From: Candidatus Omnitrophota bacterium
GTDB taxonomy: Bacteria > Omnitrophota > Gorgyraeia > 2-01-FULL-45-10
Reading direction: 5' to 3'
Assembly (NCBI GenBank): GCA_041648975.1
Contig: JBAZNZ010000004.1
Coordinates: 1,779 to 65,778, forward strand
Length of the DNA: 64,000 nucleotides
Shown: piece by piece, positions 1-64,000 of the stretch
How the letters are laid out: every line of letters starts with the position of its first letter
How positions within the stretch are numbered: the first letter of the stretch is position 1
Notes under the pieces: generated by a model
What the model was told of the DNA's origin: nothing
Databases searched by the model: none
What the model saw: the letters and a program-made list of their open reading frames with translations, nothing else
Position numbers and translations under genes: made by a program

Positions 1-512
1 TGCTCTTCCGGCTTTGAGCCGGATATGGATTTGAGACCGTCAAGTTCGCCGGATATCTTCTGCAGGCGGTTCCTCTGGTCGGTTAGATTACCCTTCATCG
101 TCTTGATGAGCTGGTTTATCTTTTCGGCGAGGCTCATTAACTCGTCGCCTTTCCTGAGGATAAGATATGCGCTAAAATCGCCGTATGTCATATTGTTTAT
201 GAAACGTTCGATCCTGACGAGCGGGCCGGCTATCTTATGGGACAGGAAAATTCCTATTACGGCCACTAACGGCGTCACTATCAAAAGGCTAAAAAATATC
301 TTAAGGTTTATTGCCTTCATTATTGAGACAAAACGGCCCTGGGGATATATGAGCGCAAGCTTTTCACCGAAACTCGCCAGGCTCGTCTGGTATACGGCAT
401 ATGAGCACAGGGCCGCCGTGCAGAACATGAATATCAATATCATCCCCACATATTTAAGCTGGAACTGCCTTGATACGAGATACTGTTTCCTTTTAACAGC
501 GGATATCGGCAT
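1..512 (-). CDS. Sensor-type membrane protein, N-terminal 170 aa only (two TM helices + HAMP-like linker); C-terminus lies beyond the window start
   Basis: Minus-strand reading frame open from the ATG at 510-512 to position 1 (MPISAVKRKQYLVSRQ...IAGPLVRIERFINNMTYGDFSAYLILRKGDELMSLAEKINQLIKTM). Hydrophobic helices followed by a HAMP-like amphipathic segment. Not in the ORF track because it has no stop inside the window. Confidence 0.5.
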   Translation of the reverse strand, partial: MPISAVKRKQYLVSRQFQLKYVGMILIFMFCTAALCSYAVYQTSLASFGEKLALIYPQGRFVSIMKAINLKIFFSLLIVTPLVAVIGIFLSHKIAGPLVRIERFINNMTYGDFSAYLILRKGDELMSLAEKINQLIKTMKGNLTDQRNRLQKISGELDGLKSISGSKPEE

Positions 513-1496
513 TTAGTCGCTCCTCCACATTATAATTTCACGCCTTAACGTAAACCTGGCCGTGTCTCTCTTCGAATCCTTTATCATCCCAACAGCGTCA
601 TTAATCGGCATATAACGCGTAGGCCGGCCATCTATCGCGGTGACGAGGTCGCCTTTCTTCAGGCCCGCGCCGGCCGCGGCCCCTTTCCTGTCAACCTCTG
701 TAACCGTCAATCCATCGAATTCCATCCCGAACGACGCGCCCATAAGAGACTTGATGCTCGACAGGAAGTTCCTGCGCGGATTTATCATGACGTCCACAGT
801 CCGCTCGATGGAGCACTTTATTTCAAGGGCCGGCTTATCGAGAAGCAGGTCCATTATCTCTTCCTCCTGCATATAACCCGTCAGTTTGCCCCATATCGCG
901 ACAAGGGCGTCGCCGGGCTTTATGCCGGCTTCGGCCGCCGAGGATCTCGGCGCGACCTTTTCTATTATAATAACACCGTCTTTCGACCTGAGGGTAATGC
1001 CGAGCGTCCTCTTTGTTTTCGCCGCTTTTTCGGCGAGCCCTTCCCTGTCGCCTTTGTCTTTTGCCACAAAACCGCCTGTGCGCTCTATAACCTGCTGCCT
1101 CTCCACGCTGTCCTCTTTGCCGCCTTCCTCTTTGCGGAAAAGATAGCCGTCCAGGAAGATCATCCCGTCCCTTGCCGCTTTGAAATTTGGATTCAGGCCG
1201 AGAGCCATCTTGTAATACGCGTAAGCCCTGTTATAATCGCGGCGCGACCACGCCCCTTCAGCCAGCCTTACGAGGTTGTCCTCGGGATTGTCGAAACGCA
1301 TTTCGCGTATCGCCGATTTCAGGACGGCAATCTCGCCTTTCTCCGTAGAGAGCACAACCCTGTCTTTATATTCTTCGACGACTATCCCCTTAAGCTCATT
1401 CCCGTCACCGGTATAAATGGTGTCGGCAAGCGCCAAGCCGCAGGCCGCGGCCCCGACACCTGTAATAATAATTAGCGCTGCCAGCATCAGACGCAT
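513..1496 (-). CDS. Secreted or periplasmic protein with two PDZ domains and an N-terminal TPR-like segment
   Basis: N-terminal signal-like hydrophobic stretch. Two GLxxGD-type PDZ motifs (KPGDALVAI, LKKGDLVTAIDG). Confidence 0.7.
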   Translation of the reverse strand: MRLMLAALIIITGVGAAACGLALADTIYTGDGNELKGIVVEEYKDRVVLSTEKGEIAVLKSAIREMRFDNPEDNLVRLAEGAWSRRDYNRAYAYYKMALGLNPNFKAARDGMIFLDGYLFRKEEGGKEDSVERQQVIERTGGFVAKDKGDREGLAEKAAKTKRTLGITLRSKDGVIIIEKVAPRSSAAEAGIKPGDALVAIWGKLTGYMQEEEIMDLLLDKPALEIKCSIERTVDVMINPRRNFLSSIKSLMGASFGMEFDGLTVTEVDRKGAAAGAGLKKGDLVTAIDGRPTRYMPINDAVGMIKDSKRDTARFTLRREIIMWRSD

Positions 1497-1505
1497 AGTA
1501 ATCCC

Positions 1506-2687
1506 CTAAATTTTTACCGCCCTCTTCGCCTCATCGTAAACAGACTTTAACGGAACTTTCTTTTTGCGCGCGAGCTTCACGCATTCGTCGTATTCGGGCG
1601 ACGCCGTGAGGATGCCTTCCGGGCCGCTCGACAGCTTCACCGTAATATTGCCGTATTTTGTCTTTACAGAGGTGGATGCGCGCTCAAGCTTTAGCCTGTC
1701 CGCTTCATAATATCGAAGGCCTATGGCGGTACTCTCACTGAATATCGCCGACGATATACGCCCTATCAGGCGAGGCTCAGCCAGGACAGTCAACTTGAAC
1801 GCCGGTCTCGTTTTCTTCATCTGGATCGTCGTCGTGTAGACATCCAGCGCGCCTTCTTTGAACAATTTTTCAAACAGATATTCGAAACTCTGGGGGCTCA
1901 TGTCATCGATATTAGTTTCTATAACGAATATCCTGTCTTCAATGAAAGATGGCTGGGTCTCGCCTATGAGGACGCGAAGCATGTTCGGCCTCGTCTCCAA
2001 CACCCTCGTCCCGGCGCCGTAACCTATACTCGAGATCTTCATCTGCGGTATACTGCCGAAACCTTTCGAGAGCGTCTTCAATATGCCGGCCCCGGTCGGC
2101 GTTACGAGTTCGGCTTCTATCTCTGAAATATTAAGAGGGACGCCTTTTAGTAGTTCCAGCGTCGCCGGCGCCGGTATCGGCAGGACGCCGTGCTTAGAAT
2201 TGACGAATGTCCTACCCAGACTTATCTTCGACGAATAGACGGCTTCTATGCCGAGTTCATCGAGTGCTATCGCGGCGCCGACGATGTCTATAATGGAATC
2301 GATGTCGCCGAGCTCGTGCAGCCGCAAGTCGCTCGACTTACTTACCCCGTGGATCCCGGCCTCGGAGCTTCCTATATTTGTGAATATCGCTTTCGCGCTA
2401 TCTTTGACCTTCGCGCCCAATGAACTGTTGTCGATTATCAAGAATATCTCTTTTATGGAACGGTGCGAATGGCCCGCCGATCCGGTTACAACGCATTCAA
2501 ATCTTGTCCCGCTGATCCCGCCCCGCATCGCCTTAGTCTTCTTTAACTCATAACCCCTAAGCTTAAGCTTCCCGAGAGCTTTGGTAAGAGCGTCGAAATT
2601 GAGCCCGGCGTCGAGTAACGCAGCGATGGTCATGTCGCCCGATATGCCCGAGAAACAGTCGAAATAAGCAACTTTCATAATAAACAT
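1506..2687 (-). CDS. larC: Nickel-pincer cofactor biosynthesis protein LarC (nickel insertase, DUF111 family)
   Basis: N-terminus MKVAYFDCFSGISGDM and overall length are typical of LarC/DUF111. Confidence 0.85.
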   Translation of the reverse strand: MFIMKVAYFDCFSGISGDMTIAALLDAGLNFDALTKALGKLKLRGYELKKTKAMRGGISGTRFECVVTGSAGHSHRSIKEIFLIIDNSSLGAKVKDSAKAIFTNIGSSEAGIHGVSKSSDLRLHELGDIDSIIDIVGAAIALDELGIEAVYSSKISLGRTFVNSKHGVLPIPAPATLELLKGVPLNISEIEAELVTPTGAGILKTLSKGFGSIPQMKISSIGYGAGTRVLETRPNMLRVLIGETQPSFIEDRIFVIETNIDDMSPQSFEYLFEKLFKEGALDVYTTTIQMKKTRPAFKLTVLAEPRLIGRISSAIFSESTAIGLRYYEADRLKLERASTSVKTKYGNITVKLSSGPEGILTASPEYDECVKLARKKKVPLKSVYDEAKRAVKI

Positions 2688-2691
2688 CCCT

Positions 2692-2741
2692 TGAATGTTA
2701 CGTAAGGTTATAGAACGTTAATTAAGGTTACGTAAGGTTAC
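2692..2741. repeat. 10-bp-period repeat array, left arm (GTTACGTAAG-type units x5) flanking the Avd-like gene
   Basis: gttacgtaag|gttatagaac|gttaattaag|gttacgtaag|gttac. Confidence 0.8.
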
Positions 2742-3187
2742 TTTCGAAATTTCTCTCCCGGTACCTTCCATGTCCCTTCCCGTTCCATCTTATATAGCGA
2801 TTTCATAAATTGATTTGCCATATATGTAGCACTCTGAAACATTCTTGAAAACTCATCAAACTCTTCATTTGATATCAGACCATCTTCAAGGCAATCTTCG
2901 ATATCGCCACTTAACTCTTCTAATGATCCAAGGCTAATTTTTATGCTATGACTATATTCTCCTACAGTTCCCTTTCTGTAACCTTCGCGTATATTTTGTT
3001 TTGCACTTCTAGCGGCGTCTCGCATCTGAGAAACCAATCTAAAATGATTCTTAGAAAATCTTTCTGTTAAATTATGAATAATCTTGCGTATTTGACAAAT
3101 ATCCTGATAAAATTTCAAATTTTCATAAGCTGGCTTTCGCCATCGTCGCTGTAACCTTACGGAACCTTCTCTAACCTTACGTAACAT
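2738..3187 (-). CDS. Four-helix-bundle protein (23S rRNA intervening-sequence protein / Avd-like family, TIGR02436)
   Basis: The YENLKFYQ...IREGY motif pattern is typical of this family. The Arg-rich N-terminal 19 aa are encoded by the flanking repeat array. Confidence 0.8.
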   Translation of the reverse strand: MLRKVREGSVRLQRRWRKPAYENLKFYQDICQIRKIIHNLTERFSKNHFRLVSQMRDAARSAKQNIREGYRKGTVGEYSHSIKISLGSLEELSGDIEDCLEDGLISNEEFDEFSRMFQSATYMANQFMKSLYKMEREGTWKVPGEKFRK

Positions 3188-3197
3188 TATGTAACCT
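3151..3197. repeat. 10-bp-period repeat array, right arm (inverted AACCTTAC-type units), overlaps the start of the Avd-like CDS
   Basis: gtaaccttac|ggaaccttct|ctaaccttac|gtaacattat|gtaacct, which is the reverse complement of the left-arm units. Confidence 0.8.
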
Positions 3198-3936
3198 ACC
3201 TATTGACCAGACTCGCGAAATACGCCGCTCCAAAACCGTTATCGATGTTCACTACCGCCACCCCCGGAGAGCAGCAGTTCATCATCGTAAGAAGCGGCGC
3301 GAGCCCGCCGAAAGAAGCGCCGTAACCCACGCTCGTCGGGACCGCTATGACCGGCTTAGAGACGAGCCCGCTCACTACGCTGGCCAACGCGCCCTCCATC
3401 CCCGCTATCACTATGATCACGCTCGAGCGCTCCAGTTCGGCCTTCTTATCGAGAAGCCTGTGGAGGCCCGCCACGCCAACGTCATACAACATCTTAACCC
3501 TGTTGCCCATAAGCTCGAGAGTGACTCTCGCTTCTTCGGCAACCGGCATATCGGCAGTGCCCGCTGTTATCACCAGCACCTCGCCTTTTTTAAACACAGG
3601 CCTGGCCCTGCAATAGCTTATCGCGTTCGCGTCTTTATCGAATCTGGCTTTGGGGCACGTCTTCTTGAGCAGGCGATAGACTTCTTCGTTTGTGCGGGTC
3701 ACGAGCAGGATGCCGTCGTGGGCTATAATGCGTTTGGCTATTTTAATAATCTGGGCCGGCGTCTTCCCTTTACCGAACACTACCTCGGGAAAGCCGCGGC
3801 GAAGGCTCCTGTGGTTATCGATCTTGGCAAATCCGAGATCCTGGTAGGGAAGGTCCTTCAAGCGCGCGAGCGCCTCGCATACGGAGACGCGGCCCGACTT
3901 CAAATTATTCAAAACCTTACTGATCTTTTCGGTCAT
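3196..3936 (-). CDS. larB: Nickel-pincer cofactor biosynthesis protein LarB (PurE-like carboxylase/hydrolase)
   Basis: PurE/AIR-carboxylase-like C-terminal half (VIIVIAGMEGALASVVSGL...PVIAVPTSVGYG) plus a LarB-type N-terminal domain. Confidence 0.85.
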   Translation of the reverse strand: MTEKISKVLNNLKSGRVSVCEALARLKDLPYQDLGFAKIDNHRSLRRGFPEVVFGKGKTPAQIIKIAKRIIAHDGILLVTRTNEEVYRLLKKTCPKARFDKDANAISYCRARPVFKKGEVLVITAGTADMPVAEEARVTLELMGNRVKMLYDVGVAGLHRLLDKKAELERSSVIIVIAGMEGALASVVSGLVSKPVIAVPTSVGYGASFGGLAPLLTMMNCCSPGVAVVNIDNGFGAAYFASLVNR

Positions 3937-3942
3937 TATATT

Positions 3943-4341
3943 TTATCTGAAGATAAGAAACATCAATACGCCTATTATAAGGAAGGAAAGGATGTAGAAA
4001 TCGTTGAAATAGAAAAAATCTTTCACCCTTTCGACCGTAGTATAGTCGTATTGGCCCGTCACAGGCTCCCTGCGCTTTATCTCCCTCTCCATGTCCGTGT
4101 ATGGATGGCCGGGGGCATTTTTGCCGGCCGGCGCGGCTGGGCCCTGCCCGGCGGGAACGCCCTCCTCGATCTCGGAGATATCGAGCTTTATGGCGTCAAT
4201 CTGCTCTTTCCTGAACCGCAGGAAGGAGCCGCCTATCTTGTATGCCGGTATCTCGCCGATATCCACGAGCCTCATGACCTCTTCTTCGGATACCTTAAGA
4301 TAATCCGCGACCTCTTTTATACTCATTAATTTCTCGGGCAT
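3943..4341 (-). CDS. Tail-anchored protein with an N-terminal excisionase/MerR-type HTH and a C-terminal transmembrane helix
   Basis: SIKEVADYLKVSEEEVMRLVDIGEIPAYKIG matches the HTH_17 pattern. C-terminal FYILSFLIIGVLMFLIF is a hydrophobic helix. Confidence 0.6.
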   Translation of the reverse strand: MPEKLMSIKEVADYLKVSEEEVMRLVDIGEIPAYKIGGSFLRFRKEQIDAIKLDISEIEEGVPAGQGPAAPAGKNAPGHPYTDMEREIKRREPVTGQYDYTTVERVKDFFYFNDFYILSFLIIGVLMFLIFR

Positions 4342-4351
4342 ATGCGCTCTC

Positions 4352-4891
4352 TTATTTGATCTTCTCCGACGCCACCCATTCGTCTATCTTCGAGCGGTCG
4401 AACCTCCAGCTGTCGCCGTCCTTCATGCCCGGCAGCTTTCCGGAGTTCACCCACTCTGCGATCATGGCGGAATCCACCTCCAGATATTTGGCCAGCTCAT
4501 CCGGCGACATGGTATTCAGCCTATGTGCGTGTTCGGCTTTTGCTTTTGACATCATATTGCAGTTCCCCTCAAATACCGCGCCCTCGGCTACACTCAAGAG
4601 CGGCGTCTTTATATCGCCTACCACAACGGCAGGGGCTATCAATTTCAATTCCTTCAGGGCGCTAATATTGCCGTTGACCTTGCCGGCGATGACGATAGAT
4701 TCTCCGGTGATATCGGCGATCACCGCGGCATGTTCGCTTATCATGAGATTTCCCTTGGTATGGAGCGTGCCTTCGAACCTGCCGTTGATCTTCAGATTTA
4801 CAGGATCCTTGAATACGAGCGACCCTTGCATCGAAGCGTCAACATCCAACACCCTCTCCCCTTCATGCCTTCTATCCTTTTTTCCCATCAT
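4352..4891 (-). CDS. Bactofilin-domain protein fused to a C-terminal excisionase-type HTH
   Basis: Central bactofilin beta-helical repeats (GxxxGxVxG-like: INGRFEGTLHTKGNLMISEHAAVIADITGESIVIAGKVNGNI...). C-terminal MSPDELAKYLEVDSAMIAEWVNSGKLPG is an HTH_17-like motif. Confidence 0.7.
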   Translation of the reverse strand: MMGKKDRRHEGERVLDVDASMQGSLVFKDPVNLKINGRFEGTLHTKGNLMISEHAAVIADITGESIVIAGKVNGNISALKELKLIAPAVVVGDIKTPLLSVAEGAVFEGNCNMMSKAKAEHAHRLNTMSPDELAKYLEVDSAMIAEWVNSGKLPGMKDGDSWRFDRSKIDEWVASEKIK

Positions 4892-4920
4892 ATCTCACCT
4901 CCTGATTTTGCGAAGCAAAA

Positions 4921-5601
4921 TCAATCCGTCTCCCACTTCACGTTCCTGACTCCGTCCAGATGGCTTATCTCCGTTAATATCTGGTCGGCAAATTTCGTCT
5001 GATAAAATTTCAAGCCGAGTTTCAATATCATATTGGAGCCGTCCTTGGAACGCTCAACTTCGAAATCGGTTATCTCGGTCCTGTATTCCGCCAATATCTC
5101 CCTGATGATCTTCAACTGCTCTATACCGTCTTTTGTGTCAATGATTATATTCCTGTACCAATCCTTCCTGATCATCGCGTGTTCAAGGCGCGAAAATATC
5201 ATCAGCGCTATCAGGGTCAATGCCGCCGTTACCACCGCGCCGAAATATAATCCCGAACCTACGGCAAGCCCTATGCCGGCCGCGACCCACAGGCTCGCCG
5301 CTGTCGTAAGGCCTCGCACTGAAGAACGGTAATGCATTATCGCGCCCGCCCCCAGGAATCCTATACCCGTGATGACACCGGCCGCGATCCTTGCCGGATC
5401 GATGGGAGCCTTGGATGAATATACGTCGAACATGTGTATCGACGTCAGCATCACAAGCGTCGATCCTACACAAAGCAGTATGTGCGTCCTGAACCCCGCG
5501 GCCCTGCCGTGGAATTCGCGCTCAAAACCTATTGCCCCGCTCAATACCGCTGCCAGCACAAGCCTGAATAGCATCACCCAATTCGTCAACATACGCAACA
5601 A
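4921..5601 (-). CDS. mgtC: MgtC/SapB family membrane protein
   Basis: N-terminal MgtC signature ...LAAVLSGAIGFEREFHGRAAGFRTHILLCVGSTLVM. Confidence 0.85.
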   Translation of the reverse strand: MLRMLTNWVMLFRLVLAAVLSGAIGFEREFHGRAAGFRTHILLCVGSTLVMLTSIHMFDVYSSKAPIDPARIAAGVITGIGFLGAGAIMHYRSSVRGLTTAASLWVAAGIGLAVGSGLYFGAVVTAALTLIALMIFSRLEHAMIRKDWYRNIIIDTKDGIEQLKIIREILAEYRTEITDFEVERSKDGSNMILKLGLKFYQTKFADQILTEISHLDGVRNVKWETD

Positions 5602-5629
5602 CCCTCCGGCGAAGTTAAAAGATACACTT

Positions 5630-6637
5630 TTACCTTAATTCTAAATTCGGTTCAGCGCTCAGATAAAGATCGGACTTATAGCCTTTCTTATATAATGCCT
5701 CACCCAGGACCCCGACCATGGCCGCGTTATCGACGCAATATTCCATTTTCGGAAAATAGACCTTTACGCCAAAGTGCTCCGAATCTATAAGAAGTTTCTG
5801 CCTGAGCCTTTTGTTCGCGGCCACGCCGCCGCCTATAACTATCCTGTTGGTCTTGCAAAACCTTGCGGCGCGGTACGCCTTCTCGACCAGCACATCCAGG
5901 ATCGCCTCCTGGAATTCATAACATATATCATTGACGAGCGCCTTATCCGGCTTTTCCTGCCTTGCCCTTACATAATATAATACCGCAGTTTTGACCCCGC
6001 TGAAACTAAAATCTAAAGAATCTTTTCCGAGATAACTTCGCGGAAAAGAGACATTGGTTTTGCCCGTCGCAAGGCCTGCCGCCTTTTCGATGACCGGCCC
6101 GCCCGGATATCCCAGGCCCAGCAGCTTCGCCACTTTGTCGTAAGCCTCACCCACAGCGTCGTCCTGCGTCTGCCCGAGGAGCTTCTGCTTATCCACGTCT
6201 TCACAAAGGAAGAGCGCCGTGTGGCCGCCCGATACAACAAGCCCCACAAAAGGGAATTCAGGCCTGTCATCCTCATTCAGGAACGAGCTGTAAAGATGCG
6301 CGAGTATATGGTTCACTCCTATGATAGGAAGATCGAGGCAGTAACTCAACGATTTGGCCATCGATATTCCTATTAATAGAGCCCCGACCAGGCCGGGCCC
6401 GTTCGTTACGGCAATAAGTTTTATATCTTTAAGCCCTTTGCCGGAATCCTTCAGCGCTCCGGCCATCACCTCGGAGATATATTCCACGTGGTACCGTGAG
6501 GCTATCTCGGGAACAACGCCGCCGTATTTCTTATGAAGGTGGACGCTCGATGATACCTCATTAGACAGGACAGATCTGCCTTCCGACACCGAAACGCCTG
6601 TTTCATCGCATGAAGTCTCTATACCGAGCGTCAACAT
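5630..6637 (-). CDS. tsaD: tRNA N6-adenosine threonylcarbamoyltransferase TsaD
   Basis: MLTLGIETSCDETGVSV start and Kae1/TsaD family motifs throughout. Confidence 0.95.
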   Translation of the reverse strand: MLTLGIETSCDETGVSVSEGRSVLSNEVSSSVHLHKKYGGVVPEIASRYHVEYISEVMAGALKDSGKGLKDIKLIAVTNGPGLVGALLIGISMAKSLSYCLDLPIIGVNHILAHLYSSFLNEDDRPEFPFVGLVVSGGHTALFLCEDVDKQKLLGQTQDDAVGEAYDKVAKLLGLGYPGGPVIEKAAGLATGKTNVSFPRSYLGKDSLDFSFSGVKTAVLYYVRARQEKPDKALVNDICYEFQEAILDVLVEKAYRAARFCKTNRIVIGGGVAANKRLRQKLLIDSEHFGVKVYFPKMEYCVDNAAMVGVLGEALYKKGYKSDLYLSAEPNLELR

Positions 6638-6647
6638 ATATTCGATA

Positions 6648-7496
6648 TCACTCCATCATCCTGGAAAGAGGCACGAAGATTATGCCTTCCCTGCGCATCT
6701 CGGGCATCATCTTCGCAAGGACCGAGATCGTATTCTTCCTGTCATGGCAGACCGCTATAGCCCTGCCGTTCCTGAGCGCCGATCTCTTAAGCTCCATTAG
6801 CTGCTTTTCTATATACGCGGGATCGTTCGAATTGTCCAGGAAGACGTCCCTCCTCGCGTAACGGATCCCCGCGGCGGCTGCCGCTTGCCGGCATATGGAA
6901 TTCTCCGAAGTAAGGCTGTCAAAAAAATACAACCCATGCTTTTTTAAACGCTTGAATACGGCCGACATGACCTTCACATCTTCGGTAGCCTTCGAGCCCA
7001 TATGGTTCGACACGCCCTTTATCCCGGGAACACTCGCTATCTCCTTGTCAACCACCGCGAATATCTCCTCCTGAGTCATCCCGGACTTTATCGTATCCTG
7101 TTCTTCCCTGACGTCTTTCCGGTGAGGCTCTAACGGCATATGCAAAATAACTTCCTGGCCGCGCAGGTTCGCCAGCCTCGCTATCTCGGAGGAGTAACGC
7201 AGGTTCGGCAGCACCGATAATGTTATCGGCTCTTTTATATCAAATAGATCGTCCAGATTGGACACATTGTAACCGAAGTCGTCCATCACTATGGCGACTT
7301 TGGGGCCGCCTGCTTTCTTCTTCGCGGCAGTGGCCGCGGAAGCCGCCGGGGCTCTCTTCTTCGCGGCCGGAGCGGCGACGCGTATCCTCGGCGTTTCCTG
7401 TTTCGGCCGGAAGAGATGCGTATTCCGCCAGTATATTACTCCTGCGATTATGACCAATGCCGCTATTACCGCAAATCTGATTAATCTGGTATTCAT
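6648..7496 (-). CDS. Divergent polysaccharide deacetylase family protein (YibQ-like)
   Basis: Signal anchor, then VAIVMDDFGYN...ILHMPLEP...NHMGS, the YibQ/DUF610 pattern. Confidence 0.75.
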   Translation of the reverse strand: MNTRLIRFAVIAALVIIAGVIYWRNTHLFRPKQETPRIRVAAPAAKKRAPAASAATAAKKKAGGPKVAIVMDDFGYNVSNLDDLFDIKEPITLSVLPNLRYSSEIARLANLRGQEVILHMPLEPHRKDVREEQDTIKSGMTQEEIFAVVDKEIASVPGIKGVSNHMGSKATEDVKVMSAVFKRLKKHGLYFFDSLTSENSICRQAAAAAGIRYARRDVFLDNSNDPAYIEKQLMELKRSALRNGRAIAVCHDRKNTISVLAKMMPEMRREGIIFVPLSRMME

Positions 7497-8788
7497 TTTT
7501 CCTGTGGTTTATATATTTTAAAGGCCTTTATCAAATTCACCGCCATATCTAGCTGGTTATCCATCTCGACCTTATCCTGATCGAGCGCCTCTTTCGGGCG
7601 CGGCGCGCCTTCTCTTTCGACCTTCTCAAAGACGTCGGAACCATCCGGTTTCTTTTCATCCCTGGACTCTTCTCTATCTATTACCACGTCCGGCACAACA
7701 CCGGCATTCTTGATAAGCTTGCCGCTCGGCGTTAGATATAAGGCTGTTGTGAACCTGACAGCCGAATTATCCCTTAGCGGGACCACCGTCTGGACAGACG
7801 CCTTGCCGAACGTCTTTGTGCCGAGGACTATCCCCCGCTTATTATCCTGGACCGCTCCGGCGACTATCTCCGAAGCGCTTGCCGACCCTTCGTTCACCAT
7901 CACGACAAGCGGATAGTCCGGGTGCGTAGACTTCCCGCTCGACTTGAATACGGCGTCATTCTCGGAGCTCCTCGATTTTATCGATACAATGACCTTATCC
8001 TTAGGCAACAATCTTTCGGACACTCCTATCGCGCCCTCCAGGAGGCCTCCCGGATTATTGCGAAGGTCCAGTATGAGCGCGTTCATGCCGTCGGCTTCGA
8101 GCCTCTTCATAGCCGCCTCAAGATCGCGCGCAGTATTCTCCTGGAACTCTACAAGCTTTATATACCCTATCTTATCCTCGAGGAAAACGGCTTTCTTTAT
8201 GCTCTGTATCTTTATCACCGCTCTCTTAAGCGGCACCTCAAGGATCTTCTGGTCTTTCTCCCTCCATATCGTAAGGGCAAGCGGCGTACCCGGCTTGCCG
8301 CGCATCTCTTTCACAGCCTCATCGAGGGTCATCTTCTTCGTAATCTTGCCGTCTATCTTAACTATCTTGTCGCCCGGTTTTATGCCGGCCGTCTCCGCGG
8401 GAGTGCCGGATATGGGCGCGATCACCGTAAGTATCCCGTCCTTCATCGATATCTCTATGCCTATCCCGCCGAACTCGCCTTTAGTCTCAAGCCTCAGGTC
8501 GTTGTACTCGTCCGGCTCGAGGAACTGGCTGAAGTCGTCCATTGACGAAAGCATCCCCTTCAGCGCGCCGTAAACAAGTTTTTTTGAATCCACTTCTTCG
8601 ACGTAATCGCTCCTTAAGATGCTTATGGCGTCGGCAAAGAGTTCCAGCTGCGCGTACAGGTTGTCTTTGGACCTCTCTTTATCCGGTTTGCCTTTTTCGA
8701 ATCCGCCCGTCGCGATCGACGTTACAAGGACCAGCAATATCATGAAAAAGAATATCTTCCAACGCCTTGATATCGTCATTATCTTCAT
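7493..8788 (-). CDS. C-terminal processing peptidase, S41 family (CtpA/Prc-like) with PDZ domain
   Basis: PDZ (GIKPGDKIVKIDG) followed by the S41 catalytic region (LILDLRNNPGGLL, serine/lysine dyad context). Confidence 0.85.
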   Translation of the reverse strand: MKIMTISRRWKIFFFMILLVLVTSIATGGFEKGKPDKERSKDNLYAQLELFADAISILRSDYVEEVDSKKLVYGALKGMLSSMDDFSQFLEPDEYNDLRLETKGEFGGIGIEISMKDGILTVIAPISGTPAETAGIKPGDKIVKIDGKITKKMTLDEAVKEMRGKPGTPLALTIWREKDQKILEVPLKRAVIKIQSIKKAVFLEDKIGYIKLVEFQENTARDLEAAMKRLEADGMNALILDLRNNPGGLLEGAIGVSERLLPKDKVIVSIKSRSSENDAVFKSSGKSTHPDYPLVVMVNEGSASASEIVAGAVQDNKRGIVLGTKTFGKASVQTVVPLRDNSAVRFTTALYLTPSGKLIKNAGVVPDVVIDREESRDEKKPDGSDVFEKVEREGAPRPKEALDQDKVEMDNQLDMAVNLIKAFKIYKPQEK

Positions 8789-10215
8789 TCCCCCAGGACC
8801 TTTTTAAGAATCTTATTCACGACCGCGGGATTCGCTTTGCCTTTCGTCTGCCTCATGACCTGCCCAACGAGGAAAGTGAACGCGTTCTTCTTCCCGAGCC
8901 TGTAATCATCGACTGATTTTTTATTAACCTCCAGAACAGCCTTCACCGCTTCCTCCAGCTTCCCGGCGTCGCTTATCTGAGACATCCCCTTGCTCTTCAC
9001 GATCTCATGCGGTTCTGTTCCGGTCTCGATCGCCTCCGCAAGAACCGACTTCGCCATCTTTCCGCTTATAGTGCCGTCGTCGATCATCTTTATCAGGCCC
9101 ACCAGCCCTTCAGGCGGAACCTTCAGTTCCTTTATCGATATTCCCTTCGTATTCAGGTGGGCCATGATATCGCCCGTAATCCAGTTCGTCAGCGCCTTTG
9201 CGCCGGTATATAGTTTTACGCATTCTTCAAAATAATCGGCCAGGTCTATCTCGCTCGTCAGGACATTGGCGTCGTACTCGGAAAGGCCGAGATCCTTCTT
9301 ATACCTCTCTGACCTCGTCTCCGGCAGCTCGGGCATCTGGTCGAGAGCCTTCCGGACGACCTTAGCGTCGACTACAAAAGGGACAAGGTCAGGTTCGGGA
9401 AAATACCTGTAATCCTCGGCGTACTCCTTGGAGCGCATCGATACGGTGACCTGCTTTTCCGCGTCCCACAACCTCGTCTCCTGGACGATCTTCTCGCGGT
9501 CCGCCATTGCCGAGACCTGCCGCTTCGATTCATGCTCGAGGGCGAGCCTCACGCCTTTGAATGTATTCATGTTCTTGACTTCGACTTTCGTGCCGAGGAC
9601 CTTCTCACCCTGCGGCCTGATCGATATATTCGCGTCACACCTGAGCGAACCCTTCTCCATATCGCAATCCGACACCTTTAGATACTGCAGTATCGATTTC
9701 AGCCGCGTCAGGTAATCATAAGCTTCGTCCGGCGCGCTCAGGTCGGGTTCCGTCACTATCTCCAGAAGCGGCATTCCGCTGCGGTTATAATCGACGAGGC
9801 TGTAACTCTCGCCTTCCGGATGAATAAGCTTGCCCGCGTCCTCTTCGAGGTGGACGCGCTTTACCCTGATGCGCTTCTTCGCGCCCCGGGGGGCTATGTC
9901 GACGTATCCGTCGTAAGAGAGCGGCATATCATACTGCGATATCTGGAAATTTTTCGGCAGATCCGGATAGTAGTAGTTCTTCCTGTCGAACTTAATAAGT
10001 TTCTGTATCTTGCAGTTAAGGGCAAGCGCGACTTTTATCGAATAGAAGAACGCCTCTTCGTTCAACACGGGCAGGCTTCCCGGAAAACCCATGCATACCG
10101 GACAGACCTGAGAATTCGGCCTCTGTCCGAATTTCGTCGCGCATCCGCAGAACGCTTTAGTCTGCGTCGCAAGCTGCAGGTGGACCTCAAGCCCTATTAC
10201 TGTCTCGTATGTCAT
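8785..10215 (-). CDS. gatB: Asp-tRNA(Asn)/Glu-tRNA(Gln) amidotransferase subunit B
   Basis: MTYETVIGLEVHLQL...CGC...CPVCMG GatB signature, full length. Confidence 0.95.
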   Translation of the reverse strand: MTYETVIGLEVHLQLATQTKAFCGCATKFGQRPNSQVCPVCMGFPGSLPVLNEEAFFYSIKVALALNCKIQKLIKFDRKNYYYPDLPKNFQISQYDMPLSYDGYVDIAPRGAKKRIRVKRVHLEEDAGKLIHPEGESYSLVDYNRSGMPLLEIVTEPDLSAPDEAYDYLTRLKSILQYLKVSDCDMEKGSLRCDANISIRPQGEKVLGTKVEVKNMNTFKGVRLALEHESKRQVSAMADREKIVQETRLWDAEKQVTVSMRSKEYAEDYRYFPEPDLVPFVVDAKVVRKALDQMPELPETRSERYKKDLGLSEYDANVLTSEIDLADYFEECVKLYTGAKALTNWITGDIMAHLNTKGISIKELKVPPEGLVGLIKMIDDGTISGKMAKSVLAEAIETGTEPHEIVKSKGMSQISDAGKLEEAVKAVLEVNKKSVDDYRLGKKNAFTFLVGQVMRQTKGKANPAVVNKILKKVLGE

Positions 10216-10221
10216 ATCATA

Positions 10222-10280
10222 ATTGTGTAATGTTTATTGTGTAAAGTGTAATGCAAGTTTAATGTTTTATTGTGTAACGG
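10222..10280. repeat. TGTGTAA heptamer array, left arm flanking Avd-like gene 2
   Basis: tgtgtaa tgtttat tgtgtaa agtgtaa ... tgtgtaacgg, then GGAAAATT. Confidence 0.8.
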
Positions 10281-10284
10281 AAAA

Positions 10285-10656
10285 TTATACAGACGCTATA
10301 AGCTTCCCGAGCATATTACATATATGGATACAATTTTGTCTCAGTCCCGTGTGGCGCTGTTCTGAAATAATATTTTGCCTGGCCAGTATAGTCAGCATAG
10401 GAATACATTCTCGTGCAGAATTCAAAGAGATGCGATAGAATTGAGTCTTTTCTCTCTTCGATAATTTACCACTGCCCTCTGCCATATTATTAACTATCGA
10501 TAGAGATGCTCTGCGTAATTGATCCGCCAGGGAGAATTGGTAATCCCGCGGCAATTCTTTTGTCACATTAAATATATCCTGCACAAATTCTAATCCCATC
10601 CCATACACTTTTAATCTTTCAAAATCAAATATATATAGTTCTTTTTCATTATACAT
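10285..10656 (-). CDS. Four-helix-bundle protein (23S rRNA IVS / Avd-like family), second copy
   Basis: Family pattern (FERLKVYGMGLEFVQDIF ... NMAEGSGK). Sits exactly between two inverted TGTGTAA arrays. Confidence 0.8.
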   Translation of the reverse strand: MYNEKELYIFDFERLKVYGMGLEFVQDIFNVTKELPRDYQFSLADQLRRASLSIVNNMAEGSGKLSKREKTQFYRISLNSARECIPMLTILARQNIISEQRHTGLRQNCIHICNMLGKLIASV

Positions 10657-10667
10657 AGCAACATTCC

Positions 10668-10704
10668 ACCATCATTACACATTACACCTTACACATTACA
10701 CAAA
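10668..10704. repeat. TTACACA heptamer array, right arm flanking Avd-like gene 2
   Basis: cattacac attacac cttacac attacac aaat. Confidence 0.8.
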
Positions 10705-12146
10705 TCTGGCTTTCTTCTATGGTGTTCTGTCGACTGCTCAAACGCGTACGCCGCGCGCAATATCGTCTCTTCATCGAACGCCTTCCCTATCACCTGCAGC
10801 CCTATCGGGAGCCCCGCCTTAGTGAAACCGCACGGCACCGATATCGCGGGAAGCCCCGCCAGGTTCGCGGGAATAGTAAATACGTCCGAGAGATACATGC
10901 TTATCGGGTCTTCGGACCTTTCTCCGATCTTAAACGCGGCTGTAGGCGACGTCGGAGTGACGATGCAGTCGCAGTTATTCTCAAAAGCCTTCTCAAAATC
11001 CTCTTTAATCTTCGTCCTGACTTTCAAGGCTTTCACATAATACGCGTCGTAGTAACCCGTCGAAAGGCAATAGGTCCCGAGAAGGATCCTGCGCTTAGCC
11101 TCATCGCCGAAACCCTGCGAGCGCGTTTTGATATACATATCTATCATGTCTTTCGGGTCTTCCGCGCGGAGCCCATATTGGACGCCGTCGAAACGCGCGA
11201 GGTTCGAGCTCGCCTCTGCCGGACCGATAATATAGTAAGTGCTGACCGCGTATTCGGTGTGCGGCAGGCTTATCTCTACGATCCTGGCGCCGAGGCCTTT
11301 CAACACCTCAATGGCTCCCCTCACGCCTTTTTCTACCTCTTCCTCGATACCCTTTATGAAATATTCTTTCGGGACGCCGAGGCGCATCCCTTTTATGTCT
11401 TTGACGAGCGACTTCGTGTAGTCAGGCACCGGCGCGTCGACAGACGTTGAATCCATCTCATCGTGGCCCGCGATCACGCCAAGGAGAAGCGCGGCGTCCT
11501 CCACGTCCTTTGTTATCGGCCCTATCTGGTCTAGGCTGGAGGCGAACGCAATGAGCCCGTAACGGGAGACCCTGCCGTATGTCGGCTTCATACCGACGAC
11601 CCCGCAGAGGCTCGCGGGCTGTCGTATAGATCCGCCCGTGTCGGAACCGAGGGCGAGTATCGTCTCATCGGAGGCGACTGCCGCGGCGCATCCTCCGCTC
11701 GAACCGCCGGGGATCCTGTTAATATCCCACGGGTTCTTCGTCGGACCGTAGCAGGACGTCTCGCATGACGAGCCGAACGCGAACTCGTCCATGTTCGCCT
11801 TCCCTATCAGGATCGCGCCCTCTTCGTTCATCTTCCTGATCACGGTCGCGTCGTACGGCGGCTTGAAGCCTTTCAATATCCTCGAGCAGCAAGTCGTCTC
11901 TTCTCCCAGGACGCACATATTGTCTTTTACCAGGACCGGGATGCCGGAGAGCCTCCCGCGCTTATTGGCCTGGGTCTTTGCGCGCTCGACCGCCTTCTCC
12001 TTGCCCGGAAGCGCGAATGCCCTGATGCTCGGCTCGACAGCGCTTATCCTGTCGAAAAGCTCGTCGACTATCTTAGACGGCTGCAACCCTTCGCCGCTGA
12101 TCAGTTTTTTCAGTTCATGGGCCGTCAATGAATACAATTTTTCCAT
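10689..12146 (-). CDS. gatA: Glu-tRNA(Gln) amidotransferase subunit A
   Basis: Amidase signature GGSSGG...SLDQIGP, full length, between gatC and gatB. Confidence 0.95.
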
Positions 12147-12497
12147 CTATTTGCCTTCTATCCTTCGACGGGGCTCAGGATAGAATCCTGAGCTTTTGCC
12201 GAAGGATTCTATTATCTGCGGAACTTTAAAAAAGTCGCCTTCTTTCGATGGCGCGTTCTTGAGGGCCTCTTCCGGCTTTAACGATCCCTTAGGCGCGTCT
12301 TTCCTGAAGACGTTCTTAAGGCTCGCCAAAGGGTGGCTTGTAGGCTGGACGTTATCGGTGCTTAATTGATTTAATTTGCTTATATAAGATAATATAGATT
12401 CCAATTGTCCGGAATAAGAGCTAAGCTCTTTGTCGCTAAGACGAAGCCTGGCGAGAAGAGCGACATGTTTTACGGTCTCTTTGTCAATCTTTGGCAT
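12147..12497 (-). CDS. gatC: Glu-tRNA(Gln) amidotransferase subunit C
   Basis: ETVKHVALLARLRLSDKEL GatC pattern; start of the gatCAB operon. Confidence 0.9.
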   Translation of the reverse strand: MPKIDKETVKHVALLARLRLSDKELSSYSGQLESILSYISKLNQLSTDNVQPTSHPLASLKNVFRKDAPKGSLKPEEALKNAPSKEGDFFKVPQIIESFGKSSGFYPEPRRRIEGK

Positions 12498-12545
12498 AAT
12501 ATTATTACCTTTTGATATACCTTACCACAGTATATCGAGAATGTC

Positions 12546-12563
12546 AAATTTGCGTGCAAATTT
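12546..12563. promoter_or_regulatory. Palindromic operator-like site 1 upstream of gatC (AAATTTGC-GT-GCAAATTT), overlapping a TTGACA -35
   Basis: Perfect 8-bp arms with a 2-nt spacer. Minus strand reads ...aaatTTGACAttc. Confidence 0.4.
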
Positions 12564-12568
12564 GATAC

Positions 12569-12607
12569 TGAGGCATCGAAAAAAATGCGACTAGCGAGAG
12601 CATTTTT
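12569..12607 (-). terminator. Hairpin between the two operator-like sites (possible rsmA terminator or attenuator)
   Basis: ggcatcGAAAAAAATGCgactagcgagaGCATTTTTAgatgcc: 8-bp inner stem plus 6-bp outer stem. Weak U-tract. Confidence 0.25.
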
Positions 12608-12626
12608 AGATGCCGAAGTATCTTTA

Positions 12627-12646
12627 AAATTTGCGTGTAAATTTGG
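12627..12646. promoter_or_regulatory. Palindromic operator-like site 2 (AAATTTGCGTGTAAATTTGG), near-direct repeat of site 1, 80 bp away
   Basis: aaatttgcgtgtaaattt differs from site 1 (aaatttgcgtgcaaattt) by one substitution (C to T). Lies at the rsmA stop. Confidence 0.35.
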
Positions 12647-12648
12647 TA

Positions 12649-13488
12649 TCAATCGATTGAGTTCGCGATCCGCGCGAAGTCGGCGAGGCTTAAAGATTCC
12701 GGCCGGGAGGCCGGATCTACGGCTATCTTTTCTAATATCGAGGAAAGGCGCTCTTTTGGGATGCCGAGGACCTCTTCCCTGGAGAGGGAATTTATTATCG
12801 ACTTGCGCCTCTGGTTAAAAGATCCTCTTATGACCTTAAAAAGCGCTCCGTCATCCTTCGCCTCTACGGAAGGCCTGTCCAGGATATCGAGCCTTACCAG
12901 GCTTGAATCGATGTCAGGCGACGGATAAAAAGACGTCCTCTTTATTTTGTATATATGCTTTGGTCTTGTATAGTATTGGATAAAACAGCTGAGCGAGCTG
13001 TAATCTTTCGCGCCCGGTTCTGCCAGGATGCGGTCGGCAAACTCTTTCTGGACCACCATCACCACATATTTTATCGACAATCTGTTATCGATCAGGCACT
13101 CGATGATCGGGGTCGTGATATAATACGGCAGGCACCCCACCACTTTAAGCTTGCCCGCGGCGGAGGCCTTTTTGATGTCGAATTTCAATATGTCTTCGTT
13201 AAAGATACGCAGGCTGGGAAAGTCGTCTCCGATTATCTCTTCAAGTATGCCGTATGCCTTCTTATCCTTTTCCACCGCGGTCACGGCCGCGCCGGAACGC
13301 GCGAGGTCTATCGTAAGCGCGCCAAGCCCCGGGCCTATCTCCAGGACTCTATCGCCGGATAAGGCGCCCGCCTCGGATATTATCTTATCCCTTATATTCC
13401 CATCGATGAGATAGTTCTCTCCAAGCCTCTTCAAAGGCCTGAATCCGTATTTCGCAAACACTTCTTTTAGCTGAGTCTTGGTTAACAT
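12649..13488 (-). CDS. rsmA: 16S rRNA (adenine1518/1519-N6)-dimethyltransferase
   Basis: KRLGENYLID...LEIGPGLGALT KsgA/RsmA motifs. Confidence 0.95.
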   Translation of the reverse strand: MLTKTQLKEVFAKYGFRPLKRLGENYLIDGNIRDKIISEAGALSGDRVLEIGPGLGALTIDLARSGAAVTAVEKDKKAYGILEEIIGDDFPSLRIFNEDILKFDIKKASAAGKLKVVGCLPYYITTPIIECLIDNRLSIKYVVMVVQKEFADRILAEPGAKDYSSLSCFIQYYTRPKHIYKIKRTSFYPSPDIDSSLVRLDILDRPSVEAKDDGALFKVIRGSFNQRRKSIINSLSREEVLGIPKERLSSILEKIAVDPASRPESLSLADFARIANSID

Positions 13489-13507
13489 GTTTTAGTTCAA
13501 ACAACTT

Positions 13508-13648
13508 TGTGCAATGTGTAAAGTTTAATGTGTAATGTTGGTGTAAAGTAATCATGTGTAATGGAAAATTCGCTCAATTCAATCTTTTTTCATTACACAA
13601 TAATCCATTAAACCTGCTTTACACATTACACATCTAACATTACACAAA
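13508..13648. repeat. Palindromic TGTGTAA/TTACACA array with no gene at its centre (empty site), between rsmA and pdxA; supplies the pdxA stop codon
   Basis: About 8 TGTGTAA-type units, centre ggaaaattcgctcaattcaatctttttt, about 8 TTACACA units. The last unit ttacacaaaagtg contains the pdxA TAA. Confidence 0.85.
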
Positions 13649-14614
13649 AGTGTTATGCGTACAAAGCCGGTATGCCAGGAGAATCGCCTCGATCATCGAT
13701 GATGGGTCGGCCGTCCCTTTGCCCGCTATGTCAAACGCCGTCCCGTGGTCGGGGGAGGTCCTGACGAACGGCAAGCCTATGGTCAGATTAACGCCATCCT
13801 TAAAATATAGCAGCTTGAACGGTATAAGGCCCTGGTCGTGGTACATGGCAACGACCGCGTCGTACTTCCCGTTCATTAGATCGGCAAATATCACGTCGGC
13901 CGGGATCGGGCCGCTTATCCGGCCGACCTTTGCCGTGGCTTTCTCTATGGCGGGGATTATCGCCTTATCTTCTTCGTCGCCAAAGGCGCCGTTCTCGCCC
14001 GCATGCGGATTTAATCCCGAGACCCCTATGCGTGGATCTTTTATGTTGAAATATTCGCGCAGGTATTTATGGGTTATGCATATCGTCCTGCATATCGGCT
14101 CCACTGCAAGACTTCCAGGCACGCGCCTTAACGCGATGTGTCTGGTCACGAGCGTGATCTTAAGCCTGCCGCCGACGAACATCATCGCGAAATTCTTCGA
14201 GCCCGTCTTTTCAGCGAGATACTCGGTGTGTCCCTCGAACTTTTTAATTCCGGCCATCCTTATGGACATCTTGTTTACGGGAGCGGTTACGAGAGCGTCG
14301 GCTTCGCCCTTACGCAGGAGCCGGATGGCAGCGTCCAGATATCCTATCGCGGCTTTTCCAAAGACCGGGCTCTGAACGCCGTATTTAAAAGAGGCTGCAG
14401 GTACATTGGCTAGGTCTAAGAGCTCACACTTAAACTTCAGGGCCATGTCGCCCGCCGTCCTGTCCAGGGCGGCCCTGTCCCCTATAAGCAAAAAATCGGC
14501 AAGCCCTTTTATCTTTGGACTTGCCAGCGCCTTGAGGGTCACTTCCGGCCCTACGCCGGACGGGTCACCCATAGTAATGACTATCTTTTTTTTATTTGAA
14601 CGCGATGTATGCAT
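13640..14614 (-). CDS. pdxA: 4-hydroxythreonine-4-phosphate dehydrogenase
   Basis: IVITMGDPSGVGPEV PdxA N-terminus; surA-pdxA-ksgA synteny. Confidence 0.9.
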   Translation of the reverse strand: MHTSRSNKKKIVITMGDPSGVGPEVTLKALASPKIKGLADFLLIGDRAALDRTAGDMALKFKCELLDLANVPAASFKYGVQSPVFGKAAIGYLDAAIRLLRKGEADALVTAPVNKMSIRMAGIKKFEGHTEYLAEKTGSKNFAMMFVGGRLKITLVTRHIALRRVPGSLAVEPICRTICITHKYLREYFNIKDPRIGVSGLNPHAGENGAFGDEEDKAIIPAIEKATAKVGRISGPIPADVIFADLMNGKYDAVVAMYHDQGLIPFKLLYFKDGVNLTIGLPFVRTSPDHGTAFDIAGKGTADPSSMIEAILLAYRLCTHNTFV

Positions 14615-15560
14615 TCTTCTTGAGGCCTTCTATCCACCCCTTTACCTTTTCATTCGTCTTCTCCCTGTACAGAGCCTCCTCCACGTCCCGACGGGCTTCA
14701 TTCAGGGTAAGCGTCCTGGCAGGCCTCTTCTCGTCGATCTTGAATATATGATAACCGAGGCTCGTCTGGATGACATCAGAGACCTCGCCTTCGTTCATAT
14801 TGAAGACCGCTTTCTCTATTTCCGGGAGCAGGTCTCCTCTCTTCACATATCCCATGAGCCCGCCCTCTTGCGCGCCCGGGCCTTCCGAGTAGGAACTCGC
14901 CAATTCCGAAAAATCTCCGCCCTCTTTAAGCTTCCCGGAGATCTCCCTGGCCAGTTCCAGCGCCTTATTGATATCGGTCCCCTCCTTGACCCTTATAAGT
15001 ATATTACGAAGCTTCAAAGCTTCTTCCTGGGAAAAATCGTCCAGGTGGTTGTTGTAATAATTATTCACCTCGACGGGCGTAATAGATATTGTGCTTCCGA
15101 CCTTCATGTCCATCATCTTCCGCGTCATTATCTGTTCCCTGTACCGGCCCTTAAGCTCCTTCAATGTAAGGCGCTGGCTTGCCAGCGCTTCCTCGAAGAC
15201 CTCCTGAGAACCGAAACGCCTCTTCGCGTCTGCGACCTTCTCCTCTACCTCCCTGTCATCCACTGTTATGTTCTGTTTTTTGGCCTCGCTGAGGACGAGG
15301 CGGTCTTCTATCAGGCGTTCTACCGCTTTTTGTCTGGCATCTTCCAACTTTGCCATGAGCGCTTCGCCGCTGTATACCGTCTTGAATTTATCATATACGG
15401 GGACGAGCATGCCCTCTATCTCGCTGTCACAGATTATCTCGTCGTTCACCACTATCGCTATCTTATCCACGACCTCGGCATATCCCGGGTTCGCCGCGCA
15501 TATGGCCGATCCGATAATTACGGCCGGCAGAATCAGCATTTTAGCATTAATTTTTCTCAA
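14592..15560 (-). CDS. surA: SurA-like periplasmic chaperone / PpiC-type peptidyl-prolyl isomerase
   Basis: Signal peptide, SurA N-domain and a parvulin domain (VSDVIQTSLGYHIFKI). Confidence 0.75.
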   Translation of the reverse strand: MRKINAKMLILPAVIIGSAICAANPGYAEVVDKIAIVVNDEIICDSEIEGMLVPVYDKFKTVYSGEALMAKLEDARQKAVERLIEDRLVLSEAKKQNITVDDREVEEKVADAKRRFGSQEVFEEALASQRLTLKELKGRYREQIMTRKMMDMKVGSTISITPVEVNNYYNNHLDDFSQEEALKLRNILIRVKEGTDINKALELAREISGKLKEGGDFSELASSYSEGPGAQEGGLMGYVKRGDLLPEIEKAVFNMNEGEVSDVIQTSLGYHIFKIDEKRPARTLTLNEARRDVEEALYREKTNEKVKGWIEGLKKNAYIAFK

Positions 15561-16431
15561 GCTTCTCGCCTTCTTTCTCGCTCACGTCTTCAAGGGACTT
15601 GAAGACATCCTCTTTAATCTCGACTCCGTATTTTTTCTTGAGGTCCATAACGAAGGTATCGAAAAGCTCGCTGCGTTTCTTCTTCTTGAGCTCGCTTTCG
15701 ACAAAACGCCTGGTCTCTTCGTAACTCTGTATCTCCGGCTCTTTCTTGTCCGTCAGCTTTATTATGTGATAGCCGAACTGCGTATGGACGACATCGCTCG
15801 TCTGACCGACCTCAAGTTTCAAACAGGCTTTCTCGAAATCCTCGACAAGCTGCCCCTGCCTGAAATAGCCTACGTCTCCGCCGCGGTCCGCCGTCGCGTC
15901 CATAGAACGCTCTTTCGCGAGGTTCTCGAAGTTAGCGCCCTTGGTAAGCTCATCCAGGATCTCTCTTGCCTCTTTCTCTGTCGTAACCAGGATGTGAGAA
16001 GCCCTCCACATCGCGGGCCCTTTAAAACTCTCCTTATTCTCCTCGTAAAATTTCTTCATCTCGTCTTCCGAGACCTTCGCCTTATCCTCTATCTCGTTCT
16101 TTATAAGCTTGGCTATGAGTATCTTCTTCTTCGCGGCCTCGACGACCTCCTTCACCTCTTTATCATTCTCGACGCCTTTCTTTACGGCTTCCTCATAAAA
16201 CATCATCTCTACTATCGTCTCGTCGAGGAACCTCTTCCTGTTCTTTTCTACCATATTCCTGTAATAGGGAGGCATCTTGGCTATTCTCGACTGCAGCTCT
16301 GCCAGGGTAATGACTTTATTGCCCACCCTGGCGAGTATCTTGTCGCCTGCCGGCGGTTTCTTTGCGCACCCCGCCATAGCCGCTGACGCGATGACGACCG
16401 CAACCGATATATATATAATTATTTTCTTCAT
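15547..16431 (-). CDS. Parvulin-type peptidyl-prolyl isomerase, second SurA-like paralog (likely lipoprotein)
   Basis: N-terminal AMAGC lipobox-like sequence; parvulin core (ASHILV...QFGYHIIKL). Confidence 0.7.
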   Translation of the reverse strand: MKKIIIYISVAVVIASAAMAGCAKKPPAGDKILARVGNKVITLAELQSRIAKMPPYYRNMVEKNRKRFLDETIVEMMFYEEAVKKGVENDKEVKEVVEAAKKKILIAKLIKNEIEDKAKVSEDEMKKFYEENKESFKGPAMWRASHILVTTEKEAREILDELTKGANFENLAKERSMDATADRGGDVGYFRQGQLVEDFEKACLKLEVGQTSDVVHTQFGYHIIKLTDKKEPEIQSYEETRRFVESELKKKKRSELFDTFVMDLKKKYGVEIKEDVFKSLEDVSEKEGEKLEKN

Positions 16432-16482
16432 ATAACCGTTATTGTAGCATTTTAAACGGATTTCTTCAAGGATGTTCCGCTC

Positions 16483-18387
16483 TTACTTTGCCTTGCCATG
16501 TTTTAATCCGTCGATAGCCGATTTCAGGAACCTGCAGTACAGGTCAAATCCTACGGCGTTAATATAACCATGCTGCTCTAACCCTAAGAGGTTACCAGCG
16601 CCCCTTATCTGCAGGTCCTCCATAGCAAGCTTAAAGCCGCTCCCCAGCTCCTGGAACTTCTTTATCGCGTATAGCCTCTTCTGGGATTCCGCGCTCATAA
16701 CGAATTTTTTCGGTATCAATAGATAGGCGTAGGCCTTTTTCGTGAACCTCCCGACTCGGCCGCGCAGTTGGTACAGCTCTGAAAGGCCGAAGGCGTCGGC
16801 CCTGTTGATTATTATCGTATTCGCGTTAGGTATATCTATGCCCGATTCGATGATGGTGGTCGATACGAGGCAGTCGATCTTGCCGTTGATAAATTTCATC
16901 ATCGTATCTTCCAGGGCTTTCTCCGGCATCCTGCCGTGGGCCACCGATATGCTTACGCCGGGCGCCAGGCCGGCGACCGATTTAGCGAGAAGCTCTATGC
17001 CCTTTATCCTGTTATTTACGAAAAATATCTGCCCCGACCTCTTCTTCTCCCTCATGACGGCCTGCTTTATCAACGCGTCGTCGTAGTGCGTGACAACCGT
17101 CTCTACGGGAAGCCTCTCCGACGGCGGCGTGTTAATGACGGATATGTCTCTGCCGCCCATAAGGGCCAGATAAAGCGTCCTCGGTATCGGGGTAGCCGTA
17201 AGCGTAAGGACATCCACGCTGAAACGGAGTTTCTTAAGATATTCCTTATTATGGACGCCGAAACGCTGCTCCTCGTCGATTATCACAAGCCCCAGGTCTT
17301 TGAAAGAGATGTCGCCGGAAAGGAGGCGGTGCGTTCCTATTATTATGTCGACGGTGCCGTCGGATATGCCTTTTATTATGGCCCCCTGTTCCTTATCCGT
17401 CCTGAACCTCGACAACATCTCCACCGTTACGGGGAAATCCTTCATCCTGCCGCTGAATGTATTAAAATGCTGCTCGGCCAATATCGTCGTGGGAACGAGT
17501 ATCGCGACCTGTTTATTGTCCATGACGGCCTTGAACGCGGCCCTGATAGCGACTTCTGTCTTCCCGTATCCGACGTCGCCGCACAAAAGCCTGTCCATCG
17601 GTTTCGCGGATTCCATGTCTTTTTTAACATCCATCGTAGAACGCGCCTGGTCGGGAGTCTCTTTGTACGGGAATTTCTTCTCCATCTCCTTCTGCCAGTC
17701 GGTATCAGCCGAGAATTTGAATCCCGAGACCGTCGAGCGTTTTGCCTGCAGTTCCAAAAGCTCGACAGCTACCTGATGGATACCCTTCTTCGCGTTCTCT
17801 TTCGCGCGCTTCCACAGCTTGGCGCCAAGCTTATGGGTCTTCGGGAGGCGCTTTTCAAACCCGAGATATTTCTGCACTTTATCAAGGTCTTCGAACGGAA
17901 CATAGAGCTTATCGCCGCCGGCATATTCTATGACTAAGTGCTCGACATACTTACCGGCTGTTTTTAGCCTCTCCAGGCCAAGGTACTTCCCGATACCGTG
18001 GTCTATATGGACGACGTAATCGCCGGAGTCAATATCGACGAAGTTGTCTATGGGCGATTCTTCTTCGGTTTCTTCAGACCGCTTCCTTATCTTCCTCCTG
18101 GATATGCCTTTTATCGGCAGTATGATGGCTACGTTATGCTCCTCGACGATCTCATACGTGAGCGGGTCGAGACTCCTTATCTTGCCGACTTTGTCATGCG
18201 AAAATTCGATTCTGAGCGGGTATTCGAACGTTACGGGATATATAGTCAGGGAGTCCCCGATACGGGAAAAGTCGCCTTCCTCGGCGACTCTCTTGCAGGC
18301 GCGGTAACCGAACTCTACGAGCCTTGCGGCAAGAGATTCGATATCAATATCGTTCTCATCGACGCGGATTTTTATTGAGTCAAACAT
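16483..18387 (-). CDS. mfd: Mfd-like transcription-repair coupling factor, short form (RNAP-interacting domain + SF2 translocase, no D1a/D3/D7)
   Basis: RID-like GDYVVHIDHGIGKY...KLYVP; PFEETPDQ-like linker; helicase motifs GDVGYGKTEVA, DEEQRFG, TATPIPRTL, QLRGRVGR. Protein ends right after motif VI. Confidence 0.8.
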   Translation of the reverse strand: MFDSIKIRVDENDIDIESLAARLVEFGYRACKRVAEEGDFSRIGDSLTIYPVTFEYPLRIEFSHDKVGKIRSLDPLTYEIVEEHNVAIILPIKGISRRKIRKRSEETEEESPIDNFVDIDSGDYVVHIDHGIGKYLGLERLKTAGKYVEHLVIEYAGGDKLYVPFEDLDKVQKYLGFEKRLPKTHKLGAKLWKRAKENAKKGIHQVAVELLELQAKRSTVSGFKFSADTDWQKEMEKKFPYKETPDQARSTMDVKKDMESAKPMDRLLCGDVGYGKTEVAIRAAFKAVMDNKQVAILVPTTILAEQHFNTFSGRMKDFPVTVEMLSRFRTDKEQGAIIKGISDGTVDIIIGTHRLLSGDISFKDLGLVIIDEEQRFGVHNKEYLKKLRFSVDVLTLTATPIPRTLYLALMGGRDISVINTPPSERLPVETVVTHYDDALIKQAVMREKKRSGQIFFVNNRIKGIELLAKSVAGLAPGVSISVAHGRMPEKALEDTMMKFINGKIDCLVSTTIIESGIDIPNANTIIINRADAFGLSELYQLRGRVGRFTKKAYAYLLIPKKFVMSAESQKRLYAIKKFQELGSGFKLAMEDLQIRGAGNLLGLEQHGYINAVGFDLYCRFLKSAIDGLKHGKAK

Positions 18388-18409
18388 ATATCATGCAGGA
18401 AACACCTTT

Positions 18410-18536
18410 GTTTAATGTGTAAAGTGTAATGTGTAATGCCGGTGTAATGTATGCATGTGTAATGGAAAATTCTCTTCCATTACACAATTAACCCTTACAC
18501 CCACTTTACACATTACACATCAAACATTACACAAAG
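18410..18536. repeat. Palindromic TGTGTAA/TTACACA array with no gene at its centre (empty site), between mfd-like and argS
   Basis: Centre catgtgtaatggaaaattctcttccattacacaat, flanked by inverted heptamer units. Confidence 0.85.
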
Positions 18537-18557
18537 GAATCATTTTTAGCGGTCACA

Positions 18558-20243
18558 CTACATCTTCTTAGGGAGAGAGACGCCGAGCAAACGAAGCCCG
18601 TTTGCAAGGACTATCCTTACGCAATCCACAAGCACCAGCCTGGATTTTGCCAGGCTGTGGTCATCGCTTACGACCCTGTGTTTGGTATAGAAGGAATGGA
18701 ACACAGCAGCCACGTCCTGAAGGTATTGCAGCACGACGTACGGATCGAGTAATTTACCGCTCATGTTCACTATCCAGGGGAACTGCCGCAATAGTCTTAT
18801 CAGGTCCATCTCTTCCGGCTCCACCAGCAGTTTTGAATCGAACTTCGCCGCCAGATGGGCTGACTTACCGTATTCCATAATAGACCATATGCGCGCGTGC
18901 GCGTACTGTATATAGTAAACCGGGTTTTCGGATGATTCTTTCTTGACTGCATCTAGATCGAAATCGAGATGGCTCGATATCCTGCGCATTATAAAACAGA
19001 ACCTGGAGACGTCCTTGCCGACTTCATCCATCACCTCGCGCAATGTGATAAATTCGCCGGCCCTGGTTGACATGGATACCACCTGTCCGCTCCTATAAAG
19101 GGTCGCAAGCTGGACGATCAGCACAGAGAGGGAGTCTTCGGAAAAACCCAGCGCCCTTATGGCCGCCTTCATACGGGGTATGTAGCCGTGATGGTCCGGC
19201 CCCCATATATCGACTATCTTCTTGAAACCTCTCCTGTATTTTTCCAGGTGAAAGGCTATGTCGGGGGCGAGATATGTCGCGGAGCCGTCGGATTTAAATA
19301 CGACCCTGTCCTTATCATCGCCAAACTCGGTCGATTTGAACCAGACGGCGTTGTCTTTTTCGTATATATACCCCTTCTCCTTCAACAACCCTATTGCCTT
19401 CTCTACCTTGCCCGACCTTCTCAGGGACTTCTGGCTGTACCATACGTCGAATTTCACTCCGAAATCTTTAAGGTCGCGCTTTATGTCATTCAATATCCAG
19501 CGCAGACCGAATTCCCTGAAGACCTTAATATCTGTCGTCCCGGCGAATCTCTTTCCGTATTTTTTTTTGAATGCCCTGGCGATATCCGATACGTAGGAAC
19601 CTTTATAACCGTCTGAAGGAAATGCTTCTGTACCGCCGAAGAGTTCAAGGTAACGGGAGTGTATGGACTTGCCCAGTATATCCATCTGGGTGCCCTCATC
19701 GTTCAGGTAATATTCGCGGGTGACTTTATAACCGAGAAAATCGAGGATGTTGGCGAGGCTGTCCCCTATAGCGGCCTGTCTTCCGTGCGCGATTGTTAAA
19801 GGGCCTGTCGGGTTGGCGCTGACGAACTCCACCTGCAGCTTTATCCCTCTGCCTACACTGGCCTTGCCGAAATTGTGCCTCTTTCTCTTTATCTCAAGGA
19901 GGACTTTGCAGAGATATTCTTTGCTGAAAAAGAAATTGATGAACCCCGGAGCCTTCGTTTCGATGCGTTCTATTATGCCTTTAAGGCGGAATGTAGCGAT
20001 ATCCTGCTCCAGCTTGGACTTTATTACATCGGCCAGTTCCATCGGTTTCAAGCCGCGAGCGAACTTGGAGGCCTTCATAGCTACATTCGACGAAAGGTCG
20101 CCGTTCTGCTTGTCTTTAGGTATCTCTATCTCGGGTTTTATCTCGTGGGCTAGAGGAAGGCTCAGGTCCAGATCCACAAAAACTTCTTTTGCGGCTCTTT
20201 CTAAAAGGGAAATAACGTTCTTTTCGATCTCACCATGGCGCAT
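18558..20243 (-). CDS. argS: Arginine--tRNA ligase
   Basis: Class I HIGH region (ANPTGPLTIAHGR) and typical ArgS C-terminus. Confidence 0.95.
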   Translation of the reverse strand: MRHGEIEKNVISLLERAAKEVFVDLDLSLPLAHEIKPEIEIPKDKQNGDLSSNVAMKASKFARGLKPMELADVIKSKLEQDIATFRLKGIIERIETKAPGFINFFFSKEYLCKVLLEIKRKRHNFGKASVGRGIKLQVEFVSANPTGPLTIAHGRQAAIGDSLANILDFLGYKVTREYYLNDEGTQMDILGKSIHSRYLELFGGTEAFPSDGYKGSYVSDIARAFKKKYGKRFAGTTDIKVFREFGLRWILNDIKRDLKDFGVKFDVWYSQKSLRRSGKVEKAIGLLKEKGYIYEKDNAVWFKSTEFGDDKDRVVFKSDGSATYLAPDIAFHLEKYRRGFKKIVDIWGPDHHGYIPRMKAAIRALGFSEDSLSVLIVQLATLYRSGQVVSMSTRAGEFITLREVMDEVGKDVSRFCFIMRRISSHLDFDLDAVKKESSENPVYYIQYAHARIWSIMEYGKSAHLAAKFDSKLLVEPEEMDLIRLLRQFPWIVNMSGKLLDPYVVLQYLQDVAAVFHSFYTKHRVVSDDHSLAKSRLVLVDCVRIVLANGLRLLGVSLPKKM

Positions 20244-20257
20244 AATCTATTATTCGC

Positions 20258-20671
20258 TTATTTCTTTCTGGCCTTCTTTTTTTTGCGAGAGACCTTCTTC
20301 TTTGCGGCCGGAGCGCGGCGCTTTGCGGGGATTTTTCGGGCTTTGGAGGCGGTCAGTTCCCTGAAGCGCTCTTTGGGCGCGTCGCGCCAGAGTCGTTCCA
20401 GGTCATAAAAGCGGCGCGTCTCTTCCAGGAATACATGCACAACAACGTCGCCGGAATCGAGAACTATCCATAACGCTTCCCTCTCACCTTCCGACCGCCT
20501 GAGCTTTTCGCCTTTATCCCTTAAAACCTTTATGATATGGTCGGCTATAGCCCGAACTTGAGTAGTTGAAGCGCCGCTTGTTATAACAAAATAGTCACAA
20601 ACGCTCGACACTTTATTCATCTTTATCAAAACTGTGTCGAGCGCTTTTTTATCAGAAGCCGCGCCGGCCAC
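20258..20671 (-). CDS. rsfS: Ribosomal silencing factor RsfS (Iojap) with a Lys-rich C-terminal tail
   Basis: CDYFVITSGASTTQVRAIADHI...WIVLDSGDVVVHVF RsfS core. GTG start. Confidence 0.85.
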   Translation of the reverse strand: MAGAASDKKALDTVLIKMNKVSSVCDYFVITSGASTTQVRAIADHIIKVLRDKGEKLRRSEGEREALWIVLDSGDVVVHVFLEETRRFYDLERLWRDAPKERFRELTASKARKIPAKRRAPAAKKKVSRKKKKARKK

Positions 20672-20737
20672 AACCAGCGCTTTTGCCTTGGAATTTATGA
20701 CTTACCCCTTCTTAAGCTGCGGGATTATCTATTAAGA

Positions 20738-20881
20738 TTACTTCATTATCTTATACATACCAGTGCCACAAGACGAGCATTTGCCCTTCATAGCCTGTCT
20801 TCCATTTTTCATTGTGACTTTCTGGGTGTCCTTCATATCTTTCTTCGCTTTACACTTTACGCAATATCCGATTTCTGCCAT
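20738..20881 (-). CDS. DUF5679-like tiny zinc-ribbon protein (47 aa)
   Basis: MAEIGYCVKCKAKKDMKDTQKVTMKNGRQAMKGKCSSCGTGMYKIMK, a CxxC...CxxC ribbon. Perfect SD (AAGGAGGTG) and a consensus promoter upstream. Absent from the ORF track (shorter than its cutoff). Confidence 0.6.
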   Translation of the reverse strand: MAEIGYCVKCKAKKDMKDTQKVTMKNGRQAMKGKCSSCGTGMYKIMK

Positions 20882-20910
20882 TTAATTCACCTCCTTAAAT
20901 ATTTGAATGA

Positions 20911-20939
20911 ATTATACACTAAAAAACTCTCCCGGTCAA
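20911..20939 (-). promoter_or_regulatory. Consensus promoter for the DUF5679 small gene (TTGACC-17-TATAAT)
   Basis: Minus strand reads cTTGACCgggagagttttttagtgTATAATtcattcaaatatttAAGGAGGtgaattaaATG. Confidence 0.5.
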
Positions 20940-20964
20940 GGGGAATAGAGAATATTCTGTCCCT

Positions 20965-21546
20965 TTAAGTATATAGCTTACCCTCCAATATGTAGTCCCT
21001 TACCTTTGCCGGGACCAGATACCTTATGGACCTGCCCTCTTTCAGGCGTTTCCTTATGTCTTCTGAAGACACCTCTATCGGGGTTATGACAACGGTCTCA
21101 ACGTCCTCGGGGACCTCTTTCACCGGATATCCGGGCCTGTTGGCCACTATGAACTTCGACATCTTGAATATACCGTCTATATCCTTCCACGAAAATAGGT
21201 CTTTCAGCAAGTCCGAGCCTGTTATGAAATATAGCTGCGCTTTATCCCCGTAGATCCTCCTGAACTCCTTTAATGTATCTATTGAATACGATTTTTTCTT
21301 GGAATCGATCTCAAAAGTGGATACTTCAAAGGCGGGATTGCCCTCGATGGCAAGCTCGACCATCTTCAGTCGGTCCTGCGGCCGTATCTTCACATCCATA
21401 TTCTTGTGCGGTGGTATAAAAGCAGGGACGAATATGACCTTATCGAGCTTTATCTTATGGAGGGCGTCTTCAGCCAATATCAGGTGCCCCATATGTATAG
21501 GATTGAATGTGCCGCCGAGTATACCTATTCTCATAGCTAACTCCAT
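20965..21546 (-). CDS. nadD: Nicotinate-nucleotide adenylyltransferase
   Basis: GILGGTFNPIHMGH nucleotidyltransferase motif. Confidence 0.9.
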   Translation of the reverse strand: MELAMRIGILGGTFNPIHMGHLILAEDALHKIKLDKVIFVPAFIPPHKNMDVKIRPQDRLKMVELAIEGNPAFEVSTFEIDSKKKSYSIDTLKEFRRIYGDKAQLYFITGSDLLKDLFSWKDIDGIFKMSKFIVANRPGYPVKEVPEDVETVVITPIEVSSEDIRKRLKEGRSIRYLVPAKVRDYILEGKLYT

Positions 21547-21550
21547 TATA

Positions 21551-21652
21551 GTTATAAGTTGTAAGTCGTAAGTTGTAAGCGAATTGTATATAACTTATAA
21601 CTTATAACTTATAACTTACAACTTATAACTTATAACTTATAACTTACAACTA
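21551..21652. repeat. Palindromic TTGTAAG/CTTATAA heptamer array between nadD and proA; supplies the proA stop codon
   Basis: ttataag ttgtaag tcgtaag ttgtaag cg | aattgtatat | aacttat aacttat aacttac ... aacttac aac TAC(tag stop). Confidence 0.85.
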
Positions 21653-22906
21653 CTTTCTCACCTGCCCGCTGCCGTACACCACATACTTATATGACGTCAG
21701 TTCCTCAAGTCCCATGGGCCCTCTGGCGTGTATCTTATCCGTAGATATGCCCATCTCCGCGCCTTTGCCGAATTCGCCGCCGTCGGTAAAACGCGTCGAC
21801 GCATTGACATAGACGCAGGCTGAATCCACTTCCCGCAGGAACTTATCCGCTCTGGCCTTGTTCCTCGTGACTATGGCGTCGGAATGGTATGAGCCGTACT
21901 TCATTATATGCCGGATGGCCTCATCCACATCCCTGACCACCTTTACCGAGAGTTTCAGATCCAGATACTCCCTGTACCAGTCATCCTCTGTAGCCAGTTT
22001 CACGCAGTCTACCAGATCTTTGACTTCTTTAGAGCCCCTTATCTCGACACCGGAATTTTTGAGCCTTCTTATCATTTTGGGGAGGAAGCTGCCGGCGATC
22101 TTCCTATTCACAAGCATGCATTCCATGGCGTTGCATACCCCGGGCCTTTGGACCTTTGCGTTATAGCATATCTCTTCCGCCATCTTGAGATCAGCGCTTT
22201 CATCGACATAGGTATGGCACACGCCTTTGTAATGTTTGATGACCGGTATCCTCGAATTTCTCGTAACTTCCCTTATCAAAGACTCTCCGCCTCTTGGTAT
22301 GACAAGGTCTATCAGGCCTTCCTGTTTAAGCAGCCGATCGACGAGGCCCCTGTCCTTATCCTTGATCATCGATATCGAGTCCGCAGGTATATTGCATTTA
22401 ACAAGCGCCTTCCGCAGGACGTCGAATATCGCTATGTTAGAATTAAGCGACTCGCTGCCGCCGCGCAGTATGACAGCGTTAGAGGACTTCAAACACAACC
22501 CGATACAATCGCTGGTAACATTAGGTCTCGACTCATAGATGATAAGAATGACGCCTATAGGGACCCTGACCTTCTTTATCAGGAGGCCGTTAGGCCTTCT
22601 TATGGTATCTATGATATCTCCGACGGGATCCTTAAGCTTCGATATCTTCAAAAGCGAATCTGCCATCGACCTTATCCTCGCGTCCGTAAGCGTCAATCTG
22701 TCTATAAGCGCGGAAGACATTTTTTTTGCGCGGGCCATGGCCAGATCCTTACGATTCCGGGAAATAACGAATCTCGCGTTCTTTACCAACGCCGCGGCCA
22801 TAGCCTCAAGCGCCCTATTTTTGGACTTCGTATTCGCAAGCGCAAGGGCTCTGGAAGAAGCCTTAGCCTTTTCACACAATCTTTTTATATCGTTATTTTT
22901 TGCCAT
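21650..22906 (-). CDS. proA: Glutamate-5-semialdehyde dehydrogenase
   Basis: ProA family length and motifs; proB-proA synteny. Confidence 0.95.
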   Translation of the reverse strand: MAKNNDIKRLCEKAKASSRALALANTKSKNRALEAMAAALVKNARFVISRNRKDLAMARAKKMSSALIDRLTLTDARIRSMADSLLKISKLKDPVGDIIDTIRRPNGLLIKKVRVPIGVILIIYESRPNVTSDCIGLCLKSSNAVILRGGSESLNSNIAIFDVLRKALVKCNIPADSISMIKDKDRGLVDRLLKQEGLIDLVIPRGGESLIREVTRNSRIPVIKHYKGVCHTYVDESADLKMAEEICYNAKVQRPGVCNAMECMLVNRKIAGSFLPKMIRRLKNSGVEIRGSKEVKDLVDCVKLATEDDWYREYLDLKLSVKVVRDVDEAIRHIMKYGSYHSDAIVTRNKARADKFLREVDSACVYVNASTRFTDGGEFGKGAEMGISTDKIHARGPMGLEELTSYKYVVYGSGQVRK

Positions 22907-22915
22907 ATAATATTA

Positions 22916-24007
22916 TTATAGTATCACCAGGTTATCTTTGTGTACAATTTCGTCCTTACCTTTATAGCCCAGAGCGGCCTTGAACTGCGCCGTCTTCATA
23001 CCTTTTATCTTCGACAACTCTGCCGATGAATAGTTTACGACGCCCCTGCCTATTTCGACGAGGGCGTTATCTACTATGCTGACCACGTCCCCGGAAACGA
23101 AATGGCCGCTGACAGCGGACACGCCCGATGCGAGCAGGCTCTTGTCTTTCTTCTTCAGAGCTTCTCGTGCGCCGTCATCTATGCGCAGAGTACCTTTTGG
23201 CTTCGAAGAAAAACCTATCCATCTCTTCCTGGCAATAAACCTCTTCTCCCTGCGTCCGAAGACTGTCCCGACGTCTTCACCTGACATTATCCCTAGAAGG
23301 ACGTCTTTCTTCTTACCGTTTGCTATAACGCATTCTATCCCGGCCTGGGCGCTGTTCTTCGCGCATTCCAGCTTCGTCGACATCCCGCCCGTTCCGAGGT
23401 CGCAGGAACTGGCCCCTGCCAATTTCAATATCCTGGGCGTTATCTCGTCGACCGCGCTTATCACATTGCCATCCTGGTCCAGCAGCCCGTCGACATCCGT
23501 CAGGATAATAAGCTTATCGGCCTGGCATAAGTCGCCGAGCAGGTTTGAGAGCCTGTCGTTGTCGCCGCATCTTATCTCGTCGGTCGCGACCGTATCGTTC
23601 TCGTTGATTATGGGAATGACGTTATGTTTCAGCAGGGCATCTACCGTATGCTTTATATTAAGATATCTTTTCCTGTCGTTAAAATCTTCTTGAGTAAGAA
23701 GTATCTGCCCTACAAGATAACCCCTATCCTTAAAATATTCGCTGTAAAGGTGCATGAGATAGCCCTGGCCTATGGAAGCCGCGGCCTGAAGCTCGGCGAT
23801 GCGGTCAACGGGCCGCTTTTTAATGTTAAGAAGCCACATGCCCGCCCCGATCGCTCCAGACGTCACCAGGAGCACCTTTACACCCTTATCCTGGATATCC
23901 GATATCTGCCGGACAAGATCCTTCACCTTGTCCTTGTCAAGAGCCCTGTCCTTGGACGTTATGACTTTTGTTCCGACCTTTATGACTATCCTGCTACACT
24001 CTTTCAT
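22916..24007 (-). CDS. proB: Glutamate 5-kinase with PUA domain
   Basis: IVIKVGTKVITS... amino-acid kinase fold plus C-terminal PUA. Confidence 0.95.
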   Translation of the reverse strand: MKECSRIVIKVGTKVITSKDRALDKDKVKDLVRQISDIQDKGVKVLLVTSGAIGAGMWLLNIKKRPVDRIAELQAAASIGQGYLMHLYSEYFKDRGYLVGQILLTQEDFNDRKRYLNIKHTVDALLKHNVIPIINENDTVATDEIRCGDNDRLSNLLGDLCQADKLIILTDVDGLLDQDGNVISAVDEITPRILKLAGASSCDLGTGGMSTKLECAKNSAQAGIECVIANGKKKDVLLGIMSGEDVGTVFGRREKRFIARKRWIGFSSKPKGTLRIDDGAREALKKKDKSLLASGVSAVSGHFVSGDVVSIVDNALVEIGRGVVNYSSAELSKIKGMKTAQFKAALGYKGKDEIVHKDNLVIL

Positions 24008-24980
24008 CTTTAGACGCTTCCTTGAGCCTTTTGCATATTTCGTTAAGCAGTTCCTTTATCCCATCCCCGGCAACGGCCGATATAGGGAACAACTTCCTGC
24101 GGCCAAACCTCTTTTTAAACGCCGCCAGATTGGCCTTGCTCTCCGGACAATCTATCTTATTCGGCGCTATAACCTGCGTCTTTTTCGCAAGCTCTTTTGA
24201 ATATTGCTTCAATTCTTCGTTAAGTTTTATATAATCTTCGTACGGGTCTCTTCCGTCGATAGCGGAGATATCCACGAGGTGCACCAGTATCTTGGTCCGC
24301 TCTATGTGCCTCAGGAACTTATGGCCGAGGCCCTTGCCTTTATGGGCGCCTTCTATTAAACCGGGTATATCGGCAACTACGATGCTGTAATCTTCATAAA
24401 GCCTTACGACGCCCAGATTCGGTTCTTTCGTCGTGAACGGGTAATTTGCTATCTTGGGCCTTGCGCTGGAGATCTTGGAGATGAGCGTCGATTTGCCGGC
24501 ATTAGGATAGCCTACTATCCCTACGTCGGCCATGAGTTTTAATTCCAGCAAAATGGTCTTCTCTTCGCCCTGAGCGCCGGGCTCGGCCTCGCGGCCTCTC
24601 GAGTTCCCTTTCCCTCCCTTGCCGCCCCTGGCTATGATAACGCTGTCGCCGTTATTAACGAGGTCCCTCAATACGAGCCCCTTAACGGCATCTTTTATCA
24701 ATGTGCCTGCCGGGACCTTTATGCGGACATCCTCGCCTCTGCGCCCTTTTTTATGGTTAGAGCTTCCGTGAGTGCCGGAGTTGCCTTTGAAGTGCTGCCT
24801 GAATTGGAAATCTAGTAAGGTGTGGATGTTGGGATCGGCCTCGAATACTATATCGCCGCCGTCGCCGCCAAATCCGCCGTCAGGCCTGCCTTTCCTGTTG
24901 ATTATATCCCGGTACAGGCTGTTGCAGCCGTCACCGCCGTCACCGGCTTTGACATATATCCTGACTTCGTCTATAAACAT
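23994..24980 (-). CDS. obg: GTPase Obg
   Basis: MFIDEVRIYVKAGDGGDGC Obg fold N-terminus; G-domain GYPNAGKST. Confidence 0.95.
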   Translation of the reverse strand: MFIDEVRIYVKAGDGGDGCNSLYRDIINRKGRPDGGFGGDGGDIVFEADPNIHTLLDFQFRQHFKGNSGTHGSSNHKKGRRGEDVRIKVPAGTLIKDAVKGLVLRDLVNNGDSVIIARGGKGGKGNSRGREAEPGAQGEEKTILLELKLMADVGIVGYPNAGKSTLISKISSARPKIANYPFTTKEPNLGVVRLYEDYSIVVADIPGLIEGAHKGKGLGHKFLRHIERTKILVHLVDISAIDGRDPYEDYIKLNEELKQYSKELAKKTQVIAPNKIDCPESKANLAAFKKRFGRRKLFPISAVAGDGIKELLNEICKRLKEASKDERV

Positions 24981-24984
24981 TGCG

Positions 24985-25215
24985 TTACTTGGAGGCTTTT
25001 ACAATATTGACGATCTTGCCCGGAGTGAAATTAACCTTGCCGTCGACCAACGCGAATAGCGTGCCGTCCCTGCCGATACCTACGTTCCTGCCGGCCTTAA
25101 AGACGAAACCGCGCTGCCTCAATATGATATTGCCGGCCTTCACAGACTGGTTCCCGTACTTCTTTACGCCTAACGTCTGCGGCTGGCTGTCTCTGCCGTT
25201 AACTACGTGAGCCAT
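24985..25215 (-). CDS. rpmA: 50S ribosomal protein L27, N-terminal tail about 6 aa shorter than canonical
   Basis: [23 protein letters not shown]..., versus canonical MAHKKG(G/V)GS(T/S)RNGRDS. SD AAGGA 8 nt upstream confirms the start. Confidence 0.9.
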
Positions 25216-25233
25216 GTTGTCAGTCCTTTCAAT

Positions 25234-25284
25234 TCAAATGTTACGTAATGTTATGTAAGGTTCATTAAGGTTACGTAACGTTAC
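25234..25284. repeat. 10-bp-period GTTAC-type array (single arm, 5 units) between rpmA and rplU, abutting the rplU stop
   Basis: caaatgttac|gtaatgttat|gtaaggttca|ttaaggttac|gtaacgttac|tag. Confidence 0.8.
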
Positions 25285-25607
25285 TAGCTCCCTTTTCCTG
25301 CTTCTATTTCCTTAACCTTCAGCTTCAGGACATTCTGCCTGTGGCCTATCTTCTTCTTCTCGCTCTTGCGCTTTTTGTATTTAAACGCGACTACCTTATC
25401 CTGTCTTATCATGCCAAGGACCTCGCACACCACATGAGATCCCTTAACATGAGGGTTCCCTATATGGAGCGAGTTGCCGTCCTTTACCATCAATACCGTG
25501 TTAAGCTTTACCTCGCCGCCCTTCTTAGCGGCCAGTTTCTCAACCAGGATTATGTCGTTCTTGGCTACTTTGTATTGCTTACCGCCTGTCTCTATCACTG
25601 CGTACAT
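25284..25607 (-). CDS. rplU: 50S ribosomal protein L21
   Basis: MYAVIETGGKQYKV start. Confidence 0.95.
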   Translation of the reverse strand: MYAVIETGGKQYKVAKNDIILVEKLAAKKGGEVKLNTVLMVKDGNSLHIGNPHVKGSHVVCEVLGMIRQDKVVAFKYKKRKSEKKKIGHRQNVLKLKVKEIEAGKGS

Positions 25608-25717
25608 AGAACCCCCCGATTTGCTGTAATCTCACCCGGGGCAAATCGTCCCGAGGAGCTGTAATCTCACTCATGGTAACGAGGGACTACATCCGAAATA
25701 CCCCGTTTAGGACGATT

Positions 25718-25747
25718 AATATATCACAGCGCCGATTACTCCGTCAA
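25718..25747 (-). promoter_or_regulatory. Candidate promoter for rplU-rpmA-obg (TTGACG -35, TATATT -10), about 110-nt leader with a direct repeat (GTGAGATTACAGC x2)
   Basis: Minus strand reads TTGACGgagtaatcggcgctgtgaTATATTaat. Confidence 0.4.
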
Positions 25748-25780
25748 GGGAAAAAGGGAGGCCCCCATTCCGGCTCACTC

Positions 25781-27652
25781 TCAGGGCTCTTCCGCATGGC
25801 GCGTGCTGATATGTCGCCCTATAGTGGTAAATTGCATCAATTTTTCCCAAACATCATGATATCTCATATATCTCTTCACATCCGGGTCTTCGACCCTGGC
25901 GTAAGAACCCATATATTCCCTGAATTCCTCTTCCAGCGCAGGAAGGTCTTTTCCAAGACAGCCAAGCAATATATTAAGATCATCGGCGCCGCTATCCCTG
26001 CCCTTCTTCTTCGCGTCCATGCGTTCGCTCATCTTGACCTGATAATCCATGAACTGCTCATGGTACCTGTTCATGAGAAAAGAGGTAAATGCCCAGCTCT
26101 CGCCGTAAGAGGCAAACGCCGCTTTGTTGACCAGGCCCACAAAACTACCTATCTTAAAATTGGTAAGGAACTCTATCGGGTTGAGCTCATTCTTCCTCAC
26201 CGCTTCCTGGTATGAGAAGAGCCATTCTTCGTCGACGGATCCGATCGGATCGGTCCCGCAGTAAGTCGCGATCCCCTCATTCAGCCAGGATTGGGCGCTC
26301 GATTCGTTTATAATATCCTCTCTCTTGATCTTCTCAAGGTCCTTCGATGTCTCCCTCCTGATCTTCATGATCTCTTCCAGGATCTCTTTCTTCTTCTTCC
26401 AGTCTTTCTCCGCCATCAGCTCTTTCTTCTTTTCCGCCAATTTCTTGTCGTCCATATCGGGTTTCATTATCACGATACTCTGCAGGCCGTAATTATGGAA
26501 TACCTCGTGGGTAAATTCATGGCGCAGGACATCAAGGGACCCGTAAAGAAGTTCGCTCTTATATATACTGTGCATCTCCCAGAATATGTCCGTAAATTCC
26601 TTCGCCTGGCCTTCGAGAAAGATGTGGTAACTCTTAACCACGTTATCTTTCACCTTGTCTATCACCTCTTTATTGAAGGCGCCGGTCTGGCCTTCCACTA
26701 TCTCAAGGACCCATTTCTCCATCCTATTGCCGAACCCGTTATACGTATAAAGCACTTTGTTCAGCGGACTAAAATAGCCTACTACAAGCCATCCGGGCAC
26801 ACCGTCCGTAATCGCATATGTCCAGTAATCTTCTATGTCATCGAACATGACCAGAAAATTCTGGCACCCGGCGGTCCTACCCTTAAATATCTTGAAGAAC
26901 TTGAAATAGATATCGGTATGAGCCTGCCTGACCGTCTTGACATAAAGGTCGATCGATTTTGCGTAAGAATCGGAGAATAGCACTATGTCCCCTTCTTTAT
27001 ACATCTTCATCTTGGGGAACTGCTCCTTCAGGCGTCTCTCTATATCGTCGGATTCTTTATTCAGGGCGGGAGCGAAGATAAGGTAGTCGATATCGGCGCG
27101 TTTTACGGTCATCTCGAGTCCGCCGCCGCCTTCATCAAAAGACATCGTCATCTCATCACCCGTTATATCCGTTATCTTTCCGTCGAGGACCACGCCGTTG
27201 GTCCTCTTCGCGACAATGTCGTTCTTATACGGCCACTGGGCCTCCTTCCGGCTCTTGCGCTCTTCCCGGACCACCTGTTTGGCGCTCACTGCAAATTTCT
27301 CGTTATCCCATTCCACAATATATTCATCGGCTTTCTTTTCCAGCAATCTGCCGTTTATCACCCCTCCGTGTTTGAGGTATAAAGTTATTCCGTCATCCTC
27401 ATCGTCTTTTTTCAAGACATCCGGAAGTTTTACGGACTTCGTCACTTTCCTGATAAACTTTTCCTGCTCTCTGTTCATTCCGGTAATAAGACCGCCTGCC
27501 CGGTCGCCGACGCCTTTAACAAAATCGACGACTCTTGCAACCCTGGTATTAAGCGCGAGATTTGTCCGCAACTCGGACCTGAAGTGCCTGTATCCGTCGA
27601 CTGCCGCCGCGATAAACCCTATCACAAAAAATAATATTATAAGCCTTTTCAT
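25781..27652 (-). CDS. Secreted hypothetical protein with an HEXXH zinc-metallopeptidase-like motif
   Basis: Signal peptide; HEFTHEVFHNY (HExxH) with a downstream NEGIATY that could supply a third ligand. No confident family assignment. Confidence 0.5.
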   Translation of the reverse strand: MKRLIILFFVIGFIAAAVDGYRHFRSELRTNLALNTRVARVVDFVKGVGDRAGGLITGMNREQEKFIRKVTKSVKLPDVLKKDDEDDGITLYLKHGGVINGRLLEKKADEYIVEWDNEKFAVSAKQVVREERKSRKEAQWPYKNDIVAKRTNGVVLDGKITDITGDEMTMSFDEGGGGLEMTVKRADIDYLIFAPALNKESDDIERRLKEQFPKMKMYKEGDIVLFSDSYAKSIDLYVKTVRQAHTDIYFKFFKIFKGRTAGCQNFLVMFDDIEDYWTYAITDGVPGWLVVGYFSPLNKVLYTYNGFGNRMEKWVLEIVEGQTGAFNKEVIDKVKDNVVKSYHIFLEGQAKEFTDIFWEMHSIYKSELLYGSLDVLRHEFTHEVFHNYGLQSIVIMKPDMDDKKLAEKKKELMAEKDWKKKKEILEEIMKIRRETSKDLEKIKREDIINESSAQSWLNEGIATYCGTDPIGSVDEEWLFSYQEAVRKNELNPIEFLTNFKIGSFVGLVNKAAFASYGESWAFTSFLMNRYHEQFMDYQVKMSERMDAKKKGRDSGADDLNILLGCLGKDLPALEEEFREYMGSYARVEDPDVKRYMRYHDVWEKLMQFTTIGRHISTRHAEEP

Positions 27653-27671
27653 GGAACTCCCGGAGGGATAA

Positions 27672-27719
27672 GCCCTTCATAAAAATAGGGCCACGCCCGT
27701 TAAAGACATGGCCCTATTT
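27672..27719 (-). terminator. Rho-independent terminator after rng
   Basis: AAATAGGGCCA-cgcccgttaaagaca-TGGCCCTATTT hairpin, 13 nt after the rng stop, followed on the minus strand by TTTTAT. Confidence 0.5.
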
Positions 27720-27731
27720 CGTTAAAACGGT

Positions 27732-29249
27732 TTATACTTTCCCTTCCTCAATTTTAATATCCTCTATGTGAAGATTGGGATCCTCGATAACGCGGATAGT
27801 CTTCCTGAAACGCCTTTCCAGCGGCCTTATCATGTTCTTTTCCGGGGCCGCGATATTATACGCCACTTCCGGATGAAGGGAGACGAAGACCTCTCTCTTG
27901 CGGGAATCCTGCAAAAATCTCTCAAGTTTCCGCAACAGCTCTATCGACACCGTCGATATAGACTTGACAATCCCCCTGCCGCTGCAGTACGGGCACCTCT
28001 GATAGCTCTTCGACTCTATACTCTTCCTGACACGCTGCCTGGTCATTTCAATAAGGCCGATGCTGGAGATGTTTAGTATCTTAGTCTTTGCTTTATCGCC
28101 CTCAAGGTGCTTTTCCAGAGTTTTGTATATAGTCTTCCTGTGCTGGGGGATCTCCATGTCGATGAAATCTATAATTATTATCCCGCCGAGGTCGCGCAAC
28201 TTCAACTGCCTGGGCACCTCCTCCGCCGCTTCGATATTAGTTTTGAACGCCGTGTCCTCGAGGTTGCGCTTTCCCACAAATTTTCCCGAGTTGACGTCGA
28301 TGGCGACTAGCGATTCCGTTTGATCGAATATGAGGTATCCGCCGCTTTTCAGCTGCACGATCCTGTTGTATATCTTTTCTATCTGGCGCTCGATGTCGTG
28401 CTTCTCGAAAAGAGGTATCCTGTCCGTATGAAGCCTCAGCCTTGGCCTGAGATGCGGGGCAAGGATCTTCAGGAATCTCGATATCCTCTTAAATTCATCT
28501 CTTGAGTCTATATCCAGTTTCGACACATCATTGGTGAAGATGTCCCTGGCCACTCTCAGTATAATATCGTATTCCTGGTGTATAAGGCACGGTGGTTTGG
28601 CCTTTCTCGCCCTGGACTTTATATTGTGCCACAGGTTGGTGAGATACCTCATCTCCCTGAAAAAATCCTTCTGGCTGGCGCCCTGGGCCGCGGTCCTGAC
28701 TATCACGCCCATATCCTTTGCTATCTTCAATTCCTCAAGTATCTTCCTTATCCTGTCCCGCTCTTCTCTCGATTCGATCCTCCTCGAAAGGCCTATATGG
28801 TTATCGAACGGCATGAGGACAAGGAACCTCCCCGGTATGCTGACATGAGTGGTAAGCCTGGGCCCCTTCGTGCCTATCGGTTCTTTCACTACCTGGACAA
28901 GCACATCATCGCCCTTCTTAAGCAGCTCGCCTATGGAAGGAAGCGGCTTTTTCGGCTCGCCCCTTTCATGGCTTTCCTCTATAGGCCCGCCATCAAGCAG
29001 TTTCTCGTAACCCAGGGGATCCGACACGACGTCGGTCACATACAAAAATCCGTTCTTCTCCAGCCCGATGTTTACAAATGCGGCGCCCATTCCGGGCAAC
29101 ACAGATTCGACCTTGCCTTTGTAAATGTTGCCGAACAGGCTTTTCGCGCTGTCCGGCCTTTCAATATAAAACTCTTCTATCCTCTTATTCTCCATGACAG
29201 CGACGCGTTTTTCGTGCTGCGTCACATTAATATATATCTCTTTTTGCAT
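27732..29249 (-). CDS. rng: Ribonuclease G/E family endoribonuclease
   Basis: S1 domain N-terminus (GNIYKGKVESVLPGMGAAFVNIG) and RNase E/G catalytic core. Confidence 0.9.
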   Translation of the reverse strand: MQKEIYINVTQHEKRVAVMENKRIEEFYIERPDSAKSLFGNIYKGKVESVLPGMGAAFVNIGLEKNGFLYVTDVVSDPLGYEKLLDGGPIEESHERGEPKKPLPSIGELLKKGDDVLVQVVKEPIGTKGPRLTTHVSIPGRFLVLMPFDNHIGLSRRIESREERDRIRKILEELKIAKDMGVIVRTAAQGASQKDFFREMRYLTNLWHNIKSRARKAKPPCLIHQEYDIILRVARDIFTNDVSKLDIDSRDEFKRISRFLKILAPHLRPRLRLHTDRIPLFEKHDIERQIEKIYNRIVQLKSGGYLIFDQTESLVAIDVNSGKFVGKRNLEDTAFKTNIEAAEEVPRQLKLRDLGGIIIIDFIDMEIPQHRKTIYKTLEKHLEGDKAKTKILNISSIGLIEMTRQRVRKSIESKSYQRCPYCSGRGIVKSISTVSIELLRKLERFLQDSRKREVFVSLHPEVAYNIAAPEKNMIRPLERRFRKTIRVIEDPNLHIEDIKIEEGKV

Positions 29250-29542
29250 TACACCGTCTCCTCTGCCTTTATAATCCTTACCCCCTCAGGCAATTGTTCA
29301 TTGATTTTCCCGATAAATTCCTGCGGCGACAATCTCTTATCCATATGGAAAACAGCCTCCTGATCCATGCCCTCTACGCCGAGCTTGAGGGCTCTGGTTA
29401 TACTTATCTTAAGGTGGGGACTGAACCCTTTTGTCACGCTTACCGGAAGCGCCGCTCTCCGGGACGCCCTTTGGAAAAGCCTCATGAGATCCAGATGCGA
29501 AATAAAACGCGCGTTGCCGGTCTTGGAAAACGTTACTTTCAT
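29249..29542 (-). CDS. DUF2344 / TIGR03936-like radical-SAM-associated protein (short, 97 aa)
   Basis: RFISHLDLMRLFQRASRRAALPVSVTKGFSPHLKIS matches the DUF2344 core. Stop overlaps the rng start (ATGA). Confidence 0.65.
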   Translation of the reverse strand: MKVTFSKTGNARFISHLDLMRLFQRASRRAALPVSVTKGFSPHLKISITRALKLGVEGMDQEAVFHMDKRLSPQEFIGKINEQLPEGVRIIKAEETV

Positions 29543-29543
29543 A

Positions 29544-31220
29544 TTACCAGAATTTTTTATTCGGCCTCTTCTTGGCGGTCACGTCTTTCTGCTGAGTGAT
29601 CGTATACATAGGCACATAAGCCTTGTTCACATCCGGCAGGTCCTTGATTACACGCCCCTTATTCATAAGATTGACCGTGATAAAGAAAATAAGTTCCGTC
29701 TTCTGTTTTGTTATCTCTTTCTTAGTAACCAGGAGTCCCAAGTACGGCACATCGCCGAATATGTCTCCCAGGAACGGAAGCTTCTTTCGCGTATCGATAA
29801 TGTTCTCCTTTATCAATCCGCCGATAAATATCGTGTCCCCGTCTTTTACCATGACCTGCGTCTTGGCCTGCCGCACCGAGAAGACAGGCGCGACTACTCC
29901 GCTTGACTTATCAAGCGTATCGTATCTCAACAGGTCGCTTATCTGCGGCGTCAGGTCTATTACTATCTCATCCTTGTCGTTGACATGAGGGACAACCTTA
30001 AGCATTATGCCAAGATCTTTCGGTTCATACCCCGTTATCTCCATCTTTCCGGTAGTTGAACTCCTCTCGTATTTAGGCATATTAAGCGTATTTCCGACAT
30101 TAATGAAGGCTTCGTTGTTGTTAAGGGTAGTAATCCTGGGATTCGATATGAGGTCGGTGTTGGACCTTGATTTTATCATCTCCAGGACAGCCGAAAATTG
30201 GCTGAAATCAAGAGTGCCGAACGTGAACTGGTCTGTTCCGGCATAAGGAAATCCGAAACTCCCTGATTTTCCCCCATTAGCAGGGAACTCGCTGGCCGTT
30301 TCCGAAGCTACGCCTCCGCCCGAGGTAGTGGTCGTTGTCGACGGGCTGGAGCTCAAGACCTGCGGGAAAAATATCATACTATCCTGCGCCGAGTTAAACG
30401 GCATCTTGAAATAGTCAAAGGGAAATGTTGTCGGCCTCTTGGCGCCGCTGACGGAGAGCTTGACGTTCCAGTCAATGCCCAGTTTTTCGCTGTCATCCAG
30501 CGCGGTCTCTATTATCCTGGCCTCTATGAGGATCTGGTCGGTCTGTTTGTCGAGCCTCTCAACGACCTGGCCGATCTTGTATATGTTAGTGGGGATATCG
30601 GTAACGAGGACTGTGTTGGTCCTTTCGTCGTATGTGACCTTGCCCCTTTCGCTGACTATATCCTTTATCGATGTGGCGACATCCTTTGACTTGCTGTAAT
30701 TGAGATTGAAGGCCTGTGTTGTCAGCTCTTCCGCCTTGAGCTTATCGACAGTCACCACCCTTATTATATCCCCCTCCCTTTCGTAGGCAAACCCGTAGTT
30801 CCTTAAGATGATATCGAGCGCTGTCTTCCATGGCTTATTCGTCAATTTCAGGTCTATGGTGCCTTTTACATCGGGCGCAGGCACGATATCCACTCCGGAG
30901 ACTTCCGATATGTACGCCAGTACCGTCTTGATATCGGCGCCCTTAAAGTTGACCGTCACGTTGCCGGGTTCGACTCTGGCTGCCGGAACATCGGGTTCTT
31001 TCGGCTCTTCCGGTTGAACCGCGGCTGCTGGGACCACAACCGGCGTCATCATCTCATTCTCCTGGGGCCTATATGCCTGATCCTGGCCGATGGGGACCGC
31101 CTCCTCTACCGGCGGCTCTTTATAATTCTTTTCCTGCGCGACCGACACCAACGAGGAATCAAACAATAGACATAAAGAAATAGTCAAGAAGCCGACCAGA
31201 CAGATCTTTTTATTATTCAC
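29544..31220 (-). CDS. pilQ: Type IV pilus secretin PilQ
   Basis: Signal peptide, N-domains, C-terminal secretin domain (…LPFLGDIFGDVPYLGLLV…). Confidence 0.85.
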   Translation of the reverse strand: MNNKKICLVGFLTISLCLLFDSSLVSVAQEKNYKEPPVEEAVPIGQDQAYRPQENEMMTPVVVPAAAVQPEEPKEPDVPAARVEPGNVTVNFKGADIKTVLAYISEVSGVDIVPAPDVKGTIDLKLTNKPWKTALDIILRNYGFAYEREGDIIRVVTVDKLKAEELTTQAFNLNYSKSKDVATSIKDIVSERGKVTYDERTNTVLVTDIPTNIYKIGQVVERLDKQTDQILIEARIIETALDDSEKLGIDWNVKLSVSGAKRPTTFPFDYFKMPFNSAQDSMIFFPQVLSSSPSTTTTTSGGGVASETASEFPANGGKSGSFGFPYAGTDQFTFGTLDFSQFSAVLEMIKSRSNTDLISNPRITTLNNNEAFINVGNTLNMPKYERSSTTGKMEITGYEPKDLGIMLKVVPHVNDKDEIVIDLTPQISDLLRYDTLDKSSGVVAPVFSVRQAKTQVMVKDGDTIFIGGLIKENIIDTRKKLPFLGDIFGDVPYLGLLVTKKEITKQKTELIFFITVNLMNKGRVIKDLPDVNKAYVPMYTITQQKDVTAKKRPNKKFW

Positions 31221-31593
31221 TCTTTACCCCTCCTTCTTCGGATAACTTCACCGTATGTTCGTTACCGTCTAAATGTAATATTATAGAGTTCGGGCCGATC
31301 TTCTTTATCACAAGCTCCCCCGTTTTCTCACTTTCCCTGATTATCTCTCCGTTCAATATGGCCAGTCTCTTTCCGTCGGCTCCCATAGCTATTCCTTCGA
31401 GGTTGATCTCATATATCGACGTCACGTCTTTAAGTTTCGTAGTGACGCTCTTCTCCTGGCCTACAAGCGGCACAAGAGGGTCACGTCTCCCGTGCGCATC
31501 GTACCTTATGGCCTCCATGCCATGAAGATACGTGGCCGCCACAAGCGCCGCGAGGGCTAAACCGCTGATCTTACAGGCTCTGAAAAAAAACAT
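31213..31593 (-). CDS. pilP: PilP-like pilus assembly protein
   Basis: Small signal-anchored protein between pilO and pilQ. Confidence 0.55.
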   Translation of the reverse strand: MFFFRACKISGLALAALVAATYLHGMEAIRYDAHGRRDPLVPLVGQEKSVTTKLKDVTSIYEINLEGIAMGADGKRLAILNGEIIRESEKTGELVIKKIGPNSIILHLDGNEHTVKLSEEGGVKSE

Positions 31594-31616
31594 TTAAATA
31601 TCCACCTCACGGGCGG

Positions 31617-32195
31617 TTAGCCGCCCTTCTTCATTTTATAAGTCATGACCACCAGCTCGATATCATGTTTTTTCGGGTTGGAGCTGTTCGACTTCACGGC
31701 TATATCGACTATCTTCATGAATCTTTCGCCACCCTCAAGGCGGGCAAGAAAATTCCCGAGCTCATGGTATCCCGACTTTGCGCTTATGTGGATAGGTATC
31801 TCCTGAAAAGGGGTGTCTTTCCGCGCTTTATCCTCTTTTACGATATTCGGAGTTATGGCGGTGATCTTTACATTGGAGCTCTTTGCGACCGCATTAAGGT
31901 TCTCAAGCAGACCGGATATCGGCTGTTCGGCAGGCAGCATCTTCTCGTAGAGATCCATCTTTTCTTGTATGGCCGCCAGGTCGTTCTTAAGTTTGTCTAT
32001 CCTGGCTATGTCTTCTTTGGCCTTGGCCAATTCAAAACGAGCCTCATTCATTTTGACGAAACTGCCGAAGACCCCCACTAACTGCGGTACAAGCAGGAAA
32101 TTCAAATAAAATATGAATGCGATAACGGATACCAGGACGATCAATATCATCGTTTGTTTCTGGTTCTTATCGAATGTAAAAGGCAATTTTATCAT
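31617..32195 (-). CDS. pilO: Type IV pilus assembly protein PilO
   Basis: N-terminal TM helix then coiled coil. Position between pilN and pilP. Confidence 0.7.
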   Translation of the reverse strand: MIKLPFTFDKNQKQTMILIVLVSVIAFIFYLNFLLVPQLVGVFGSFVKMNEARFELAKAKEDIARIDKLKNDLAAIQEKMDLYEKMLPAEQPISGLLENLNAVAKSSNVKITAITPNIVKEDKARKDTPFQEIPIHISAKSGYHELGNFLARLEGGERFMKIVDIAVKSNSSNPKKHDIELVVMTYKMKKGG

Positions 32196-32215
32196 ATTTT
32201 CCGGCGATCCGGTTT

Positions 32216-32896
32216 CTATTCTTTGCTGTTAAAGAGGCAAGCTATCTTAAAATTCATTACCTCCTGGTCATCGAACTTGCTGCTTTTCATCGACACAAGT
32301 TCAATCTGCTGAAAATCTGAATAAAAAGAGGCGTTATCCTTAAGGCTGCTCATGAACTTGCCTATAAGCGCCGTTCCCTGCCCTCCTAGACTCGACGCGT
32401 AACCCGTCAATACAAGATATTTGAGCACAGAGCTTTCCGGCGGCTTTGTGGTATCTTTTTTTACCTTTGCGCCCGCCGGTGGAGGAGCTTTTTCCTTTTG
32501 CCTCTCCTCGTAACCGAAATCGGACAACCAGATACCCGATGTCATTGAATCGCTCAATTCGTTCAGCTTCGCTGCCCAGCTGAACCGCCCGTCCACAAGC
32601 TCATCAATAGCCCTCACCTTTTGATCTTTCAGCTGGATAAGCGTCTTTAAAGACTCCGCATATCTCTTTTCAGGCATCACCGACTCCAACTTCATCGATA
32701 GCGAGGCAAGCGTCGACTTACTGTATACGCCGCCAAAGAATAGCGCTATATGCATTACTGCCAACACGGCAACGAAACCTATAGCTATGTTCATAACAGG
32801 AATATTCTTTAAAAAATTAAGGTCGGCCAGGCCGATCTTCTTATACGCCGGTTCTCTTTTCCTGTATTCCTGCGGCAATAGATTAATCTGTACCAT
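32216..32896 (-). CDS. pilN: Type IV pilus assembly protein PilN
   Basis: MVQINLLP N-terminal signature and TM helix. Confidence 0.75.
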   Translation of the reverse strand: MVQINLLPQEYRKREPAYKKIGLADLNFLKNIPVMNIAIGFVAVLAVMHIALFFGGVYSKSTLASLSMKLESVMPEKRYAESLKTLIQLKDQKVRAIDELVDGRFSWAAKLNELSDSMTSGIWLSDFGYEERQKEKAPPPAGAKVKKDTTKPPESSVLKYLVLTGYASSLGGQGTALIGKFMSSLKDNASFYSDFQQIELVSMKSSKFDDQEVMNFKIACLFNSKE

Positions 32897-33017
32897 AAGC
32901 CCTGTGGTTGTCCTCGGCCGATAGGCCGTTGTCTTACTCGGGGCAATACTTAAGCGGCTATTGCATTACCGCTCTGCAGTTAACGCCTTGTTCTGGCCGC
33001 GAATGTATATCTTCCGC

Positions 33018-34049
33018 TCATCTCAACGCCAATCCTGCGGCGACGCCGTAAGAACCTTTCGATCCTTCCAGGAGTTTCGCGTCTATTCCGGAGGCGCTTT
33101 TATCTAAAAATGCGAGCGGATCCCAGGCGAAAGGCCGGACGCCGAAATATTCCTGAAACAGGTCTTCCAATCCGGCCAGGCCCGAACTGCCGCCCGAAAT
33201 ATAGATCTCGTCGACGCCCCTGCCGTTCTGGTTCTCGTAATAATTGAACGACAACTTCACTTCGTCGAGAAGATTATTGACTACGGGTTTCACCGCATCT
33301 ACTATCGACTGCCGTTTGTCGTGAGGTGATTCCTTGATCTTATCGGATGCCGCATTGTCCACGCCCAGGACCTTTGATATAGCGGCGCTGAACTCATTGC
33401 CGCCTATTGCCAGGTCCCTGATAAAATATGCCGTGCCTTCCCGCACTATGGCCAGATTGGTGAACCTGGCGCCAATATTCAGGATCGCAAAACTCTTATC
33501 CGCGGCGGCATCCGCCTTGTTCCTGGAAAATGAGCCCGCCAGAGCCAGGCTGTCCACATCTACTGCCGCCACCGACAGGCCTGAAGCCTCCGCTGCCTTT
33601 ATCCTGTCTTCGATCATATCTCTTTTAGCGGCTACCAGTATTAAATCTGTCTTGCTCCCGGCCTTGTCCGTACGCAGGACCTGAAAATCCACAACACACT
33701 CGCTTATATTAAAAGGTACGACCTTTTCCGCTTCGAACCTTACCGCGCTCTTCAGCTCATCGTCTTTCATCTTCGGCATCGTCACGAATCTCGCTACGAC
33801 AAACGGACCCGAGACGGAGATATTGGCTTCTTTAGCCGAAAATTTCGATTCCTCGACCAACCGCGTAACCGTTTCTGCCATCTCTATGCGGGAAGCGCCT
33901 CTTACCTTCTTCATCCCTAAGGATATCAATGACGGCGAAATGCCGCCGGATACCTCGACCGCCTTGACGAACGAGCTGCCGATATCAAGCCCTACGATCT
34001 TTTTCGCGCTGGGGCCGTGTCCGGTCTTTCCGAAAGGAGTTTCCGCCAT
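33018..34049 (-). CDS. pilM: Type IV pilus assembly ATPase-fold protein PilM
   Basis: Actin-like fold (IVGLDIGSSFVKAVEV ... DIGARFTNLAIV). Confidence 0.9.
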   Translation of the reverse strand: MAETPFGKTGHGPSAKKIVGLDIGSSFVKAVEVSGGISPSLISLGMKKVRGASRIEMAETVTRLVEESKFSAKEANISVSGPFVVARFVTMPKMKDDELKSAVRFEAEKVVPFNISECVVDFQVLRTDKAGSKTDLILVAAKRDMIEDRIKAAEASGLSVAAVDVDSLALAGSFSRNKADAAADKSFAILNIGARFTNLAIVREGTAYFIRDLAIGGNEFSAAISKVLGVDNAASDKIKESPHDKRQSIVDAVKPVVNNLLDEVKLSFNYYENQNGRGVDEIYISGGSSGLAGLEDLFQEYFGVRPFAWDPLAFLDKSASGIDAKLLEGSKGSYGVAAGLALR

Positions 34050-34549
34050 TATCGTGCCGCTTTATCGTTTGGGCGCTTCGCGCCGGGCTTATAATTAAAC
34101 TCTATCGATACGAGCTTCTTCAACGACTCGGACATCGCCAGCAAATTTTTAGACTTCTTATCATACGGATTCACTTTAAGCGCCTCTTTGCAGCTTTCGA
34201 TCTTATTATCCAATCCATCCATAAATTTTTTCTTGTCTTCAGGGCTTACGTTGGCCCAAGTTTTTACCATATTTACACCGACGTCATCTTCCGGATAATC
34301 CTGATATAAGGTTTGCAGGTCGGGAGGAATCCCTTTCTTTTCCAATGTCCGGTCCGTCCCTGTTCCGGCTTTGTGCCCATAAGCAGGAATGGCTGCGCCT
34401 GGAACCGTCTCTTCCGGCACTATGGCGCGCGCCGGGGCCTTCGTCTCTTTAGCGGAAGTGAAACGAAGCGTCCTGATAAAAAACACAGCCAATGCTATTA
34501 ATATTATAAAGAGCGCTGTATTTATATACACAAGATTCCTGTCTTTCAT
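34049..34549 (-). CDS. Hypothetical membrane-anchored protein inside the pilus locus
   Basis: Single N-terminal TM helix, no recognisable domain. Translationally coupled to the pilM start. Confidence 0.4.
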   Translation of the reverse strand: MKDRNLVYINTALFIILIALAVFFIRTLRFTSAKETKAPARAIVPEETVPGAAIPAYGHKAGTGTDRTLEKKGIPPDLQTLYQDYPEDDVGVNMVKTWANVSPEDKKKFMDGLDNKIESCKEALKVNPYDKKSKNLLAMSESLKKLVSIEFNYKPGAKRPNDKAAR

Positions 34550-34561
34550 ATTATAAGGTCC

Positions 34562-35929
34562 TCAGTTCTGCTGCCATATCGGCTCGAATTCCGTAGCCTC
34601 GTTCTTAATCCTGAACAAAAGAGATATCCTGTTATAACCCGGGGGCAGTCCCAGGGGCCAGTTCGCCGGATCGGACCAATCGACGTCGCCTCTGTTAATG
34701 TCCCTGTTCAGAAGCCCGGGTATGGGTAATACGGTGTCTATGTCCACATCCCCTTTGGCAAAGATAGCGCCGTCTGTCCTGCCTCCAAATAATGCGTTGA
34801 AATCGCCGTTAGCGTATATGACAATATTGCCTCTAACGCCTCCGAACGCCCTTATGCCGCCGGTATTGACATCGCCATACGACACTATGGTCAGCGTATC
34901 GTCCAAGCCGTTCGTCGGCTGAACTACAGTGACATCCCCCGTAGCTATGATGGTGTGGCTCGAGTCGCCTCCCCACCATGCTGTATCGCTAAAAAGTATA
35001 TCCACACTACCGTCAACAAATATTACAGGCGTACCCACGGGAACACTCCATGGATCGAATGTCTGGGAGCCTGTGTAATAATTTTCTTCGCCGGGCGTTA
35101 TCCCAAGGTCAACCCCCAAAGAGTTATTAGCGGCATCGTCCAGATATGTTGTATAATAATATGTAAAAGCGTCTTTATCATTTATCACGCCGTCGCTGTT
35201 GACATCGTCCGCGCTGAATATCGTTTCCTGCCCCTCTGGGATATCCGCGACGGTTACGCTGCCGTCGCTGTTTATATCCGTTATGAGACTGCCGTCGTTA
35301 TTGGTATCGTATGTATCCCCAAGCCAGAATGAGGGCGCGGAAAAACTCTGGTTCTCCAATGTCTCTCCCGATACCTGCACAAAATTATTTGTCGTAACCG
35401 TCGAACCGCTCGCCAGGGGCCCCTCTGCCCTTACCCATGACCTGAATCCCAGCAATTTCGCACCGGATAAGGACATCGGCCCTATACAGCCAAGCGGATA
35501 ACCGCTGTTAAACGGCGAATCGAAACCATACCTCACTATGACCCTTGACTTACGGCCGTTAACGGTCCCCTCTGACACTATCCCGAATATATCAGTAGTA
35601 ACTACATCGGCACTGGCGGTAAATGTCCCTACGGTCTGGCCTCCCGCGTTTCTCGTCTTCACAACGCTGTCTGCCGACGGCACGGCCAGAGGCCAGATAA
35701 CAGTCTGGCCTTCTTTCGATTTCATCAGGGCATACATTATCTCAGCGCCTGATCTCGCGGCGTAACGCGCGGACATAAGATCATTAGCGATCTTCGTCTG
35801 CAGTATCTCGCCGGACCCCATGCTGACGACAACTCCCGCTATCAGGACGAGCATTACAAGAAACGCGACGACTATAACTATGACAAAACCTTTATTATGT
35901 TTCATATGATACTCTCTGTCAGCTCGCAA
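34562..35929 (-). CDS. PilX-like N-terminal-domain protein with dockerin/EF-hand-like Asp-rich repeats (candidate pilus tip or adhesin component)
   Basis: KGFVIVIVVAFLVMLVLIAGVVVSMGSGEILQT PilX-like N-terminus. Repeats DTNNDGSLITDINSDGSVTV and DDVNSDGVINDKD. Confidence 0.5.
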   Translation of the reverse strand: MRADREYHMKHNKGFVIVIVVAFLVMLVLIAGVVVSMGSGEILQTKIANDLMSARYAARSGAEIMYALMKSKEGQTVIWPLAVPSADSVVKTRNAGGQTVGTFTASADVVTTDIFGIVSEGTVNGRKSRVIVRYGFDSPFNSGYPLGCIGPMSLSGAKLLGFRSWVRAEGPLASGSTVTTNNFVQVSGETLENQSFSAPSFWLGDTYDTNNDGSLITDINSDGSVTVADIPEGQETIFSADDVNSDGVINDKDAFTYYYTTYLDDAANNSLGVDLGITPGEENYYTGSQTFDPWSVPVGTPVIFVDGSVDILFSDTAWWGGDSSHTIIATGDVTVVQPTNGLDDTLTIVSYGDVNTGGIRAFGGVRGNIVIYANGDFNALFGGRTDGAIFAKGDVDIDTVLPIPGLLNRDINRGDVDWSDPANWPLGLPPGYNRISLLFRIKNEATEFEPIWQQN

Positions 35930-36524
35930 CGTTCTTTAATGACACTATATCGCTGTACTCGGCTTTGATATGCTGTCCGCCCGGCCTTGTGCCGGCGATA
36001 TCTTTCTCCACCGTTGCCGTGACTTTGATAAGATTACCGCACCCCAAATATTTCTCAAATTTCAGGTCCGACAATCCGATAGTGGCCATTATCTCATGGA
36101 CAGTTCCGTCATTATCCATATAATACAGCGCGTTCAGCCCGGATGCGGCATCAATGCCAAGATAAAAAGACCTTTCGTTCGAACCATCCGGCTCAAGAGC
36201 GTAATTTATCCTCTGGAGCGAAGGGATATCCGGCTCGGCTATCGCGTTAGCTATACCGTTCCTCCTTTTAAATGTAACCGCGCCCACACTGAATGTCCCA
36301 ACCGTATCATCCATACTGCCTTCCCGGATCGCCGAAAGGGCGATCCTCGCGATCCGCTGGGCTTCGATACGGGGCGACATCTCGTAAAACCAGGACCAGC
36401 TCATCACATATATCGACCATGCCGCCAGAAATATGAACATGGCGATAAAACTTGCCGTCAAAAGCTCTGTTAAAGTGAATGCGCGCCCGGTCCCGGCGTC
36501 AGGAAGACGTATGGTATGCGACAT
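35919..36524 (-). CDS. Prepilin-type minor pilin (PilW/GspJ-like), non-canonical leader
   Basis: GRAFTLTELLTASFIAMFIFLAAW, a class-III-signal-like N-terminus with Glu at +5-equivalent. Confidence 0.55.
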   Translation of the reverse strand: MSHTIRLPDAGTGRAFTLTELLTASFIAMFIFLAAWSIYVMSWSWFYEMSPRIEAQRIARIALSAIREGSMDDTVGTFSVGAVTFKRRNGIANAIAEPDIPSLQRINYALEPDGSNERSFYLGIDAASGLNALYYMDNDGTVHEIMATIGLSDLKFEKYLGCGNLIKVTATVEKDIAGTRPGGQHIKAEYSDIVSLKNVAS

Positions 36525-36999
36525 AGCAAACCGCCCTTTCGCTGCATGCCTGGCCGTTCATATCTTCATTCCATGTTACGACGAAGCCGACGATTTTAAA
36601 AGGAACCCCGATATATGTTATCTGCGTGCCATCGGCATTTTCCACATTATCCGGAAAATAAGGATCCGGAACCAGCGAGCCAACCAGGTCATCGGACGTA
36701 TCGGCCGTACCCCGAGTATCTATCGTAACGGGTGTCGGATCTGCCGAGGATATCGTTTCGTAATAATCGGCTTCGCCTCCGATCCCGCCGTCATATCCCG
36801 CGCGCAATTCCTGTTCCATGTAACCGCTGATGACGTTCATCGCCGCAAGCCTGTGCCTCGCGCGCGAGGCCCCGAGGTTTGAGATGGTAAAAGCGCCGAG
36901 GACGCTTACCAAAAGCGTGCCCAGAAGCACTATACTGATAAGGCTTTCGACCAACGTGAGGCCTTTATTGCCGCGTAAAAAAAATGGCCGCAGTATCAT
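36499..36999 (-). CDS. Prepilin-type minor pilin (PilV-like)
   Basis: NKG|LTLVESLISIVLLGTLLV, a canonical prepilin cleavage/methylation motif. Confidence 0.65.
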   Translation of the reverse strand: MILRPFFLRGNKGLTLVESLISIVLLGTLLVSVLGAFTISNLGASRARHRLAAMNVISGYMEQELRAGYDGGIGGEADYYETISSADPTPVTIDTRGTADTSDDLVGSLVPDPYFPDNVENADGTQITYIGVPFKIVGFVVTWNEDMNGQACSERAVCYVAYHTSS

Positions 37000-37352
37000 G
37001 GCAGTGTATGCCCCTCGCTCTCTTTACTGCATCTCACTTGAGGTTTGTCTCCGACAGGATAGATGGTATATACACCCTTGGAAGGACAAGCCGGCTTGCC
37101 GCCGTCGATGTAGACATAGATCACTTCTTCCTGTTCGATCGAAGGCTGCGTACCGCTCTGGATAGTATTGTCCAGAGCCCACTGTTCAATGGCTCCGTCA
37201 ATCTGTTTCAGGTTATTTATACAGGCATTCTTTGCAGCGGCCCTGCCTGTTTTGAGATAATTAGGGACAACGATTGCGAGGATGATTGCGATCACTAAGA
37301 CCACTATCATCAATTCTACCAAAGTGTAGGACTTGCGGTGGAAGAAGATCAT
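36996..37352 (-). CDS. Pilin paralog with Ser instead of Gly at the -1 cleavage position
   Basis: HRKS|YTLVELMIVVLVIAIILAIVVPNY; shares KNACINNLKQIDGAIEQWALDN and a C-terminal C...GHTLP with the upstream pilin. Confidence 0.6.
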   Translation of the reverse strand: MIFFHRKSYTLVELMIVVLVIAIILAIVVPNYLKTGRAAAKNACINNLKQIDGAIEQWALDNTIQSGTQPSIEQEEVIYVYIDGGKPACPSKGVYTIYPVGDKPQVRCSKESEGHTLP

Positions 37353-37382
37353 TATTATTATATATATTATTTCTTTTGATAT

Positions 37383-37411
37383 AATTTATCATAATAGTGG
37401 TAAGTTGTCAA
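37383..37411 (-). promoter_or_regulatory. Candidate promoter for the pilin paralog (TTGACA -35, weak -10 TAAATT)
   Basis: Minus strand reads cTTGACAacttaccactattatgaTAAATT, downstream of the pilA terminators. Confidence 0.35.
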
Positions 37412-37427
37412 GCTATAGTGCTTATAT

Positions 37428-37483
37428 ATTGAGAAAAGGACCTACGAGGTGCGACGAGTTTAAGTGATCGCTCCTCGTAGGTC
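37428..37483 (-). terminator. Second terminator-like hairpin after pilA
   Basis: GACCTACGAGG...CCTCGTAGGTC (11-bp stem), followed on the minus strand by CCTTTTCTC. Confidence 0.4.
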
Positions 37484-37504
37484 TATCATAGATCATTGGT
37501 TAAC

Positions 37505-37562
37505 TACAATAAATAACCCCGCGCTTTCCTGCAAGGAGTTCCTTGCATGTAAAGCGCGGGGT
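37505..37562 (-). terminator. Strong rho-independent terminator after pilA
   Basis: Minus strand reads ACCCCGCGCTTTacatgcaaggaactccttgcaggAAAGCGCGGGGT then TATTTATTG. 12-bp GC-rich stem with a nested inner hairpin. Confidence 0.6.
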
Positions 37563-37599
37563 CGCTTGTATCATTATGTGCTACAGCCAAACACGGACC

Positions 37600-37968
37600 T
37601 TATAATGTGTGGCCCGTTGTGCTATTCGGACATACCGGAGCAGCAGCCACTGTTGCAGGTGTGGCATACGCAGTAGTTCCGCATGTAGGCCATTTCTTCA
37701 GGTAATCAGGAACAACACCGATCGTAGCGCCGTCTGTATCCTTCACTACGGCATCCGTATCGTTCTTGCCCTGATCTATGGCCCACACCTGGATCGCTCC
37801 CTGTATCTGCTTCAGGTTGCCGATGCAGGCGTTCTTCAACGCAGTCTGCCTTGCTCTGACGAAGTTCGGAATGGCTATCGCCGCCAATAGACCGATAATT
37901 GCGACTACTATCATAATTTCAACAAGCGTAAAGCCTTTCCTGTTCATCTTTATCATCATATATATCAC
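37600..37968 (-). CDS. pilA: Type IV major pilin (PilA-like)
   Basis: NRKG|FTLVEIMIVVAIIGLLAAIAIPNF canonical class III signal. Own consensus promoter; two downstream terminator hairpins. Confidence 0.75.
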   Translation of the reverse strand: MIYMMIKMNRKGFTLVEIMIVVAIIGLLAAIAIPNFVRARQTALKNACIGNLKQIQGAIQVWAIDQGKNDTDAVVKDTDGATIGVVPDYLKKWPTCGTTAYATPATVAAAPVCPNSTTGHTL

Positions 37969-38084
37969 CTTCCTTTCTCCCAGGATTGGGTGCTTTTTTA
38001 TGGTATAGGAAAGTATAAAACTTTCCTATTTTAATATATAATACCTATAAACCTACTTGCCTCCACCTCAACCTTTCTTTTATT

Positions 38085-38113
38085 AATATACCATACAATA
38101 CAGCTATTGTCAA
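38085..38113 (-). promoter_or_regulatory. Consensus sigma70-type promoter for pilA (TTGACA-17-TATATT), about 116-nt leader
   Basis: Minus strand reads cTTGACAatagctgtattgtatggTATATTaat. Located just downstream of the pilC stop. Confidence 0.55.
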
Positions 38114-38125
38114 GACCATGGAACC

Positions 38126-39340
38126 CTACACTCCCATGACAGCGGTTATTTTGAATATCGGCAGGAACATACATATAACAATCGACCCTATAACAATACC
38201 CAAAAATGCTATTATAAGGGGCTCTATAAGGCTTGTCAGGGCGCTTACCGAAGAATCTACCTGTTCATCATAAAAATCGGCTATTTTTGACAGCATTTTC
38301 TCCAACTGACCTGATTGTTCGCCCACAAGGACCATCCTGGTAACCATAGGAGGAAATATCTTTGACCTTGCCAATGGCTGAGCTATACTTTCTCCTTCCT
38401 TAACACTCGTTCGAACATCATCTATGGCCTTTTCAACTACCTTATTTCCCGATGTTTTGCTGACTATTTCAAGCGACGCAAGTATTGGGACACCCGATTT
38501 TATAAGAGTAGCGAGAGTCCTGGTAAATTTGCTTATGGCAACCTTTCTGAACAGGATGCCAAAGATCGGCATTTTTAGCATAAATGAATCGAGCCGGAAC
38601 CGCCCTTTTTCTGTTTTAAGGAACTTGTTAAGCATAAATCCGCCGGCAATCAATCCTATAAATATCACCGCCGCGAATTTCTGGAGCGCATCGCTGATAC
38701 TGAGCAGGATACGGGTCGGCATTGGCAACTCTGCCCCAAATCCTTCAAATATGGTCCTGAATACAGGCACCACCTTCCATAGAAGAACGAAAGTAATACC
38801 AATAGCCATTAAACTGACTATAGCCGGATAGACAAGAGCTGATTTCACCTTCTTTTGAAGAGAGCTCGTCTTTTCCAGGTATTCCGCAAGTCGGTCGAGT
38901 ATCTCGTCCAACATACCGCTCGATTCGCCGGCTTTTACCATATTCACAAACAGGGACGAGAAGATGTTTTTCTGCTTTGACATGGCGTCTGAAAGGCTGG
39001 CGCCCGCCTCCACGTCGCTTCGCACATTAACGACGATGGCGGCAAAGGCCTTGTTGTCCATCTGCTCACCGAGAATATCAAGCCCTCCTACAAGAGGTAT
39101 GCCCGCATCCACCATAGTGGCAAGCTGCCGCGAGAATATCACTATATCATCCAATTTTACTTTCTTCTTGCCGCCGAGCAGGGAGGGAAATTTAAAACCG
39201 GAAACCTGTTCGCTGACCGAAACTATAATGACATCTTTTTTCCTGAGTATATCTATGACTTCCGCGCGGTTCTTTGCCTCAATGGTCCCGGTTACCGCAT
39301 TCCCGCTATTGTCTTTTGCCGCATATTTGAACTTTCCCAT
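38126..39340 (-). CDS. pilC: Type IV pilus inner-membrane platform protein PilC (GspF family)
   Basis: Two GspF repeats, about 400 aa, adjacent to pilB. Confidence 0.9.
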   Translation of the reverse strand: MGKFKYAAKDNSGNAVTGTIEAKNRAEVIDILRKKDVIIVSVSEQVSGFKFPSLLGGKKKVKLDDIVIFSRQLATMVDAGIPLVGGLDILGEQMDNKAFAAIVVNVRSDVEAGASLSDAMSKQKNIFSSLFVNMVKAGESSGMLDEILDRLAEYLEKTSSLQKKVKSALVYPAIVSLMAIGITFVLLWKVVPVFRTIFEGFGAELPMPTRILLSISDALQKFAAVIFIGLIAGGFMLNKFLKTEKGRFRLDSFMLKMPIFGILFRKVAISKFTRTLATLIKSGVPILASLEIVSKTSGNKVVEKAIDDVRTSVKEGESIAQPLARSKIFPPMVTRMVLVGEQSGQLEKMLSKIADFYDEQVDSSVSALTSLIEPLIIAFLGIVIGSIVICMFLPIFKITAVMGV

Positions 39341-39341
39341 C

Positions 39342-41066
39342 TCAATCCTCCGAAGTGACTCTCAAGACCTCTTCGAACGTCGTGACACCGTTCACAAAAT
39401 TCTCTATGGCATTATCCCTCAGTGTCTTCATATGGAGCTCTTTTACGGCGTAATTTTTTATATCGTCACTGCCGCTCTTTTTCATTACCATATCGCGTAT
39501 AGAATCATCAAGAAGGAGGGCTTCGAGAATACCTATCCTTCCATAATATCCCGTATCGCTGCATTTAGGGCAGCCCCTGCCCTTAAAAAATACCTTTCTG
39601 TCTTTTTTAACCACTTCATCGATATTAAAGCCTGCCCTTTCAAATACGTTCTTCGGGATCTCGACTTCCATTTTACAATTAGGGCATATCTTCCTCATGA
39701 GGCGCTGCGCCGACGACAAGACAAGGCTCGACGCGACAAGGAAAGGCTCGACTCCCATATCTATCAGGCGGGTTATCGCGCCCGCTGAATCGTTAGTGTG
39801 CAGGGTGCTGAGGATCAGCTGCCCGGTAAGCGAGGCCTTGATAGCGATATCCGCGGTCTCAAAATCCCTTATCTCTCCCACCATCACTATGTCCGGGCTC
39901 TGCCTCAATACGGACTTAAGGCCGTTTGCGAAAGTCAACCCTATCTCGGACCTTGCCTGTATCTGAGTAATGCCTTCCACCTCATACTCGACCGGATCCT
40001 CAAGAGTAATTATATTGCGTTCCGGCGTGTTAAGCTGCGTTACTATCGAATAGAGCGTCGTCGATTTTCCGCTGCCTGTAGGGCCGGTAACAAGTATCAT
40101 ACCGTACGGCCTTTCAAGCGCGGTCTTAAAGGTGCCAAGCGGGCCCGGCAGGAATCCGAGCTTATCCAGCCCGATGCTTAGGCTCGATTTGTCGAGCGCC
40201 CTTAAAACTATCTTTCCGCCGAACGCCACGGGAAGAACCGACACCCTGAAGTCTATCTCGTTCCCCAGAAAGTTTATCCGGAAACGTCCGTCCTGCGGCA
40301 TCCTCGTCTCGGTGATGTCGAGCCTTGACAGGATCTTAAGGCGCGCCAGGACGGCGTTCTGGTTCTTCTTAGGCAGTGAAAATACATCGTGCAGGCTGCC
40401 GTCTATCCTGTATCGTATCCTCAGGTTCTTCTCGCACGGTTCGATATGTATATCGCTCGCGCGGCGTTTCAAGGCTTCATTCAATATCAGGCCCACCATC
40501 TTTACGATCGGCGCGCTTTTCGATTCTTCGGCTACCTCGCTTATATCGACCCTGTCTTCCTCTTCCACCTTCTCTATCTCTACGGCCTCCGAAGAGACCT
40601 CCTCCAGGAGCTTTGTTATCTCCTGCGCATGGCCCCCGTAATAGTTATGTATCCCCTGCATGATGTCGTTCTCTGTGGCTATCACAGGGTCTATCTGGAA
40701 ATGGGTAAGCATCTTTATATCGTCTATCGCGAGTATATTAAGCGGGTCCGACATAGCTATCGTAAGGACGCCGCCGATCTTCGATACGGGTATTATCGAA
40801 TACTGCCTGGCCATCTTCTCCGGGATCAGCGGGATAAGCGACTTATCTATCTTATATTTCGTCAGGTCTATAGGAGGCATGTTAAGCTGGCGGCTCATCA
40901 CCACCATGAGGTCCTTTTCCGATACGAAACCGTTCCCGATCAATATCTTTCCAAGACTTCCTCCGGATTTTTTCTGTATCTCGAGGGCGCGGTCAAGATC
41001 CTTCTGCTTTACCATCTTACCGTTAACCAGAAGGTCTATGAGCTTATATCTGAATGATTCTATCAT
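39342..41066 (-). CDS. pilB: Type IV pilus assembly ATPase PilB (GspE family), copy 1
   Basis: Two N-terminal GSPII_E_N domains, Walker A GPTGSGKSTT, Asp box, His box, tetracysteine CPNC...CPKC. Confidence 0.9.
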   Translation of the reverse strand: MIESFRYKLIDLLVNGKMVKQKDLDRALEIQKKSGGSLGKILIGNGFVSEKDLMVVMSRQLNMPPIDLTKYKIDKSLIPLIPEKMARQYSIIPVSKIGGVLTIAMSDPLNILAIDDIKMLTHFQIDPVIATENDIMQGIHNYYGGHAQEITKLLEEVSSEAVEIEKVEEEDRVDISEVAEESKSAPIVKMVGLILNEALKRRASDIHIEPCEKNLRIRYRIDGSLHDVFSLPKKNQNAVLARLKILSRLDITETRMPQDGRFRINFLGNEIDFRVSVLPVAFGGKIVLRALDKSSLSIGLDKLGFLPGPLGTFKTALERPYGMILVTGPTGSGKSTTLYSIVTQLNTPERNIITLEDPVEYEVEGITQIQARSEIGLTFANGLKSVLRQSPDIVMVGEIRDFETADIAIKASLTGQLILSTLHTNDSAGAITRLIDMGVEPFLVASSLVLSSAQRLMRKICPNCKMEVEIPKNVFERAGFNIDEVVKKDRKVFFKGRGCPKCSDTGYYGRIGILEALLLDDSIRDMVMKKSGSDDIKNYAVKELHMKTLRDNAIENFVNGVTTFEEVLRVTSED

Positions 41067-42790
41067 ACCGTATCCAGGTCCTGTTCCCCGACTGTTACCC
41101 GAAGCACCTCGTCCAGGGTTGTCACGCCGTCGAGCGCGTTCTGCATCCCGTTCTCCCTGAGAGTCTTCATGCCTTCACGCCTGGCCTCTTCCCGTATCTT
41201 ATATTCCTGGGCTTCTTCCAGTATAAGGACCTTTATTCTTGAAGTTACCGGCAAAACTTCAAGTAACGCCGTCCTTCCCTTATAACCCGTGCCCAGGCAT
41301 TTATTGCACCCTTTGCCGCGATAGAACTTAACGCCCTTCTTATCAGTATCTATCTTAAGCTTTTCGGCCATATCTTTGCCGAGTTCGAAAGGCTCTTTGC
41401 AGCTCAGGCATATCTTGCGGACAAGCCTCTGCGCGCCTACCATTATTAAGGATGAGGTTATTAAGAACGGTTCGACGCCCATGTTAATAAGGCGGACTAT
41501 GGAACCGGTAGCCGTCGTCGTATGCAGTGTGCTTAAGACCAGGTGGCCCGTCAAGGCCGACTTGATCGCTATATCGACAGTCTCGAAGTCCCTTATCTCC
41601 CCTATCATTATAACATTCGGGTCCTGGCGCAATATCGAGCGTAAGACACTCGCGAAAGTAAGCCCGATATCGGGTTTTGCGGCGACCTGATTTATGCCTT
41701 CGATTATATACTCCACAGGATCTTCGACAGTGACGATATTCTTTTCGGGAGAATTCACATGCTGCATTACCGAATAAAGGGTGGTGGTCTTGCCGCATCC
41801 GGTCGGCCCGCATATCAGGATCATACCGTGCGGCTTTGAATCGGCTTTCTTTATCTCCTCCAGGGACCGGGTGTCAAATCCCAGCTTCTCTATATCAAGG
41901 GTAGCCTGGGACTTGTCCAGGATCCTCAACGCGACTTTTTCCCCGCGGCTGGACGGAAGAACCGAGACCCTGAAGTCCACTTCCCTGCCGCTCAACTTTA
42001 CCTTAAACCTTCCGTCTTGAGGCAGTCGTCTTTCCGCTATGTCCAGGTCCGACATTACCTTTATCCTGGATATTATGGCGTTCTGGAATGCCTTCGGCGA
42101 CCGCTTGCCTTCGCGCCATATGCCGTCAACGCGGTATCTTATACGGACCTCGGTGTCGAGAGGCTCGATAAGTATATCGCTGGAACGCATTGAAACGCCT
42201 TCCGCGAGAAGCATATTGGTGATCTTGACCACAGGCGCATCCTGGGTCATCCTCAATATGTCTGTGGAACTCTGCGATTCTTCGCCGGAGAGATTATCAA
42301 TAAGCTTCAGGTCATCGATATCGCCCACTATCTTCTCTATCGCCGCATAAGCATCCTCGTCATAATAATGGCCGAGCGCCTCCCTGATATCCTTTTCATA
42401 CGCGATGACCGGGCTTATTTTATATCCCGTGAGCGTCTTTATATCGTCTATCGCGAATATATTAAGAGGATCAGCCATGGCTATCATCAAGGTGTCTCCG
42501 ATCTTCGATATCGGCAGGATCATGTAATTTCTCGCTGTCTTTCTCGGCACCAATTTTATGACAGCGGGATCTATCTTATAGCGTGAGAGGTTTATAGGAG
42601 GTATGCCGAGCCCCTGGCTAAGTGTAACCATCAGGTCGCTTTTCGATACAAGGCCCAGGCTGATAAGTATATCGCTTAAAGACCCGCCCTTTTCCTTCTG
42701 GAATGAAATGGCCTTTTCGAGATCGGCAGGTTTAATGAGCTTCTTATCGACCAGTAATTTCGCAAGTTTCTCTTTTAATTCTGTAGCCAT
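41063..42790 (-). CDS. pilB: GspE-family pilus/secretion ATPase, tandem paralog of pilB (copy 2)
   Basis: Same architecture as copy 1 (GPTGCGKTTT, CLSC...CNKC). The two proteins are clearly divergent paralogs. Confidence 0.85.
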   Translation of the reverse strand: MATELKEKLAKLLVDKKLIKPADLEKAISFQKEKGGSLSDILISLGLVSKSDLMVTLSQGLGIPPINLSRYKIDPAVIKLVPRKTARNYMILPISKIGDTLMIAMADPLNIFAIDDIKTLTGYKISPVIAYEKDIREALGHYYDEDAYAAIEKIVGDIDDLKLIDNLSGEESQSSTDILRMTQDAPVVKITNMLLAEGVSMRSSDILIEPLDTEVRIRYRVDGIWREGKRSPKAFQNAIISRIKVMSDLDIAERRLPQDGRFKVKLSGREVDFRVSVLPSSRGEKVALRILDKSQATLDIEKLGFDTRSLEEIKKADSKPHGMILICGPTGCGKTTTLYSVMQHVNSPEKNIVTVEDPVEYIIEGINQVAAKPDIGLTFASVLRSILRQDPNVIMIGEIRDFETVDIAIKSALTGHLVLSTLHTTTATGSIVRLINMGVEPFLITSSLIMVGAQRLVRKICLSCKEPFELGKDMAEKLKIDTDKKGVKFYRGKGCNKCLGTGYKGRTALLEVLPVTSRIKVLILEEAQEYKIREEARREGMKTLRENGMQNALDGVTTLDEVLRVTVGEQDLDTV

Positions 42791-42825
42791 ATTTATCCGG
42801 TCCTATGATCGCGCAAAACCGCGTC

Positions 42826-43275
42826 TCAATGGCGGTTATAGTTCTTGCTTATCGCGTTAGTCACGTCGGTCATCGTGCTCACGAAGACCTGGACCTTGCA
42901 CTTCGTAAGCATCTCTATATCCTCAACTGCCTGGAAATTCAGCGGATTCGACATCGCTATCGTAAGGAGGTCGCCTATTTTATCTATAGCTATAAGGTTA
43001 TATTGTTTAGCGACGTGCTCGGGTATCATCTTGACGGCTTCGCTATTCACCTCATAAAATTCCAGAGGAAGATAGGGGAAACCGTATTGGACGGTCAGGG
43101 CCTGCGCTATCTCCTCTTCCTTGGCGAAACCCATCGCGACCATTATCTGGCCTATCAGGCCGCCCTTCTCCTCCTGAACCTTCAAGGCCTTAGCCAATTG
43201 CGACTCGTTTATCACGCCTCTTTCCAGTAGAAGTTCACCCAATTGTTTCGAGACAATACGTCTTATTGGAGACAT
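42826..43275 (-). CDS. Stand-alone GSPII_E N-terminal (MshEN-like) domain protein
   Basis: Two tandem N-domain repeats and nothing else. First repeat QLGELLLERGVINESQLAKALKVQ fits the MshEN c-di-GMP-binding motif except R to Q at position 1. Confidence 0.6.
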   Translation of the reverse strand: MSPIRRIVSKQLGELLLERGVINESQLAKALKVQEEKGGLIGQIMVAMGFAKEEEIAQALTVQYGFPYLPLEFYEVNSEAVKMIPEHVAKQYNLIAIDKIGDLLTIAMSNPLNFQAVEDIEMLTKCKVQVFVSTMTDVTNAISKNYNRH

Positions 43276-43296
43276 CGGAAACCTTTACTATCACGC

Positions 43297-44361
43297 CTAC
43301 TTTTTAAATATCCTCTTAAGATCATCGACATCAGTGGATCTCTCAAGTGCCTCTTCGTAAGATATAAGCTTCTTCTGGTATAGTTCATAAAGGGCCTGGT
43401 TCATTGTCCTCATGCCCTCTTTCTGCGAGGTCTGCATGACGGAATATATCTGATGGATCTTAGACTCCCTGATCATGCTGCGTACAGCGGCCGTGATCAA
43501 TAAAATCTCTACAGCCAGGACGCGGCCGTGGCCTCCGACCTTCGGCAGCAACTGCTGGGCCATAACGCCTATAAGGACAAATGAAAGCTGCGTCCTTATC
43601 TGGGCCTGCTGATAAGCGGGAAAGACGTCTATGAGCCTGTTTATCGTCTGGACGCAATCCGATGTATGGAGCGTGGCAAAAACGAGGTGGCCTGTCTCTG
43701 CGATTATAAGCGCGGATTCTATCGTCTCGAGATCCCTTAATTCCCCTATTAATATTACATCGGGATCCTGGCGCAGGACATGTTTAAGGGCCCCGGTAAA
43801 TGAATAGGTGTCGCTTCCAAGCTCGCGCTGGTTGACAATGGCCTTTTTATTCCTGTGAAGATACTCTATAGGGTCTTCGACTGTTACAATGTGACACGGC
43901 CTTGCGGCGTTTATCGAATCTATCATCGATGCCAGGCTCGTCGATTTTCCGCTTCCGGTAGCGCCTGTGACAAGCACGAGCCCTTTCGGACGGTTACATA
44001 AGTCCTTCACGACATCGATAGGCAGGCCGCATTCTTCTAACGGCCATATGTCGTGCGGTATCACCCTTATCGAGCACGCGATAGAGTCCCTCTGCTTGAA
44101 GACATTCACCCTGAACCGGCCCAGGCCGGATACTCCGAAAGCCAGATCAAGCTCCAATTCGCGCTCGAACTTCTCTTTCTGCGCGTCGTTCAGCAACTTA
44201 TAGGTCAGCTCTTTCGATTCCACCGGGGTGAGGATACCTCCTTCAACCGGGATGAGTTTTTCGTCTACGCGTATAACGACCGGCGCTCCCGCGGTAATAT
44301 GGATATCCGAAGCGCCTTTCTCTACCATCATCTTCAATAGCTTATTCATGTCGTGAGGCAT
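43297..44361 (-). CDS. pilT: Twitching motility ATPase PilT
   Basis: PilT length (354 aa), Walker A GATGSGKST and PilT-type N-terminus. Confidence 0.9.
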   Translation of the reverse strand: MPHDMNKLLKMMVEKGASDIHITAGAPVVIRVDEKLIPVEGGILTPVESKELTYKLLNDAQKEKFERELELDLAFGVSGLGRFRVNVFKQRDSIACSIRVIPHDIWPLEECGLPIDVVKDLCNRPKGLVLVTGATGSGKSTSLASMIDSINAARPCHIVTVEDPIEYLHRNKKAIVNQRELGSDTYSFTGALKHVLRQDPDVILIGELRDLETIESALIIAETGHLVFATLHTSDCVQTINRLIDVFPAYQQAQIRTQLSFVLIGVMAQQLLPKVGGHGRVLAVEILLITAAVRSMIRESKIHQIYSVMQTSQKEGMRTMNQALYELYQKKLISYEEALERSTDVDDLKRIFKK

Positions 44362-44392
44362 CTATCGTTCTCCTCTCAAAAAAATTTTAATT

Positions 44393-45808
44393 TTAAGCGA
44401 AGACCCTGTTCTTCCCGGCCGTCTTCGCCTCTTTGAGTAAATTCATGGCCTTTTTATATAATTCGTCTCCGGTCGCCCCGTCGATCGGGTTTTCGCTGAC
44501 ACCGCATGAAACGGTAAGCGCGGCCTTACCTACTCTTACGAGATTCGCGGCTTCTATCCTTTTCCTAAGGTCTTCGGCGATATCGGTCGCCTCTTTCTTG
44601 TTCTTCTCCGGCATGAGGACAGCGAATTCATCCACGCCGACCCTCGCCGCCTTGCCTACCGGCGGGATATTGTCCTTTATCAGCTTGGCCATCTTATTCA
44701 GAGCCTCTTCTGCGGCCAGCTCACCGTGCGTCTCCCTGAAGTTCTTGAAATTGTCGATATTAAATACGATGAACGCGCAAGGCCTCTGATAGAATATCGA
44801 GCGCTTTATCTCTTCCTCGAGCCGTGTGACGATAAAATTCTTATTATAAAGGTCTGTCAAATCGTCTTTTATCGAAAGCTCTTCGGTCTTCCTGTTCAAT
44901 ATGTCGCTCTCGATAGCTATCGTTATCTGTTTTGCGAATACCTTGATCATCTCTATATCGTCGTTCTTGAATTTGAAATCATCGGCCCTGCTGCCGACGA
45001 TAAAAAGCCCCAGGTTATTTCGTCCGGAAAACAAAGGGACGGCTATGATATTCTTTAATCCGTATCCGGCCTTCAACTCTTCCACCTCTTTCGACGGCTT
45101 CATCCCTTTATCCAGGACAAAAATAGCGCGTTCCTGCACGGCCCTTTCCAGGACACTGCGGCCGGTCTTCCTGATCACCAGGTTATCGAGGCTCTCCTTA
45201 TCGAGGTTGTAAGAGGTCTTTACCGAAAAATCCCCATTCCCCGCCTTGGGCATGTACAGCGCGCCGAAACCTGTATCGAATACCAGCGAGGACTTTTCCG
45301 TTATCATCTCCAGCAGCGGGTCGAGCTGTATGGAGCCTGCCGAGATCATGTCCCCGACCTGCAGGAGGCTCGACAATGCCAGGACCTTTTTGTTTATGTC
45401 TACATTTATCTCCCGCATCCTCTGTCCGTAATTCTTCAGTTCATCCAGGTTCGATCTTATCTTCTGGGTCATGGTGTTTATCGAATATGCCAGGTTGCCT
45501 ATTTCGTCTTCGCTCGACACAGACAGTTTCCTGTCATATTCGCCGTTGGCCATTATCTTGGCCTCGATAGCCATATCAATTACGGGATCCACCAGCCCCT
45601 TAGCCAGGGCAAGGCCCAGAATAGCTATTATTATCGAAGAGACCAGCACGACACTTATGGTAGATATTCCGTCGAGATTCGGAAAAACATAAGTCGAGAT
45701 AATATACATCGAAGCGAGGAGAGGTATGATAGACATCAGGCTGAAGGCGAGAAGAAGTTTGTATCTCAAACCCTTGTGGACTATGGTTAAACGCTTGAAG
45801 ATATTCAT
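44393..45808 (-). CDS. Membrane HAMP-GAF-GGDEF domain protein with degenerate GVDEF motif
   Basis: TM helix, HAMP, GAF-like region. GGDEF fold where the RYGGEEF position reads RVGVDEF and no RxxD I-site is present. Confidence 0.75.
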   Translation of the reverse strand: MNIFKRLTIVHKGLRYKLLLAFSLMSIIPLLASMYIISTYVFPNLDGISTISVVLVSSIIIAILGLALAKGLVDPVIDMAIEAKIMANGEYDRKLSVSSEDEIGNLAYSINTMTQKIRSNLDELKNYGQRMREINVDINKKVLALSSLLQVGDMISAGSIQLDPLLEMITEKSSLVFDTGFGALYMPKAGNGDFSVKTSYNLDKESLDNLVIRKTGRSVLERAVQERAIFVLDKGMKPSKEVEELKAGYGLKNIIAVPLFSGRNNLGLFIVGSRADDFKFKNDDIEMIKVFAKQITIAIESDILNRKTEELSIKDDLTDLYNKNFIVTRLEEEIKRSIFYQRPCAFIVFNIDNFKNFRETHGELAAEEALNKMAKLIKDNIPPVGKAARVGVDEFAVLMPEKNKKEATDIAEDLRKRIEAANLVRVGKAALTVSCGVSENPIDGATGDELYKKAMNLLKEAKTAGKNRVFA

Positions 45809-45898
45809 AATATCCTCCTAAATGAGATTATATCCCTAATATATTAATTTTATGGAAAGTATACTATATATATGGCAGTTTGTCAAACAGGGGGCGCT

Positions 45899-47587
45899 TC
45901 AAGATGTTATGATGATAAAATCCCAGGGCAATATTTCATCGGAAAGCCGGGCCCTGCCGGCATAGAACGAGTGGTCGACGCCTGCCTTCTCGAACGCCGC
46001 CATCCAGAGATCGAAATTGAACCTGTCTTTCCATCCGTCAAAACGCGCGCCGGACTTCCAGGCCTCATACACAACAGCGGCAAGAGCCCTGTCCCCTCTC
46101 GAAAAGACAGCTTCAAGATAACTCATCTTGACGGAATGAAAATCCATTTCGACCATCTTTGACCTCATCGACTTCCGCAATAAGTCGATCTTTTTATTCA
46201 GGATAGCGGCGCTGTCCATGGGCTCTCTCTGAAAAGGCGTGTGCGGCTTCGGGACGAAGGCATTTATGCTGGCGGTGATGTGGGCGGACTTTCCGTCAAC
46301 CTCCCTCTTAAGGTCGGAGATCTTGTATATCATCTCAGATATCGAGAGCAGGTCTTTCTCGGTTTCGCCCGGCAGTCCTATCATAAAATATAGTTTTACG
46401 TGCCGCCACCCGGCCTTATAAGATTCCAGCGCGGCGTGAAACAGTTTTTCTATGTCGATACCTTTATTAAGCGACTTCCTCAATTCGGGAGTTCCGGCCT
46501 CCGGCGCGAACGTAAGGCCCGCCTTCTTAACATTCGATATCAGGAGCGGCAGGTTTTTAAGCGCATCCTCTATCCTGAGCGACGGCACGGATATGGACAC
46601 GGACCGAGGGCCGAACTCTTCGTTAAGGCGCGCCATGATCTCCGGCAGGCGGGAATGGTCGACGCTGGAAAGAGAGAGAAGAGATATCTCGTCGTAGCCC
46701 GTCCGGGCGTAAGATTCCCGGGCAAGCTCCAGGATCTTCCCTACCGACCTTTCGCGGCAGGGCCTGTACGTAACCGTAGCCTGGCAGAATTTACACCCGT
46801 GTTTGCATCCGCGCATTATTTCAATTATCAGCCTGTCGTGGATTATCTGGATATTCGGGACTATCTGCTTGACCGGATAATACGCGTCATCTAGATTTCC
46901 GACAAATCGTTTTATTATCTTTGCCGGAGCGTCTTTCTCGATAATGGAAAATTTCTTCGGCGTTCCGTCTTCATTATATTCTGTATTATAAAATGACGGA
47001 ACATAAATACCTTTTATTTTGGAAAGGCGCGTCAATAATTCTTTTCTCGACTCTCCGGCCTTGTACGCATCCACGATCTCCGAGATGACCTCTTCCCCGT
47101 CGCCGATAACGAATGCGTCGATAAATTCCGCTATCGGCTCGGGGTTGTAACAGGAAGGGCCGCCCGCTATGATCAGCGGATCCTCATCCGTCCGTTCCGG
47201 CGCCCTCAGCGGGATCCGCCCAAGGTCCAGCATGTTCAGCACATTGGTATATCCGAGTTCATAGGTAACGCTGAACCCTATTATGTCAAAATCTTTAATG
47301 GGCCTTCTCGTCTCAAGACTAAAGAGGTCGAGATTATTTTTTCTTAAAACATCTTCGAAATCGCCCCATGGAGAAAAAACTCTTTCGCAAAGGCAGTCAT
47401 CCCGGTCATTCAGTATCCCGTATAATATCTTTGTCCCGAGATAACTCATCCCCACTTCATAGAGGTCGGGAAACGCGAGGAGCACCTTAACCTTATCGTC
47501 CGTCCACTCCTTCCGGACAGAGTTCCACTCCCCTCCGCAATACCTCCCGGGCTTCTGCACCGTCAGCAATAATTCTTCAAGATTCAT
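45899..47587 (-). CDS. Radical SAM protein, TIGR03960-like (B12-binding-like N-domain + radical SAM core)
   Basis: CKHGCKFC (CxxxCxxC) motif and family-typical N-terminus LLTVQKPGRYCGGEWNSV. Confidence 0.8.
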   Translation of the reverse strand: MNLEELLLTVQKPGRYCGGEWNSVRKEWTDDKVKVLLAFPDLYEVGMSYLGTKILYGILNDRDDCLCERVFSPWGDFEDVLRKNNLDLFSLETRRPIKDFDIIGFSVTYELGYTNVLNMLDLGRIPLRAPERTDEDPLIIAGGPSCYNPEPIAEFIDAFVIGDGEEVISEIVDAYKAGESRKELLTRLSKIKGIYVPSFYNTEYNEDGTPKKFSIIEKDAPAKIIKRFVGNLDDAYYPVKQIVPNIQIIHDRLIIEIMRGCKHGCKFCQATVTYRPCRERSVGKILELARESYARTGYDEISLLSLSSVDHSRLPEIMARLNEEFGPRSVSISVPSLRIEDALKNLPLLISNVKKAGLTFAPEAGTPELRKSLNKGIDIEKLFHAALESYKAGWRHVKLYFMIGLPGETEKDLLSISEMIYKISDLKREVDGKSAHITASINAFVPKPHTPFQREPMDSAAILNKKIDLLRKSMRSKMVEMDFHSVKMSYLEAVFSRGDRALAAVVYEAWKSGARFDGWKDRFNFDLWMAAFEKAGVDHSFYAGRARLSDEILPWDFIIITS

Positions 47588-47705
47588 CTTTTCAACTCCA
47601 TTAAGCCTCGCCTAAACCTAAGCACTGAAAATATTTCCCATTAATTTTTCGGGTCCCCGCCTGCCAGCGAGAGACTGCTTCAGGCGGGCAGGCTGCCGCG
47701 GCTTG

Positions 47706-47740
47706 GACTTTTTCTTTTAAAGGGCTCGTATGGGTTTACA
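47706..47740. repeat. Outer inverted repeat, left copy (IR-L), of the DUF3800 segment
   Basis: GACTTTTTCTTTTAAAGGGCTCGTATGGGTTTACA is the reverse complement of 49222-49257 (33/35 identical). Confidence 0.85.
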
Positions 47741-47747
47741 AACTGTA

Positions 47748-47779
47748 GTCGTAGGGGAGGTTTAAACCTCCCCTACGAC
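47748..47779. repeat. Perfect 32-bp palindrome (14-bp stem, TTAA loop) immediately inside IR-L
   Basis: GTCGTAGGGGAGGTTTAAACCTCCCCTACGAC. Confidence 0.9.
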
Positions 47780-47828
47780 ATAAGCGCGTATCTATATGCC
47801 CGAACTATTCTCTTCTGTATTCGGGACA

Positions 47829-47935
47829 CCCCATCCCTGCCCGCCAGACTTAGCTTGCTGCGATCAGGCGGGCATACTTCGCCCTTTATCGAGAAAAAGT
47901 CTGGAAGGAGCGTCACCCGTAAAAAATTCCCACCC
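47829..47935. repeat. Inner repeat copy B: GC hairpin (TGCCCGCC...GGCGGGCA) plus core motif CGCCCTTTATCGAGAAAAAGTCTGGAAGGAGCGTCACCCGTAAAAAATTCC
   Basis: Direct-orientation copy of the core motif shared with IR-R. A related hairpin (CCCGCCTG...CAGGCGGG) lies at 47655-47690 next to IR-L. Confidence 0.75.
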
Positions 47936-48152
47936 CACTTCCTTTTGCCGGCCAGGTTCGCTTTTCGCTCACCTGGCCGTCCTCCAACCTGCTTCCCACA
48001 AAGACCTAATATTATTCCCGCCCGGAAACATACGCGGGGCGGGATCCCGCCTCGCGTTAGATTCTAGGCGGGACAATGTGCTCACATAACGTCGGCTTAG
48101 GTTTTTAGCACTAAATTAACGTCCTTATAGGTCATCCCTACGAGATCATATT

Positions 48153-48947
48153 TCAATTATTGCCTATAGTCTTTTGCTCAATGTTTTCTGCTTGAGTAAA
48201 ATATTTTGATAAATTTGCAGTAAAAAATCTATTATTTTTTTGAAATATCTTTTTGAATTCGCTCTCTTTATCCTTTTTATAATATTTTCTGAATCCATTT
48301 GCGAGAGAATGGGCCATCTTCACGCAATATTCTGAATCATCTGCTTCTGAGATACTAACTACTAGCGCTTCTTCGCCCTTAAAATAAGGGGCGTTTGCAT
48401 ACCTGTTAACAGCTTTTGATACCCCCCGCAGTCTTTCATCTATCCACCTTCTCGCTTGCTCCTCAATTATTTCACGTTCTCTAATTTTTAATGAATATCT
48501 GTCGTATTTTATAAAAATATTATTTATTCTTTCTTTACAAGACACAATATCAAATATTGAATGTACAAGCGTCAAGCCATACGAAACTAGCCATACATAA
48601 TTATTTAAGGATGATATTTCTTTATTATTAAGCAAACTACTATTTTTTCGAGCCTCATATGCCTTGATAATAATATCACGGATTTTAGAATCGCTAAAAT
48701 TATAATATACGACATTAGCATACAATCTATGTCTCGTTAATATATCATTTAACATAATAAGATCATTATAAGAAGCTCCGCTTTTTCGTTCACAAAATTT
48801 ATATTGTTCTTTTTCTAATAACTCAACGTTTCCCCCGAGGTGACTTATTACAGCAAAACAAAAACAATTATCCTCTTGCTCTAACTCCTTATATCCTGAT
48901 TCATCACTAAAACAATATAGAGGATTACCTACGATCGCATCATTCAT
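48153..48947 (-). CDS. DUF3800-like hypothetical protein on an AT-rich insert
   Basis: N-terminal PLYCFSDESGY resembles the DUF3800 hh.DESG start. Composition is strongly AT-rich relative to flanks. Own promoter-like TTGATG-16-TATTAT. Confidence 0.55.
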   Translation of the reverse strand: MNDAIVGNPLYCFSDESGYKELEQEDNCFCFAVISHLGGNVELLEKEQYKFCERKSGASYNDLIMLNDILTRHRLYANVVYYNFSDSKIRDIIIKAYEARKNSSLLNNKEISSLNNYVWLVSYGLTLVHSIFDIVSCKERINNIFIKYDRYSLKIREREIIEEQARRWIDERLRGVSKAVNRYANAPYFKGEEALVVSISEADDSEYCVKMAHSLANGFRKYYKKDKESEFKKIFQKNNRFFTANLSKYFTQAENIEQKTIGNN

Positions 48948-49012
48948 TATTATTCACCATATCTTAATTGTACACCGTCTTTACTAAAATATTTAACCAG
49001 TTATTTGGATAA

Positions 49013-49040
49013 ATAATATCTATTACTAAGAAAGCATCAA
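49013..49040 (-). promoter_or_regulatory. Candidate promoter of the DUF3800 gene (TTGATG-16-TATTAT)
   Basis: Minus strand reads cTTGATGctttcttagtaatagaTATTATttatcc, with an AT-rich leader and SD GGTGA. Confidence 0.35.
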
Positions 49041-49060
49041 GTTCGCGCTGCTTCTATATG

Positions 49061-49140
49061 AAAATTTTTACGGGTGATGCTCCTTCCAGACTTTTTCTCG
49101 ATAAGGGCGAAGTTTGGGATGGGGCAGTACAGATACGCGC
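49061..49140. repeat. Inner repeat copy D, an inverted and partly deleted copy of the 47780-47935 segment
   Basis: aaaatttttacgggtgatgctccttccagactttttctcgataagggcgaag...gggatggggcag..agatacgcgc is the reverse complement of ...gcgcgtatct...ccccatccc...cttcgccctttatcgagaaaaagtctggaaggagcgtcacccgtaaaaaatt. Confidence 0.8.
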
Positions 49141-49221
49141 ACAGAATATACCTTAATGTCATGACTTCAGTGTCAAGTTAGACCGTTATCTACACCTTTT
49201 AGTATAAAGAAATAGGGAGAT

Positions 49222-49257
49222 TGTAAACCCCAAACGAGCCCTTTAAAAGAAAAAGTC
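49222..49257. repeat. Outer inverted repeat, right copy (IR-R), of the DUF3800 segment
   Basis: TGTAAACCCCAAACGAGCCCTTTAAAAGAAAAAGTC. Confidence 0.85.
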
Positions 49258-49330
49258 GAAGGAGCAGCAGGACCCGTAAAAATTTGATTCCACATAGGCA
49301 ACTGCCCGCAAGTTCCACGCGGACTGAGAT

Positions 49331-49365
49331 GCGAAAAATTAAAACGTCGAGCGGCGCATGCCGAC
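49331..49365 (-). terminator. Terminator-like hairpin overlapping the rodA stop codon
   Basis: Minus strand reads CGTCGGCATGCGCCGCTCGACG then TTTTAATTTTT. Confidence 0.4.
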
Positions 49366-50427
49366 GTTCAGCAAGAGCCCGATCGCGATGAGCGTAGTGA
49401 TGAGGCTCGATCCGCCGTAACTCACCAGAGGAAGCGGTATGCCGACGACAGGCATAAGCCCTATCGTCATCGATATATTTATTATCACCTGAAGCGATAA
49501 CATCACGCCGATGCCGGTAGCTATCGCCTTCCCGTACATATCGTTTGTGAGCGCGGCTATATTGAACGCGCGTTTTACGATGATAAAATACAATAGGATC
49601 AGCAGCACGGCTCCTAAAAATCCCCACTCTTCGCCGATCACCGAAAATATGAAATCGGTATGCCTTTCGGGTAGAAAATTCAACTGGTTTTGAGTGCCGT
49701 TCATCCATCCCTTTCCAAAGAATCCCCCCGAACCTACAGCTATCTTCGACTGAATAATAGTATATCCTGCCCCTAAAGGATCTATATTAGGATTAAGGAA
49801 TACCAGGAGTCTCTGCCTCTGGTATTCGCGTAAGCCGTGCCAGAAGAAAGGAAGCCCGGCAAGGCCCAACATGATCATGCCTGCCACATATTTTAAATTA
49901 ACTCCGCTTACGGCCAGTATAGAGAAAAAAACAGGGATCAACAGAAGCGCGGTCCCAAGGTCCGGTTGGAGAAGGACGAGAACGAACGGCACGGCCAGCA
50001 ATACAGAAGGGCCGACGATCCCCGTAAAACCGCTCATGGAATTTTTTCTGGTGCCCGCGTAATTCGATAGAGCGAGGATAACGCTTAACTTCATGAACTC
50101 AGACGGCTGGAACGCAAACCCGCCGATGGAGATCCATCGCTGGGCGCCAAGCCTGGCGTGTCCTAATACAAGCACCAGCACCAGCAGTATAATATTTATC
50201 CCGTAAAATATATATGACAGGTCGATAAATTTCTGGTATGAGACAGATACGCATATTATTAAAAAGACGATCCCGATGATCACGAAATTGGCTTGCCGGA
50301 ACAGATAGCTTTCGGCGAACGGTAGCGCCTTCGCCTGCGTAGCGCTGAATACGGACAATAGGCCTATTATCAAGATAAGGAACGTTACGGTAATGAGCGT
50401 CTTGTCAAGGTCCTTAAAGATCCTCAT
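49339..50427 (-). CDS. rodA: SEDS-family peptidoglycan polymerase RodA
   Basis: FtsW/RodA polytopic pattern, immediately downstream of mrdA. Confidence 0.85.
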   Translation of the reverse strand: MRIFKDLDKTLITVTFLILIIGLLSVFSATQAKALPFAESYLFRQANFVIIGIVFLIICVSVSYQKFIDLSYIFYGINIILLVLVLVLGHARLGAQRWISIGGFAFQPSEFMKLSVILALSNYAGTRKNSMSGFTGIVGPSVLLAVPFVLVLLQPDLGTALLLIPVFFSILAVSGVNLKYVAGMIMLGLAGLPFFWHGLREYQRQRLLVFLNPNIDPLGAGYTIIQSKIAVGSGGFFGKGWMNGTQNQLNFLPERHTDFIFSVIGEEWGFLGAVLLILLYFIIVKRAFNIAALTNDMYGKAIATGIGVMLSLQVIINISMTIGLMPVVGIPLPLVSYGGSSLITTLIAIGLLLNVGMRRSTF

Positions 50428-52149
50428 TTACAGATACCCCTTCTTTTTCGCTTCCTCGAATATTCCGTGCGCGATCGCGGCAGGCTCTATTCCGCCCTTG
50501 CCCCCATGTTCGAGAAATACTACTACACAGATCCTGGGATCGTCGTACGGCGCGAATCCGGCAAACCAGGCATGCGTCTTTCCCAGAGGATTCTCTGCCG
50601 TGCCGGTCTTGCCCGCGGCGACCACACCCTCTGCCCTTGCGCGCTTGGCCGTCCCGTTCGGGTCATTTATGACATCGAACATCCCTTCCCTTATGCGCTG
50701 GATCGTCGAGGTCCTAAGGCCTATCTTCTTCTTTTTCTCGGAGCGCATCTCATCTCCGTTTATCTTTTTCACTATATACGGCCTGACGAGACTGCCGCCA
50801 TTCGCAATAACAGAGGTCATGCAGAGCACCTGTATGGGCGTTACCATAAGATAGCCCTGGCCGATCGCGTAGTTCACCGTCTCACCTTCATACCATGCGC
50901 CTTTCCCCGCGGAGCGTTTCCATGCTTTTCCGGGGACCAGCCCTTTCACCTCGTCCGGCAGGTCTATGCCCGTAAGCGCGCCGTATCCGAAAAGCCTGGC
51001 ATACGACTCCATGGCGTCGACTCCCGCCGCTCTTCCCGCGCTGTAGAAAAAGAAGTTGCAGGAATTCATTATACCCTTACGCAAGTTCTGCGGCCCGTGC
51101 CCCGTCTCTTTCCAGCAATTGAACCTCGCGGAACCCAGCTTATAATACCCCGGGCAGGTAAAGATAGTATCCGGAGATATCTTTCTCGTTTCAAGGGCGG
51201 CGGCCGCGGTCACTATCTTGAATACTGAGCCGGGTGGATACAATCCCGATATCGCCCTGTTTGACATGGGTCTTCCCGCCTTGTTCGTGAATAAAAATTC
51301 CCTCCGGCCGGATGTATTCGGTTTCACGAAGATGTTCGGATCGAACGGCGGATGGCTGGCGAGAGCAAGCACCTCGCCGCTCCTTGGATCCATGACTATG
51401 ACCGCGCCCCTATGCTCTCCCAACAATCTGTCGCACGTAGACTGCAGGTCGGCATCTATGGTCAGATACAGGTCTTTCCCGACGGAGGGTTCTTTCAAAC
51501 CAAGCACCCGTGTCTGACGACCCTTACTGTCGACCTCTATCTGCGTGCCGCCGTCAACCCCCTTCAGGTAAGATTCATAATATTTCTCGAGACCGGAGCG
51601 GCCCATAAGGTCTCCCATGCGGTAACCGTACTCCCTTAAGCCCTCTAATTCCTCTTCGGCAACCTCTCCTAAATAACCGAATATGTGGCTGCCGTCTTTG
51701 CCGAGCCTGTAATCGCGCTTGGACTTTGTCTCGACCACGAGTCCGCCTATATTAAAGCTTGCCTCTTCGAGCATGACGGCTTTGTCCTTGTCCACATCTT
51801 CCGCTATCGTCACCGCGGTGTAAGGCCCGAGGCTCGCCTTTTCCAGGGAATTGATTATTTCGATGCCGGACATCCCTAGCGTCTCTTTCAATACGCGGAC
51901 GAGCTTTGCCCTGTCGCTCAACTCGCGGTAGATTACAGCCGCGTCAAACGAGAGCCGGTTCGACACAAGCGGTATCCCGTTCCTGTCGAATATTATGCCC
52001 CTTGGCCCGTCTATGGGTATTATGCGTATGGAGTTATTCTTGGAAAGCTTCGTATAGTATGGACACCTGATTATCTGCGTGTAAAATAGGCCGACCGCCA
52101 GCATAATGAAAAAAGCGGAAATTGCGGAAGTCAATATCCTGTCTCTCAT
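50428..52149 (-). CDS. mrdA: Penicillin-binding protein 2 (elongasome transpeptidase)
   Basis: PBP dimerisation domain plus transpeptidase SxxK/SxN/KTG motifs; mreBCD-mrdA-rodA order. Confidence 0.9.
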   Translation of the reverse strand: MRDRILTSAISAFFIMLAVGLFYTQIIRCPYYTKLSKNNSIRIIPIDGPRGIIFDRNGIPLVSNRLSFDAAVIYRELSDRAKLVRVLKETLGMSGIEIINSLEKASLGPYTAVTIAEDVDKDKAVMLEEASFNIGGLVVETKSKRDYRLGKDGSHIFGYLGEVAEEELEGLREYGYRMGDLMGRSGLEKYYESYLKGVDGGTQIEVDSKGRQTRVLGLKEPSVGKDLYLTIDADLQSTCDRLLGEHRGAVIVMDPRSGEVLALASHPPFDPNIFVKPNTSGRREFLFTNKAGRPMSNRAISGLYPPGSVFKIVTAAAALETRKISPDTIFTCPGYYKLGSARFNCWKETGHGPQNLRKGIMNSCNFFFYSAGRAAGVDAMESYARLFGYGALTGIDLPDEVKGLVPGKAWKRSAGKGAWYEGETVNYAIGQGYLMVTPIQVLCMTSVIANGGSLVRPYIVKKINGDEMRSEKKKKIGLRTSTIQRIREGMFDVINDPNGTAKRARAEGVVAAGKTGTAENPLGKTHAWFAGFAPYDDPRICVVVFLEHGGKGGIEPAAIAHGIFEEAKKKGYL

Positions 52150-52658
52150 AACAGCTCTTCGATCTCCCTCGGGTCATACATGGCGATGAATCTCGAAAAT
52201 ATGGGAACTGCCACAAGGCTTGTGTAGATACCGGCGGGTATTATAGAAGTGAAGAGGTACTCCGAAAAACGAAGGTCGAGCCATTTTGAAAATACTGAGA
52301 CGAGGACATAATGCATTGTCATGGAAAATATGGTAAAAAATAATACAAGCAAGCCCTGAGTCCTCTTCGATTCCCTGAAAAAATTAGTACTAAGCATGCC
52401 GGCCAAAAGGCCGGTGAGCGCGAATACGAAAGTATTTATCCCGAAGAAGTCCAGGCTGTAAAGGTCTTTCATTAAACCAGCGGCTATACCGCTCTCGAGG
52501 CCCATGCCCGCTCCTGCGAAGAGGCCGAAGAAAATGACGCATGCCAGCATTATGTCCGGCTTTGCGCCGAATATCTTCACATAGTCCAGGACGGTGAGGT
52601 GGATGAACAACGCTATCAGCAATATAACATAGACGTATATCCTGTTTATTTTATACAC
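52146..52658 (-). CDS. mreD: Rod shape-determining protein MreD
   Basis: Small polytopic membrane protein between mreC and mrdA. Confidence 0.75.
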   Translation of the reverse strand: MYKINRIYVYVILLIALFIHLTVLDYVKIFGAKPDIMLACVIFFGLFAGAGMGLESGIAAGLMKDLYSLDFFGINTFVFALTGLLAGMLSTNFFRESKRTQGLLVLFFTIFSMTMHYVLVSVFSKWLDLRFSEYLFTSIIPAGIYTSLVAVPIFSRFIAMYDPREIEELL

Positions 52659-53425
52659 AATACCTCTTCTAATTTCGAAAGGTCGTCCGTCGTCCTGACG
52701 ATCGCCGTCTTATAAAGCCTGCCGGGTTCCTTACTTATGCCCGTTACTTCGCCGACAAGTATGTCTTTAGGGAATATAGGGCCGAATCCGGCCGTTATTA
52801 TCTTATCGCCCTTGGCTACATCGGAATCAAGAGCGATGTATATCATCTTGCACATGCCGTCCGGCCTGCCGACCAGTATGCCGCCCTGCCTGTTCTTCTG
52901 TATCAATACACCGACCTTGGAATTCGGGTCTGTTATCAGCAGGATCCTGCTCGAACGCCTGCCCGCCTCGACCACCCTGCCGACCAACCCTTTAACCGAC
53001 AGGACAGCCCTGTCCTGCCTGATGCCGTTAGAGAGCCCTTTATCGATTATGATCGAGTTCGACCAGTTGGCGGGATCCCTGCCGATAACCTGGGCGGGAA
53101 TAGTCGTATGCGGAACGGCCTTCCTGAAATTTATAAAAGATTTAAGCCTCTCATTCTCGTCGTATACCATCTTTGCCTCTTCCAGCTTCCTGGACAGCAG
53201 GCTGATCTTATCGCGGAGGATGCCGTTCTCTTCCCGTAAACAGGCGAACGGTACGATCCTTTTGAACGCGGAAAAAAATCCATGGGAATATTTCAGGGGT
53301 CTTGAAACGGCATCTGTCACTTTAATACGCGCGGGGCTTATTATATTCTTGGAATTCGCTATCAGGAGTACCAGCAGGACGGCTATTAGCGCAAATTTCA
53401 GGATGTTGTTTTTTGAGGTGTGCAC
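52646..53425 (-). CDS. mreC: Rod shape-determining protein MreC
   Basis: Signal anchor, coiled coil and C-terminal beta domains. Confidence 0.8.
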   Translation of the reverse strand: MHTSKNNILKFALIAVLLVLLIANSKNIISPARIKVTDAVSRPLKYSHGFFSAFKRIVPFACLREENGILRDKISLLSRKLEEAKMVYDENERLKSFINFRKAVPHTTIPAQVIGRDPANWSNSIIIDKGLSNGIRQDRAVLSVKGLVGRVVEAGRRSSRILLITDPNSKVGVLIQKNRQGGILVGRPDGMCKMIYIALDSDVAKGDKIITAGFGPIFPKDILVGEVTGISKEPGRLYKTAIVRTTDDLSKLEEVLCIK

Positions 53426-53436
53426 ATCTTAATTTT

Positions 53437-53464
53437 AGCTATCAGCTATCAGCTAAAAGCTATT
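53437..53464. repeat. AGCTATC heptamer array (4 units) between mreB and mreC, abutting the mreB stop
   Basis: agctatc agctatc agctaaa agctatt a. Confidence 0.75.
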
Positions 53465-54536
53465 ACCTTTCGAGCCTGGGTGTAACGGTCACCTTCTTCA
53501 GATATTTTATCTCGCTCAATACCTTGCCTGTGCCGAGAGCTACCGCGGTCATCGGGTCTTCCGACAGGTGGACGGGGAGCCCCGTCTCTTCCGAAATAAG
53601 CTTATCTATGCCCCTCAAGAGAGAGCCTCCTCCCGCGAGGACTATGCCCTTCTCTATAAGATCCGACGAAAGTTCGGGCGGCGTGCGTTCAAGAGTTATC
53701 CTTACGGCTTCAAGTATCTGCGCTATAGGCTCTGCCATCGCCTCTCTTATCTCTTCGCTGGTTATAGTGACCGTCTTCGGCAATCCCGCGACAAGGTCGC
53801 GTCCCTTGACCTCAAGTTTAAGCTCTTCTTCCAGCGGATATACTGAGCCTATCTTTATCTTTATGTCTTCTGCGGTCCTCTCACCAATCATGAGGTTATA
53901 ATTCTTTTTCATGTAATTTATGATCGCCTCGTCCAGTTCGTCCCCGCCGACCCTCACAGATTTGGAGAAAACAACGCCGGCCAGGGATATGACGGCCATT
54001 TCGGTCGTCCCGCCGCCTATATCTATTATCATATTACCGGACGGGTCCTGTATCGGCAAGCCTACGCCTATAGCCGCGGCCATCGGCTCTTCTATCATGA
54101 AGACTTCTCTTGCGCCCGCATGCAGGGCCGAATCCTTCACCGCCCTCTTTTCCACCTCTGTTATGCCGGAAGGGATCGCTATAACTATCCTTGGACGGAC
54201 GAGAGGTTTCGCCTTATTAACTTTTTTTATAAAATACCGCAGCATCGCCTCTGATATTTCAAAATCCGTTATTACGCCGTGCCGCATAGGCCTGATCGCG
54301 ACTATGTTGCCCGGCGTGCGGCCGAGCATCCTCTTGGCCTCTTCGCCGACGGCAAGGACGTTCGTAGTGCCGGCCTGGACCGCGACGACTGAAGGCTCGC
54401 ATAAAACGATACCCTGGTTTTTTAGATAAACCAGGGTCGTAGCTGTGCCAAGATCGATGCCCATGTCGTTAGCAAACAGGCCAAGAACCTCATTATATAA
54501 TTTCGACGCTGTGCTTATAATATTCTTTATATTCAT
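53463..54536 (-). CDS. mreB: Rod shape-determining actin homolog MreB
   Basis: [13 protein letters not shown]... actin-fold motifs. Confidence 0.95.
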
Positions 54537-54555
54537 ATTATCTCTCTGTTAGGCG

Positions 54556-54584
54556 ATATTAACAAAAAAACAACATATTGTCAA
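54556..54584 (-). promoter_or_regulatory. Consensus promoter upstream of mreB (TTGACA-17-TAATAT), short leader
   Basis: Minus strand reads TTGACAatatgttgtttttttgtTAATATcgcctaacagagagataatATG. Confidence 0.45.
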
Positions 54585-54598
54585 ATAGAAACTGCGCC

Positions 54599-55870
54599 CT
54601 ATTTTTTTATCTTCTCCAGCATCCCGAAGAAATCCGGAAAGGATTTACTGACGCATGCGGTATCATCGATAACGCTTGAGCCCTTGGCGGCCAGCGCGGC
54701 TATTGCCATTGCCATGCAGGTCCTGTGGTCCCCGAAACTGCGTAGTCCCGCGCCTTTAAGCTCTTCAACGCCGTCAATGACGACGTCGGTCCCTTCGACC
54801 GTTATCCTCGCGCCCATAGCCCTGAGGTTCTCCGTCATAGACTTTATCCTGTCGGTCTCTTTGACCCTCAATTCGCCGGCGCCTTTTACAACTGTCCTAC
54901 CGCTTGAGAGAGACGCAAGCACGAATATTACAGGGAGTTCATCTATGATGCCGGGTATTGTTTCTTCTTCTATTATTATGCCTCTGGTCCGGCTATACTC
55001 TGCCTCAATGTCTCCCACGGGCTCGAAAGATCCTTTCTTATCAGATATCACGACCTTTGCGTCCATCTTTTCCAATATATCGAGTATCCCCGCCCTGGCA
55101 GGGTTTACGTTTACATTAAGTATCTTGACTCTTGAACCTTTTAACAGCATCGCGCCGGCTATAAAAAAGCTGGCGCTCGAGATATCGCCGGGGATCTCCA
55201 GAAACTTTCCGCTGAGGGCATGTCCGCCTTCCAGCGAAACATTGGTTCCTTCGGTTTTAACAACCGCGCCGAAATATTTCAACATTCTTTCGGTATGGTC
55301 CCGGGATGCGAACTTCTCGCTCACCGTAGTTACACCGTCGGCGTAAAGCGCGGCTAAAAGAATGGCGGATTTAATCTGCGCGCTCGGCACAGGAAGAAGA
55401 TAGTCGACAGGCATTACGACGCCGCCCCTTATCGTCAGCGGCGCATACCCTCCGGGGCCGGTCTTTATGTTCACCCCCATCATCGATAGAGGCTCGACGA
55501 CCCTGCCCATAGGCCTCTTCGATAACGACGGATCGCCTTTAAGAACGGTATCGAAATCCTGCCCTGCCAGTATCCCGGCAAGAAGTCTCATGGTCGTCCC
55601 GGACTCACCGACATCTATAGGCCCTCTGGGCTTCTTCAGCCCTTTCAGGCCTTTTCCTTCTATCGTCGTTCGGCCGCCTTCTTTCGATATGGCTATCCCC
55701 ATATCTTTGAACGCCCTGATAGTGTAGTTGCAATCGTCGCAATCCAAAAGGCCTTTTATCTCTGTCGTGCCGACGGCTATCGAACCGAGCATAACCGCCC
55801 TGTGCGATATGGATTTATCTCCGGGCATCTCTATGCTGCCCGATAGTTTTTGTACGGGTTCTATCTTCAT
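54599..55870 (-). CDS. aroA: 3-phosphoshikimate 1-carboxyvinyltransferase (EPSP synthase)
   Basis: PGDKSISHRAVML EPSP synthase motif. Confidence 0.95.
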   Translation of the reverse strand: MKIEPVQKLSGSIEMPGDKSISHRAVMLGSIAVGTTEIKGLLDCDDCNYTIRAFKDMGIAISKEGGRTTIEGKGLKGLKKPRGPIDVGESGTTMRLLAGILAGQDFDTVLKGDPSLSKRPMGRVVEPLSMMGVNIKTGPGGYAPLTIRGGVVMPVDYLLPVPSAQIKSAILLAALYADGVTTVSEKFASRDHTERMLKYFGAVVKTEGTNVSLEGGHALSGKFLEIPGDISSASFFIAGAMLLKGSRVKILNVNVNPARAGILDILEKMDAKVVISDKKGSFEPVGDIEAEYSRTRGIIIEEETIPGIIDELPVIFVLASLSSGRTVVKGAGELRVKETDRIKSMTENLRAMGARITVEGTDVVIDGVEELKGAGLRSFGDHRTCMAMAIAALAAKGSSVIDDTACVSKSFPDFFGMLEKIKK

Positions 55871-55892
55871 TTATTCCCCGCTGTATCTACGC

Positions 55893-55986
55893 CGTAATTA
55901 AGCGATTCTATGATCAAACCGACTTTGGCGATTAAGTGATTAAGTCTTACTTAATCACTTAATAACTTAATCGCTTAATCACTTAC
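55893..55986. repeat. Palindromic GATTAAG/CTTAATC array between aroA and rluD
   Basis: cgtaattaagcgatt ... gcgattaag tgattaag tc ttac ttaatca cttaata acttaatc gcttaatc acttac. Confidence 0.85.
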
Positions 55987-56006
55987 ATGTTGCCATACTG
56001 ATAATA

Positions 56007-56918
56007 TCACAAATGCCCCCTTGATATCAATTCCTTCATATCGTCGGGCAACTCGCTGGTGAATTCCATATGTTTCGATGTAGCGGGATGAGTGAAGCCG
56101 AGAGTCTTGGCGTGCAGCGCCGGGCGGAAAAGCTTTCCTTTGGTCCCGTACTTCTCGTCGCCCAATATAGGGTGGCCTATGTATGCCATATGCACTCTTA
56201 TCTGGTGTGTTCGGCCTGTGCCTAGAGTGACTTCCATCACGGTGAAATCCTCGAATCTTTTCAGGACCTTGTACCTGGTTATCGCTTCCCTGCTGTCCAC
56301 AAAATTGACCGCCATCTTCTTCCAGTCCCTCGGGCTCCTCCCTATCGGAAGCTCTATGATATCGTTATCCAGCTGGACGACGCCTTTGACAAGCGCTATA
56401 TATACCCTGCTTGCCGCCTTGGCCTTGAACTGCTTCGACAGGCTCCTATGCGCGCGGTCGTTCTTTGCCACTACCAGTAGCCCCGAAACATCCTTGTCTA
56501 TCCTGTGAACTATCCCCGGCCTGAAAGCTCCGCCCTCCCCTGAAAGATTTTTACAATAGCCGAGGAGGGCATTGACGAGCGTGCCGCTGTAATTGCCGGG
56601 CGCGGGATGGACTACAAGGCCTGAGGGCTTATTCACGACGAGGAGGTCTTCGTCTTCATAAACGATGTCAATGGGTATGTCTTCGGCCGATATCAGGGAG
56701 ACTTTCTGCTCGGGTATTGTAATTTCTATAGATTGGCCGGCCTTCATCTTGAAGTGGCTTTTTGCGCTCTCTCCGTCGAGCAGGACATGCCCTCCCGCAA
56801 TAAGCTTCTGCAGGAAGGCCCGTGAAAACGTTTTGGGAAGTTTCTCTACAAGAAACTTATCCATCCGTTTCCCTTTGTCTTCCAAATTTACTTTGAGGCT
56901 GATCTCTTCTTCTGCCAC
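56007..56918 (-). CDS. rluD: RluA-family 23S rRNA pseudouridine synthase (RluD-like) with S4 domain
   Basis: S4 domain (RMDKFLVEKL) and catalytic HRIDKDVSGLLVVAKN. Confidence 0.85.
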   Translation of the reverse strand: MAEEEISLKVNLEDKGKRMDKFLVEKLPKTFSRAFLQKLIAGGHVLLDGESAKSHFKMKAGQSIEITIPEQKVSLISAEDIPIDIVYEDEDLLVVNKPSGLVVHPAPGNYSGTLVNALLGYCKNLSGEGGAFRPGIVHRIDKDVSGLLVVAKNDRAHRSLSKQFKAKAASRVYIALVKGVVQLDNDIIELPIGRSPRDWKKMAVNFVDSREAITRYKVLKRFEDFTVMEVTLGTGRTHQIRVHMAYIGHPILGDEKYGTKGKLFRPALHAKTLGFTHPATSKHMEFTSELPDDMKELISRGHL

Positions 56919-57652
56919 TCTATCCCCTTATATATGAACAAAAGGAGTGATAACGCGAATATAAGAACACTTATGCCCTGTGATATGGTGAGCCCAAATA
57001 CTATCCTGGGATTATCGCCGCGGTAAAATTCCATGGCAAATCTCTTCGCGGAATAAAGAAGACAATAGGCAAGGAATATCTCTCCCGTAAGGTGTTTTGT
57101 ATCCTGCCATAACCTTAGAACGACGAAGATGAGAAACAAGACGAGCGCTGAATAGAGTTGCGACGGTTGCCGTAAAGCAACCTCAGCGGGAAAACATATG
57201 GCGAAAGGATTGGCCGCGGATGTTATCGCCCCGTAACAACAGCCGTTCAGGAAACATCCTATCCTCCCGAATGATTGCGCAAGGGCAAGGTACGGAGCTA
57301 ACAGGTCTGCGACCGCCCAGAAATCCAGCGACTTTCGCGCAATATACACAATCAAGGCAGCAAGCGAAGCGATAAACCCGCCGTACCAGACCAGGCCGCC
57401 CTTTGACAGGTTGAGCATCTCTAACGGATCGGCCATGTAGTATTTATAGTTCAGTAATATGTAAAATACGCGCGCTCCGATTATGCCGGACACCAGTATC
57501 AGGATGGCAAGGTCCATCACCTTGTCCCTATCGATCCCGAAGCTGGGGGCGCGTCTGTAGACAAGTAAAGCGGCCAGGCCGAAACCTAGAGCAACCATAA
57601 CGCCGTAGGAGTAGATAGTGATTGAGCCGAATTGCAGGATAATGGGATGCAT
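56888..57652 (-). CDS. lgt: Prolipoprotein diacylglyceryl transferase
   Basis: Lgt signature and polytopic profile. Confidence 0.9.
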   Translation of the reverse strand: MHPIILQFGSITIYSYGVMVALGFGLAALLVYRRAPSFGIDRDKVMDLAILILVSGIIGARVFYILLNYKYYMADPLEMLNLSKGGLVWYGGFIASLAALIVYIARKSLDFWAVADLLAPYLALAQSFGRIGCFLNGCCYGAITSAANPFAICFPAEVALRQPSQLYSALVLFLIFVVLRLWQDTKHLTGEIFLAYCLLYSAKRFAMEFYRGDNPRIVFGLTISQGISVLIFALSLLLFIYKGIEWQKKRSASK

Positions 57653-57658
57653 GAGAAG

Positions 57659-58105
57659 TTAGACGACCTTACCTTTAGTCTTATGAGTAAACAGCTTTAT
57701 CATCAATATCGCCGCCCCTATAGTTATAGCGGAATCAGCGATGTTAAAGACCGGCCAGATCCTGAAATCGAGAAAATCTGTTACGTGGCCGTACCATGCC
57801 CTGTCGACCAGGTTCCCAGCGGCGCCGCCGAGGATGAGCCCCAGCGCAAGAGATAATAATGCGTCCATGGACCGGTTTTTTATTGTATACACTACGATGA
57901 ATACGATAACGACGATAGAAAATACGGCAAATAACGCGGCCTGCCCCTTAAACAGGCCGAAAGCTGTGCCGTCATTCAAGACAAGGGTAAAATGGAAGAT
58001 CCCGGGCAATACTTTGACTGACTGGCCCTCTGCCAGATATGTCAGCGCTATAAATTTAGCCAGCCTGTCTAACGCCAATATGGCTAAGGCCGTCAAAAAT
58101 GTCAT
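57659..58105 (-). CDS. lspA: Lipoprotein signal peptidase II
   Basis: LspA family motifs (NxGxAFG-like NDGTAFGLF, FNIADSAI). Confidence 0.9.
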   Translation of the reverse strand: MTFLTALAILALDRLAKFIALTYLAEGQSVKVLPGIFHFTLVLNDGTAFGLFKGQAALFAVFSIVVIVFIVVYTIKNRSMDALLSLALGLILGGAAGNLVDRAWYGHVTDFLDFRIWPVFNIADSAITIGAAILMIKLFTHKTKGKVV

Positions 58106-58575
58106 TTGCCCTCATTGGATTTTTTACACTCTATGCATAATTCGGTATAAGGCAGGGCCTTCAAGCGCTTTTTCGCTATGGGCTTGTTGCATTGAAGGCA
58201 GTTCCCGTAAGTCCCGTCTTTTACGCGTTTCAAAGCCTCATCGATAAAGTAGAGCATCTTCTGCTCCTCAGTGGCGCGGTTAAGGGAAAAATCGCGTTCG
58301 TAGTCATCGCTTGCCATGTCGGCCATATGGAACGAATAACCGGAGAGATCGCCGGAGGCGTCGCGCTGGGACTTATTCAGTGTATTCTCCGCTATGTGCG
58401 ACAGCTCTCCTCCTACCTTGTTCCGCTCCGCTATGAGTAATGTTTCAAAAATTTTTAGCTCGGCTTTCGGCATCCTTTTGAGCTTCACAGCCTTTGGGCG
58501 AGCCGTTCTTTTTTTTCCCGCGGCCTTGATCTTTTTTATCCTTTTGATCTTTCGAGCTTTTTTAACTTTTGCCAT
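58102..58575 (-). CDS. DksA/TraR-family C4 zinc-finger protein with Lys-rich N-terminal tail
   Basis: C-terminal CLQCNKPI...CIECK zinc finger after a coiled-coil region. Between ileS and lspA. Confidence 0.7.
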   Translation of the reverse strand: MAKVKKARKIKRIKKIKAAGKKRTARPKAVKLKRMPKAELKIFETLLIAERNKVGGELSHIAENTLNKSQRDASGDLSGYSFHMADMASDDYERDFSLNRATEEQKMLYFIDEALKRVKDGTYGNCLQCNKPIAKKRLKALPYTELCIECKKSNEGK

Positions 58576-58590
58576 TTCCTTCTCCTTAAG

Positions 58591-61410
<2,820 letters not shown>

Positions 61411-61413
61411 TTT

Positions 61414-62289
61414 TTAGTTTATGTACTTTCCTATGATAAGGTTAAGCTGTTTCTTCGTCTTCGCCGGGATCGCGCCGGGCCTCGTTATTATCGAATCCTT
61501 GAGAGCCGAGCCGCACTGGCAAGGCCTATTACCTTTAAGCGCCGGTATTACTTTCTTCAATATATTCTTCGATGTCTCCACATTCTTACACAGGTTCTGT
61601 ATTATCATCTCCACCGAAACCGTTTCCCCTGATTCGTCGGAATGCCAGCAGTCGTAATCCGTGACGCAGGCAAGAGTCGCGTAACAGATCTCGGCTTCCC
61701 TGGAAAGCTTTGCTTCGGCAAGATTCGTCATACCTATGATATCCATCCCCCACGACCTGTAAAGTCTCGACTCGGCCTTGGTGGAAAATTGGGGCCCTTC
61801 CATGTTCACGTAGGCGCCTCCCATATGCATCGACGCTCCCAGAGAGCATCCGGCGTCATAAAGGGCCTTCGACAGATGCGGGCAGACCGGGTCGGCAAAC
61901 TGTATGTGCGCGACGACACCGTCGCCGAAAAAAGTCATTCGCCTTCCGCAATTCGTCCTATCGACGAACTGGTCGGGCACGACTATATGGAGAGGCTTAA
62001 GCTCCATCTTCAGGCTCCCGCACGCCGATACCGATATGATGCGCTCAACGCCCAGCTTCTTCATCCCGTAGATATTTGCCCGGTAATTTATTTCGCCCGG
62101 TAATACGTTATGGCCTTCACCGTGGCGCGCCAGAAAAACTACCTCTGCCCCTTCGAACGAGCCTGTAACGAAATCGTCGGATGTTTCTCCGAACGGCGTT
62201 TCGACTTTGACCTTCTTGACTTCCTTTACGCCTTCTATATTATAAAAACCGCTTCCGCCGATAATTCCGATCTTTCCGCTCATGATCAC
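61414..62289 (-). CDS. mtnP: S-methyl-5-thioadenosine phosphorylase
   Basis: KIGIIGGSG...PNP/MTAP fold motifs. GTG start (ATG two codons downstream is an alternative). Confidence 0.85.
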   Translation of the reverse strand: MIMSGKIGIIGGSGFYNIEGVKEVKKVKVETPFGETSDDFVTGSFEGAEVVFLARHGEGHNVLPGEINYRANIYGMKKLGVERIISVSACGSLKMELKPLHIVVPDQFVDRTNCGRRMTFFGDGVVAHIQFADPVCPHLSKALYDAGCSLGASMHMGGAYVNMEGPQFSTKAESRLYRSWGMDIIGMTNLAEAKLSREAEICYATLACVTDYDCWHSDESGETVSVEMIIQNLCKNVETSKNILKKVIPALKGNRPCQCGSALKDSIITRPGAIPAKTKKQLNLIIGKYIN

Positions 62290-62307
62290 CTCTTATAAAT
62301 GGAGGTT

Positions 62308-62410
62308 CCGTAAGGTTAGCGAAAGTTAATTAATGTTACGTAAGGTTACATCTCTAACTATATTTAACCTTACGTAACCTTCTCTAACTTTACGTAACAT
62401 TACGTAACCT
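62308..62410. repeat. Palindromic 10-bp-period array (4 GTTA-type units + 6 TAAC-type units) with no gene at its centre, between mtnP and yggT
   Basis: ccgtaaggtta|gcgaaagtta|attaatgtta|cgtaaggtta|c atct ctaac|tatatttaac|cttacgtaac|cttctctaac|tttacgtaac|attacgtaac. Confidence 0.85.
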
Positions 62411-62416
62411 CATTAC

Positions 62417-62755
62417 TTACCCCAACCTCACCGCGATACCAAACAGCGTCCTTATCAAGAATAACTTCAGGAACCAGATAAATATCAGAGCGAATATAGG
62501 CGAGATATCAAGACCTATAGAATAGGCCGGTATGATCCTCCTGAACGGCGCCAGAAGCGGCTCGGTAGTCTTGGTCAGGAATTGGACTATTACGTTATAC
62601 GGGTCAGGGTTGACCCAGCTTATCAATGCCCTTATGATTATCAGCCAGTTAGCTATAGTCAGTATGTAATCTAATATGGTAGTCACGGCAAATAAAAGGT
62701 TACCGACAGCGAACATATACATCACCTCCTGGATAGCTCTTTGGAGCGCTTGCAT
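62417..62755 (-). CDS. yggT: YggT-family membrane protein
   Basis: YggT pattern (LLxxLLxxYxxLIIIRALLSW). Annotated start overlaps proC by 34 nt; the real start is probably the internal Met (MYMF). Confidence 0.7.
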   Translation of the reverse strand: MQALQRAIQEVMYMFAVGNLLFAVTTILDYILTIANWLIIIRALISWVNPDPYNVIVQFLTKTTEPLLAPFRRIIPAYSIGLDISPIFALIFIWFLKLFLIRTLFGIAVRLG

Positions 62756-63534
62756 GCTTTCTTCAGAGCGTCTTTAACTGTGTTTTTTAACTTCTTTGCG
62801 TCGAATACCGATAATGCCGCTTCCGTAGTGCCGCCTTTCGACGTCACCTTTTTCCTCAGGACAGCGGGGTCCTCATCCAGTATTTCAAGAAGCTTCGAAC
62901 TGCCGCGCGCGGTCTGCAGTACAAGTTCCCGGGCCATATCCCTATCCAGGCCTAAGTCGCGGGCTCCCTCGATCATGGCCTCAATAAGATAGAAGAAATA
63001 CGCGGGCCCGCTGCCGCTAACAGCCGTTATCGCGTCAACCATCTTCTCATCGACCTCGATGACCTTCCCGACCGTAGAAAATATCTGCTTCGCCGTCTCG
63101 GCGTGCTCGTTCCCGGCGGCGCTGCCCCGGCTTATGCTCGATATCGCCTCGCCTACCGTCGCGGCCATATTCGGCATGACCCTTATCACAGGGACGTCTG
63201 CGCCCACGACCTTCTCTATGTGCCTGGTCGCTATACCGGCTACTATCGATATCAAAAGCTTTTTTTTCGATACGCCGCAACAGATCTCCTTGCTGAGGAC
63301 CTCGTCAAGGTCCTTTGGCTTGACAGCCAGGATAATGACATCGGAAAATTTGACCACAACGTTATTGTCTATCTCCACGATCATCCTATACTTAGTCTGG
63401 ATATAGTCCCTTCGCGCGGCGTCCATCTCGCTGACCATTATAGAAGTGCTCTTTTCCATGATCTCGGATAAACGTCTCAGGAGCGCCTCACCCATGTTCC
63501 CGCAGCCTATTATCCCGATTTTTTTAGTCATCAT
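62722..63534 (-). CDS. proC: Pyrroline-5-carboxylate reductase
   Basis: IGIIGCGNMGEAL Rossmann N-terminus; ProC dimerisation domain. Confidence 0.9.
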   Translation of the reverse strand: MMTKKIGIIGCGNMGEALLRRLSEIMEKSTSIMVSEMDAARRDYIQTKYRMIVEIDNNVVVKFSDVIILAVKPKDLDEVLSKEICCGVSKKKLLISIVAGIATRHIEKVVGADVPVIRVMPNMAATVGEAISSISRGSAAGNEHAETAKQIFSTVGKVIEVDEKMVDAITAVSGSGPAYFFYLIEAMIEGARDLGLDRDMARELVLQTARGSSKLLEILDEDPAVLRKKVTSKGGTTEAALSVFDAKKLKNTVKDALKKACKRSKELSRR

Positions 63535-63552
63535 GTAAATACCTGTCTCTTT

Positions 63553-63616
63553 TAAGTCAGCGATTAAGTATTAATTTTTATCACTTAATCGCTTAATTGC
63601 TTAATCACTTAATCAC
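63553..63616. repeat. Palindromic GATTAAG/CTTAATC array between proC and yggS
   Basis: gcgattaag tattaa ttttta tcacttaatc gcttaat tgcttaatc acttaatc ac. Confidence 0.8.
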
Positions 63617-63627
63617 AAAACTACGCC

Positions 63628-64000
63628 TCACTCCCCAAAAATCGCCCTTCCTATCCTAACCATTGTCGACCCCTCTTCTATGGCAACCTCGAAGTCATTG
63701 GTCATGCCCATGGATAATAGCTGTAAGCTGTAAGCTGTAAGCTGTAAGTTATTGATTTGGTCGAGCAACTGCTTGAGAGCGCGAAAATAAGGTCTTGCCT
63801 TCTCAGGATCGTCCGAATCCGGCGCTATTGTCATAAAACCTCTAACATTTATATTAGGATATAATAATAGAGTTTTAAAAAACTCTATTGTATCCTCAGG
63901 CCTTATCCCGAATTTCGTTCCTTCGCCCGACACATTAACCTGTATCAATATATCCTGGACCTTGTCCAGCTTAGACGCCTCTTTGTCTATTTCCTGGGCG
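63628..64000 (-). CDS. yggS: YggS-family PLP homeostasis protein, C-terminal part (N-terminus beyond the window end)
   Basis: ...ILIQVNVSGE...LSMGMTNDFEVAIEEGSTMVRIGRAIFG matches the YggS C-terminus. Frame stays open to position 64000. Confidence 0.8.
   Translation of the reverse strand, partial: AQEIDKEASKLDKVQDILIQVNVSGEGTKFGIRPEDTIEFFKTLLLYPNINVRGFMTIAPDSDDPEKARPYFRALKQLLDQINNLQLTAYSLQLLSMGMTNDFEVAIEEGSTMVRIGRAIFGE
63721..63748. repeat. Perfect (CTGTAAG)x4 heptamer tandem repeat inside the yggS coding sequence
   Basis: ctgtaagctgtaagctgtaagctgtaag, which encodes LQLTAYSLQL on the minus strand in place of the usual short G-L-x-L-D linker. Confidence 0.9.

Follow-up and report, generated by a model that had tools for sequence, protein, structure and literature searches.

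The window analysed here is a stretch of 64,000 nt on contig JBAZNZ010000004.1, from a metagenome-assembled genome of Candidatus Omnitrophota. Between larB and larC it carries a compact cassette of about 510 nt, consisting of a gene for a four-helix-bundle protein (4HB) and two arrays of short repeat units, the arms, which flank the gene in inverted orientation (Table 1). Arms of five units each had been described at both positions by the initial annotation, and inspection of the sequence confirmed them. On the + strand, the units of the 3' arm are tgaatGTTAC, gtaagGTTAT, agaacGTTAA, ttaagGTTAC and gtaagGTTAC, and those of the 5' arm are GTAACcttac, GGAACcttct, CTAACcttac, GTAACattat and GTAACct. 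Read on the sense strand of the gene, the 5' arm becomes aGGTTAC, ataatGTTAC, gtaagGTTAG, agaagGTTCC and gtaagGTTAC. The larB stop codon (TAG, 3196-3198) adjoins the 5' arm, and within this arm are the SD-like sequence GGTAGG and the ATG at 3185-3187 with which 4HB starts. At the opposite end, the 4HB stop codon TAA lies within the first GTAAC core of the 3' arm, and the larC start codon follows 15 nt past the end of this arm, thus leaving the larC SD (AAGGGA) outside the element. The cassette showed no promoter or terminator of its own above shuffle expectation. No Rfam family fitted the arms, either over the whole window at the gathering threshold or over 2600-3300 at E <= 1, no rRNA was detected in the window by Rfam, and PADLOC returned no defence-system match. 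Among the names proposed earlier for genes next to the arrays, LarC, LarB, YGGT, L27 and L21 were borne out; mtnP corresponds to a PNP_UDP_1 match, which is consistent with that name and is not proof of it.

Table 1. Genes, arms and gene-less copies of the two repeat lineages in the window.
Feature	Position	Strand	Description
larC	1506-2687	-	LarC, PF01969
3' arm of the larB/larC element	2692-2741	-	five decamers, inverted complement of the 5' arm
4HB gene	2738-3187	-	149 aa, between larB and larC; PF05635 E 2e-18; TIGR02436 E 2e-16
5' arm of the larB/larC element	3151-3197	-	five units, GTTAC-core array
larB	3196-3936	-	LarB, PF00731
Sister element, heptamer lineage	10216-10708	-	between gatA and gatB
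4HB-2 gene	10285-10656	-	PF05635 E 1e-27; 23% identical to the first 4HB
Arms of the 4HB-2 element	10216-10284 and 10642-10708		GTGTAA(T/A) cores
Gene-less copy, heptamer lineage	13499-13649	.	abutting arms
Gene-less copy, heptamer lineage	18400-18537	.	abutting arms
Solo arm	25237-25285	-	3'-arm type, five units; 88% identical to 2694-2742
Gene-less copy, decamer lineage	62302-62411	-	3'-type arm 62302-62349, ~14-nt loop, 5'-type arm 62364-62411

With at most one mismatch allowed, the motif GTAAGGTTAC was counted 13 times in the window, where 2.06 occurrences were expected, and none of 100 shuffles reached 13. All matches except one fall in three arm loci, namely the larB/larC element, the gene-less copy at 62302-62411 and the solo arm at 25237-25285. 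Chains of at least four GTT cores spaced 9-11 nt apart appeared at only 0.02 per shuffled window. The gene-less copy is located between the yggT stop codon (62417-62419) and the SD and start codon of the phosphorylase gene (start 62289), and folds into an imperfect hairpin of about 48 bp. It had been read as an empty site at 62308-62410, with 4 + 6 units parted by ATCT. Neither reading was upheld: the copy has 5 + 5 units around the loop, which holds a sixth, degenerate unit, and it is a MITE/REPIN-like non-autonomous derivative, whereas true empty junctions are 6-8 nt long and lack arms. The single five-unit arm reported between rpmA and rplU was found as well. It directly follows the rplU stop codon (TAG, 25284-25286), upstream of rpmA, and is a remnant or half copy. 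Besides the identity given for the solo arm in Table 1, 2694-2742 is 84% identical to 62302-62350, and 3152-3208 is 86% identical to 62365-62421. On these alignments, the arms of the three loci are homologous as entire sequences of about 50 nt with unit-specific variants, beyond the common unit. Short tandem repeats are readily made by slippage, and the arrays might be chance or local slippage products unrelated to the gene. This is hardly credible, and we regard it as refuted by the shuffles (13 matches observed and about 2 in the shuffles, with 0.02 chains per shuffled window), by the whole-arm homology of 84-88% across loci and genomes with unit-specific variants kept, and by the association with the gene in the 64 loci described below.

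Proteins of PF05635 ('23S rRNA-intervening sequence protein') and TIGR02436 ('four helix bundle protein') are very abundant and often present in multiple copies, and we know of no function for them outside diversity-generating retroelements (DGRs). The AlphaFold (AF2) model of 4HB (pLDDT 89) revealed a four-helix bundle with a disordered, arm-encoded N-terminus. About the first 12-14 residues are encoded by the arm, have pLDDT < 50 and vary among homologues; the conserved core starts at residue 20 (AYENLKFYQ). The earlier assignment of 19 N-terminal residues to the right arm therefore holds for about the first 12 and fails for codons 13-19, which lie just inside the arm. No in-frame ATG, GTG or TTG separates the arm ATG (3187) from conserved helix 1, so the arm-encoded N-terminus is probably translated. 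No further domain was detected in the protein with Pfam or NCBIfam, and none of a transposase-like kind. By structure and by sequence, Xcc0516 (2gsc, TM 0.9) was the best PDB match, followed by BT_0352 (2rld) and Avd (4dwl and 8ub7); all were deposited as five chains (A-E). Xcc0516 is a homopentameric toroid (PMC4990558). Avd is a pentameric barrel that touches a single RNA stem-loop with each of its five protomers, and flipped-out bases lodge between the protomers (10.1101/2023.10.23.563531).

The label Avd-like in the initial annotation is thus appropriate at the level of the fold and does not extend to a DGR context. 4HB shares with the Avd of DGRs a homologous fold, and Avd adds the pentameric barrel and the five protomers on one RNA stem-loop; unlike in DGRs, no RT and no template/variable repeats accompany 4HB, and the sequence similarity is marginal. 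A DGR remnant or component, with 4HB acting as Avd, would agree with the fold and with a match, though a weak one (E 1e-5), to the PHROG family 'Avd protein of DGR'. We consider it very improbable. The called genes within 10 kb encode rRNA methylase, gatCAB, protease, tsaD, mgtC, bactofilin, HTH, larB, larC and PDZ, with no reverse transcriptase among them, and a repeat search of the whole window found no template/variable pair near the 4HB gene. Moreover, 4HB is much closer in sequence to the non-DGR Xcc0516, and dozens of other loci with this architecture have nothing but housekeeping genes as neighbours.

The larB|larC junction was compared with that of four relatives sharing the synteny tsaD-mgtC-bactofilin-HTH-larB-larC-PDZ (L083, L086, L087 and L084/L085). 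In L083, L086 and L087 the junction is empty, with only 6-8 nt between the genes, e.g. TAA GGATCT ATG, and no arms. L084/L085 carries a homologous cassette at exactly the same point as the window. In both occupied genomes the element starts at the base next to the larB stop codon (TAG|GTTAC and TAA|GGTTAC), and the length of LarB is unaffected. The arrays are not, then, ordinary spacers conserved in relatives that lack the gene, since they are absent from the orthologous spacers. The five LarC lineages are equidistant, with 60-69% identity. Because these distances are star-like, the pattern of occupied and empty junctions calls either for two insertions at the same junction or for precise loss on several occasions. 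The best relative of 4HB is 84% identical and an Edwardsbacteria copy 77%, whereas the best LarC relative reaches only 70%.

A scan for the 4HB subfamily, restricted to one genome per species, yielded 64 loci. They occur in bins of Omnitrophota, Planctomycetota, Edwardsbacteria, Saganbacteria/WOR-1, Bacteroidota, Ignavibacteria, Ratteibacteria and Saccharibacteria, where several of the other phyla are represented by metagenome bins that may include mis-binned contigs. Nearly all loci have GTT-core units upstream of the gene on the sense strand and their complements downstream. The proposal that gene and inverted arms form a discrete element is borne out by this association of GTTAC arms with the 4HB subfamily across many phyla. 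The modal unit count is exactly 5 per arm (27/64 loci upstream, 28/64 downstream), and control windows mostly hold 1-2 units. Units are spaced by 10 nt in 298 cases and by 9 nt in 79, and the count of five is unchanged at 9-, 10- or 12-nt spacing. The neighbours of about 60 loci fall into 50 upstream and 51 downstream clusters, and the 4HB gene is co-oriented with its neighbours in 50/50 loci that have co-directional neighbours. The gaps between the 4HB gene and its neighbours consist essentially of the arms. Of 41 loci, at least 17 have the first core 0-10 nt past the upstream stop codon, and six further loci have a core that overlaps the upstream ORF at its end. In 27/59 loci, the 4HB reading frame ends at the TAA of a 3'-arm core. 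Close relatives of the protein number in the hundreds, with cores 60-84% identical; many begin with peptides such as MLRKV or MLQKVTKVT and end with others such as RNLT or RNFR, and these terminal peptides are translated arm units.

As far as comparative sequence can show it, gene and arms enter many unrelated intercistronic junctions together, as a single unit. The case for mobility is comparative because neither a target-site duplication nor a known catalytic domain was identified. At the junctions in the window, L084 and L110, we found no consistent target-site duplication, and the ends of the element are ambiguous because a stop codon followed by an SD resembles the unit TAAGG. A Y1 transposase was considered as the driver and rejected; the only example, a Y1_Tnp gene in L084, is flanked by unrelated GGGGACGTGTC hairpins. 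Viral contigs were searched for the pattern GTTAC(N5)GTTAC(N5)GTTAC and gave 120 matches, none with a 4HB gene, which are chance matches. A profile scan of the viral contigs likewise returned no 4HB relative; we therefore have no evidence for carriage by phages.

A metagenome scan with an exact pattern from the inner part of the arm returned 33 loci. About 14 of these are arm-loop-arm palindromes with 5 + 5 units and loops of 10-16 nt, and only one of the 33 contains the gene. Further copies, whose absence would have spoken against the reading of the initial annotation, were found both in the window, at three loci, and in one related metagenome, which has seven gene-less copies on five long contigs. 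In L110, two gene-less copies are near-identical, loop included, and reside in unrelated flanks, indicating that the gene-less form is copied as a unit. When the gene-less copies were oriented by their distinguishable arms, 11-12 of 13-14 pointed the same way relative to the flanking genes. This bias, unexpected for near-palindromes, suggests strand-specific insertion and is confounded with replication direction, from which it is inseparable because nearly all genes here lie on one strand.

These dispersed short copies have inverted termini and are present or absent at orthologous sites, a property of non-autonomous elements of the MITE and REPIN-RAYT type. REPIN-RAYT systems and MITEs are reportedly the subject of work by Bertels & Rainey in 2011 and by Nunvar et al. 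in 2010. As in those systems, a single gene has the same repeats on both sides, inverted relative to each other, short gene-less doublets that form hairpins are numerous in intergenic spacers, and lineages with their own repeats coexist in one genome. The differences are that the flanked gene encodes 4HB, a protein free of DDE and HUH/Y1 transposase domains, that each arm is a tandem array and not a single palindrome, and that no recognisable target-site duplication was seen.

A second lineage is represented in the window by a sister element with heptamer units between gatA and gatB, and by two gene-less copies (Table 1). Homologues of 4HB-2 in four other genomes have the same GTGTAAT/ATTACAC arms. 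They are inserted at proA|nadD, between T2SS E and F, at cheA|cheB, and upstream of an ATP-synthase alpha/beta-family gene at a contig end (L241). The number of units in this lineage varies from about 3 to 14 per arm (L242, L245 and L248); five units are therefore not universal. The earlier proposal of two lineages, each with an iteron, stands in so far as each has its own unit, the GTGTAAT arms recurring in those four genomes, and the term iteron is only an analogy. Like plasmid iterons, the decamers are tandem direct repeats at about one helical turn and presumably bind a protein; unlike them, they come with no origin and no Rep, as inverted pairs with or without a small gene in chromosomal operons. 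The arrays likewise differ from CRISPR arrays, which have repeats of at least 20 nt and unique spacers, in their 10-nt period and lack of spacers. Inverted short tandem units could also be read from the sequences around distant PF05635 genes (L067-L082, from Bacteroidales, Prevotella, Ignavibacteria, Desulfobacterales, Patescibacteria and others), with GGAGTAA, GGAGTTAG, AGGAGTCAG or GATTAAGG as upstream units on the sense strand. It appears to be a rule of the family that the unit is specific to each PF05635 lineage. The window and L084 also contain palindromic arrays of yet other units.

Intervening sequences (IVSs) of rRNA genes that carry PF05635 genes have been termed selfish elements since 1993, and to our knowledge no mechanism has been given for them. 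The closest known entity to the cassette is the S23p-encoding IVS of 23S rRNA, and what lies in the window is an IVS-type element outside rRNA. Like the S23p IVSs of Leptospira, Coxiella burnetii and the Xanthomonas/Brucella type, the cassette encodes a PF05635 protein ('S23 ribosomal protein'), its ORF is bounded by stem-forming terminal inverted repeats, short tandem repeats stand directly upstream of the ORF, and the ORF lies in sense orientation in a host transcript without a promoter of its own. The IVS of Coxiella burnetii is described as a selfish element with an S23p ORF and a 28-bp terminal inverted-repeat stem that is cut by RNase III; three to four GACAGAT heptamers stand in tandem just before the ORF, in a copy number that varies between strains (PMC4990558). 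RNase III excision has also been reported for the IVSs of Leptospira and Salmonella, and a long-standing guess holds that the IVS ORF serves mobility (PMC4990558). The differences concern the site, which is helix 25 or 45 of 23S rRNA for IVSs and larB|larC or gatA|gatB for the window elements, and the arms, which in the window element are regular five-unit arrays of about 10 nt per unit with dispersed gene-less copies. In addition, the Coxiella ORF is decaying, whereas the window ORF is under strong purifying selection, and cutting by RNase III is known for the IVSs, whereas here the stem is only predicted.

The likeness to IVSs raises the question of whether the arms act as a stem or as repeated units. 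Between the window 4HB gene and four homologues, pS was 0.73-0.85 (saturated) and pN 0.11-0.18. By this measure, 4HB is a functional, old protein under strong purifying selection, and the arms have been retained over the same span. The two arms are 78-87% complementary over 38-45 nt, with 87% for 2694-2731 against 3151-3188. In minimum-free-energy folds the arms pair, both in the gene-less copy (-43.6 kcal/mol, z -6.9) and in the full element (z -3.2). The ten units within an element follow an element-specific consensus, with an identity at variable positions of 0.61-0.66 against 0.25 for random units; mirror-partner units (0.66) are almost indistinguishable from non-partners (0.61). The inter-arm mismatches in 1485 pairs comprised 71 of the G-U type, 56 of the A-C type and 154 others, and revealed no wobble bias. 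Since there is no wobble excess and mirror partners are barely more alike than other units, the conserved quantity is the repeated unit and its number rather than base pairing as such, and the arm stem is not clearly under selection. These data bear on an explanation at the RNA level only, in which the arms would be a dsRNA stem for removal by RNase III, the units a by-product of slippage, and the protein indifferent to the arms. We judge this explanation unlikely, although it draws on the RNase III excision shown at the terminal stem of the Coxiella IVS and reported for Leptospira and Salmonella, on the pairing of the arms in predicted folds, and on a sense orientation within operons that is always kept. 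The complementarity is only about 80%, with mostly non-wobble mismatches and no G-U excess, and mirror partners are hardly more similar than non-partners. Nor would a stem alone predict the count of five across 9-, 10- and 12-nt spacings, or a core that is kept past synonymous saturation.

Purifying selection on the protein over a long term would also suit a module that benefits the host, in which the arrays, with or without the protein, tune operon expression. Such a module could act through mRNA-stabilising hairpins, through translational uncoupling (stops in all frames plus SD-like AAGG/GAGG) or through autoregulation. In keeping with this, the arrays are placed exactly between a stop codon and the following SD, and the sequence contains TAA in both unit orientations as well as SD-like purine runs. 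The orthologous junctions, however, function with 6-8 nt and no array, and the same cassette occurs in about 50 unrelated contexts. The proA|nadD junction is occupied by different array families in different genomes, and variants with 9-nt spacing are unable to give stops in three frames. We therefore rate a host module, by any of these routes, as distinctly improbable, below the RNA-level explanation.

The explanation that we favour, and consider probable, is that the cassette is a promoter-less selfish element of the S23p-IVS kind, lodged in the spacer of a protein-coding operon, with arms that would serve as the recognition units of its own protein. The part of this proposal that describes a selfish, evolutionarily mobile cassette with non-autonomous derivatives is very likely to be correct. 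The further step, in which a pentameric protein would bind the arms as arrays of units, has an even chance at best. Throughout, the cassette lies in sense orientation and usually begins a few bases past an upstream stop codon, and its arms provide the 4HB start codon and often the stop codon too. By homology to Xcc0516, BT_0352 and Avd, the protein is expected to be a pentameric ring. Each arm would then offer five recognition units for the element's own protein, and one ring would engage one five-unit arm. We infer this match between five units and a pentamer from a numerical coincidence together with homology. Purely as an analogy for the binding mode, the unrelated protein TRAP, an 11-mer ring, reads 11 (G/U)AG repeats on a single strand that wraps it; the likeness lies in the regular short spacing and in a unit number that would equal the subunit number.

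A ring of this size could not be wrapped by double-stranded DNA with 10 bp for each subunit, and the substrate must therefore be guessed. It would most plausibly be a single strand or a hairpin, as for the Avd protomers on their RNA stem-loop. The biased orientation of the gene-less copies suggests an intermediate that is single-stranded and may be linked to replication or transcription. The gene-less arm-loop-arm copies, which multiply as well, would make use of the protein in trans. Once the operon is transcribed, the arms may pair as an imperfect stem of about 45 bp that would hide the 4HB ribosome-binding site and, by analogy with IVSs, would be a likely RNase III substrate. A broader generalisation is possible, and we put it forward tentatively: PF05635 rings may be the sequence-reading part of widespread mobile cassettes without a transposase. 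One ring would act per arm, insertion would be strand-specific at intercistronic junctions and at the tips of rRNA helices, gene-less pairs would be mobilised in trans, and each subfamily would have co-evolved with its unit (GTTAC decamers, GTGTAAT heptamers, and GGAGTAA/GGAGTTA/GATTAAGG in Bacteroidota and others).

If PF05635 rings do read the arms, this would explain the 30-year-old puzzle of rRNA IVSs and give a function to a protein family that is among the largest of the uncharacterised ones in bacteria. More speculatively, it might account for other short tandem repeats in intergenic regions that lack an explanation, the STRR heptamers of cyanobacteria being one case. The anatomy of the elements, with five-unit inverted arms, subfamily-specific units, sense-only insertion after stop codons and gene-less derivatives, makes the function of S23p/IVS proteins testable through ring-to-repeat stoichiometry, trans-mobilisation and RNase III processing of operon mRNAs. 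Our search of the full-text literature, which had incomplete coverage, returned mentions of IVSs, DGRs and cas loci, and no description of five-unit arms, gene-less copies or intercistronic targeting. For annotation, the arms are relevant in two respects, as they create spurious N- and C-terminal extensions of the protein and invite confusion with regulatory or CRISPR-like repeats. The cassettes also account for 'extra' genes in cas, che, gat, lar and secretion operons. PF05635 genes wedged in cas operons were noted in 2013 without explanation (PMC3936711), and their position fits the behaviour of the cassette.

Palindromic short-repeat arrays are a dense feature of the whole window. Its 64 kb hold about ten of them, or one about every 6.5 kb, and most intergenic spacers of more than 90 nt are filled by such arrays. 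Of the 64 long ORFs in the window, 56 lie on the minus strand. Gene-less copies, in which two inverted arms surround a short loop without the PF05635 four-helix-bundle gene, are orientation-biased in the GTTAC family despite their near-palindromic form. Relative to the flanking genes, the same arm is downstream in 11-12 of the 13-14 GTTAC copies, comprising the window example at 62302-62411 and metagenome loci (L090-L115). This shared orientation points to strand-specific insertion, tied to either transcription or replication.

Features of the window and of the relative L084
Feature	Coordinates	Context or composition
Palindrome CAAATTTGCGTG(C/T)AAATTTG, two copies ~100 nt apart	12498-12648	Spacer between ksgA/rsmA (12649-13488) and gatC
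Gene-less palindrome, 7-nt units	21550-21660	Between proA (21650-22906) and nadD (20965-21546)
Outer inverted repeat pair	47693-47737/49226-49270	87%
Inner (nested) inverted repeat pair	47883-47928/49062-49107	93%
ORF, 264 aa	48153-48947	Enclosed by the nested long inverted repeats
Gene-less palindromes (n = 2), 8-nt units	55930-55995 and 63560-63620	GATTAAGT / CTTAATCA
AGCTGTA heptamer run	63719-63752	
Three further palindromic short-repeat arrays	L084 360-1745 and 6055-6970	GCGTTTGTA 5+5, AAAGTGT heptamers, GAGCACAGAT decamers

In L084, an Omnitrophota relative syntenic around larB-larC, the array-bearing spacers have counterparts of just 10-17 nt in the relatives L083 and L086. In addition, unrelated GGGGACGTGTC hairpins flank a Y1_Tnp gene of L084, an arrangement resembling REP/RAYT.

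The palindrome between proA and nadD consists of AGTTATA/AGTTGTA units followed by TATAACT repeated ~10 times. The same junction is occupied in another organism (L242-L244) by a cassette of the second PF05635 subfamily with GTGTAAT arms, and in Flavobacterium columnare (PMC5524665) a four-helix-bundle gene separates gmk from nadD. Perhaps, then, the nadD upstream spacer is targeted recurrently. For the octamer palindromes, a cognate gene may be located elsewhere in the window's genome, a possibility raised by a Bacteroidaceae PF05635 gene (L069) whose arms are GATTAAGG/CCTTAATC.

The region 47693-49270 is probably a different mobile element. Its ORF gave no Pfam match, and 147 nt (47785-47930) are 96% identical to a contig of another metagenome (L114).

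The palindromes next to ksgA/rsmA resemble operator sites. The Lys/Gly-rich N-terminal tail of ribosomal protein L27 usually extends to the peptidyl-transferase centre. In the L27 encoded at 24985-25215 this tail appears to be shortened, since the Pfam match starts only at profile position 11.

Follow-up and report, generated by a model that had tools for sequence, protein, structure and literature searches.

A 64,000-nucleotide stretch of the genome of a Candidatus Omnitrophota bacterium (hereafter the window) encodes a bactofilin whose C-terminus is a folded winged helix-turn-helix (HTH) domain on a flexible 13-residue linker, followed directly by a gene for a second winged-HTH protein with a predicted C-terminal tail anchor (Table 1). 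The pair is chromosomal and conserved throughout the phylum Omnitrophota. We tentatively propose that the two proteins constitute a single membrane-bound bactofilin scaffold, in which the tail-anchored partner would be the membrane receptor and the likelier DNA contact, while the HTH of the bactofilin itself would function mainly in docking.

Both open reading frames lie on the minus strand as an earlier note on this DNA had described them, and its domain assignments hold up in profile searches. The fusion protein has a 100% identical counterpart among NCBI proteins, derived from a metagenome-assembled genome of Candidatus Omnitrophota. It matches the bactofilin profile PF04519 over residues 14-111 (83.6 bits against a cutoff of 27.9, E 1e-23, profile positions 2-97 of 98) and the HTH_17 profile PF12728 over residues 128-175 (45.3 bits, cutoff 27, E 1e-11). 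The C-terminal segment thus passes HTH profiles, and it also matches TIGR01764 ('excise') with 42.7 bits against a cutoff of 28.8. In an AlphaFold2 model of the fusion (mean pLDDT 89), residues 14-113 form a β-helix, residues 116-125 a short linker helix and residues 127-175 a winged HTH. For the core, Foldseek recovers the Caulobacter crescentus bactofilin BacA (2n3d, TM-score 0.81 normalized on the target) and 6rib (TM-score 0.77). The phenylalanine critical for polymerization (F130 of C. crescentus BacA and F105 of the Thermus thermophilus bactofilin) aligns with F107 of the fusion, a position occupied by leucine in 44, phenylalanine in 32, isoleucine in 6 and methionine in 2 of the 84 orthologs. 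As judged from these alignments, the core is that of a bactofilin with a conserved residue at its polymerization interface. For the C-terminal domain, Foldseek retrieves BldC (rmsd 1.4 Å over 49 residues), the Xis/RdfS excisionases and a complex of RacA with DNA, and a profile search of solved structures with the HTH segment likewise retrieves the chromosome-anchoring protein RacA (E 0.003).

All 84 fusion orthologs begin with a short stretch rich in lysine and arginine, for example MMGKKDK, MALRRR, MAFRKKKK and MLGKGKK. The published consensus of bactofilin membrane-targeting sequences is MFSKKKK, with a hydrophobic second residue followed by lysines (PMC12448750). The hydrophobic part of the peptide is variable in the Omnitrophota fusions and is missing in many of them (e.g. 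MRRRREEE); the peptide is thus a putative membrane-targeting sequence.

The partner contains an HTH of the same type at its N-terminus (PF12728 over residues 5-50, 48.1 bits against a cutoff of 27; TIGR01764, 44.8 bits against 28.8) and a single hydrophobic helix at its C-terminus, in agreement with the earlier note. When hydropathy is scored over 19 residues, the top segment stops 0-3 residues short of the C-terminus in each of the 80 orthologs (median of the Kyte-Doolittle means 2.37), and AlphaFold2 predicts one long helix spanning residues 102-131 (pLDDT 79-96). The HTH of the partner is modeled with a pLDDT of only 55-72 from a shallow alignment, and because of this low confidence the model was left out of the fold searches. 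The partner is thus a predicted cytoplasm-facing winged HTH that is attached to the membrane by a C-terminal tail anchor. The linker that follows the HTH varies in both sequence and length, and it leads into a juxtamembrane motif in which D108, F109, D114 and F115 are each retained in 79-80 of the 80 orthologs; the motif may serve as an interaction site.

Table 1. Positions in the window of the bactofilin-HTH gene, its partner gene and the hairpin upstream of them
Feature	Position	Strand	Remarks
Bactofilin-winged-HTH fusion gene, 179 aa	4352..4891	-	Open reading frame including stop codon; PF04519 and PF12728 above gathering cutoffs
N-terminal basic peptide, residues 1-13, MMGKKDRRHEGER	4853..4891	-	Possible membrane-targeting sequence
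Bactofilin β-helix core, residues 14-113	4553..4852	-	PF04519; pLDDT 93-98; TM-score 0.81 to BacA 2n3d
Variable linker between core and HTH, residues 114-126	4514..4552	-	Least conserved and most length-variable stretch; pLDDT 74-78
C-terminal winged HTH, residues 127-175	4367..4513	-	Xis/BldC/RacA type with acidic recognition helix; PF12728
Tail-anchored winged-HTH gene, 132 aa	3943..4341	-	Open reading frame including stop codon; starts 10 bases past the bactofilin stop codon
Partner N-terminal winged HTH, residues 5-52	4186..4329	-	PF12728
Partner juxtamembrane motif, residues 98-116, YDYT..ER.KDFFYFNDFY	3994..4050	-	Nearly invariant aromatic and acidic residues
Partner C-terminal transmembrane helix, about residues 113-131	3949..4005	-	Putative tail anchor, from hydropathy
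Perfect hairpin/palindrome TGATTTTGC-GAA-GCAAAATCA	4903..4923	-	Overlaps with the stop codon of mgtC and adjoins the Shine-Dalgarno sequence of the bactofilin gene (4892-4903)

The fusion was detected in species-representative genomes at a minimum of 535 loci. It is one and the same open reading frame there, as it is in more than 120 clusters formed at 90% identity and in about 22 formed at 50% identity, which establishes it as genuine and disposes of the concern that a frameshift or an assembly error had joined two genes. Among the matches listed, the named sources are either Omnitrophota or genomes labelled Planctomycetia that have the identical synteny, and the most divergent fusion found (P0297, 27% identity) is likewise from Omnitrophota (WOR_2). 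In the best 80 of the at least 535 loci, from which the synteny counts are drawn, the partner gene lies directly downstream on the same strand at all 79 loci where downstream DNA is available, separated by a median of about 10 bases; the two genes are therefore a true pair and are probably translationally coupled. Protein identity falls to about 52% across these 79 adjacent pairs, and a divergent pair (L087) displays the same gene arrangement. 

The pair is embedded in a housekeeping operon with the order tsaD-mgtC-pair-larB, and its place between tsaD/mgtC on one side and larB and a PDZ protein gene on the other is fixed in about 80 species. The operon is tightly packed, with gaps of 6-29 bases, and the genes around the pair are mgtC and those for the PDZ protein, a CtpB-like protease of the S41 family and a polysaccharide deacetylase. 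A scan of positions 2600-6800 detected neither promoter enrichment nor a terminator between the two genes. No genes for ParA, ParB or PadC occur alongside the main pair, and the neighborhood is devoid of integrase, methylase and other mobile-element or defence genes. The operon context (tsaD, mgtC, larB and the PDZ protein) offers no pointer to chromosome biology, a point against the DNA-tethering model proposed below. A divergent bactofilin-HTH paralog of Omnitrophota is encoded in the same operon as a ParA/Soj-type ATPase gene. The fusion occurs in none of 72,556 plasmid and none of 50,697 phage records; together with the chromosomal housekeeping setting, this speaks against the plasmid half of the suggestion in the earlier note that the pair anchors chromosomes or plasmids. 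The same note had placed the pair beside an inserted Avd-like element and split lar genes. A four-helix-bundle gene (PF05635) is indeed present at 2738-3187 between larB and larC; however, it is absent at nearly all orthologous loci and hence incidental, and there is no evidence of a functional tie of this gene, its repeats or the lar genes to the pair.

Comparison of the two HTH domains with BldC and RacA reveals that they differ in the residues that would face DNA. In the bactofilin, E146 aligns with R30 of BldC and R19 of RacA, and the position is Asp or Glu in 92% of 84 species; the R30A mutation of BldC and the R19A mutation of RacA each abolish DNA binding (PMC5859096, PMC4914108). In the same 84 species there is no basic residue at the positions of BldC K26 and K33, those of A15, R22 and R50 are 96-98% acidic (that of R50 96%), and the exposed recognition-helix positions 141-145 are poorly conserved. 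Basic residues are conserved in and around the wing, with K152, K157 and R166 retained in 100% of the sequences and R163 as Arg or Lys in 81% and His in 14%. In the partner, R24 aligns with BldC R30, and this position is Arg or Lys in 60% and acidic in 21% of the species. In the wing, 84-100% of 80 orthologs have a basic residue at K35, R42, R44 and K45, and overall the partner is basic at five BldC-equivalent positions, namely 29 (75%), 30 (60%), 41 (84%), 48 (98%) and 50 (96%). The recognition helix of the partner begins with a conserved Glu-Glu-Glu (residues 19-21, BldC-equivalent 25-27), at a site where BldC has Pro-Lys-Thr, residues that contact base and phosphate. Both domains have a median net charge of -2, as opposed to +7 for a free-standing 65-residue HTH_17 paralog from the same genomes and +6 for BldC; the DNA-binding domain of RacA has a net charge of 0. 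A BLASTP search of one HTH domain against the other yields no match, their kinship being apparent at the profile level only. Thus, at the level of aligned residues, the HTH of the bactofilin has lost the side chains that normally read DNA, and the basic DNA-reading feature that it lacks is partly kept in its partner. The idea in the earlier note of a membrane-tethered DNA-binding partner is weakened by the net acidic character and the Glu-Glu-Glu on the recognition helix, although the Arg/Lys and the basic wing are retained.

In light of these observations, our tentative model holds that the bactofilin would polymerize on the inner face of the membrane, and the filament would thereby carry HTH domains in an array along its length. 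As filaments of bactofilins have no polarity, pairs of C-terminal HTHs are expected at the tail-to-tail junctions. The tail-anchored protein would be a receptor or client of this polymer, and its HTH is the more likely DNA contact because it has kept the recognition-helix Arg/Lys and the basic wing. The charge-reversed HTH of the bactofilin would more likely dock, possibly on the HTH of the partner via complementary charges, in line with the opposite charges and the possible charge swap described below; its contacts with DNA would at most be weak. In this way the chromosome, or one particular locus of it, would be tethered to a patch of bactofilin at the membrane. Polymerization, membrane binding, DNA binding and the interaction of the two proteins with each other are all inferences in this model. 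A more far-reaching version, which we regard as doubtful, would make the pair a chromosome-anchoring or organizing apparatus that is independent of ParABS and of nucleotides, with the filament as a rail and the acidic HTH and the basic-winged HTH forming a charge-complementary heterodimer that clamps DNA.

There are precedents for the anchoring logic of the earlier note in RacA-DivIVA of Bacillus subtilis, RocS of Streptococcus pneumoniae and Par of the Staphylococcus aureus plasmid pSK1, which share the HTH fold with the pair. RacA and RocS attach DNA to the cell pole or the membrane, and like Par they combine a winged HTH with an oligomerizing element and an anchor (PMC4914108, PMC11500499). 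The physical link between BacR and the bactofilins of B. subtilis (PMC13649987) is a further precedent for such a combination. The proposed pair would follow a similar logic of DNA-binding domain, oligomerizer and membrane or pole anchor, and RocS moreover needs multivalency for membrane binding, like a bactofilin membrane-targeting sequence. In the Omnitrophota, the coiled coils would be replaced by a nucleotide-independent β-helical polymer, the functions are distributed over two polypeptides, and the anchor is a predicted transmembrane helix rather than DivIVA or an amphipathic helix. At the invariant Lys15 and Arg19 of RacA, the HTH of the bactofilin has Ser/Asn and Asp/Glu. Hence the pair does not belong to the RacA/RocS/Par family, though by analogy it may work alike. 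The best structural matches for the HTH domains, BldC of Streptomyces and the Xis/RdfS excisionases (rmsd 1.4-1.6 Å), are single winged-HTH units that form head-to-tail oligomers; they are free-standing and strongly basic DNA binders, whereas the Omnitrophota domains have a net acidic charge and are joined to either a polymer or the membrane. Neither protein has matches to MerR, MerR_1 or effector domains in Pfam. Unlike in classical MerR proteins, the HTH of the bactofilin is the C-terminal end of the protein, and that of the partner is followed by a variable Pro/Ala/Glu linker and the transmembrane helix. The similarity to the magnetosome protein MamR (NF040990) is confined to the HTH and scores 21 bits against a cutoff of 100.

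With canonical bactofilins (BacA and that of T. thermophilus; PF04519/DUF583) the fusion shares the β-helical core, the Phe/Leu at the polymerization interface and the short basic N-terminus. It differs from them in that its C-terminal tail, instead of being disordered, folds into a winged HTH behind a short linker, in that many orthologs lack the hydrophobic residue of the membrane-targeting sequence, and in that a tail-anchored partner always adjoins it. A bitopic membrane client, PbpC, can stand in for the membrane-targeting sequence of a bactofilin (PMC12448750). By comparison with BacA-PbpC of C. crescentus, which also involves a single-pass client, the partner could bind the polymer through its cytoplasmic part and help to attach the filament to the membrane; PbpC synthesizes cell wall and has a large domain in the periplasm, whereas the partner has a cytoplasmic HTH and essentially no extracytoplasmic part. 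A bactofilin scaffold is tied to chromosome organization in the BacNOP-PadC-ParABS system of Myxococcus xanthus (PMC5703909). There ParB makes the DNA contact and PadC is the adaptor, and the likeness to Omnitrophota lies in the bactofilin-HTH paralog encoded beside the ParA-type ATPase.

An alternative to the proposed scaffold, close to the 'polymer that binds DNA directly' of the earlier note, is that both HTH domains bind DNA, so that the filament itself is a DNA-binding polymer which anchors the chromosome together with the membrane-tethered HTH. Both domains exceed the curated HTH_17 and TIGR01764 thresholds, the fold matches those of DNA-bound BldC and RacA, and the conserved basic residues in the wing of the bactofilin (K152, K157, R166 and R163) favor such a role. 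The domain of RacA likewise has no net basic charge, the avidity of a polymer could offset weak sites, and an acidic residue on a recognition helix can read cytosine. The acidic residue that replaces the essential arginine, the non-basic or acidic residues at the other BldC-equivalent positions and the little-conserved recognition helix argue against it; the claim of direct binding by the polymer is therefore doubtful, and we consider this reading unlikely.

Conversely, the pair might have nothing to do with DNA, the HTHs having been re-used as a complementary docking pair that links the bactofilin scaffold to a membrane protein for an envelope task such as cell shape, division-site positioning or placement of a membrane complex. 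The two domains are net acidic, have acidic residues at DNA-contact positions, and carry opposite charges at the equivalent positions 15, 30, 36 and 50. A suggestive charge swap between the two proteins is seen at position 30, which is non-acidic in the bactofilin of seven species; the partner is acidic there in five of these seven, including a full Lys/Glu swap at one locus (L037), compared with 12 of the remaining 73. The 12 species in which both proteins are acidic at this position fit poorly with a simple salt bridge, and the covariation rests on few independent lineages. Mutual information with average product correction over 80 protein pairs (effectively about 59) gives top pairs that are diffuse and at the intra-protein background, which leaves the covariation evidence thin. 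The fold is used for protein binding by CbpM (3ucs, among the fold matches), canonical bactofilins recruit membrane clients such as PbpC (PMC12448750), and several of the neighboring genes (mgtC and those for the PDZ protein, the CtpB-like protease and the polysaccharide deacetylase) are related to the envelope or membrane. However, nearly all characterized members of this HTH family bind DNA, and five basic positions are kept on the DNA-facing side of the partner. A role entirely without DNA thus strikes us as improbable.

The bactofilins of B. subtilis offer a further model, as they bind the HTH protein BacR, weaken its binding to DNA and keep it at the membrane (PMC13649987). By analogy, one or both Omnitrophota HTHs could be transcription factors whose access to DNA is set by polymerization or membrane sequestration, and proteolytic release of the membrane-bound HTH might occur. 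As in the case of BacR (YhbD, DUF4004) and BacE/BacF, a gene for a MerR-like HTH is linked to bactofilin genes; BacR is a soluble dimer of about 210 residues, whereas the Omnitrophota have one HTH within the bactofilin polypeptide and another in a protein predicted to be integral to the membrane. In favor of a switch, the closest structural match, BldC, regulates transcription (PMC5859096), genes for a PDZ-domain protein and an S41 protease belong to the same conserved cluster, and a palindrome (4903-4923) lies directly upstream of the bactofilin gene. The palindrome folds as RNA into a stem of 10 pairs. Identical hairpins occur in close orthologs (L006, L008, L015, L017, L018 and L030), while distant orthologous loci have unrelated hairpins at that place or none, and only 20% of the loci reach z < -2 against mononucleotide shuffles. 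An autoregulatory operator was consequently rejected, and the element is better treated as an intercistronic RNA hairpin, which explains it at least as well. The location of the genes inside a long, packed housekeeping operon without promoter enrichment also argues against a switch, as does the failure of DUF4004 (PF13171) to match either protein at E <= 0.1. Furthermore, the partner has no sensor domain because its tail anchor leaves 0-3 residues outside the membrane. We thus consider a BacR-like switch quite improbable. Finally, an excisionase or recombination directionality factor (Xis/RDF) or a MADS defence component (MAD1) that adjoins a bactofilin incidentally or by artefact, as might be read from the JGI name of both proteins ('excisionase family DNA binding protein') and from antiphage_MADS1 as the top NCBIfam match, is effectively refuted by MADS1 (NF047737) scores of 45.9 and 51.4, far under the cutoff of 80, by the fixed housekeeping synteny without an integrase, by the zero plasmid and phage copies, and by an intact fusion reading frame in hundreds of independent assemblies.

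Links between bactofilins and their clients, above all to DNA, are known in few cases, and all of these are indirect, via PadC and ParB in Myxococcus and via BacR in Bacillus. In Omnitrophota the link is hard-wired: the polymer subunit itself contains one HTH, its obligate membrane partner contains another, and the pair is conserved across a phylum of mostly ultra-small bacteria that has no cultured model organism. Proteins of 179 and 132 residues are easy to express, and therefore both the direct organization of DNA by a bactofilin and the conversion of an HTH to a docking module are testable in vitro. If the charge-reversed HTH proves to bind protein, the automatic annotation of this family as 'DNA-binding' would need caution. 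Whichever mechanism applies, the pair cleanly marks the cell biology of Omnitrophota at the level of the phylum.

The bactofilin-HTH protein of the window and its partner are encoded by ORFs lying 10 bases apart, and profiles and structural models agree with the earlier note in describing a bactofilin fused to an HTH domain beside a tail-anchored HTH protein. In the former, the Pfam Bactofilin profile covers residues 14-111 (83.6 bits against a cutoff of 27.9) and HTH_17 residues 128-175 (45.3 bits against a cutoff of 27); in the partner HTH_17 covers residues 5-50 (48.1 bits). Both proteins also score above the cutoff of TIGR01764 ('excisionase family DNA-binding domain'), and the C-terminal segment of the bactofilin is thus recognized by both HTH profiles. 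Its AlphaFold2 model (mean pLDDT 89) comprises a β-helix (14-113), a short helix (116-125) and a winged HTH (127-175). Foldseek searches against the PDB matched the core to BacA of C. crescentus (TM 0.81 on the target) and the T. thermophilus bactofilin, and the C-terminal domain to BldC (rmsd 1.4-1.5 Å over 49 residues), to the excisionases RdfS and Pukovnik, a phage terminase HTH, the RacA-DNA complex and CbpM. A PDB sequence profile search gave the same picture of both domains, recovering BacA, TtBac, BldC (E 0.002) and the 'chromosome-anchoring protein RacA' (E 0.003). The partner model is weaker (pLDDT 66); its HTH has the winged topology, the linker is disordered, and a single long helix (102-131) forms the C-terminus.

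The bactofilin-HTH protein belongs to the bactofilin family by profile, fold and interface residue: F107 aligns with the phenylalanine that BacA (F130) and TtBac (F105) need in order to polymerise, and the position is occupied by Leu, Phe, Ile or Met in all 84 orthologs. Its N-terminus is short and strongly basic in every ortholog (e.g. MMGKKDK, MALRRR, MLGKGKK, MAFRKKKK) and resembles the membrane-targeting consensus of bactofilins, MFSKKKK (PMC12448750), though the hydrophobic residue is often absent; it is a putative membrane-targeting peptide. Core and HTH are conserved to the same degree, and variation is greatest in the linker (residues 114-126). Among the nearest plain bactofilins, the database proteins P0293 and P0277 have other C-terminal adaptors, PilZ in a fusion of 253 aa and a membrane segment in a protein of 176 aa, so a folded C-terminal module is not unique in itself; P0363 (417 aa), among the same matches, consists of seven tandem HTH_17 repeats. 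In the partner, a strongly conserved HTH (residues 5-52) leads into a linker of varying length rich in Pro, Ala and Glu, then a nearly invariant juxtamembrane motif, Y-[TS]-x2-[ED]-[RK]-x2-D-F-F-Y-F-N-D-F-Y, and a hydrophobic helix ending 0-3 residues from the C-terminus (80/80 orthologs). This domain order and terminal helix mark the partner as tail-anchored, with its HTH in the cytoplasm, and the motif is conserved to a degree that suggests a site of interaction more than a simple anchor.

An NCBI protein from a Candidatus Omnitrophota MAG is identical to the bactofilin-HTH protein of the window. More than 120 clusters at the 90% identity level contain both domains and are at least 70% identical to it, about 22 clusters at 50% identity align end to end (exhaustive search of 1.84 billion representatives), and scanning a single genome for each GTDB species gave the fusion at at least 535 loci; this recurrence shows that it is not an assembly frameshift artefact. 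The best 80 of these loci all lie either in records of Omnitrophota or in TPA bins that carry the label 'uncultured Planctomycetia' and show the same synteny, and the most divergent fusion found (27% identity) is again from Omnitrophota WOR_2. When 85 related loci were compared by tblastn with the window proteins, the partner gene directly followed the bactofilin-HTH gene on the same strand at 79 of the 79 loci with downstream DNA (median gap about 10 bases), and the two genes are one module. Upstream, tsaD is conserved and mgtC usually present; downstream lie larB-larC or a TPR-PDZ protein. The gaps flanking the pair measure 6-29 bases, and a scan around it revealed neither a terminator nor promoter enrichment. 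The other annotated window genes are housekeeping ones (gatCAB, ksgA, pdxA, surA-like genes, mfd, argS, proAB, ileS, yggT).

Coordinates of the module and of other features in the window and related loci
Feature	Locus	Coordinates	Strand	Remarks
Bactofilin-HTH gene	window	4352-4891	minus	ORF, 179 aa
Partner gene	window	3943-4341	minus	ORF, 132 aa
Perfect hairpin	window	4903-4923		TGATTTTGC-GAA-GCAAAATCA; overlaps mgtC stop codon, abuts Shine-Dalgarno of bactofilin-HTH gene
PDZ protein gene	window	513-1496		separate from larC, as in other loci
larC	window	1506-2687
PF05635 '23S rRNA intervening sequence protein' gene	window	2738-3187
Inverted TAACCTTACG copies	window	2701-2740, 3152-3181		bracket the 2738-3187 gene
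Degenerate TAACCTTACG copies	window	25244-25283
Gene-less inverted TAACCTTACG pair	window	62309-62348, 62365-62404		gap between purine nucleoside phosphorylase gene and yggT
Second PF05635 four-helix-bundle gene	window	10285-10656		between gatB and gatA; 96.5 bits, weak bAvd match
CATTACA x4 tandem repeat	window	10673-10702		5' end of second PF05635 gene
Type IV pilus or type II secretion-like cluster	window	37600-37968, 42826-43275, neighbours		includes prepilin-type N-terminal methylation motif protein and MshEN-domain protein
larC (Ni_insertion)-PDZ product	L001	7702-9414		one product, 570 aa
Free-standing HTH_17 gene	L001	10235-10432
Free-standing HTH_17 gene	L002	10693-10890
Free-standing HTH_17 gene	L004	10734-10931
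Free-standing HTH_17 gene	L022	~7109-7261
Divergent paralog locus	L090	6-5168		GCA_001805895.1, Omnitrophica WOR_2; also L086, L091, L088

The earlier note mentions an inserted Avd-like element and the split lar genes beside the pair. These are incidental to it: the four-helix-bundle (PF05635) gene that separates larB from larC was inserted sporadically, and L012 is the only other related locus to have it. The 10-mer TAACCTTACG has 14 matches with at most one mismatch (3.0 expected; 0/100 shuffles reach 14), and its inverted pairs look like a stem-forming insertion cassette; the PF05635/TAACCTTACG insertion is absent from most orthologous loci. The CATTACA repeat differs from TAACCTTACG, and at loci L001, L002 and L004 gatA directly adjoins gatB. 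The single larC-PDZ product of L001 could be a gene fusion or an assembly frameshift. The hairpin before the bactofilin-HTH gene is common to the close orthologs L006, L008, L015, L017, L018 and L030 without being universal; in distant orthologs this site often bears hairpins of unrelated sequence, several with ACTTACG/CGTAAGT arms (L069, L074, L085).

BldC reads bases with Lys26 and Arg30 and touches phosphates with Thr27, Thr29 and Lys33; its wing is docked by His46, Arg47 and Arg48, and binding is abolished in R30A (PMC5859096). The equivalent residues of RacA, Lys15 and Arg19, are invariant, and binding is lost in R19A (PMC4914108). We compared these positions after aligning to one profile the HTH domains of 84 bactofilins and 80 partners together with BldC, RacA and four free-standing HTH_17 paralogs (65 aa) from the same loci.

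Residues at the equivalents of BldC positions, and net charge (same span: BldC +6, RacA 0)
Position	Bactofilin HTH	Partner HTH	Free-standing paralog
BldC R30 (RacA R19)	92% Asp/Glu	60% Arg/Lys, 21% acidic	100% Lys
BldC K26 (RacA K15)	Ser/Asn/Ala/Gly	65% acidic	Val
BldC K33	Asn/Ser/Asp	66% acidic	100% Lys
BldC R22	98% acidic	mixed	100% Arg
BldC R50	96% acidic	96% basic	100% Lys
Domain median net charge	-2 (n=84)	-2 (n=80)	+7 (n=4)

The recognition helix of the bactofilin's HTH is acidic, its remaining exposed positions are poorly conserved and a few basic wing residues are kept (K152, K157, R163, R166); judged from these residues, direct canonical DNA binding is unlikely. The partner HTH combines basic residues at the equivalents of BldC 29, 30, 41, 48 and 50 with a conserved Glu-Glu-Glu at positions 25-27, and the same comparison leaves its binding of DNA about evenly balanced. 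The earlier note had both HTH domains binding DNA as a minimal chromosome or plasmid anchor. Both indeed pass the HTH profiles; however, the bactofilin's HTH is predominantly acidic where BldC has R30, and we regard this model as unlikely.

The free-standing HTH_17 protein, with a strongly basic, BldC-like recognition helix TIYKHAKCGKLP, is encoded past a HAMP-domain gene, at a distance of a few genes from the pair on its downstream side; its position falls beyond window base 1, and hence it is not in the window. A divergent WOR_2 bactofilin-HTH_17 paralog (P0297/P0391), with about 27% identity to the bactofilin-HTH protein of the window, has no membrane-HTH gene beside it. Encoded upstream of the paralog are a ParA/Soj-type ATPase (465 aa, Walker A motif KGGCGKT, AMPK1_CBM domain at the C-terminus) and three proteins that match no Pfam family; an MscS-like membrane protein is encoded downstream. 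In L088 another member of the subfamily precedes genes for a histidine kinase and for a sigma-54 response regulator; where BldC has R30, its HTH likewise carries Glu.

The two HTH domains of the module bear opposite charges at equivalent positions 15, 30, 36 and 50. Where position 30 of the bactofilin is non-acidic (7 species, representing only two or three lineages), that of the partner is acidic in 5/7, with a full Lys/Glu swap at locus L037, against 12/73 in the remaining species; these 12 are acidic in both proteins. The pattern would fit direct contact, as a lead and not a result, and an unbiased mutual-information scan between the two proteins gave no informative signal. CbpM, with the same fold, binds protein instead of DNA. 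A purely protein-based, DNA-free scaffold, for which CbpM offers a precedent and to which the basic residues of the partner HTH are a counterpoint, is unlikely in our estimate.

Functionally, neither protein counts as an excisionase, and neither is a MerR regulator, a RacA, RocS or Par protein, a BacR/DUF4004 protein, or MADS MAD1 or MamR, with profile scores far below the cutoffs for the last two; scores against the BldC subfamily model are also far below cutoff. By sequence both belong to HTH_17, but the HTH of the bactofilin lacks the DNA-reading residues examined. A BacR-like regulatory switch (PMC13649987) is quite improbable. A mobile element, defence element or artefact is a negligible prospect, and no copy of the fusion was found in the plasmid and phage records searched.

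A literature search on bactofilins in Omnitrophota found no relevant mention, and the phylum-wide combination of an HTH-fused bactofilin with an obligate tail-anchored HTH partner appears to be undescribed. What we infer beyond domain content, conservation and synteny is, tentatively and as the account with the best support, that the two proteins form one membrane-attached bactofilin scaffold acting as a DNA-membrane tether. Given that bactofilin filaments are non-polar, the C-terminal HTH domains should be paired at tail-to-tail junctions. The membrane client PbpC can supply membrane attachment for BacA (PMC12448750 for both), and the tail-anchored partner may likewise provide stable attachment. 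The partner would be the more plausible DNA contact, with the bactofilin's HTH serving mainly as a docking domain. Together these steps would yield a tether of DNA to the membrane following the logic of RacA-DivIVA, RocS and Par (PMC4914108, PMC11500499).

What the first reader, a model, noticed from the sequence alone, without database searches (positions are those of the whole stretch)
10222..18536. TGTGTAA-heptamer palindromic arrays: one holds a four-helix-bundle (Avd / 23S-IVS family) gene exactly at its centre, two sister arrays are empty
Seen in sequence: three loci share the architecture of about 8 TGTGTAA-like units, a short centre beginning GGAAAATT, then about 8 TTACACA units. At gatB|gatA the centre contains the 123-aa four-helix-bundle gene: the left arm ends ...tgtgtaacGGAAAATTatacag, then the gene, then the right arm cattacacattacac. 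At rsmA|pdxA (13508-13648) and mfd|argS (18410-18536) the arms abut with only 4-29 nt between them (catgtgtaatGGAAAATTCtcttCCATTACACAat). This is the classic filled-site versus empty-site signature of a small mobile cassette, or of a gene-loss scar. Established: this protein family was first described inside the excised intervening sequences of 23S rRNA, flanked by inverted repeats that form RNase III-cleaved stems, and is the same fold as DGR Avd. Inference: these may be IVS-like selfish elements that live in intra-operonic spacers, where the inverted arrays would fold into long RNA stems.
Basis: partly seen in the sequence, partly recalled or inferred. Interest (0 to 1): 0.7.

Follow-up and report, generated by a model that had tools for sequence, protein, structure and literature searches.

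The report
Heptamer-hairpin elements carrying four-helix-bundle genes
The TGTGTAA arrays are the two arms of a small selfish hairpin element, the same kind as the intervening sequences of 23S rRNA, that has inserted between genes of operons with or without its four-helix-bundle gene; the same architecture turns up in four other phyla and may explain puzzling heptamer repeats reported in other bacteria.

Summary
Twenty of the 22 exact TGTGTAA in the window lie in three palindromic arrays. One array encloses a 123-aa PF05635 (23S_rRNA_IVP) gene; two have no gene. The window (Candidatus Omnitrophota) holds at least eight such hairpins of four repeat types, including a second filled one.

Syntenic relatives have tight or overlapping gene junctions with no arrays at the same places. 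The arrays are therefore insertions, and the "empty" arrays are gene-less copies, not empty sites.

Across 77 related loci:
- the gene is flanked by inverted arrays in most loci;
- the period is 7 or 14 in 58;
- the repeat unit changes with the protein clade;
- both neighbours are on the same strand in 50 of 56;
- the sense-strand stem is the more stable one in 58 of 76.

The same architecture occurs in an Azospirillum 23S rRNA gene, between tRNA genes, in cyanobacterial and Bacteroidota plasmids, and around Xanthomonas XCC0516 (accB|accC). There the unit is GGGAATC, a published unexplained repeat. Coxiella's RNase III-excised IVS also carries heptamers.

Best reading: IVS-type selfish hairpin elements living in operon spacers. 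RNase III cleavage, protein-heptamer binding and the way the element spreads are inferred, not shown.

The parts
10642..10708 (-). Element A, 5' arm of the transcript (UGUGUAA-type units). [quoted passage not shown]
   Evidence: Inverted repeat I3 and I1; sequence; ORF ends.
10285..10656 (-). 123-aa four-helix-bundle gene (PF05635 / TIGR02436, the S23p or 23S rRNA IVS protein family).
   Evidence: The closest solved structure is XCC0516, PDB 2GSC (E 8e-9). dN/dS is about 0.12 among relatives.
10218..10284 (-). Element A, 3' arm of the transcript (UUACACA-type units). It ends 2-8 nt before the gatB start codon (10213-10215).
13500..13654 (-). Gene-less type-1 hairpin B in the pdxA|rsmA spacer. 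The outermost unit supplies the pdxA stop codon (13640-13642).
   Evidence: MFE -47.6 kcal/mol, z -4.9. The junction overlaps or is 1-5 nt long in relatives L209-L211.
18405..18537 (-). Gene-less type-1 hairpin C in the argS|mfd-like spacer.
   Evidence: MFE -67.9 kcal/mol, z -9.9. The spacer is only 10-21 nt in relatives.
2694..3197 (-). Second filled element (type 2). Inverted arrays of the 10-nt unit GTAAGGTTAC (2694-2741 and 3151-3197) enclose a PF05635 ORF (2738-3187, 149 aa as the longest ORF), in the larB-like|larC junction.
   Evidence: PF05635 E 2.1e-18. This junction is 6-7 nt long in L210 and L211.
62302..62411 (-). Gene-less type-2 hairpin (GTAAGGTTAC units) between two minus-strand ORFs.
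   Evidence: z -6.9.
25240..25285 (.). Solitary type-2 half array: one arm only, with no hairpin.
   Evidence: (z -0.1).
21548..21655 (-). Gene-less type-3 hairpin (GTTRTAA heptamers; about 4 units on one side and 9 on the other) in the proA|nadD spacer.
   Evidence: z -6.7. The same spacer holds a filled TGTGTAA element in another Omnitrophota genome (L125), and the two genes overlap in L211.
55897..55985 (-). Gene-less type-4 hairpin (GATTAAG(T) units) between two minus-strand ORFs.
   Evidence: (z -7.0). The same unit flanks a filled element in the larB|larC junction of relative L209.
63553..63617 (-). Second, shorter type-4 hairpin.
   Evidence: read from the sequence; not folded.

Best explanation
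These are copies of a small selfish element built like the ORF-bearing intervening sequences (IVS) of 23S rRNA. A gene for a PF05635 four-helix-bundle protein is bracketed by two inverted arrays of a short tandem unit, usually a heptamer.

Shown by comparison:
- The element inserts at junctions inside transcription units. Here these are the stop/start junctions of co-directional genes. Elsewhere they are tRNA-tRNA spacers and rRNA helices.
- It is almost always in the sense orientation.
- Gene-less hairpins are non-autonomous derivatives. Some arise by decay of the gene in place. Others appear to form a lineage of their own, as MITEs do.
- The repeat unit is the same on both arms, differs between protein clades, and stays conserved where synonymous sites are saturated.

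Inferred:
- The element is transcribed as part of the host transcript.
- The two arms pair into a 45-70 bp imperfect stem that holds the gene in its loop and its start codon inside the stem.
- By analogy with the Coxiella, Leptospira and Salmonella IVSs, RNase III cuts the stem. This releases the element RNA and leaves the flanking cistrons intact, which is why insertion is tolerated.
- The unit sequence itself is read, most simply by the element's own ring-forming protein.

The mechanism of insertion is not known.
For: Insertion:
- Relatives with the same gene order (GatA 76% identical) have gatA/gatB and pdxA/rsmA overlapping or 1 nt apart, and argS|mfd and larB|larC 6-10 nt apart, with no arrays (L210, L211).
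- A third relative, L209, has elements of other unit types in gatA|gatB, larB|larC and tsaD|mgtC.

Family-wide architecture:
- In 80 metagenomic loci with 43-71% identical proteins, the upstream flank matches the reverse complement of the downstream flank with z>5 in most.
- Period 7 or 14 is significant in 58 of 77 loci.
- The 5' unit equals the reverse complement of the 3' unit within one mismatch in 30 of 39 loci, against 29% for shuffled pairings.
- At least 18 different units occur, and relatives at 59% identity or more nearly all keep TGTGTAA.

Transcript-level reading:
- 62 of 67 upstream neighbours and 59 of 64 downstream neighbours are on the same strand. Both are in 50 of 56 loci. 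Median gaps are about 59 and 40 nt.
- No terminator-like site follows the hairpins.
- The arm duplex is more stable on the sense strand in 58 of 76 loci (Wilcoxon p 9e-7; G-U pairs 14.1% against 9.8%). Single changes give 17 G-U against 7 A-C.
- Folds have z -4.3 to -9.9.

Link to IVS:
- An Azospirillum copy lies inside an LSU rRNA gene, with GACAGAG-type arms.
- The Coxiella IVS has a 28-bp stem, RNase III cleavage and 3-4 GACAGAT heptamers before the S23p ATG (PMC4990558).
- Two loci lie between tRNA genes.

Other phyla: Nostoc, Calothrix, Geminocystis, Picosynechococcus, Riemerella and Xanthomonas XCC0516 homologues all have inverted short-unit arrays.

Selection: dN/dS is about 0.12 with dS above 1, while the arms stay 77-88% identical.
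Against: - No RNA data: neither cleavage nor even co-transcription has been observed.
- Within the type-1 family the stem shows almost no compensatory change. There are 48 pairs, 4 with double changes, and the covariation term is +1.6. Pairing is supported by family-level unit switching and by strand asymmetry, not by classical covariation.
- The G-U excess on the sense strand could partly reflect transcription-linked mutation bias.
- One cyanobacterial locus (Pseudanabaena, cas6|cas4) has direct arrays, not inverted ones, on the two sides. A stem is therefore not obligatory.
- One gene-less copy (L031) seems to lie antisense to its neighbours.
- No target-site duplication, transposase or reverse transcriptase was found next to any copy, so the means of spread is unexplained.
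- In Coxiella the protein is reported as probably not made.
Confidence: 0.7

Rival explanations
1. Gene-loss scars only. Every gene-less array is the remnant of a filled element that lost its gene where it sits. Gene-less hairpins never spread on their own.
For: - Relative L209 has, in gatA|gatB, a 233-nt element whose ORF is cut down to 43 aa between intact arms. This is a decay intermediate.
- Gene-less copies keep the sequence that in filled copies encodes the first codons (TGTGTAATGAAAAAAG / ATGTGGAATGGAAAAG) and the post-stop AATTTTCC.
Against: - Gene-less B and C are closest to each other (88% identity, score 87), and B is close to the gene-less L031 of another genome (score 94). They are less close to the local filled copy A (scores 51 and 69). 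A is closest to filled copies of other genomes (scores 83 and 87).
- The loop junction falls at the same place in gene-less copies from at least three genomes.
- These sequences are short and repetitive, so this clustering is only moderate evidence.
Confidence: 0.15
2. A DNA-level palindromic transposable element of the MITE or REP/REPIN type. An unlinked transposase recognises the arms as DNA hairpins or terminal inverted repeats, and the four-helix-bundle gene is a passenger.
For: - Inverted arms, small size, many copies, and forms with and without the gene.
- Arms conserved in sequence well beyond neutral sites.
- The same junctions hit independently by different types.
Against: - No target-site duplication at any junction compared.
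- No transposase next to any of about 90 loci.
- About 93% sense orientation and a sense-strand G-U excess are not expected for a purely DNA-level element.
- The one constant companion of the arrays across five phyla is the PF05635 gene itself.
Confidence: 0.12
3. The tandem units are primarily binding sites (in DNA or single-stranded RNA) for the multimeric four-helix-bundle protein. The inverted arrangement and the stem are secondary.
For: - A strict 7-nt period in most loci is not needed for a stem or for RNase III.
- The unit tracks the protein clade and is conserved where dS is saturated.
- The Pseudanabaena locus has 14 and 9 direct copies on the two sides and no stem.
- Relatives XCC0516 and Avd are homopentameric rings (PMC4990558 citing Lin 2006; five chains per PDB entry).
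Against: - Unit and gene are physically linked, so they would co-vary without any binding.
- Inverted orientation holds in 7 of 8 loci from other phyla and in most of the 77 metagenomic loci.
- The period is 8 or 10 in some loci.
- There is no binding data.
Confidence: 0.25
4. Host-beneficial regulatory hairpins. The arrays would be operon-internal RNA processing or stability signals, or translational couplers, evolved by the host, with the four-helix-bundle protein as their regulator.
For: - Exact placement at stop/start junctions.
- Stop codons of upstream genes taken from the array.
- A promoter-like match inside the arm before gatB.
- Purifying selection on the protein.
Against: - Relatives with the same operons lack the arrays entirely and have overlapping genes.
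- Different unit types occupy the same junction in different genomes.
- Insertion sites have no functional theme: gat, lar, pro/nad, acc, cas, par, tRNA and rRNA.
Confidence: 0.08

Closest known systems
ORF-bearing intervening sequences (IVS) of 23S rRNA (Coxiella burnetii, Leptospira, Brucella, Xanthomonas-type S23p)
   Same: - The same protein family in the loop (PF05635).
- Terminal inverted repeats form a long stem around the ORF.
- Sense orientation in a heavily transcribed RNA.
- Tandem heptamers directly before the ATG, variable in number (Coxiella GACAGAT x3-4; PMC4990558).
- An Azospirillum copy found here, with GACAGAG-type arms, lies in an LSU rRNA gene.
   Different: - Here the host RNA is an mRNA, at junctions between protein-coding genes. 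Related loci lie in tRNA spacers.
- The arms are much longer arrays (45-70 nt against a 28-bp stem).
- Gene-less copies coexist with filled ones.
- Several unit types coexist in one genome.
- RNase III excision is shown for the IVS and only inferred here.
Over-represented intergenic heptamer repeats: Xanthomonas GGGAATC (Rehm et al. 2015, PMC4692102), cyanobacterial STRR heptamers, Beggiatoaceae TAACTGA (PMC4679880)
   Same: - Tandem heptamers in intergenic spacers, often between co-directional genes.
- In Xanthomonas, 70-75 convergent (inverted) pairs per genome.
- The XCC0516-family gene of X. campestris and X. citri sits between accB and accC, flanked by GGGAATC-type units upstream and their complement downstream.
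   Different: - Those papers treat the repeats as G-quadruplex or regulatory sequences. They do not mention the four-helix-bundle gene or any mobile element.
- Many of those arrays are solitary direct arrays.
- The link is shown here for one Xanthomonas locus only, not genome-wide.
MITEs co-transcribed with host genes and cut by RNase III (Neisseria Correia/NEMIS elements); REP/BIME and REPIN elements
   Same: Small palindromic intergenic elements in many copies. They are transcribed with neighbouring genes and fold into hairpins. Correia elements are processed by RNase III (from my own knowledge; not checked here).
   Different: - No target-site duplication was seen, and no transposase or RAYT partner.
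- The arms are tandem arrays of a short unit rather than unique terminal repeats.
- The 'autonomous' form carries a non-enzyme-like four-helix-bundle gene.
Avd, the accessory protein of diversity-generating retroelements
   Same: Related four-helix-bundle fold and family-level sequence similarity (PF22296 25.3 bits, NF033474 27.5 bits). Avd is a pentameric nucleic-acid and reverse-transcriptase partner (from my own knowledge).
   Different: - Scores are below both curated cut-offs.
- There is no reverse transcriptase and no template or variable repeat near any copy.

Membership tests
PF05635 / TIGR02436 four-helix-bundle protein (23S rRNA IVS protein, S23p) | Profile match above the curated cut-off | tested here: met
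   - Gene A: PF05635 96.5 bits (cut-off 33.8) and TIGR02436 91.9 bits (cut-off 24).
- Second gene (2738-3187): PF05635 66.9 bits and TIGR02436 60.2 bits.

PF05635 / TIGR02436 four-helix-bundle protein (23S rRNA IVS protein, S23p) | Conserved core motif (R..S...N..E-G) and homology to the solved pentameric structure XCC0516 | tested here: met
   Invariant N56 N57 A59 E60 G61 S62 G63 and nearly invariant R49 and S53 in 28 relatives. PDB 2GSC matches at E 8.4e-9 over residues 12-102. Oligomeric state was not tested.
23S rRNA intervening sequence (IVS) element | Located inside a 23S rRNA gene (helix 9, 25 or 45) | tested here: not met
   The window has no rRNA (Rfam: no hits). The elements lie between protein-coding genes. 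A related Azospirillum copy does lie in an LSU rRNA gene.
23S rRNA intervening sequence (IVS) element | Terminal inverted repeats form a stem that encloses the ORF, which is in sense orientation to the host transcript | tested here: met
   Co-orientation with both neighbours in 50 of 56 loci.
23S rRNA intervening sequence (IVS) element | Tandem heptamers in the 5' part of the stem, directly upstream of the ORF (described for Coxiella) | tested here: met
   Coxiella description in PMC4990558.
23S rRNA intervening sequence (IVS) element | Excision from the precursor RNA by RNase III | not testable with these tools
   Only predicted stems are available, plus indirect support from the sense-strand stability bias.
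DGR accessory protein Avd | Match above the cut-off to Avd models, and an adjacent reverse transcriptase with template and variable repeats | tested here: not met
   bAvd 25.3 bits against a cut-off of 40; DivGenRetAVD 27.5 bits against 80. The neighbours are housekeeping genes.
MITE (miniature inverted-repeat transposable element) | Terminal inverted repeats, small size, multiple copies, and a related longer form | tested here: met
MITE (miniature inverted-repeat transposable element) | Target-site duplication, and a parent element that encodes a transposase | tested here: not met
   No direct repeat at the junctions compared with empty sites in L209-L211, although divergence limits this test. 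The longer form encodes only the four-helix-bundle protein.
Intergenic heptamer tandem repeats (STRR / Xanthomonas GGGAATC class) | Tandem 7-nt units, several copies, in intergenic spacers, many loci per genome | tested here: met
   TRF on the window. Period test on 77 loci. A GGGAATC-flanked XCC0516 homologue.

The most novel reading that the evidence does not exclude
PF05635 elements may be a widespread, so far unrecognised class of mobile element, and the ring-shaped four-helix-bundle protein may be its specificity factor.

- The protein would read the tandem heptamers, one unit per subunit, and promote spread of both filled and gene-less hairpins. This might work through an RNA intermediate, as its relative Avd works with a reverse transcriptase.
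- The unexplained over-representation of intergenic heptamer repeats in bacteria would then be the footprint of these elements. Examples are the cyanobacterial STRR (known since 1990), Xanthomonas GGGAATC and Beggiatoaceae TAACTGA.
- The 23S rRNA IVSs would be the special case that happened to land in rRNA.
Probability: 0.25. Interest if true: 0.9.

Novelty: new variant of a known kind. Interest (0 to 1): 0.75.

Why it matters
PF05635/TIGR02436 is a very large family with solved structures and no known function. So far it has been discussed as an rRNA curiosity, or as a "CRISPR-associated" gene because it turns up between cas genes (PMC3936711, PMC10910872).

The results show that the gene is the cargo of a hairpin element that inserts at junctions inside transcription units, in rRNA, tRNA and mRNA operons alike. 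That has four consequences:
1. It explains those gene-neighbourhood associations as hitch-hiking.
2. It places IVS elements in a broader family and reopens the 30-year-old proposal that they are mobile.
3. It gives a concrete, testable origin for intergenic heptamer repeats that several papers describe as enigmatic.
4. It points to a culturable test system (Xanthomonas accB-XCC0516-accC) in which the crystal structure is already available.

Practically, these dense repeats (about one per 8 kb here) probably break metagenome assemblies. Most homologues sit on contigs of 1-3 kb.

Tried and rejected
- The genome-contig scan used a 16-mer (TGTGTAAYGGAAAATT), which was too short. Nearly all 120 hits were chance matches.
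- Rfam and tRNA scans of the window found nothing.
- tblastn with protein A did not find the second PF05635 gene. It came to light through the precomputed Pfam marks.
- PADLOC gave no hit, so there is no support for a known defence role.
- Promoter and terminator scans found no terminator-like site after the hairpins. There is one promoter-like match in an arm, which is not significant on its own.
- Classical covariation on eight aligned type-1 hairpins was uninformative. The pairs are mostly invariant and the covariation term is slightly unfavourable.
- The search for target-site duplications compared the window with syntenic empty junctions. No consistent direct repeat was seen, but at 76-78% protein identity the flanks are too diverged to exclude a short one.
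- I tried to orient gene-less copies relative to host genes. The centre is itself palindromic, so the call is weak, and L031 looks antisense. I therefore dropped the claim that gene-less copies share the orientation bias.
- A DGR reading was rejected: no reverse transcriptase is nearby and the Avd models score below their cut-offs.
- Structure prediction was not run, because a solved homologue exists and a monomer model would not address binding.

Full report
**1. What is in the window**

The three loci are as described. Their arms are 63-69 nt long and 73-79% complementary. The gap between the arms is 357 nt at 10218-10708, 17 nt at 13500-13654 and 7 nt at 18405-18537. Exact TGTGTAA occurs 22 times against 2.65 expected, and 20 of these lie in the three loci.

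All genes of the region are on the minus strand. In transcript order they are argS, mfd-like, two surA-like genes, pdxA, rsmA, gatC, gatA, a 123-aa ORF and gatB. The 123-aa ORF is a clear PF05635/TIGR02436 member. It scores below the cut-offs of the Avd models.

The three loci align without register shifts (79% and 73% mean column identity). They are therefore copies of one structured element and not merely similar simple repeats.

In the filled copy, the ATG and first codons lie in the innermost part of the 5' arm, and the stop overlaps GGAAAATT. In relatives the gene begins MWNGK or MCNGK, that is ATGTG(G/T)AATGGAAAA. This is the last heptamer plus the sequence that pairs with the UUUUCCAUUACACA following the stop. 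The start codon is therefore inside the stem. The stop codons of gatA and pdxA come from the outermost unit.

**2.

The precomputed Pfam marks of the source contig (an Omnitrophota MAG) revealed a second PF05635 gene at 2738-3187. It is flanked by inverted arrays of a different unit, the 10-nt GTAAGGTTAC.

The window also holds these arrays:
- a gene-less hairpin of that type at 62302-62411;
- a solitary half array of that type at 25240-25285;
- a gene-less hairpin of GTTRTAA heptamers at 21548-21655;
- two gene-less hairpins of GATTAAG(T) units at 55897-55985 and 63553-63617.

That makes eight hairpin elements in 64 kb: two filled and six gene-less. Every one lies between two minus-strand ORFs. 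Those that were folded give z-scores of -4.3 to -9.9.

**3. They are insertions**

Three relatives with the same gene order (GatA 76-78% identical) were fetched.
- In L210 and L211, gatA and gatB overlap (ATGA). The pdxA/rsmA, argS|mfd and larB|larC junctions overlap or are at most 10 nt long. None holds an array. L211 has no array of period 6-10 in 19.4 kb, whereas the equivalent stretch of the window has seven array arms.
- L209 has clean pdxA|rsmA and argS|mfd junctions. Its gatA|gatB junction holds a 233-nt element with another unit (AAACTCT/AGTTTAG) and an ORF cut down to 43 aa. Its larB|larC junction holds a filled element with GATTAAG units, and its tsaD|mgtC junction holds another filled element.
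- The proA|nadD spacer holds a gene-less GTTRTAA hairpin in the window, a filled TGTGTAA element in L125 (ProA 62% identical), and nothing in L211.

There are therefore three states: absent, hairpin only, and hairpin with gene. Different element types have entered the same junctions independently.

**4. The architecture holds across the family**

Homologues of protein A number at least 194. They are mostly from Omnitrophota and mostly on 1-3 kb contigs. They occur in other junctions with the same flanks.

A metagenome scan gave 80 loci at 43-71% identity. Across the non-redundant set:
- The upstream flank matches the reverse complement of the downstream flank well above shuffles in most loci.
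- Period 7 or 14 is significant in 58 of 77 loci, period 8 in 5, and none in 12.
- Relatives at 59% identity or more nearly all keep TGTGTAA. More distant ones carry CGTGTAA, GGTGTAA, AGTGTAA, CAGTTTA, CCGTTTA, AGAGAAC, GTGTACN, TAGAAAC and others.
- The 5' unit equals the complement of the 3' unit within one mismatch in 30 of 39 clear cases, against 29% for shuffled pairings.
- Neighbours are on the same strand in 62 of 67 upstream cases and 59 of 64 downstream cases, and on both sides in 50 of 56. Median gaps are about 59 and 40 nt, so the spacer consists of little more than the arms.
- The protein is under purifying selection (dN/dS about 0.12). Synonymous sites are saturated, yet the arms of different elements stay 77-88% identical.

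**5. RNA or DNA?**

The duplex between the two arms is more stable when folded as the sense strand in 58 of 76 loci (p 9e-7). G-U pairs make up 14.1% of pairs on the sense strand and 9.8% on the antisense strand. In an alignment of eight type-1 hairpins, single changes give 17 G-U against 7 A-C. Together with the orientation bias and the lack of terminator-like sites, this favours a stem that matters in the sense transcript.

It is not proof. Classical covariation within the type-1 family is absent, and mutation bias could contribute to the G-U excess.

**6. Link to known IVSs and to other phyla**

The Coxiella 23S IVS has a 28-bp stem of terminal inverted repeats that RNase III cuts. It also has three to four GACAGAT heptamers directly before the S23p ATG, in numbers that vary among strains (PMC4990558).

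A tblastn search of plasmids gave 16 records, and eight of them were inspected:
- An Azospirillum copy lies inside an LSU rRNA gene, with GACAGAG/GACGGAT arms.
- Copies in Nostoc (two plasmids), Calothrix, Geminocystis (parA|parB), Picosynechococcus (cmr2|cmr3) and Riemerella all have inverted short-unit arrays.
- One Pseudanabaena copy (cas6|cas4) has direct arrays, (AAAAGCT)14 upstream and (AAAAGCC)9 downstream.

Two metagenomic loci lie between tRNA genes.

Homologues of XCC0516, the protein whose crystal structure defines the family, lie between accB and accC in X. campestris and X. citri. They are flanked by GGGAATC GGGAGTG GAGAATC GGGAATC upstream. The complementary CCCATT-type units lie downstream and abut the accC ATG.

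GGGAATC is the heptamer that Rehm et al. 2015 reported as "surprisingly enriched" in these two genomes. They counted about 186 sites and 70-75 convergent inverted pairs, and made no link to this gene or to mobile elements (PMC4692102). A paper on TAACTGA heptamers in Beggiatoaceae likewise found "no mechanism evident" (PMC4679880). Reports of 23S_rRNA_IVP genes inside cas loci (PMC3936711; PMC10910872) fit insertion between co-transcribed genes. I found no paper in the searchable library that describes the non-rRNA copies as hairpin elements.

**7. Filled and gene-less copies**

L209 shows decay of the gene in place. On the other hand, the gene-less B and C resemble each other and the gene-less L031 of another genome more than they resemble the local filled copy. 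The filled copy resembles filled copies elsewhere. In L123 and L124 a gene-less hairpin follows a filled one directly. Both routes probably occur. The sequences are short and repetitive, so this point is only moderately supported.

**8. Mechanism, with its status**

Shown by comparison:
- insertion at junctions inside transcription units;
- sense orientation;
- inverted arrays of a unit specific to the protein clade;
- purifying selection on both the protein and the arms.

Inferred by analogy with the 23S IVS:
- co-transcription;
- folding of the arms into a stem;
- RNase III cleavage that frees the element RNA and spares the flanking cistrons.

Inferred from the strict period, the conservation of the unit and the ring structure of the relatives: the unit is read by the element's own protein.

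Unknown: how new copies are made. I saw no target duplication, transposase or reverse transcriptase.

**9. Verdict**

The element is a new variant of a known kind: an IVS-type element living in mRNA and tRNA operons, with gene-less derivatives and clade-specific heptamer arms. It has a plausible and testable link to unexplained heptamer repeats in other bacteria.

Noticed in passing
window 47883-49107: A 46-nt inverted repeat (93% complementary; arms 47883-47928 and 49062-49107) brackets a low-GC 1.1-kb segment. The segment holds a 264-aa ORF (48153-48947, minus strand) with no Pfam or PADLOC match. It may be a different inserted element.
   Followed up: partly
window 63719-63748: A perfect tandem array, (AGCTGTA) x4.3, lies inside ORF 63628..63948 (minus strand), apparently in frame. 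It sits just upstream of a C-terminal peptide ([29 protein letters not shown]) that looks like a YggS-type PLP-binding protein from memory. It is a solitary direct heptamer array within coding sequence.
   Followed up: no
window 53437-53463: A solitary direct heptamer array, (AGCTATC) x3.9, lies at the 3' end of ORF 53463..54536. No inverted partner is nearby.
   Followed up: no
window 10216-10245 (minus strand): A promoter-like match, TTTACA-18-TATGAT (10 of 12), is formed by the 3' arm of element A and the few bases before the gatB start. An inserted arm could thus supply a promoter to the downstream gene. This is a consensus match only.
   Followed up: no
window 16483-18387: The Mfd-like protein has only 634 aa (UvrB-interaction, CarD/TRCF RID and helicase domains; no C-terminal TRCF domain hit). 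Its homologues in relatives have 630-632 aa. This appears to be a short lineage-specific form.
   Followed up: no
L181 3688-4534 and L190 1238-1962: PF05635 elements with TAGAAAC-type arms lie between two tRNA genes. The element therefore also lives in tRNA operon spacers.
   Followed up: partly
L216 (Pseudanabaena galeata plasmid pPg_01), about 1385-1960: A four-helix-bundle gene between cas6 and cas4 is flanked by direct heptamer arrays rather than inverted ones: (AAAAGCT) about x14 upstream and (AAAAGCC) about x9 downstream. It is the one clear exception to the hairpin rule.
   Followed up: partly
L209 10459-10691: In the gatA|gatB spacer of a relative, an element with AAACTCT/AGTTTAG arms retains only a 43-aa N-terminal remnant of the four-helix-bundle ORF. 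This looks like an intermediate between the filled and gene-less states.
   Followed up: partly
L123 about 474-700 and L124 4467-4599: A gene-less TGTGTAA hairpin follows a filled element directly, so the elements can sit in tandem.
   Followed up: no
L125-L128 755-980: A palindromic array with CAAGAC-containing units lies between an RNase E/G gene and rplU in another Omnitrophota genome. It is a further repeat type and was not examined.
   Followed up: no
one search hit list: Most homologues of the window protein sit on contigs of about 0.5-3 kb. These repeat-flanked genes probably break short-read metagenome assemblies.
   Followed up: no
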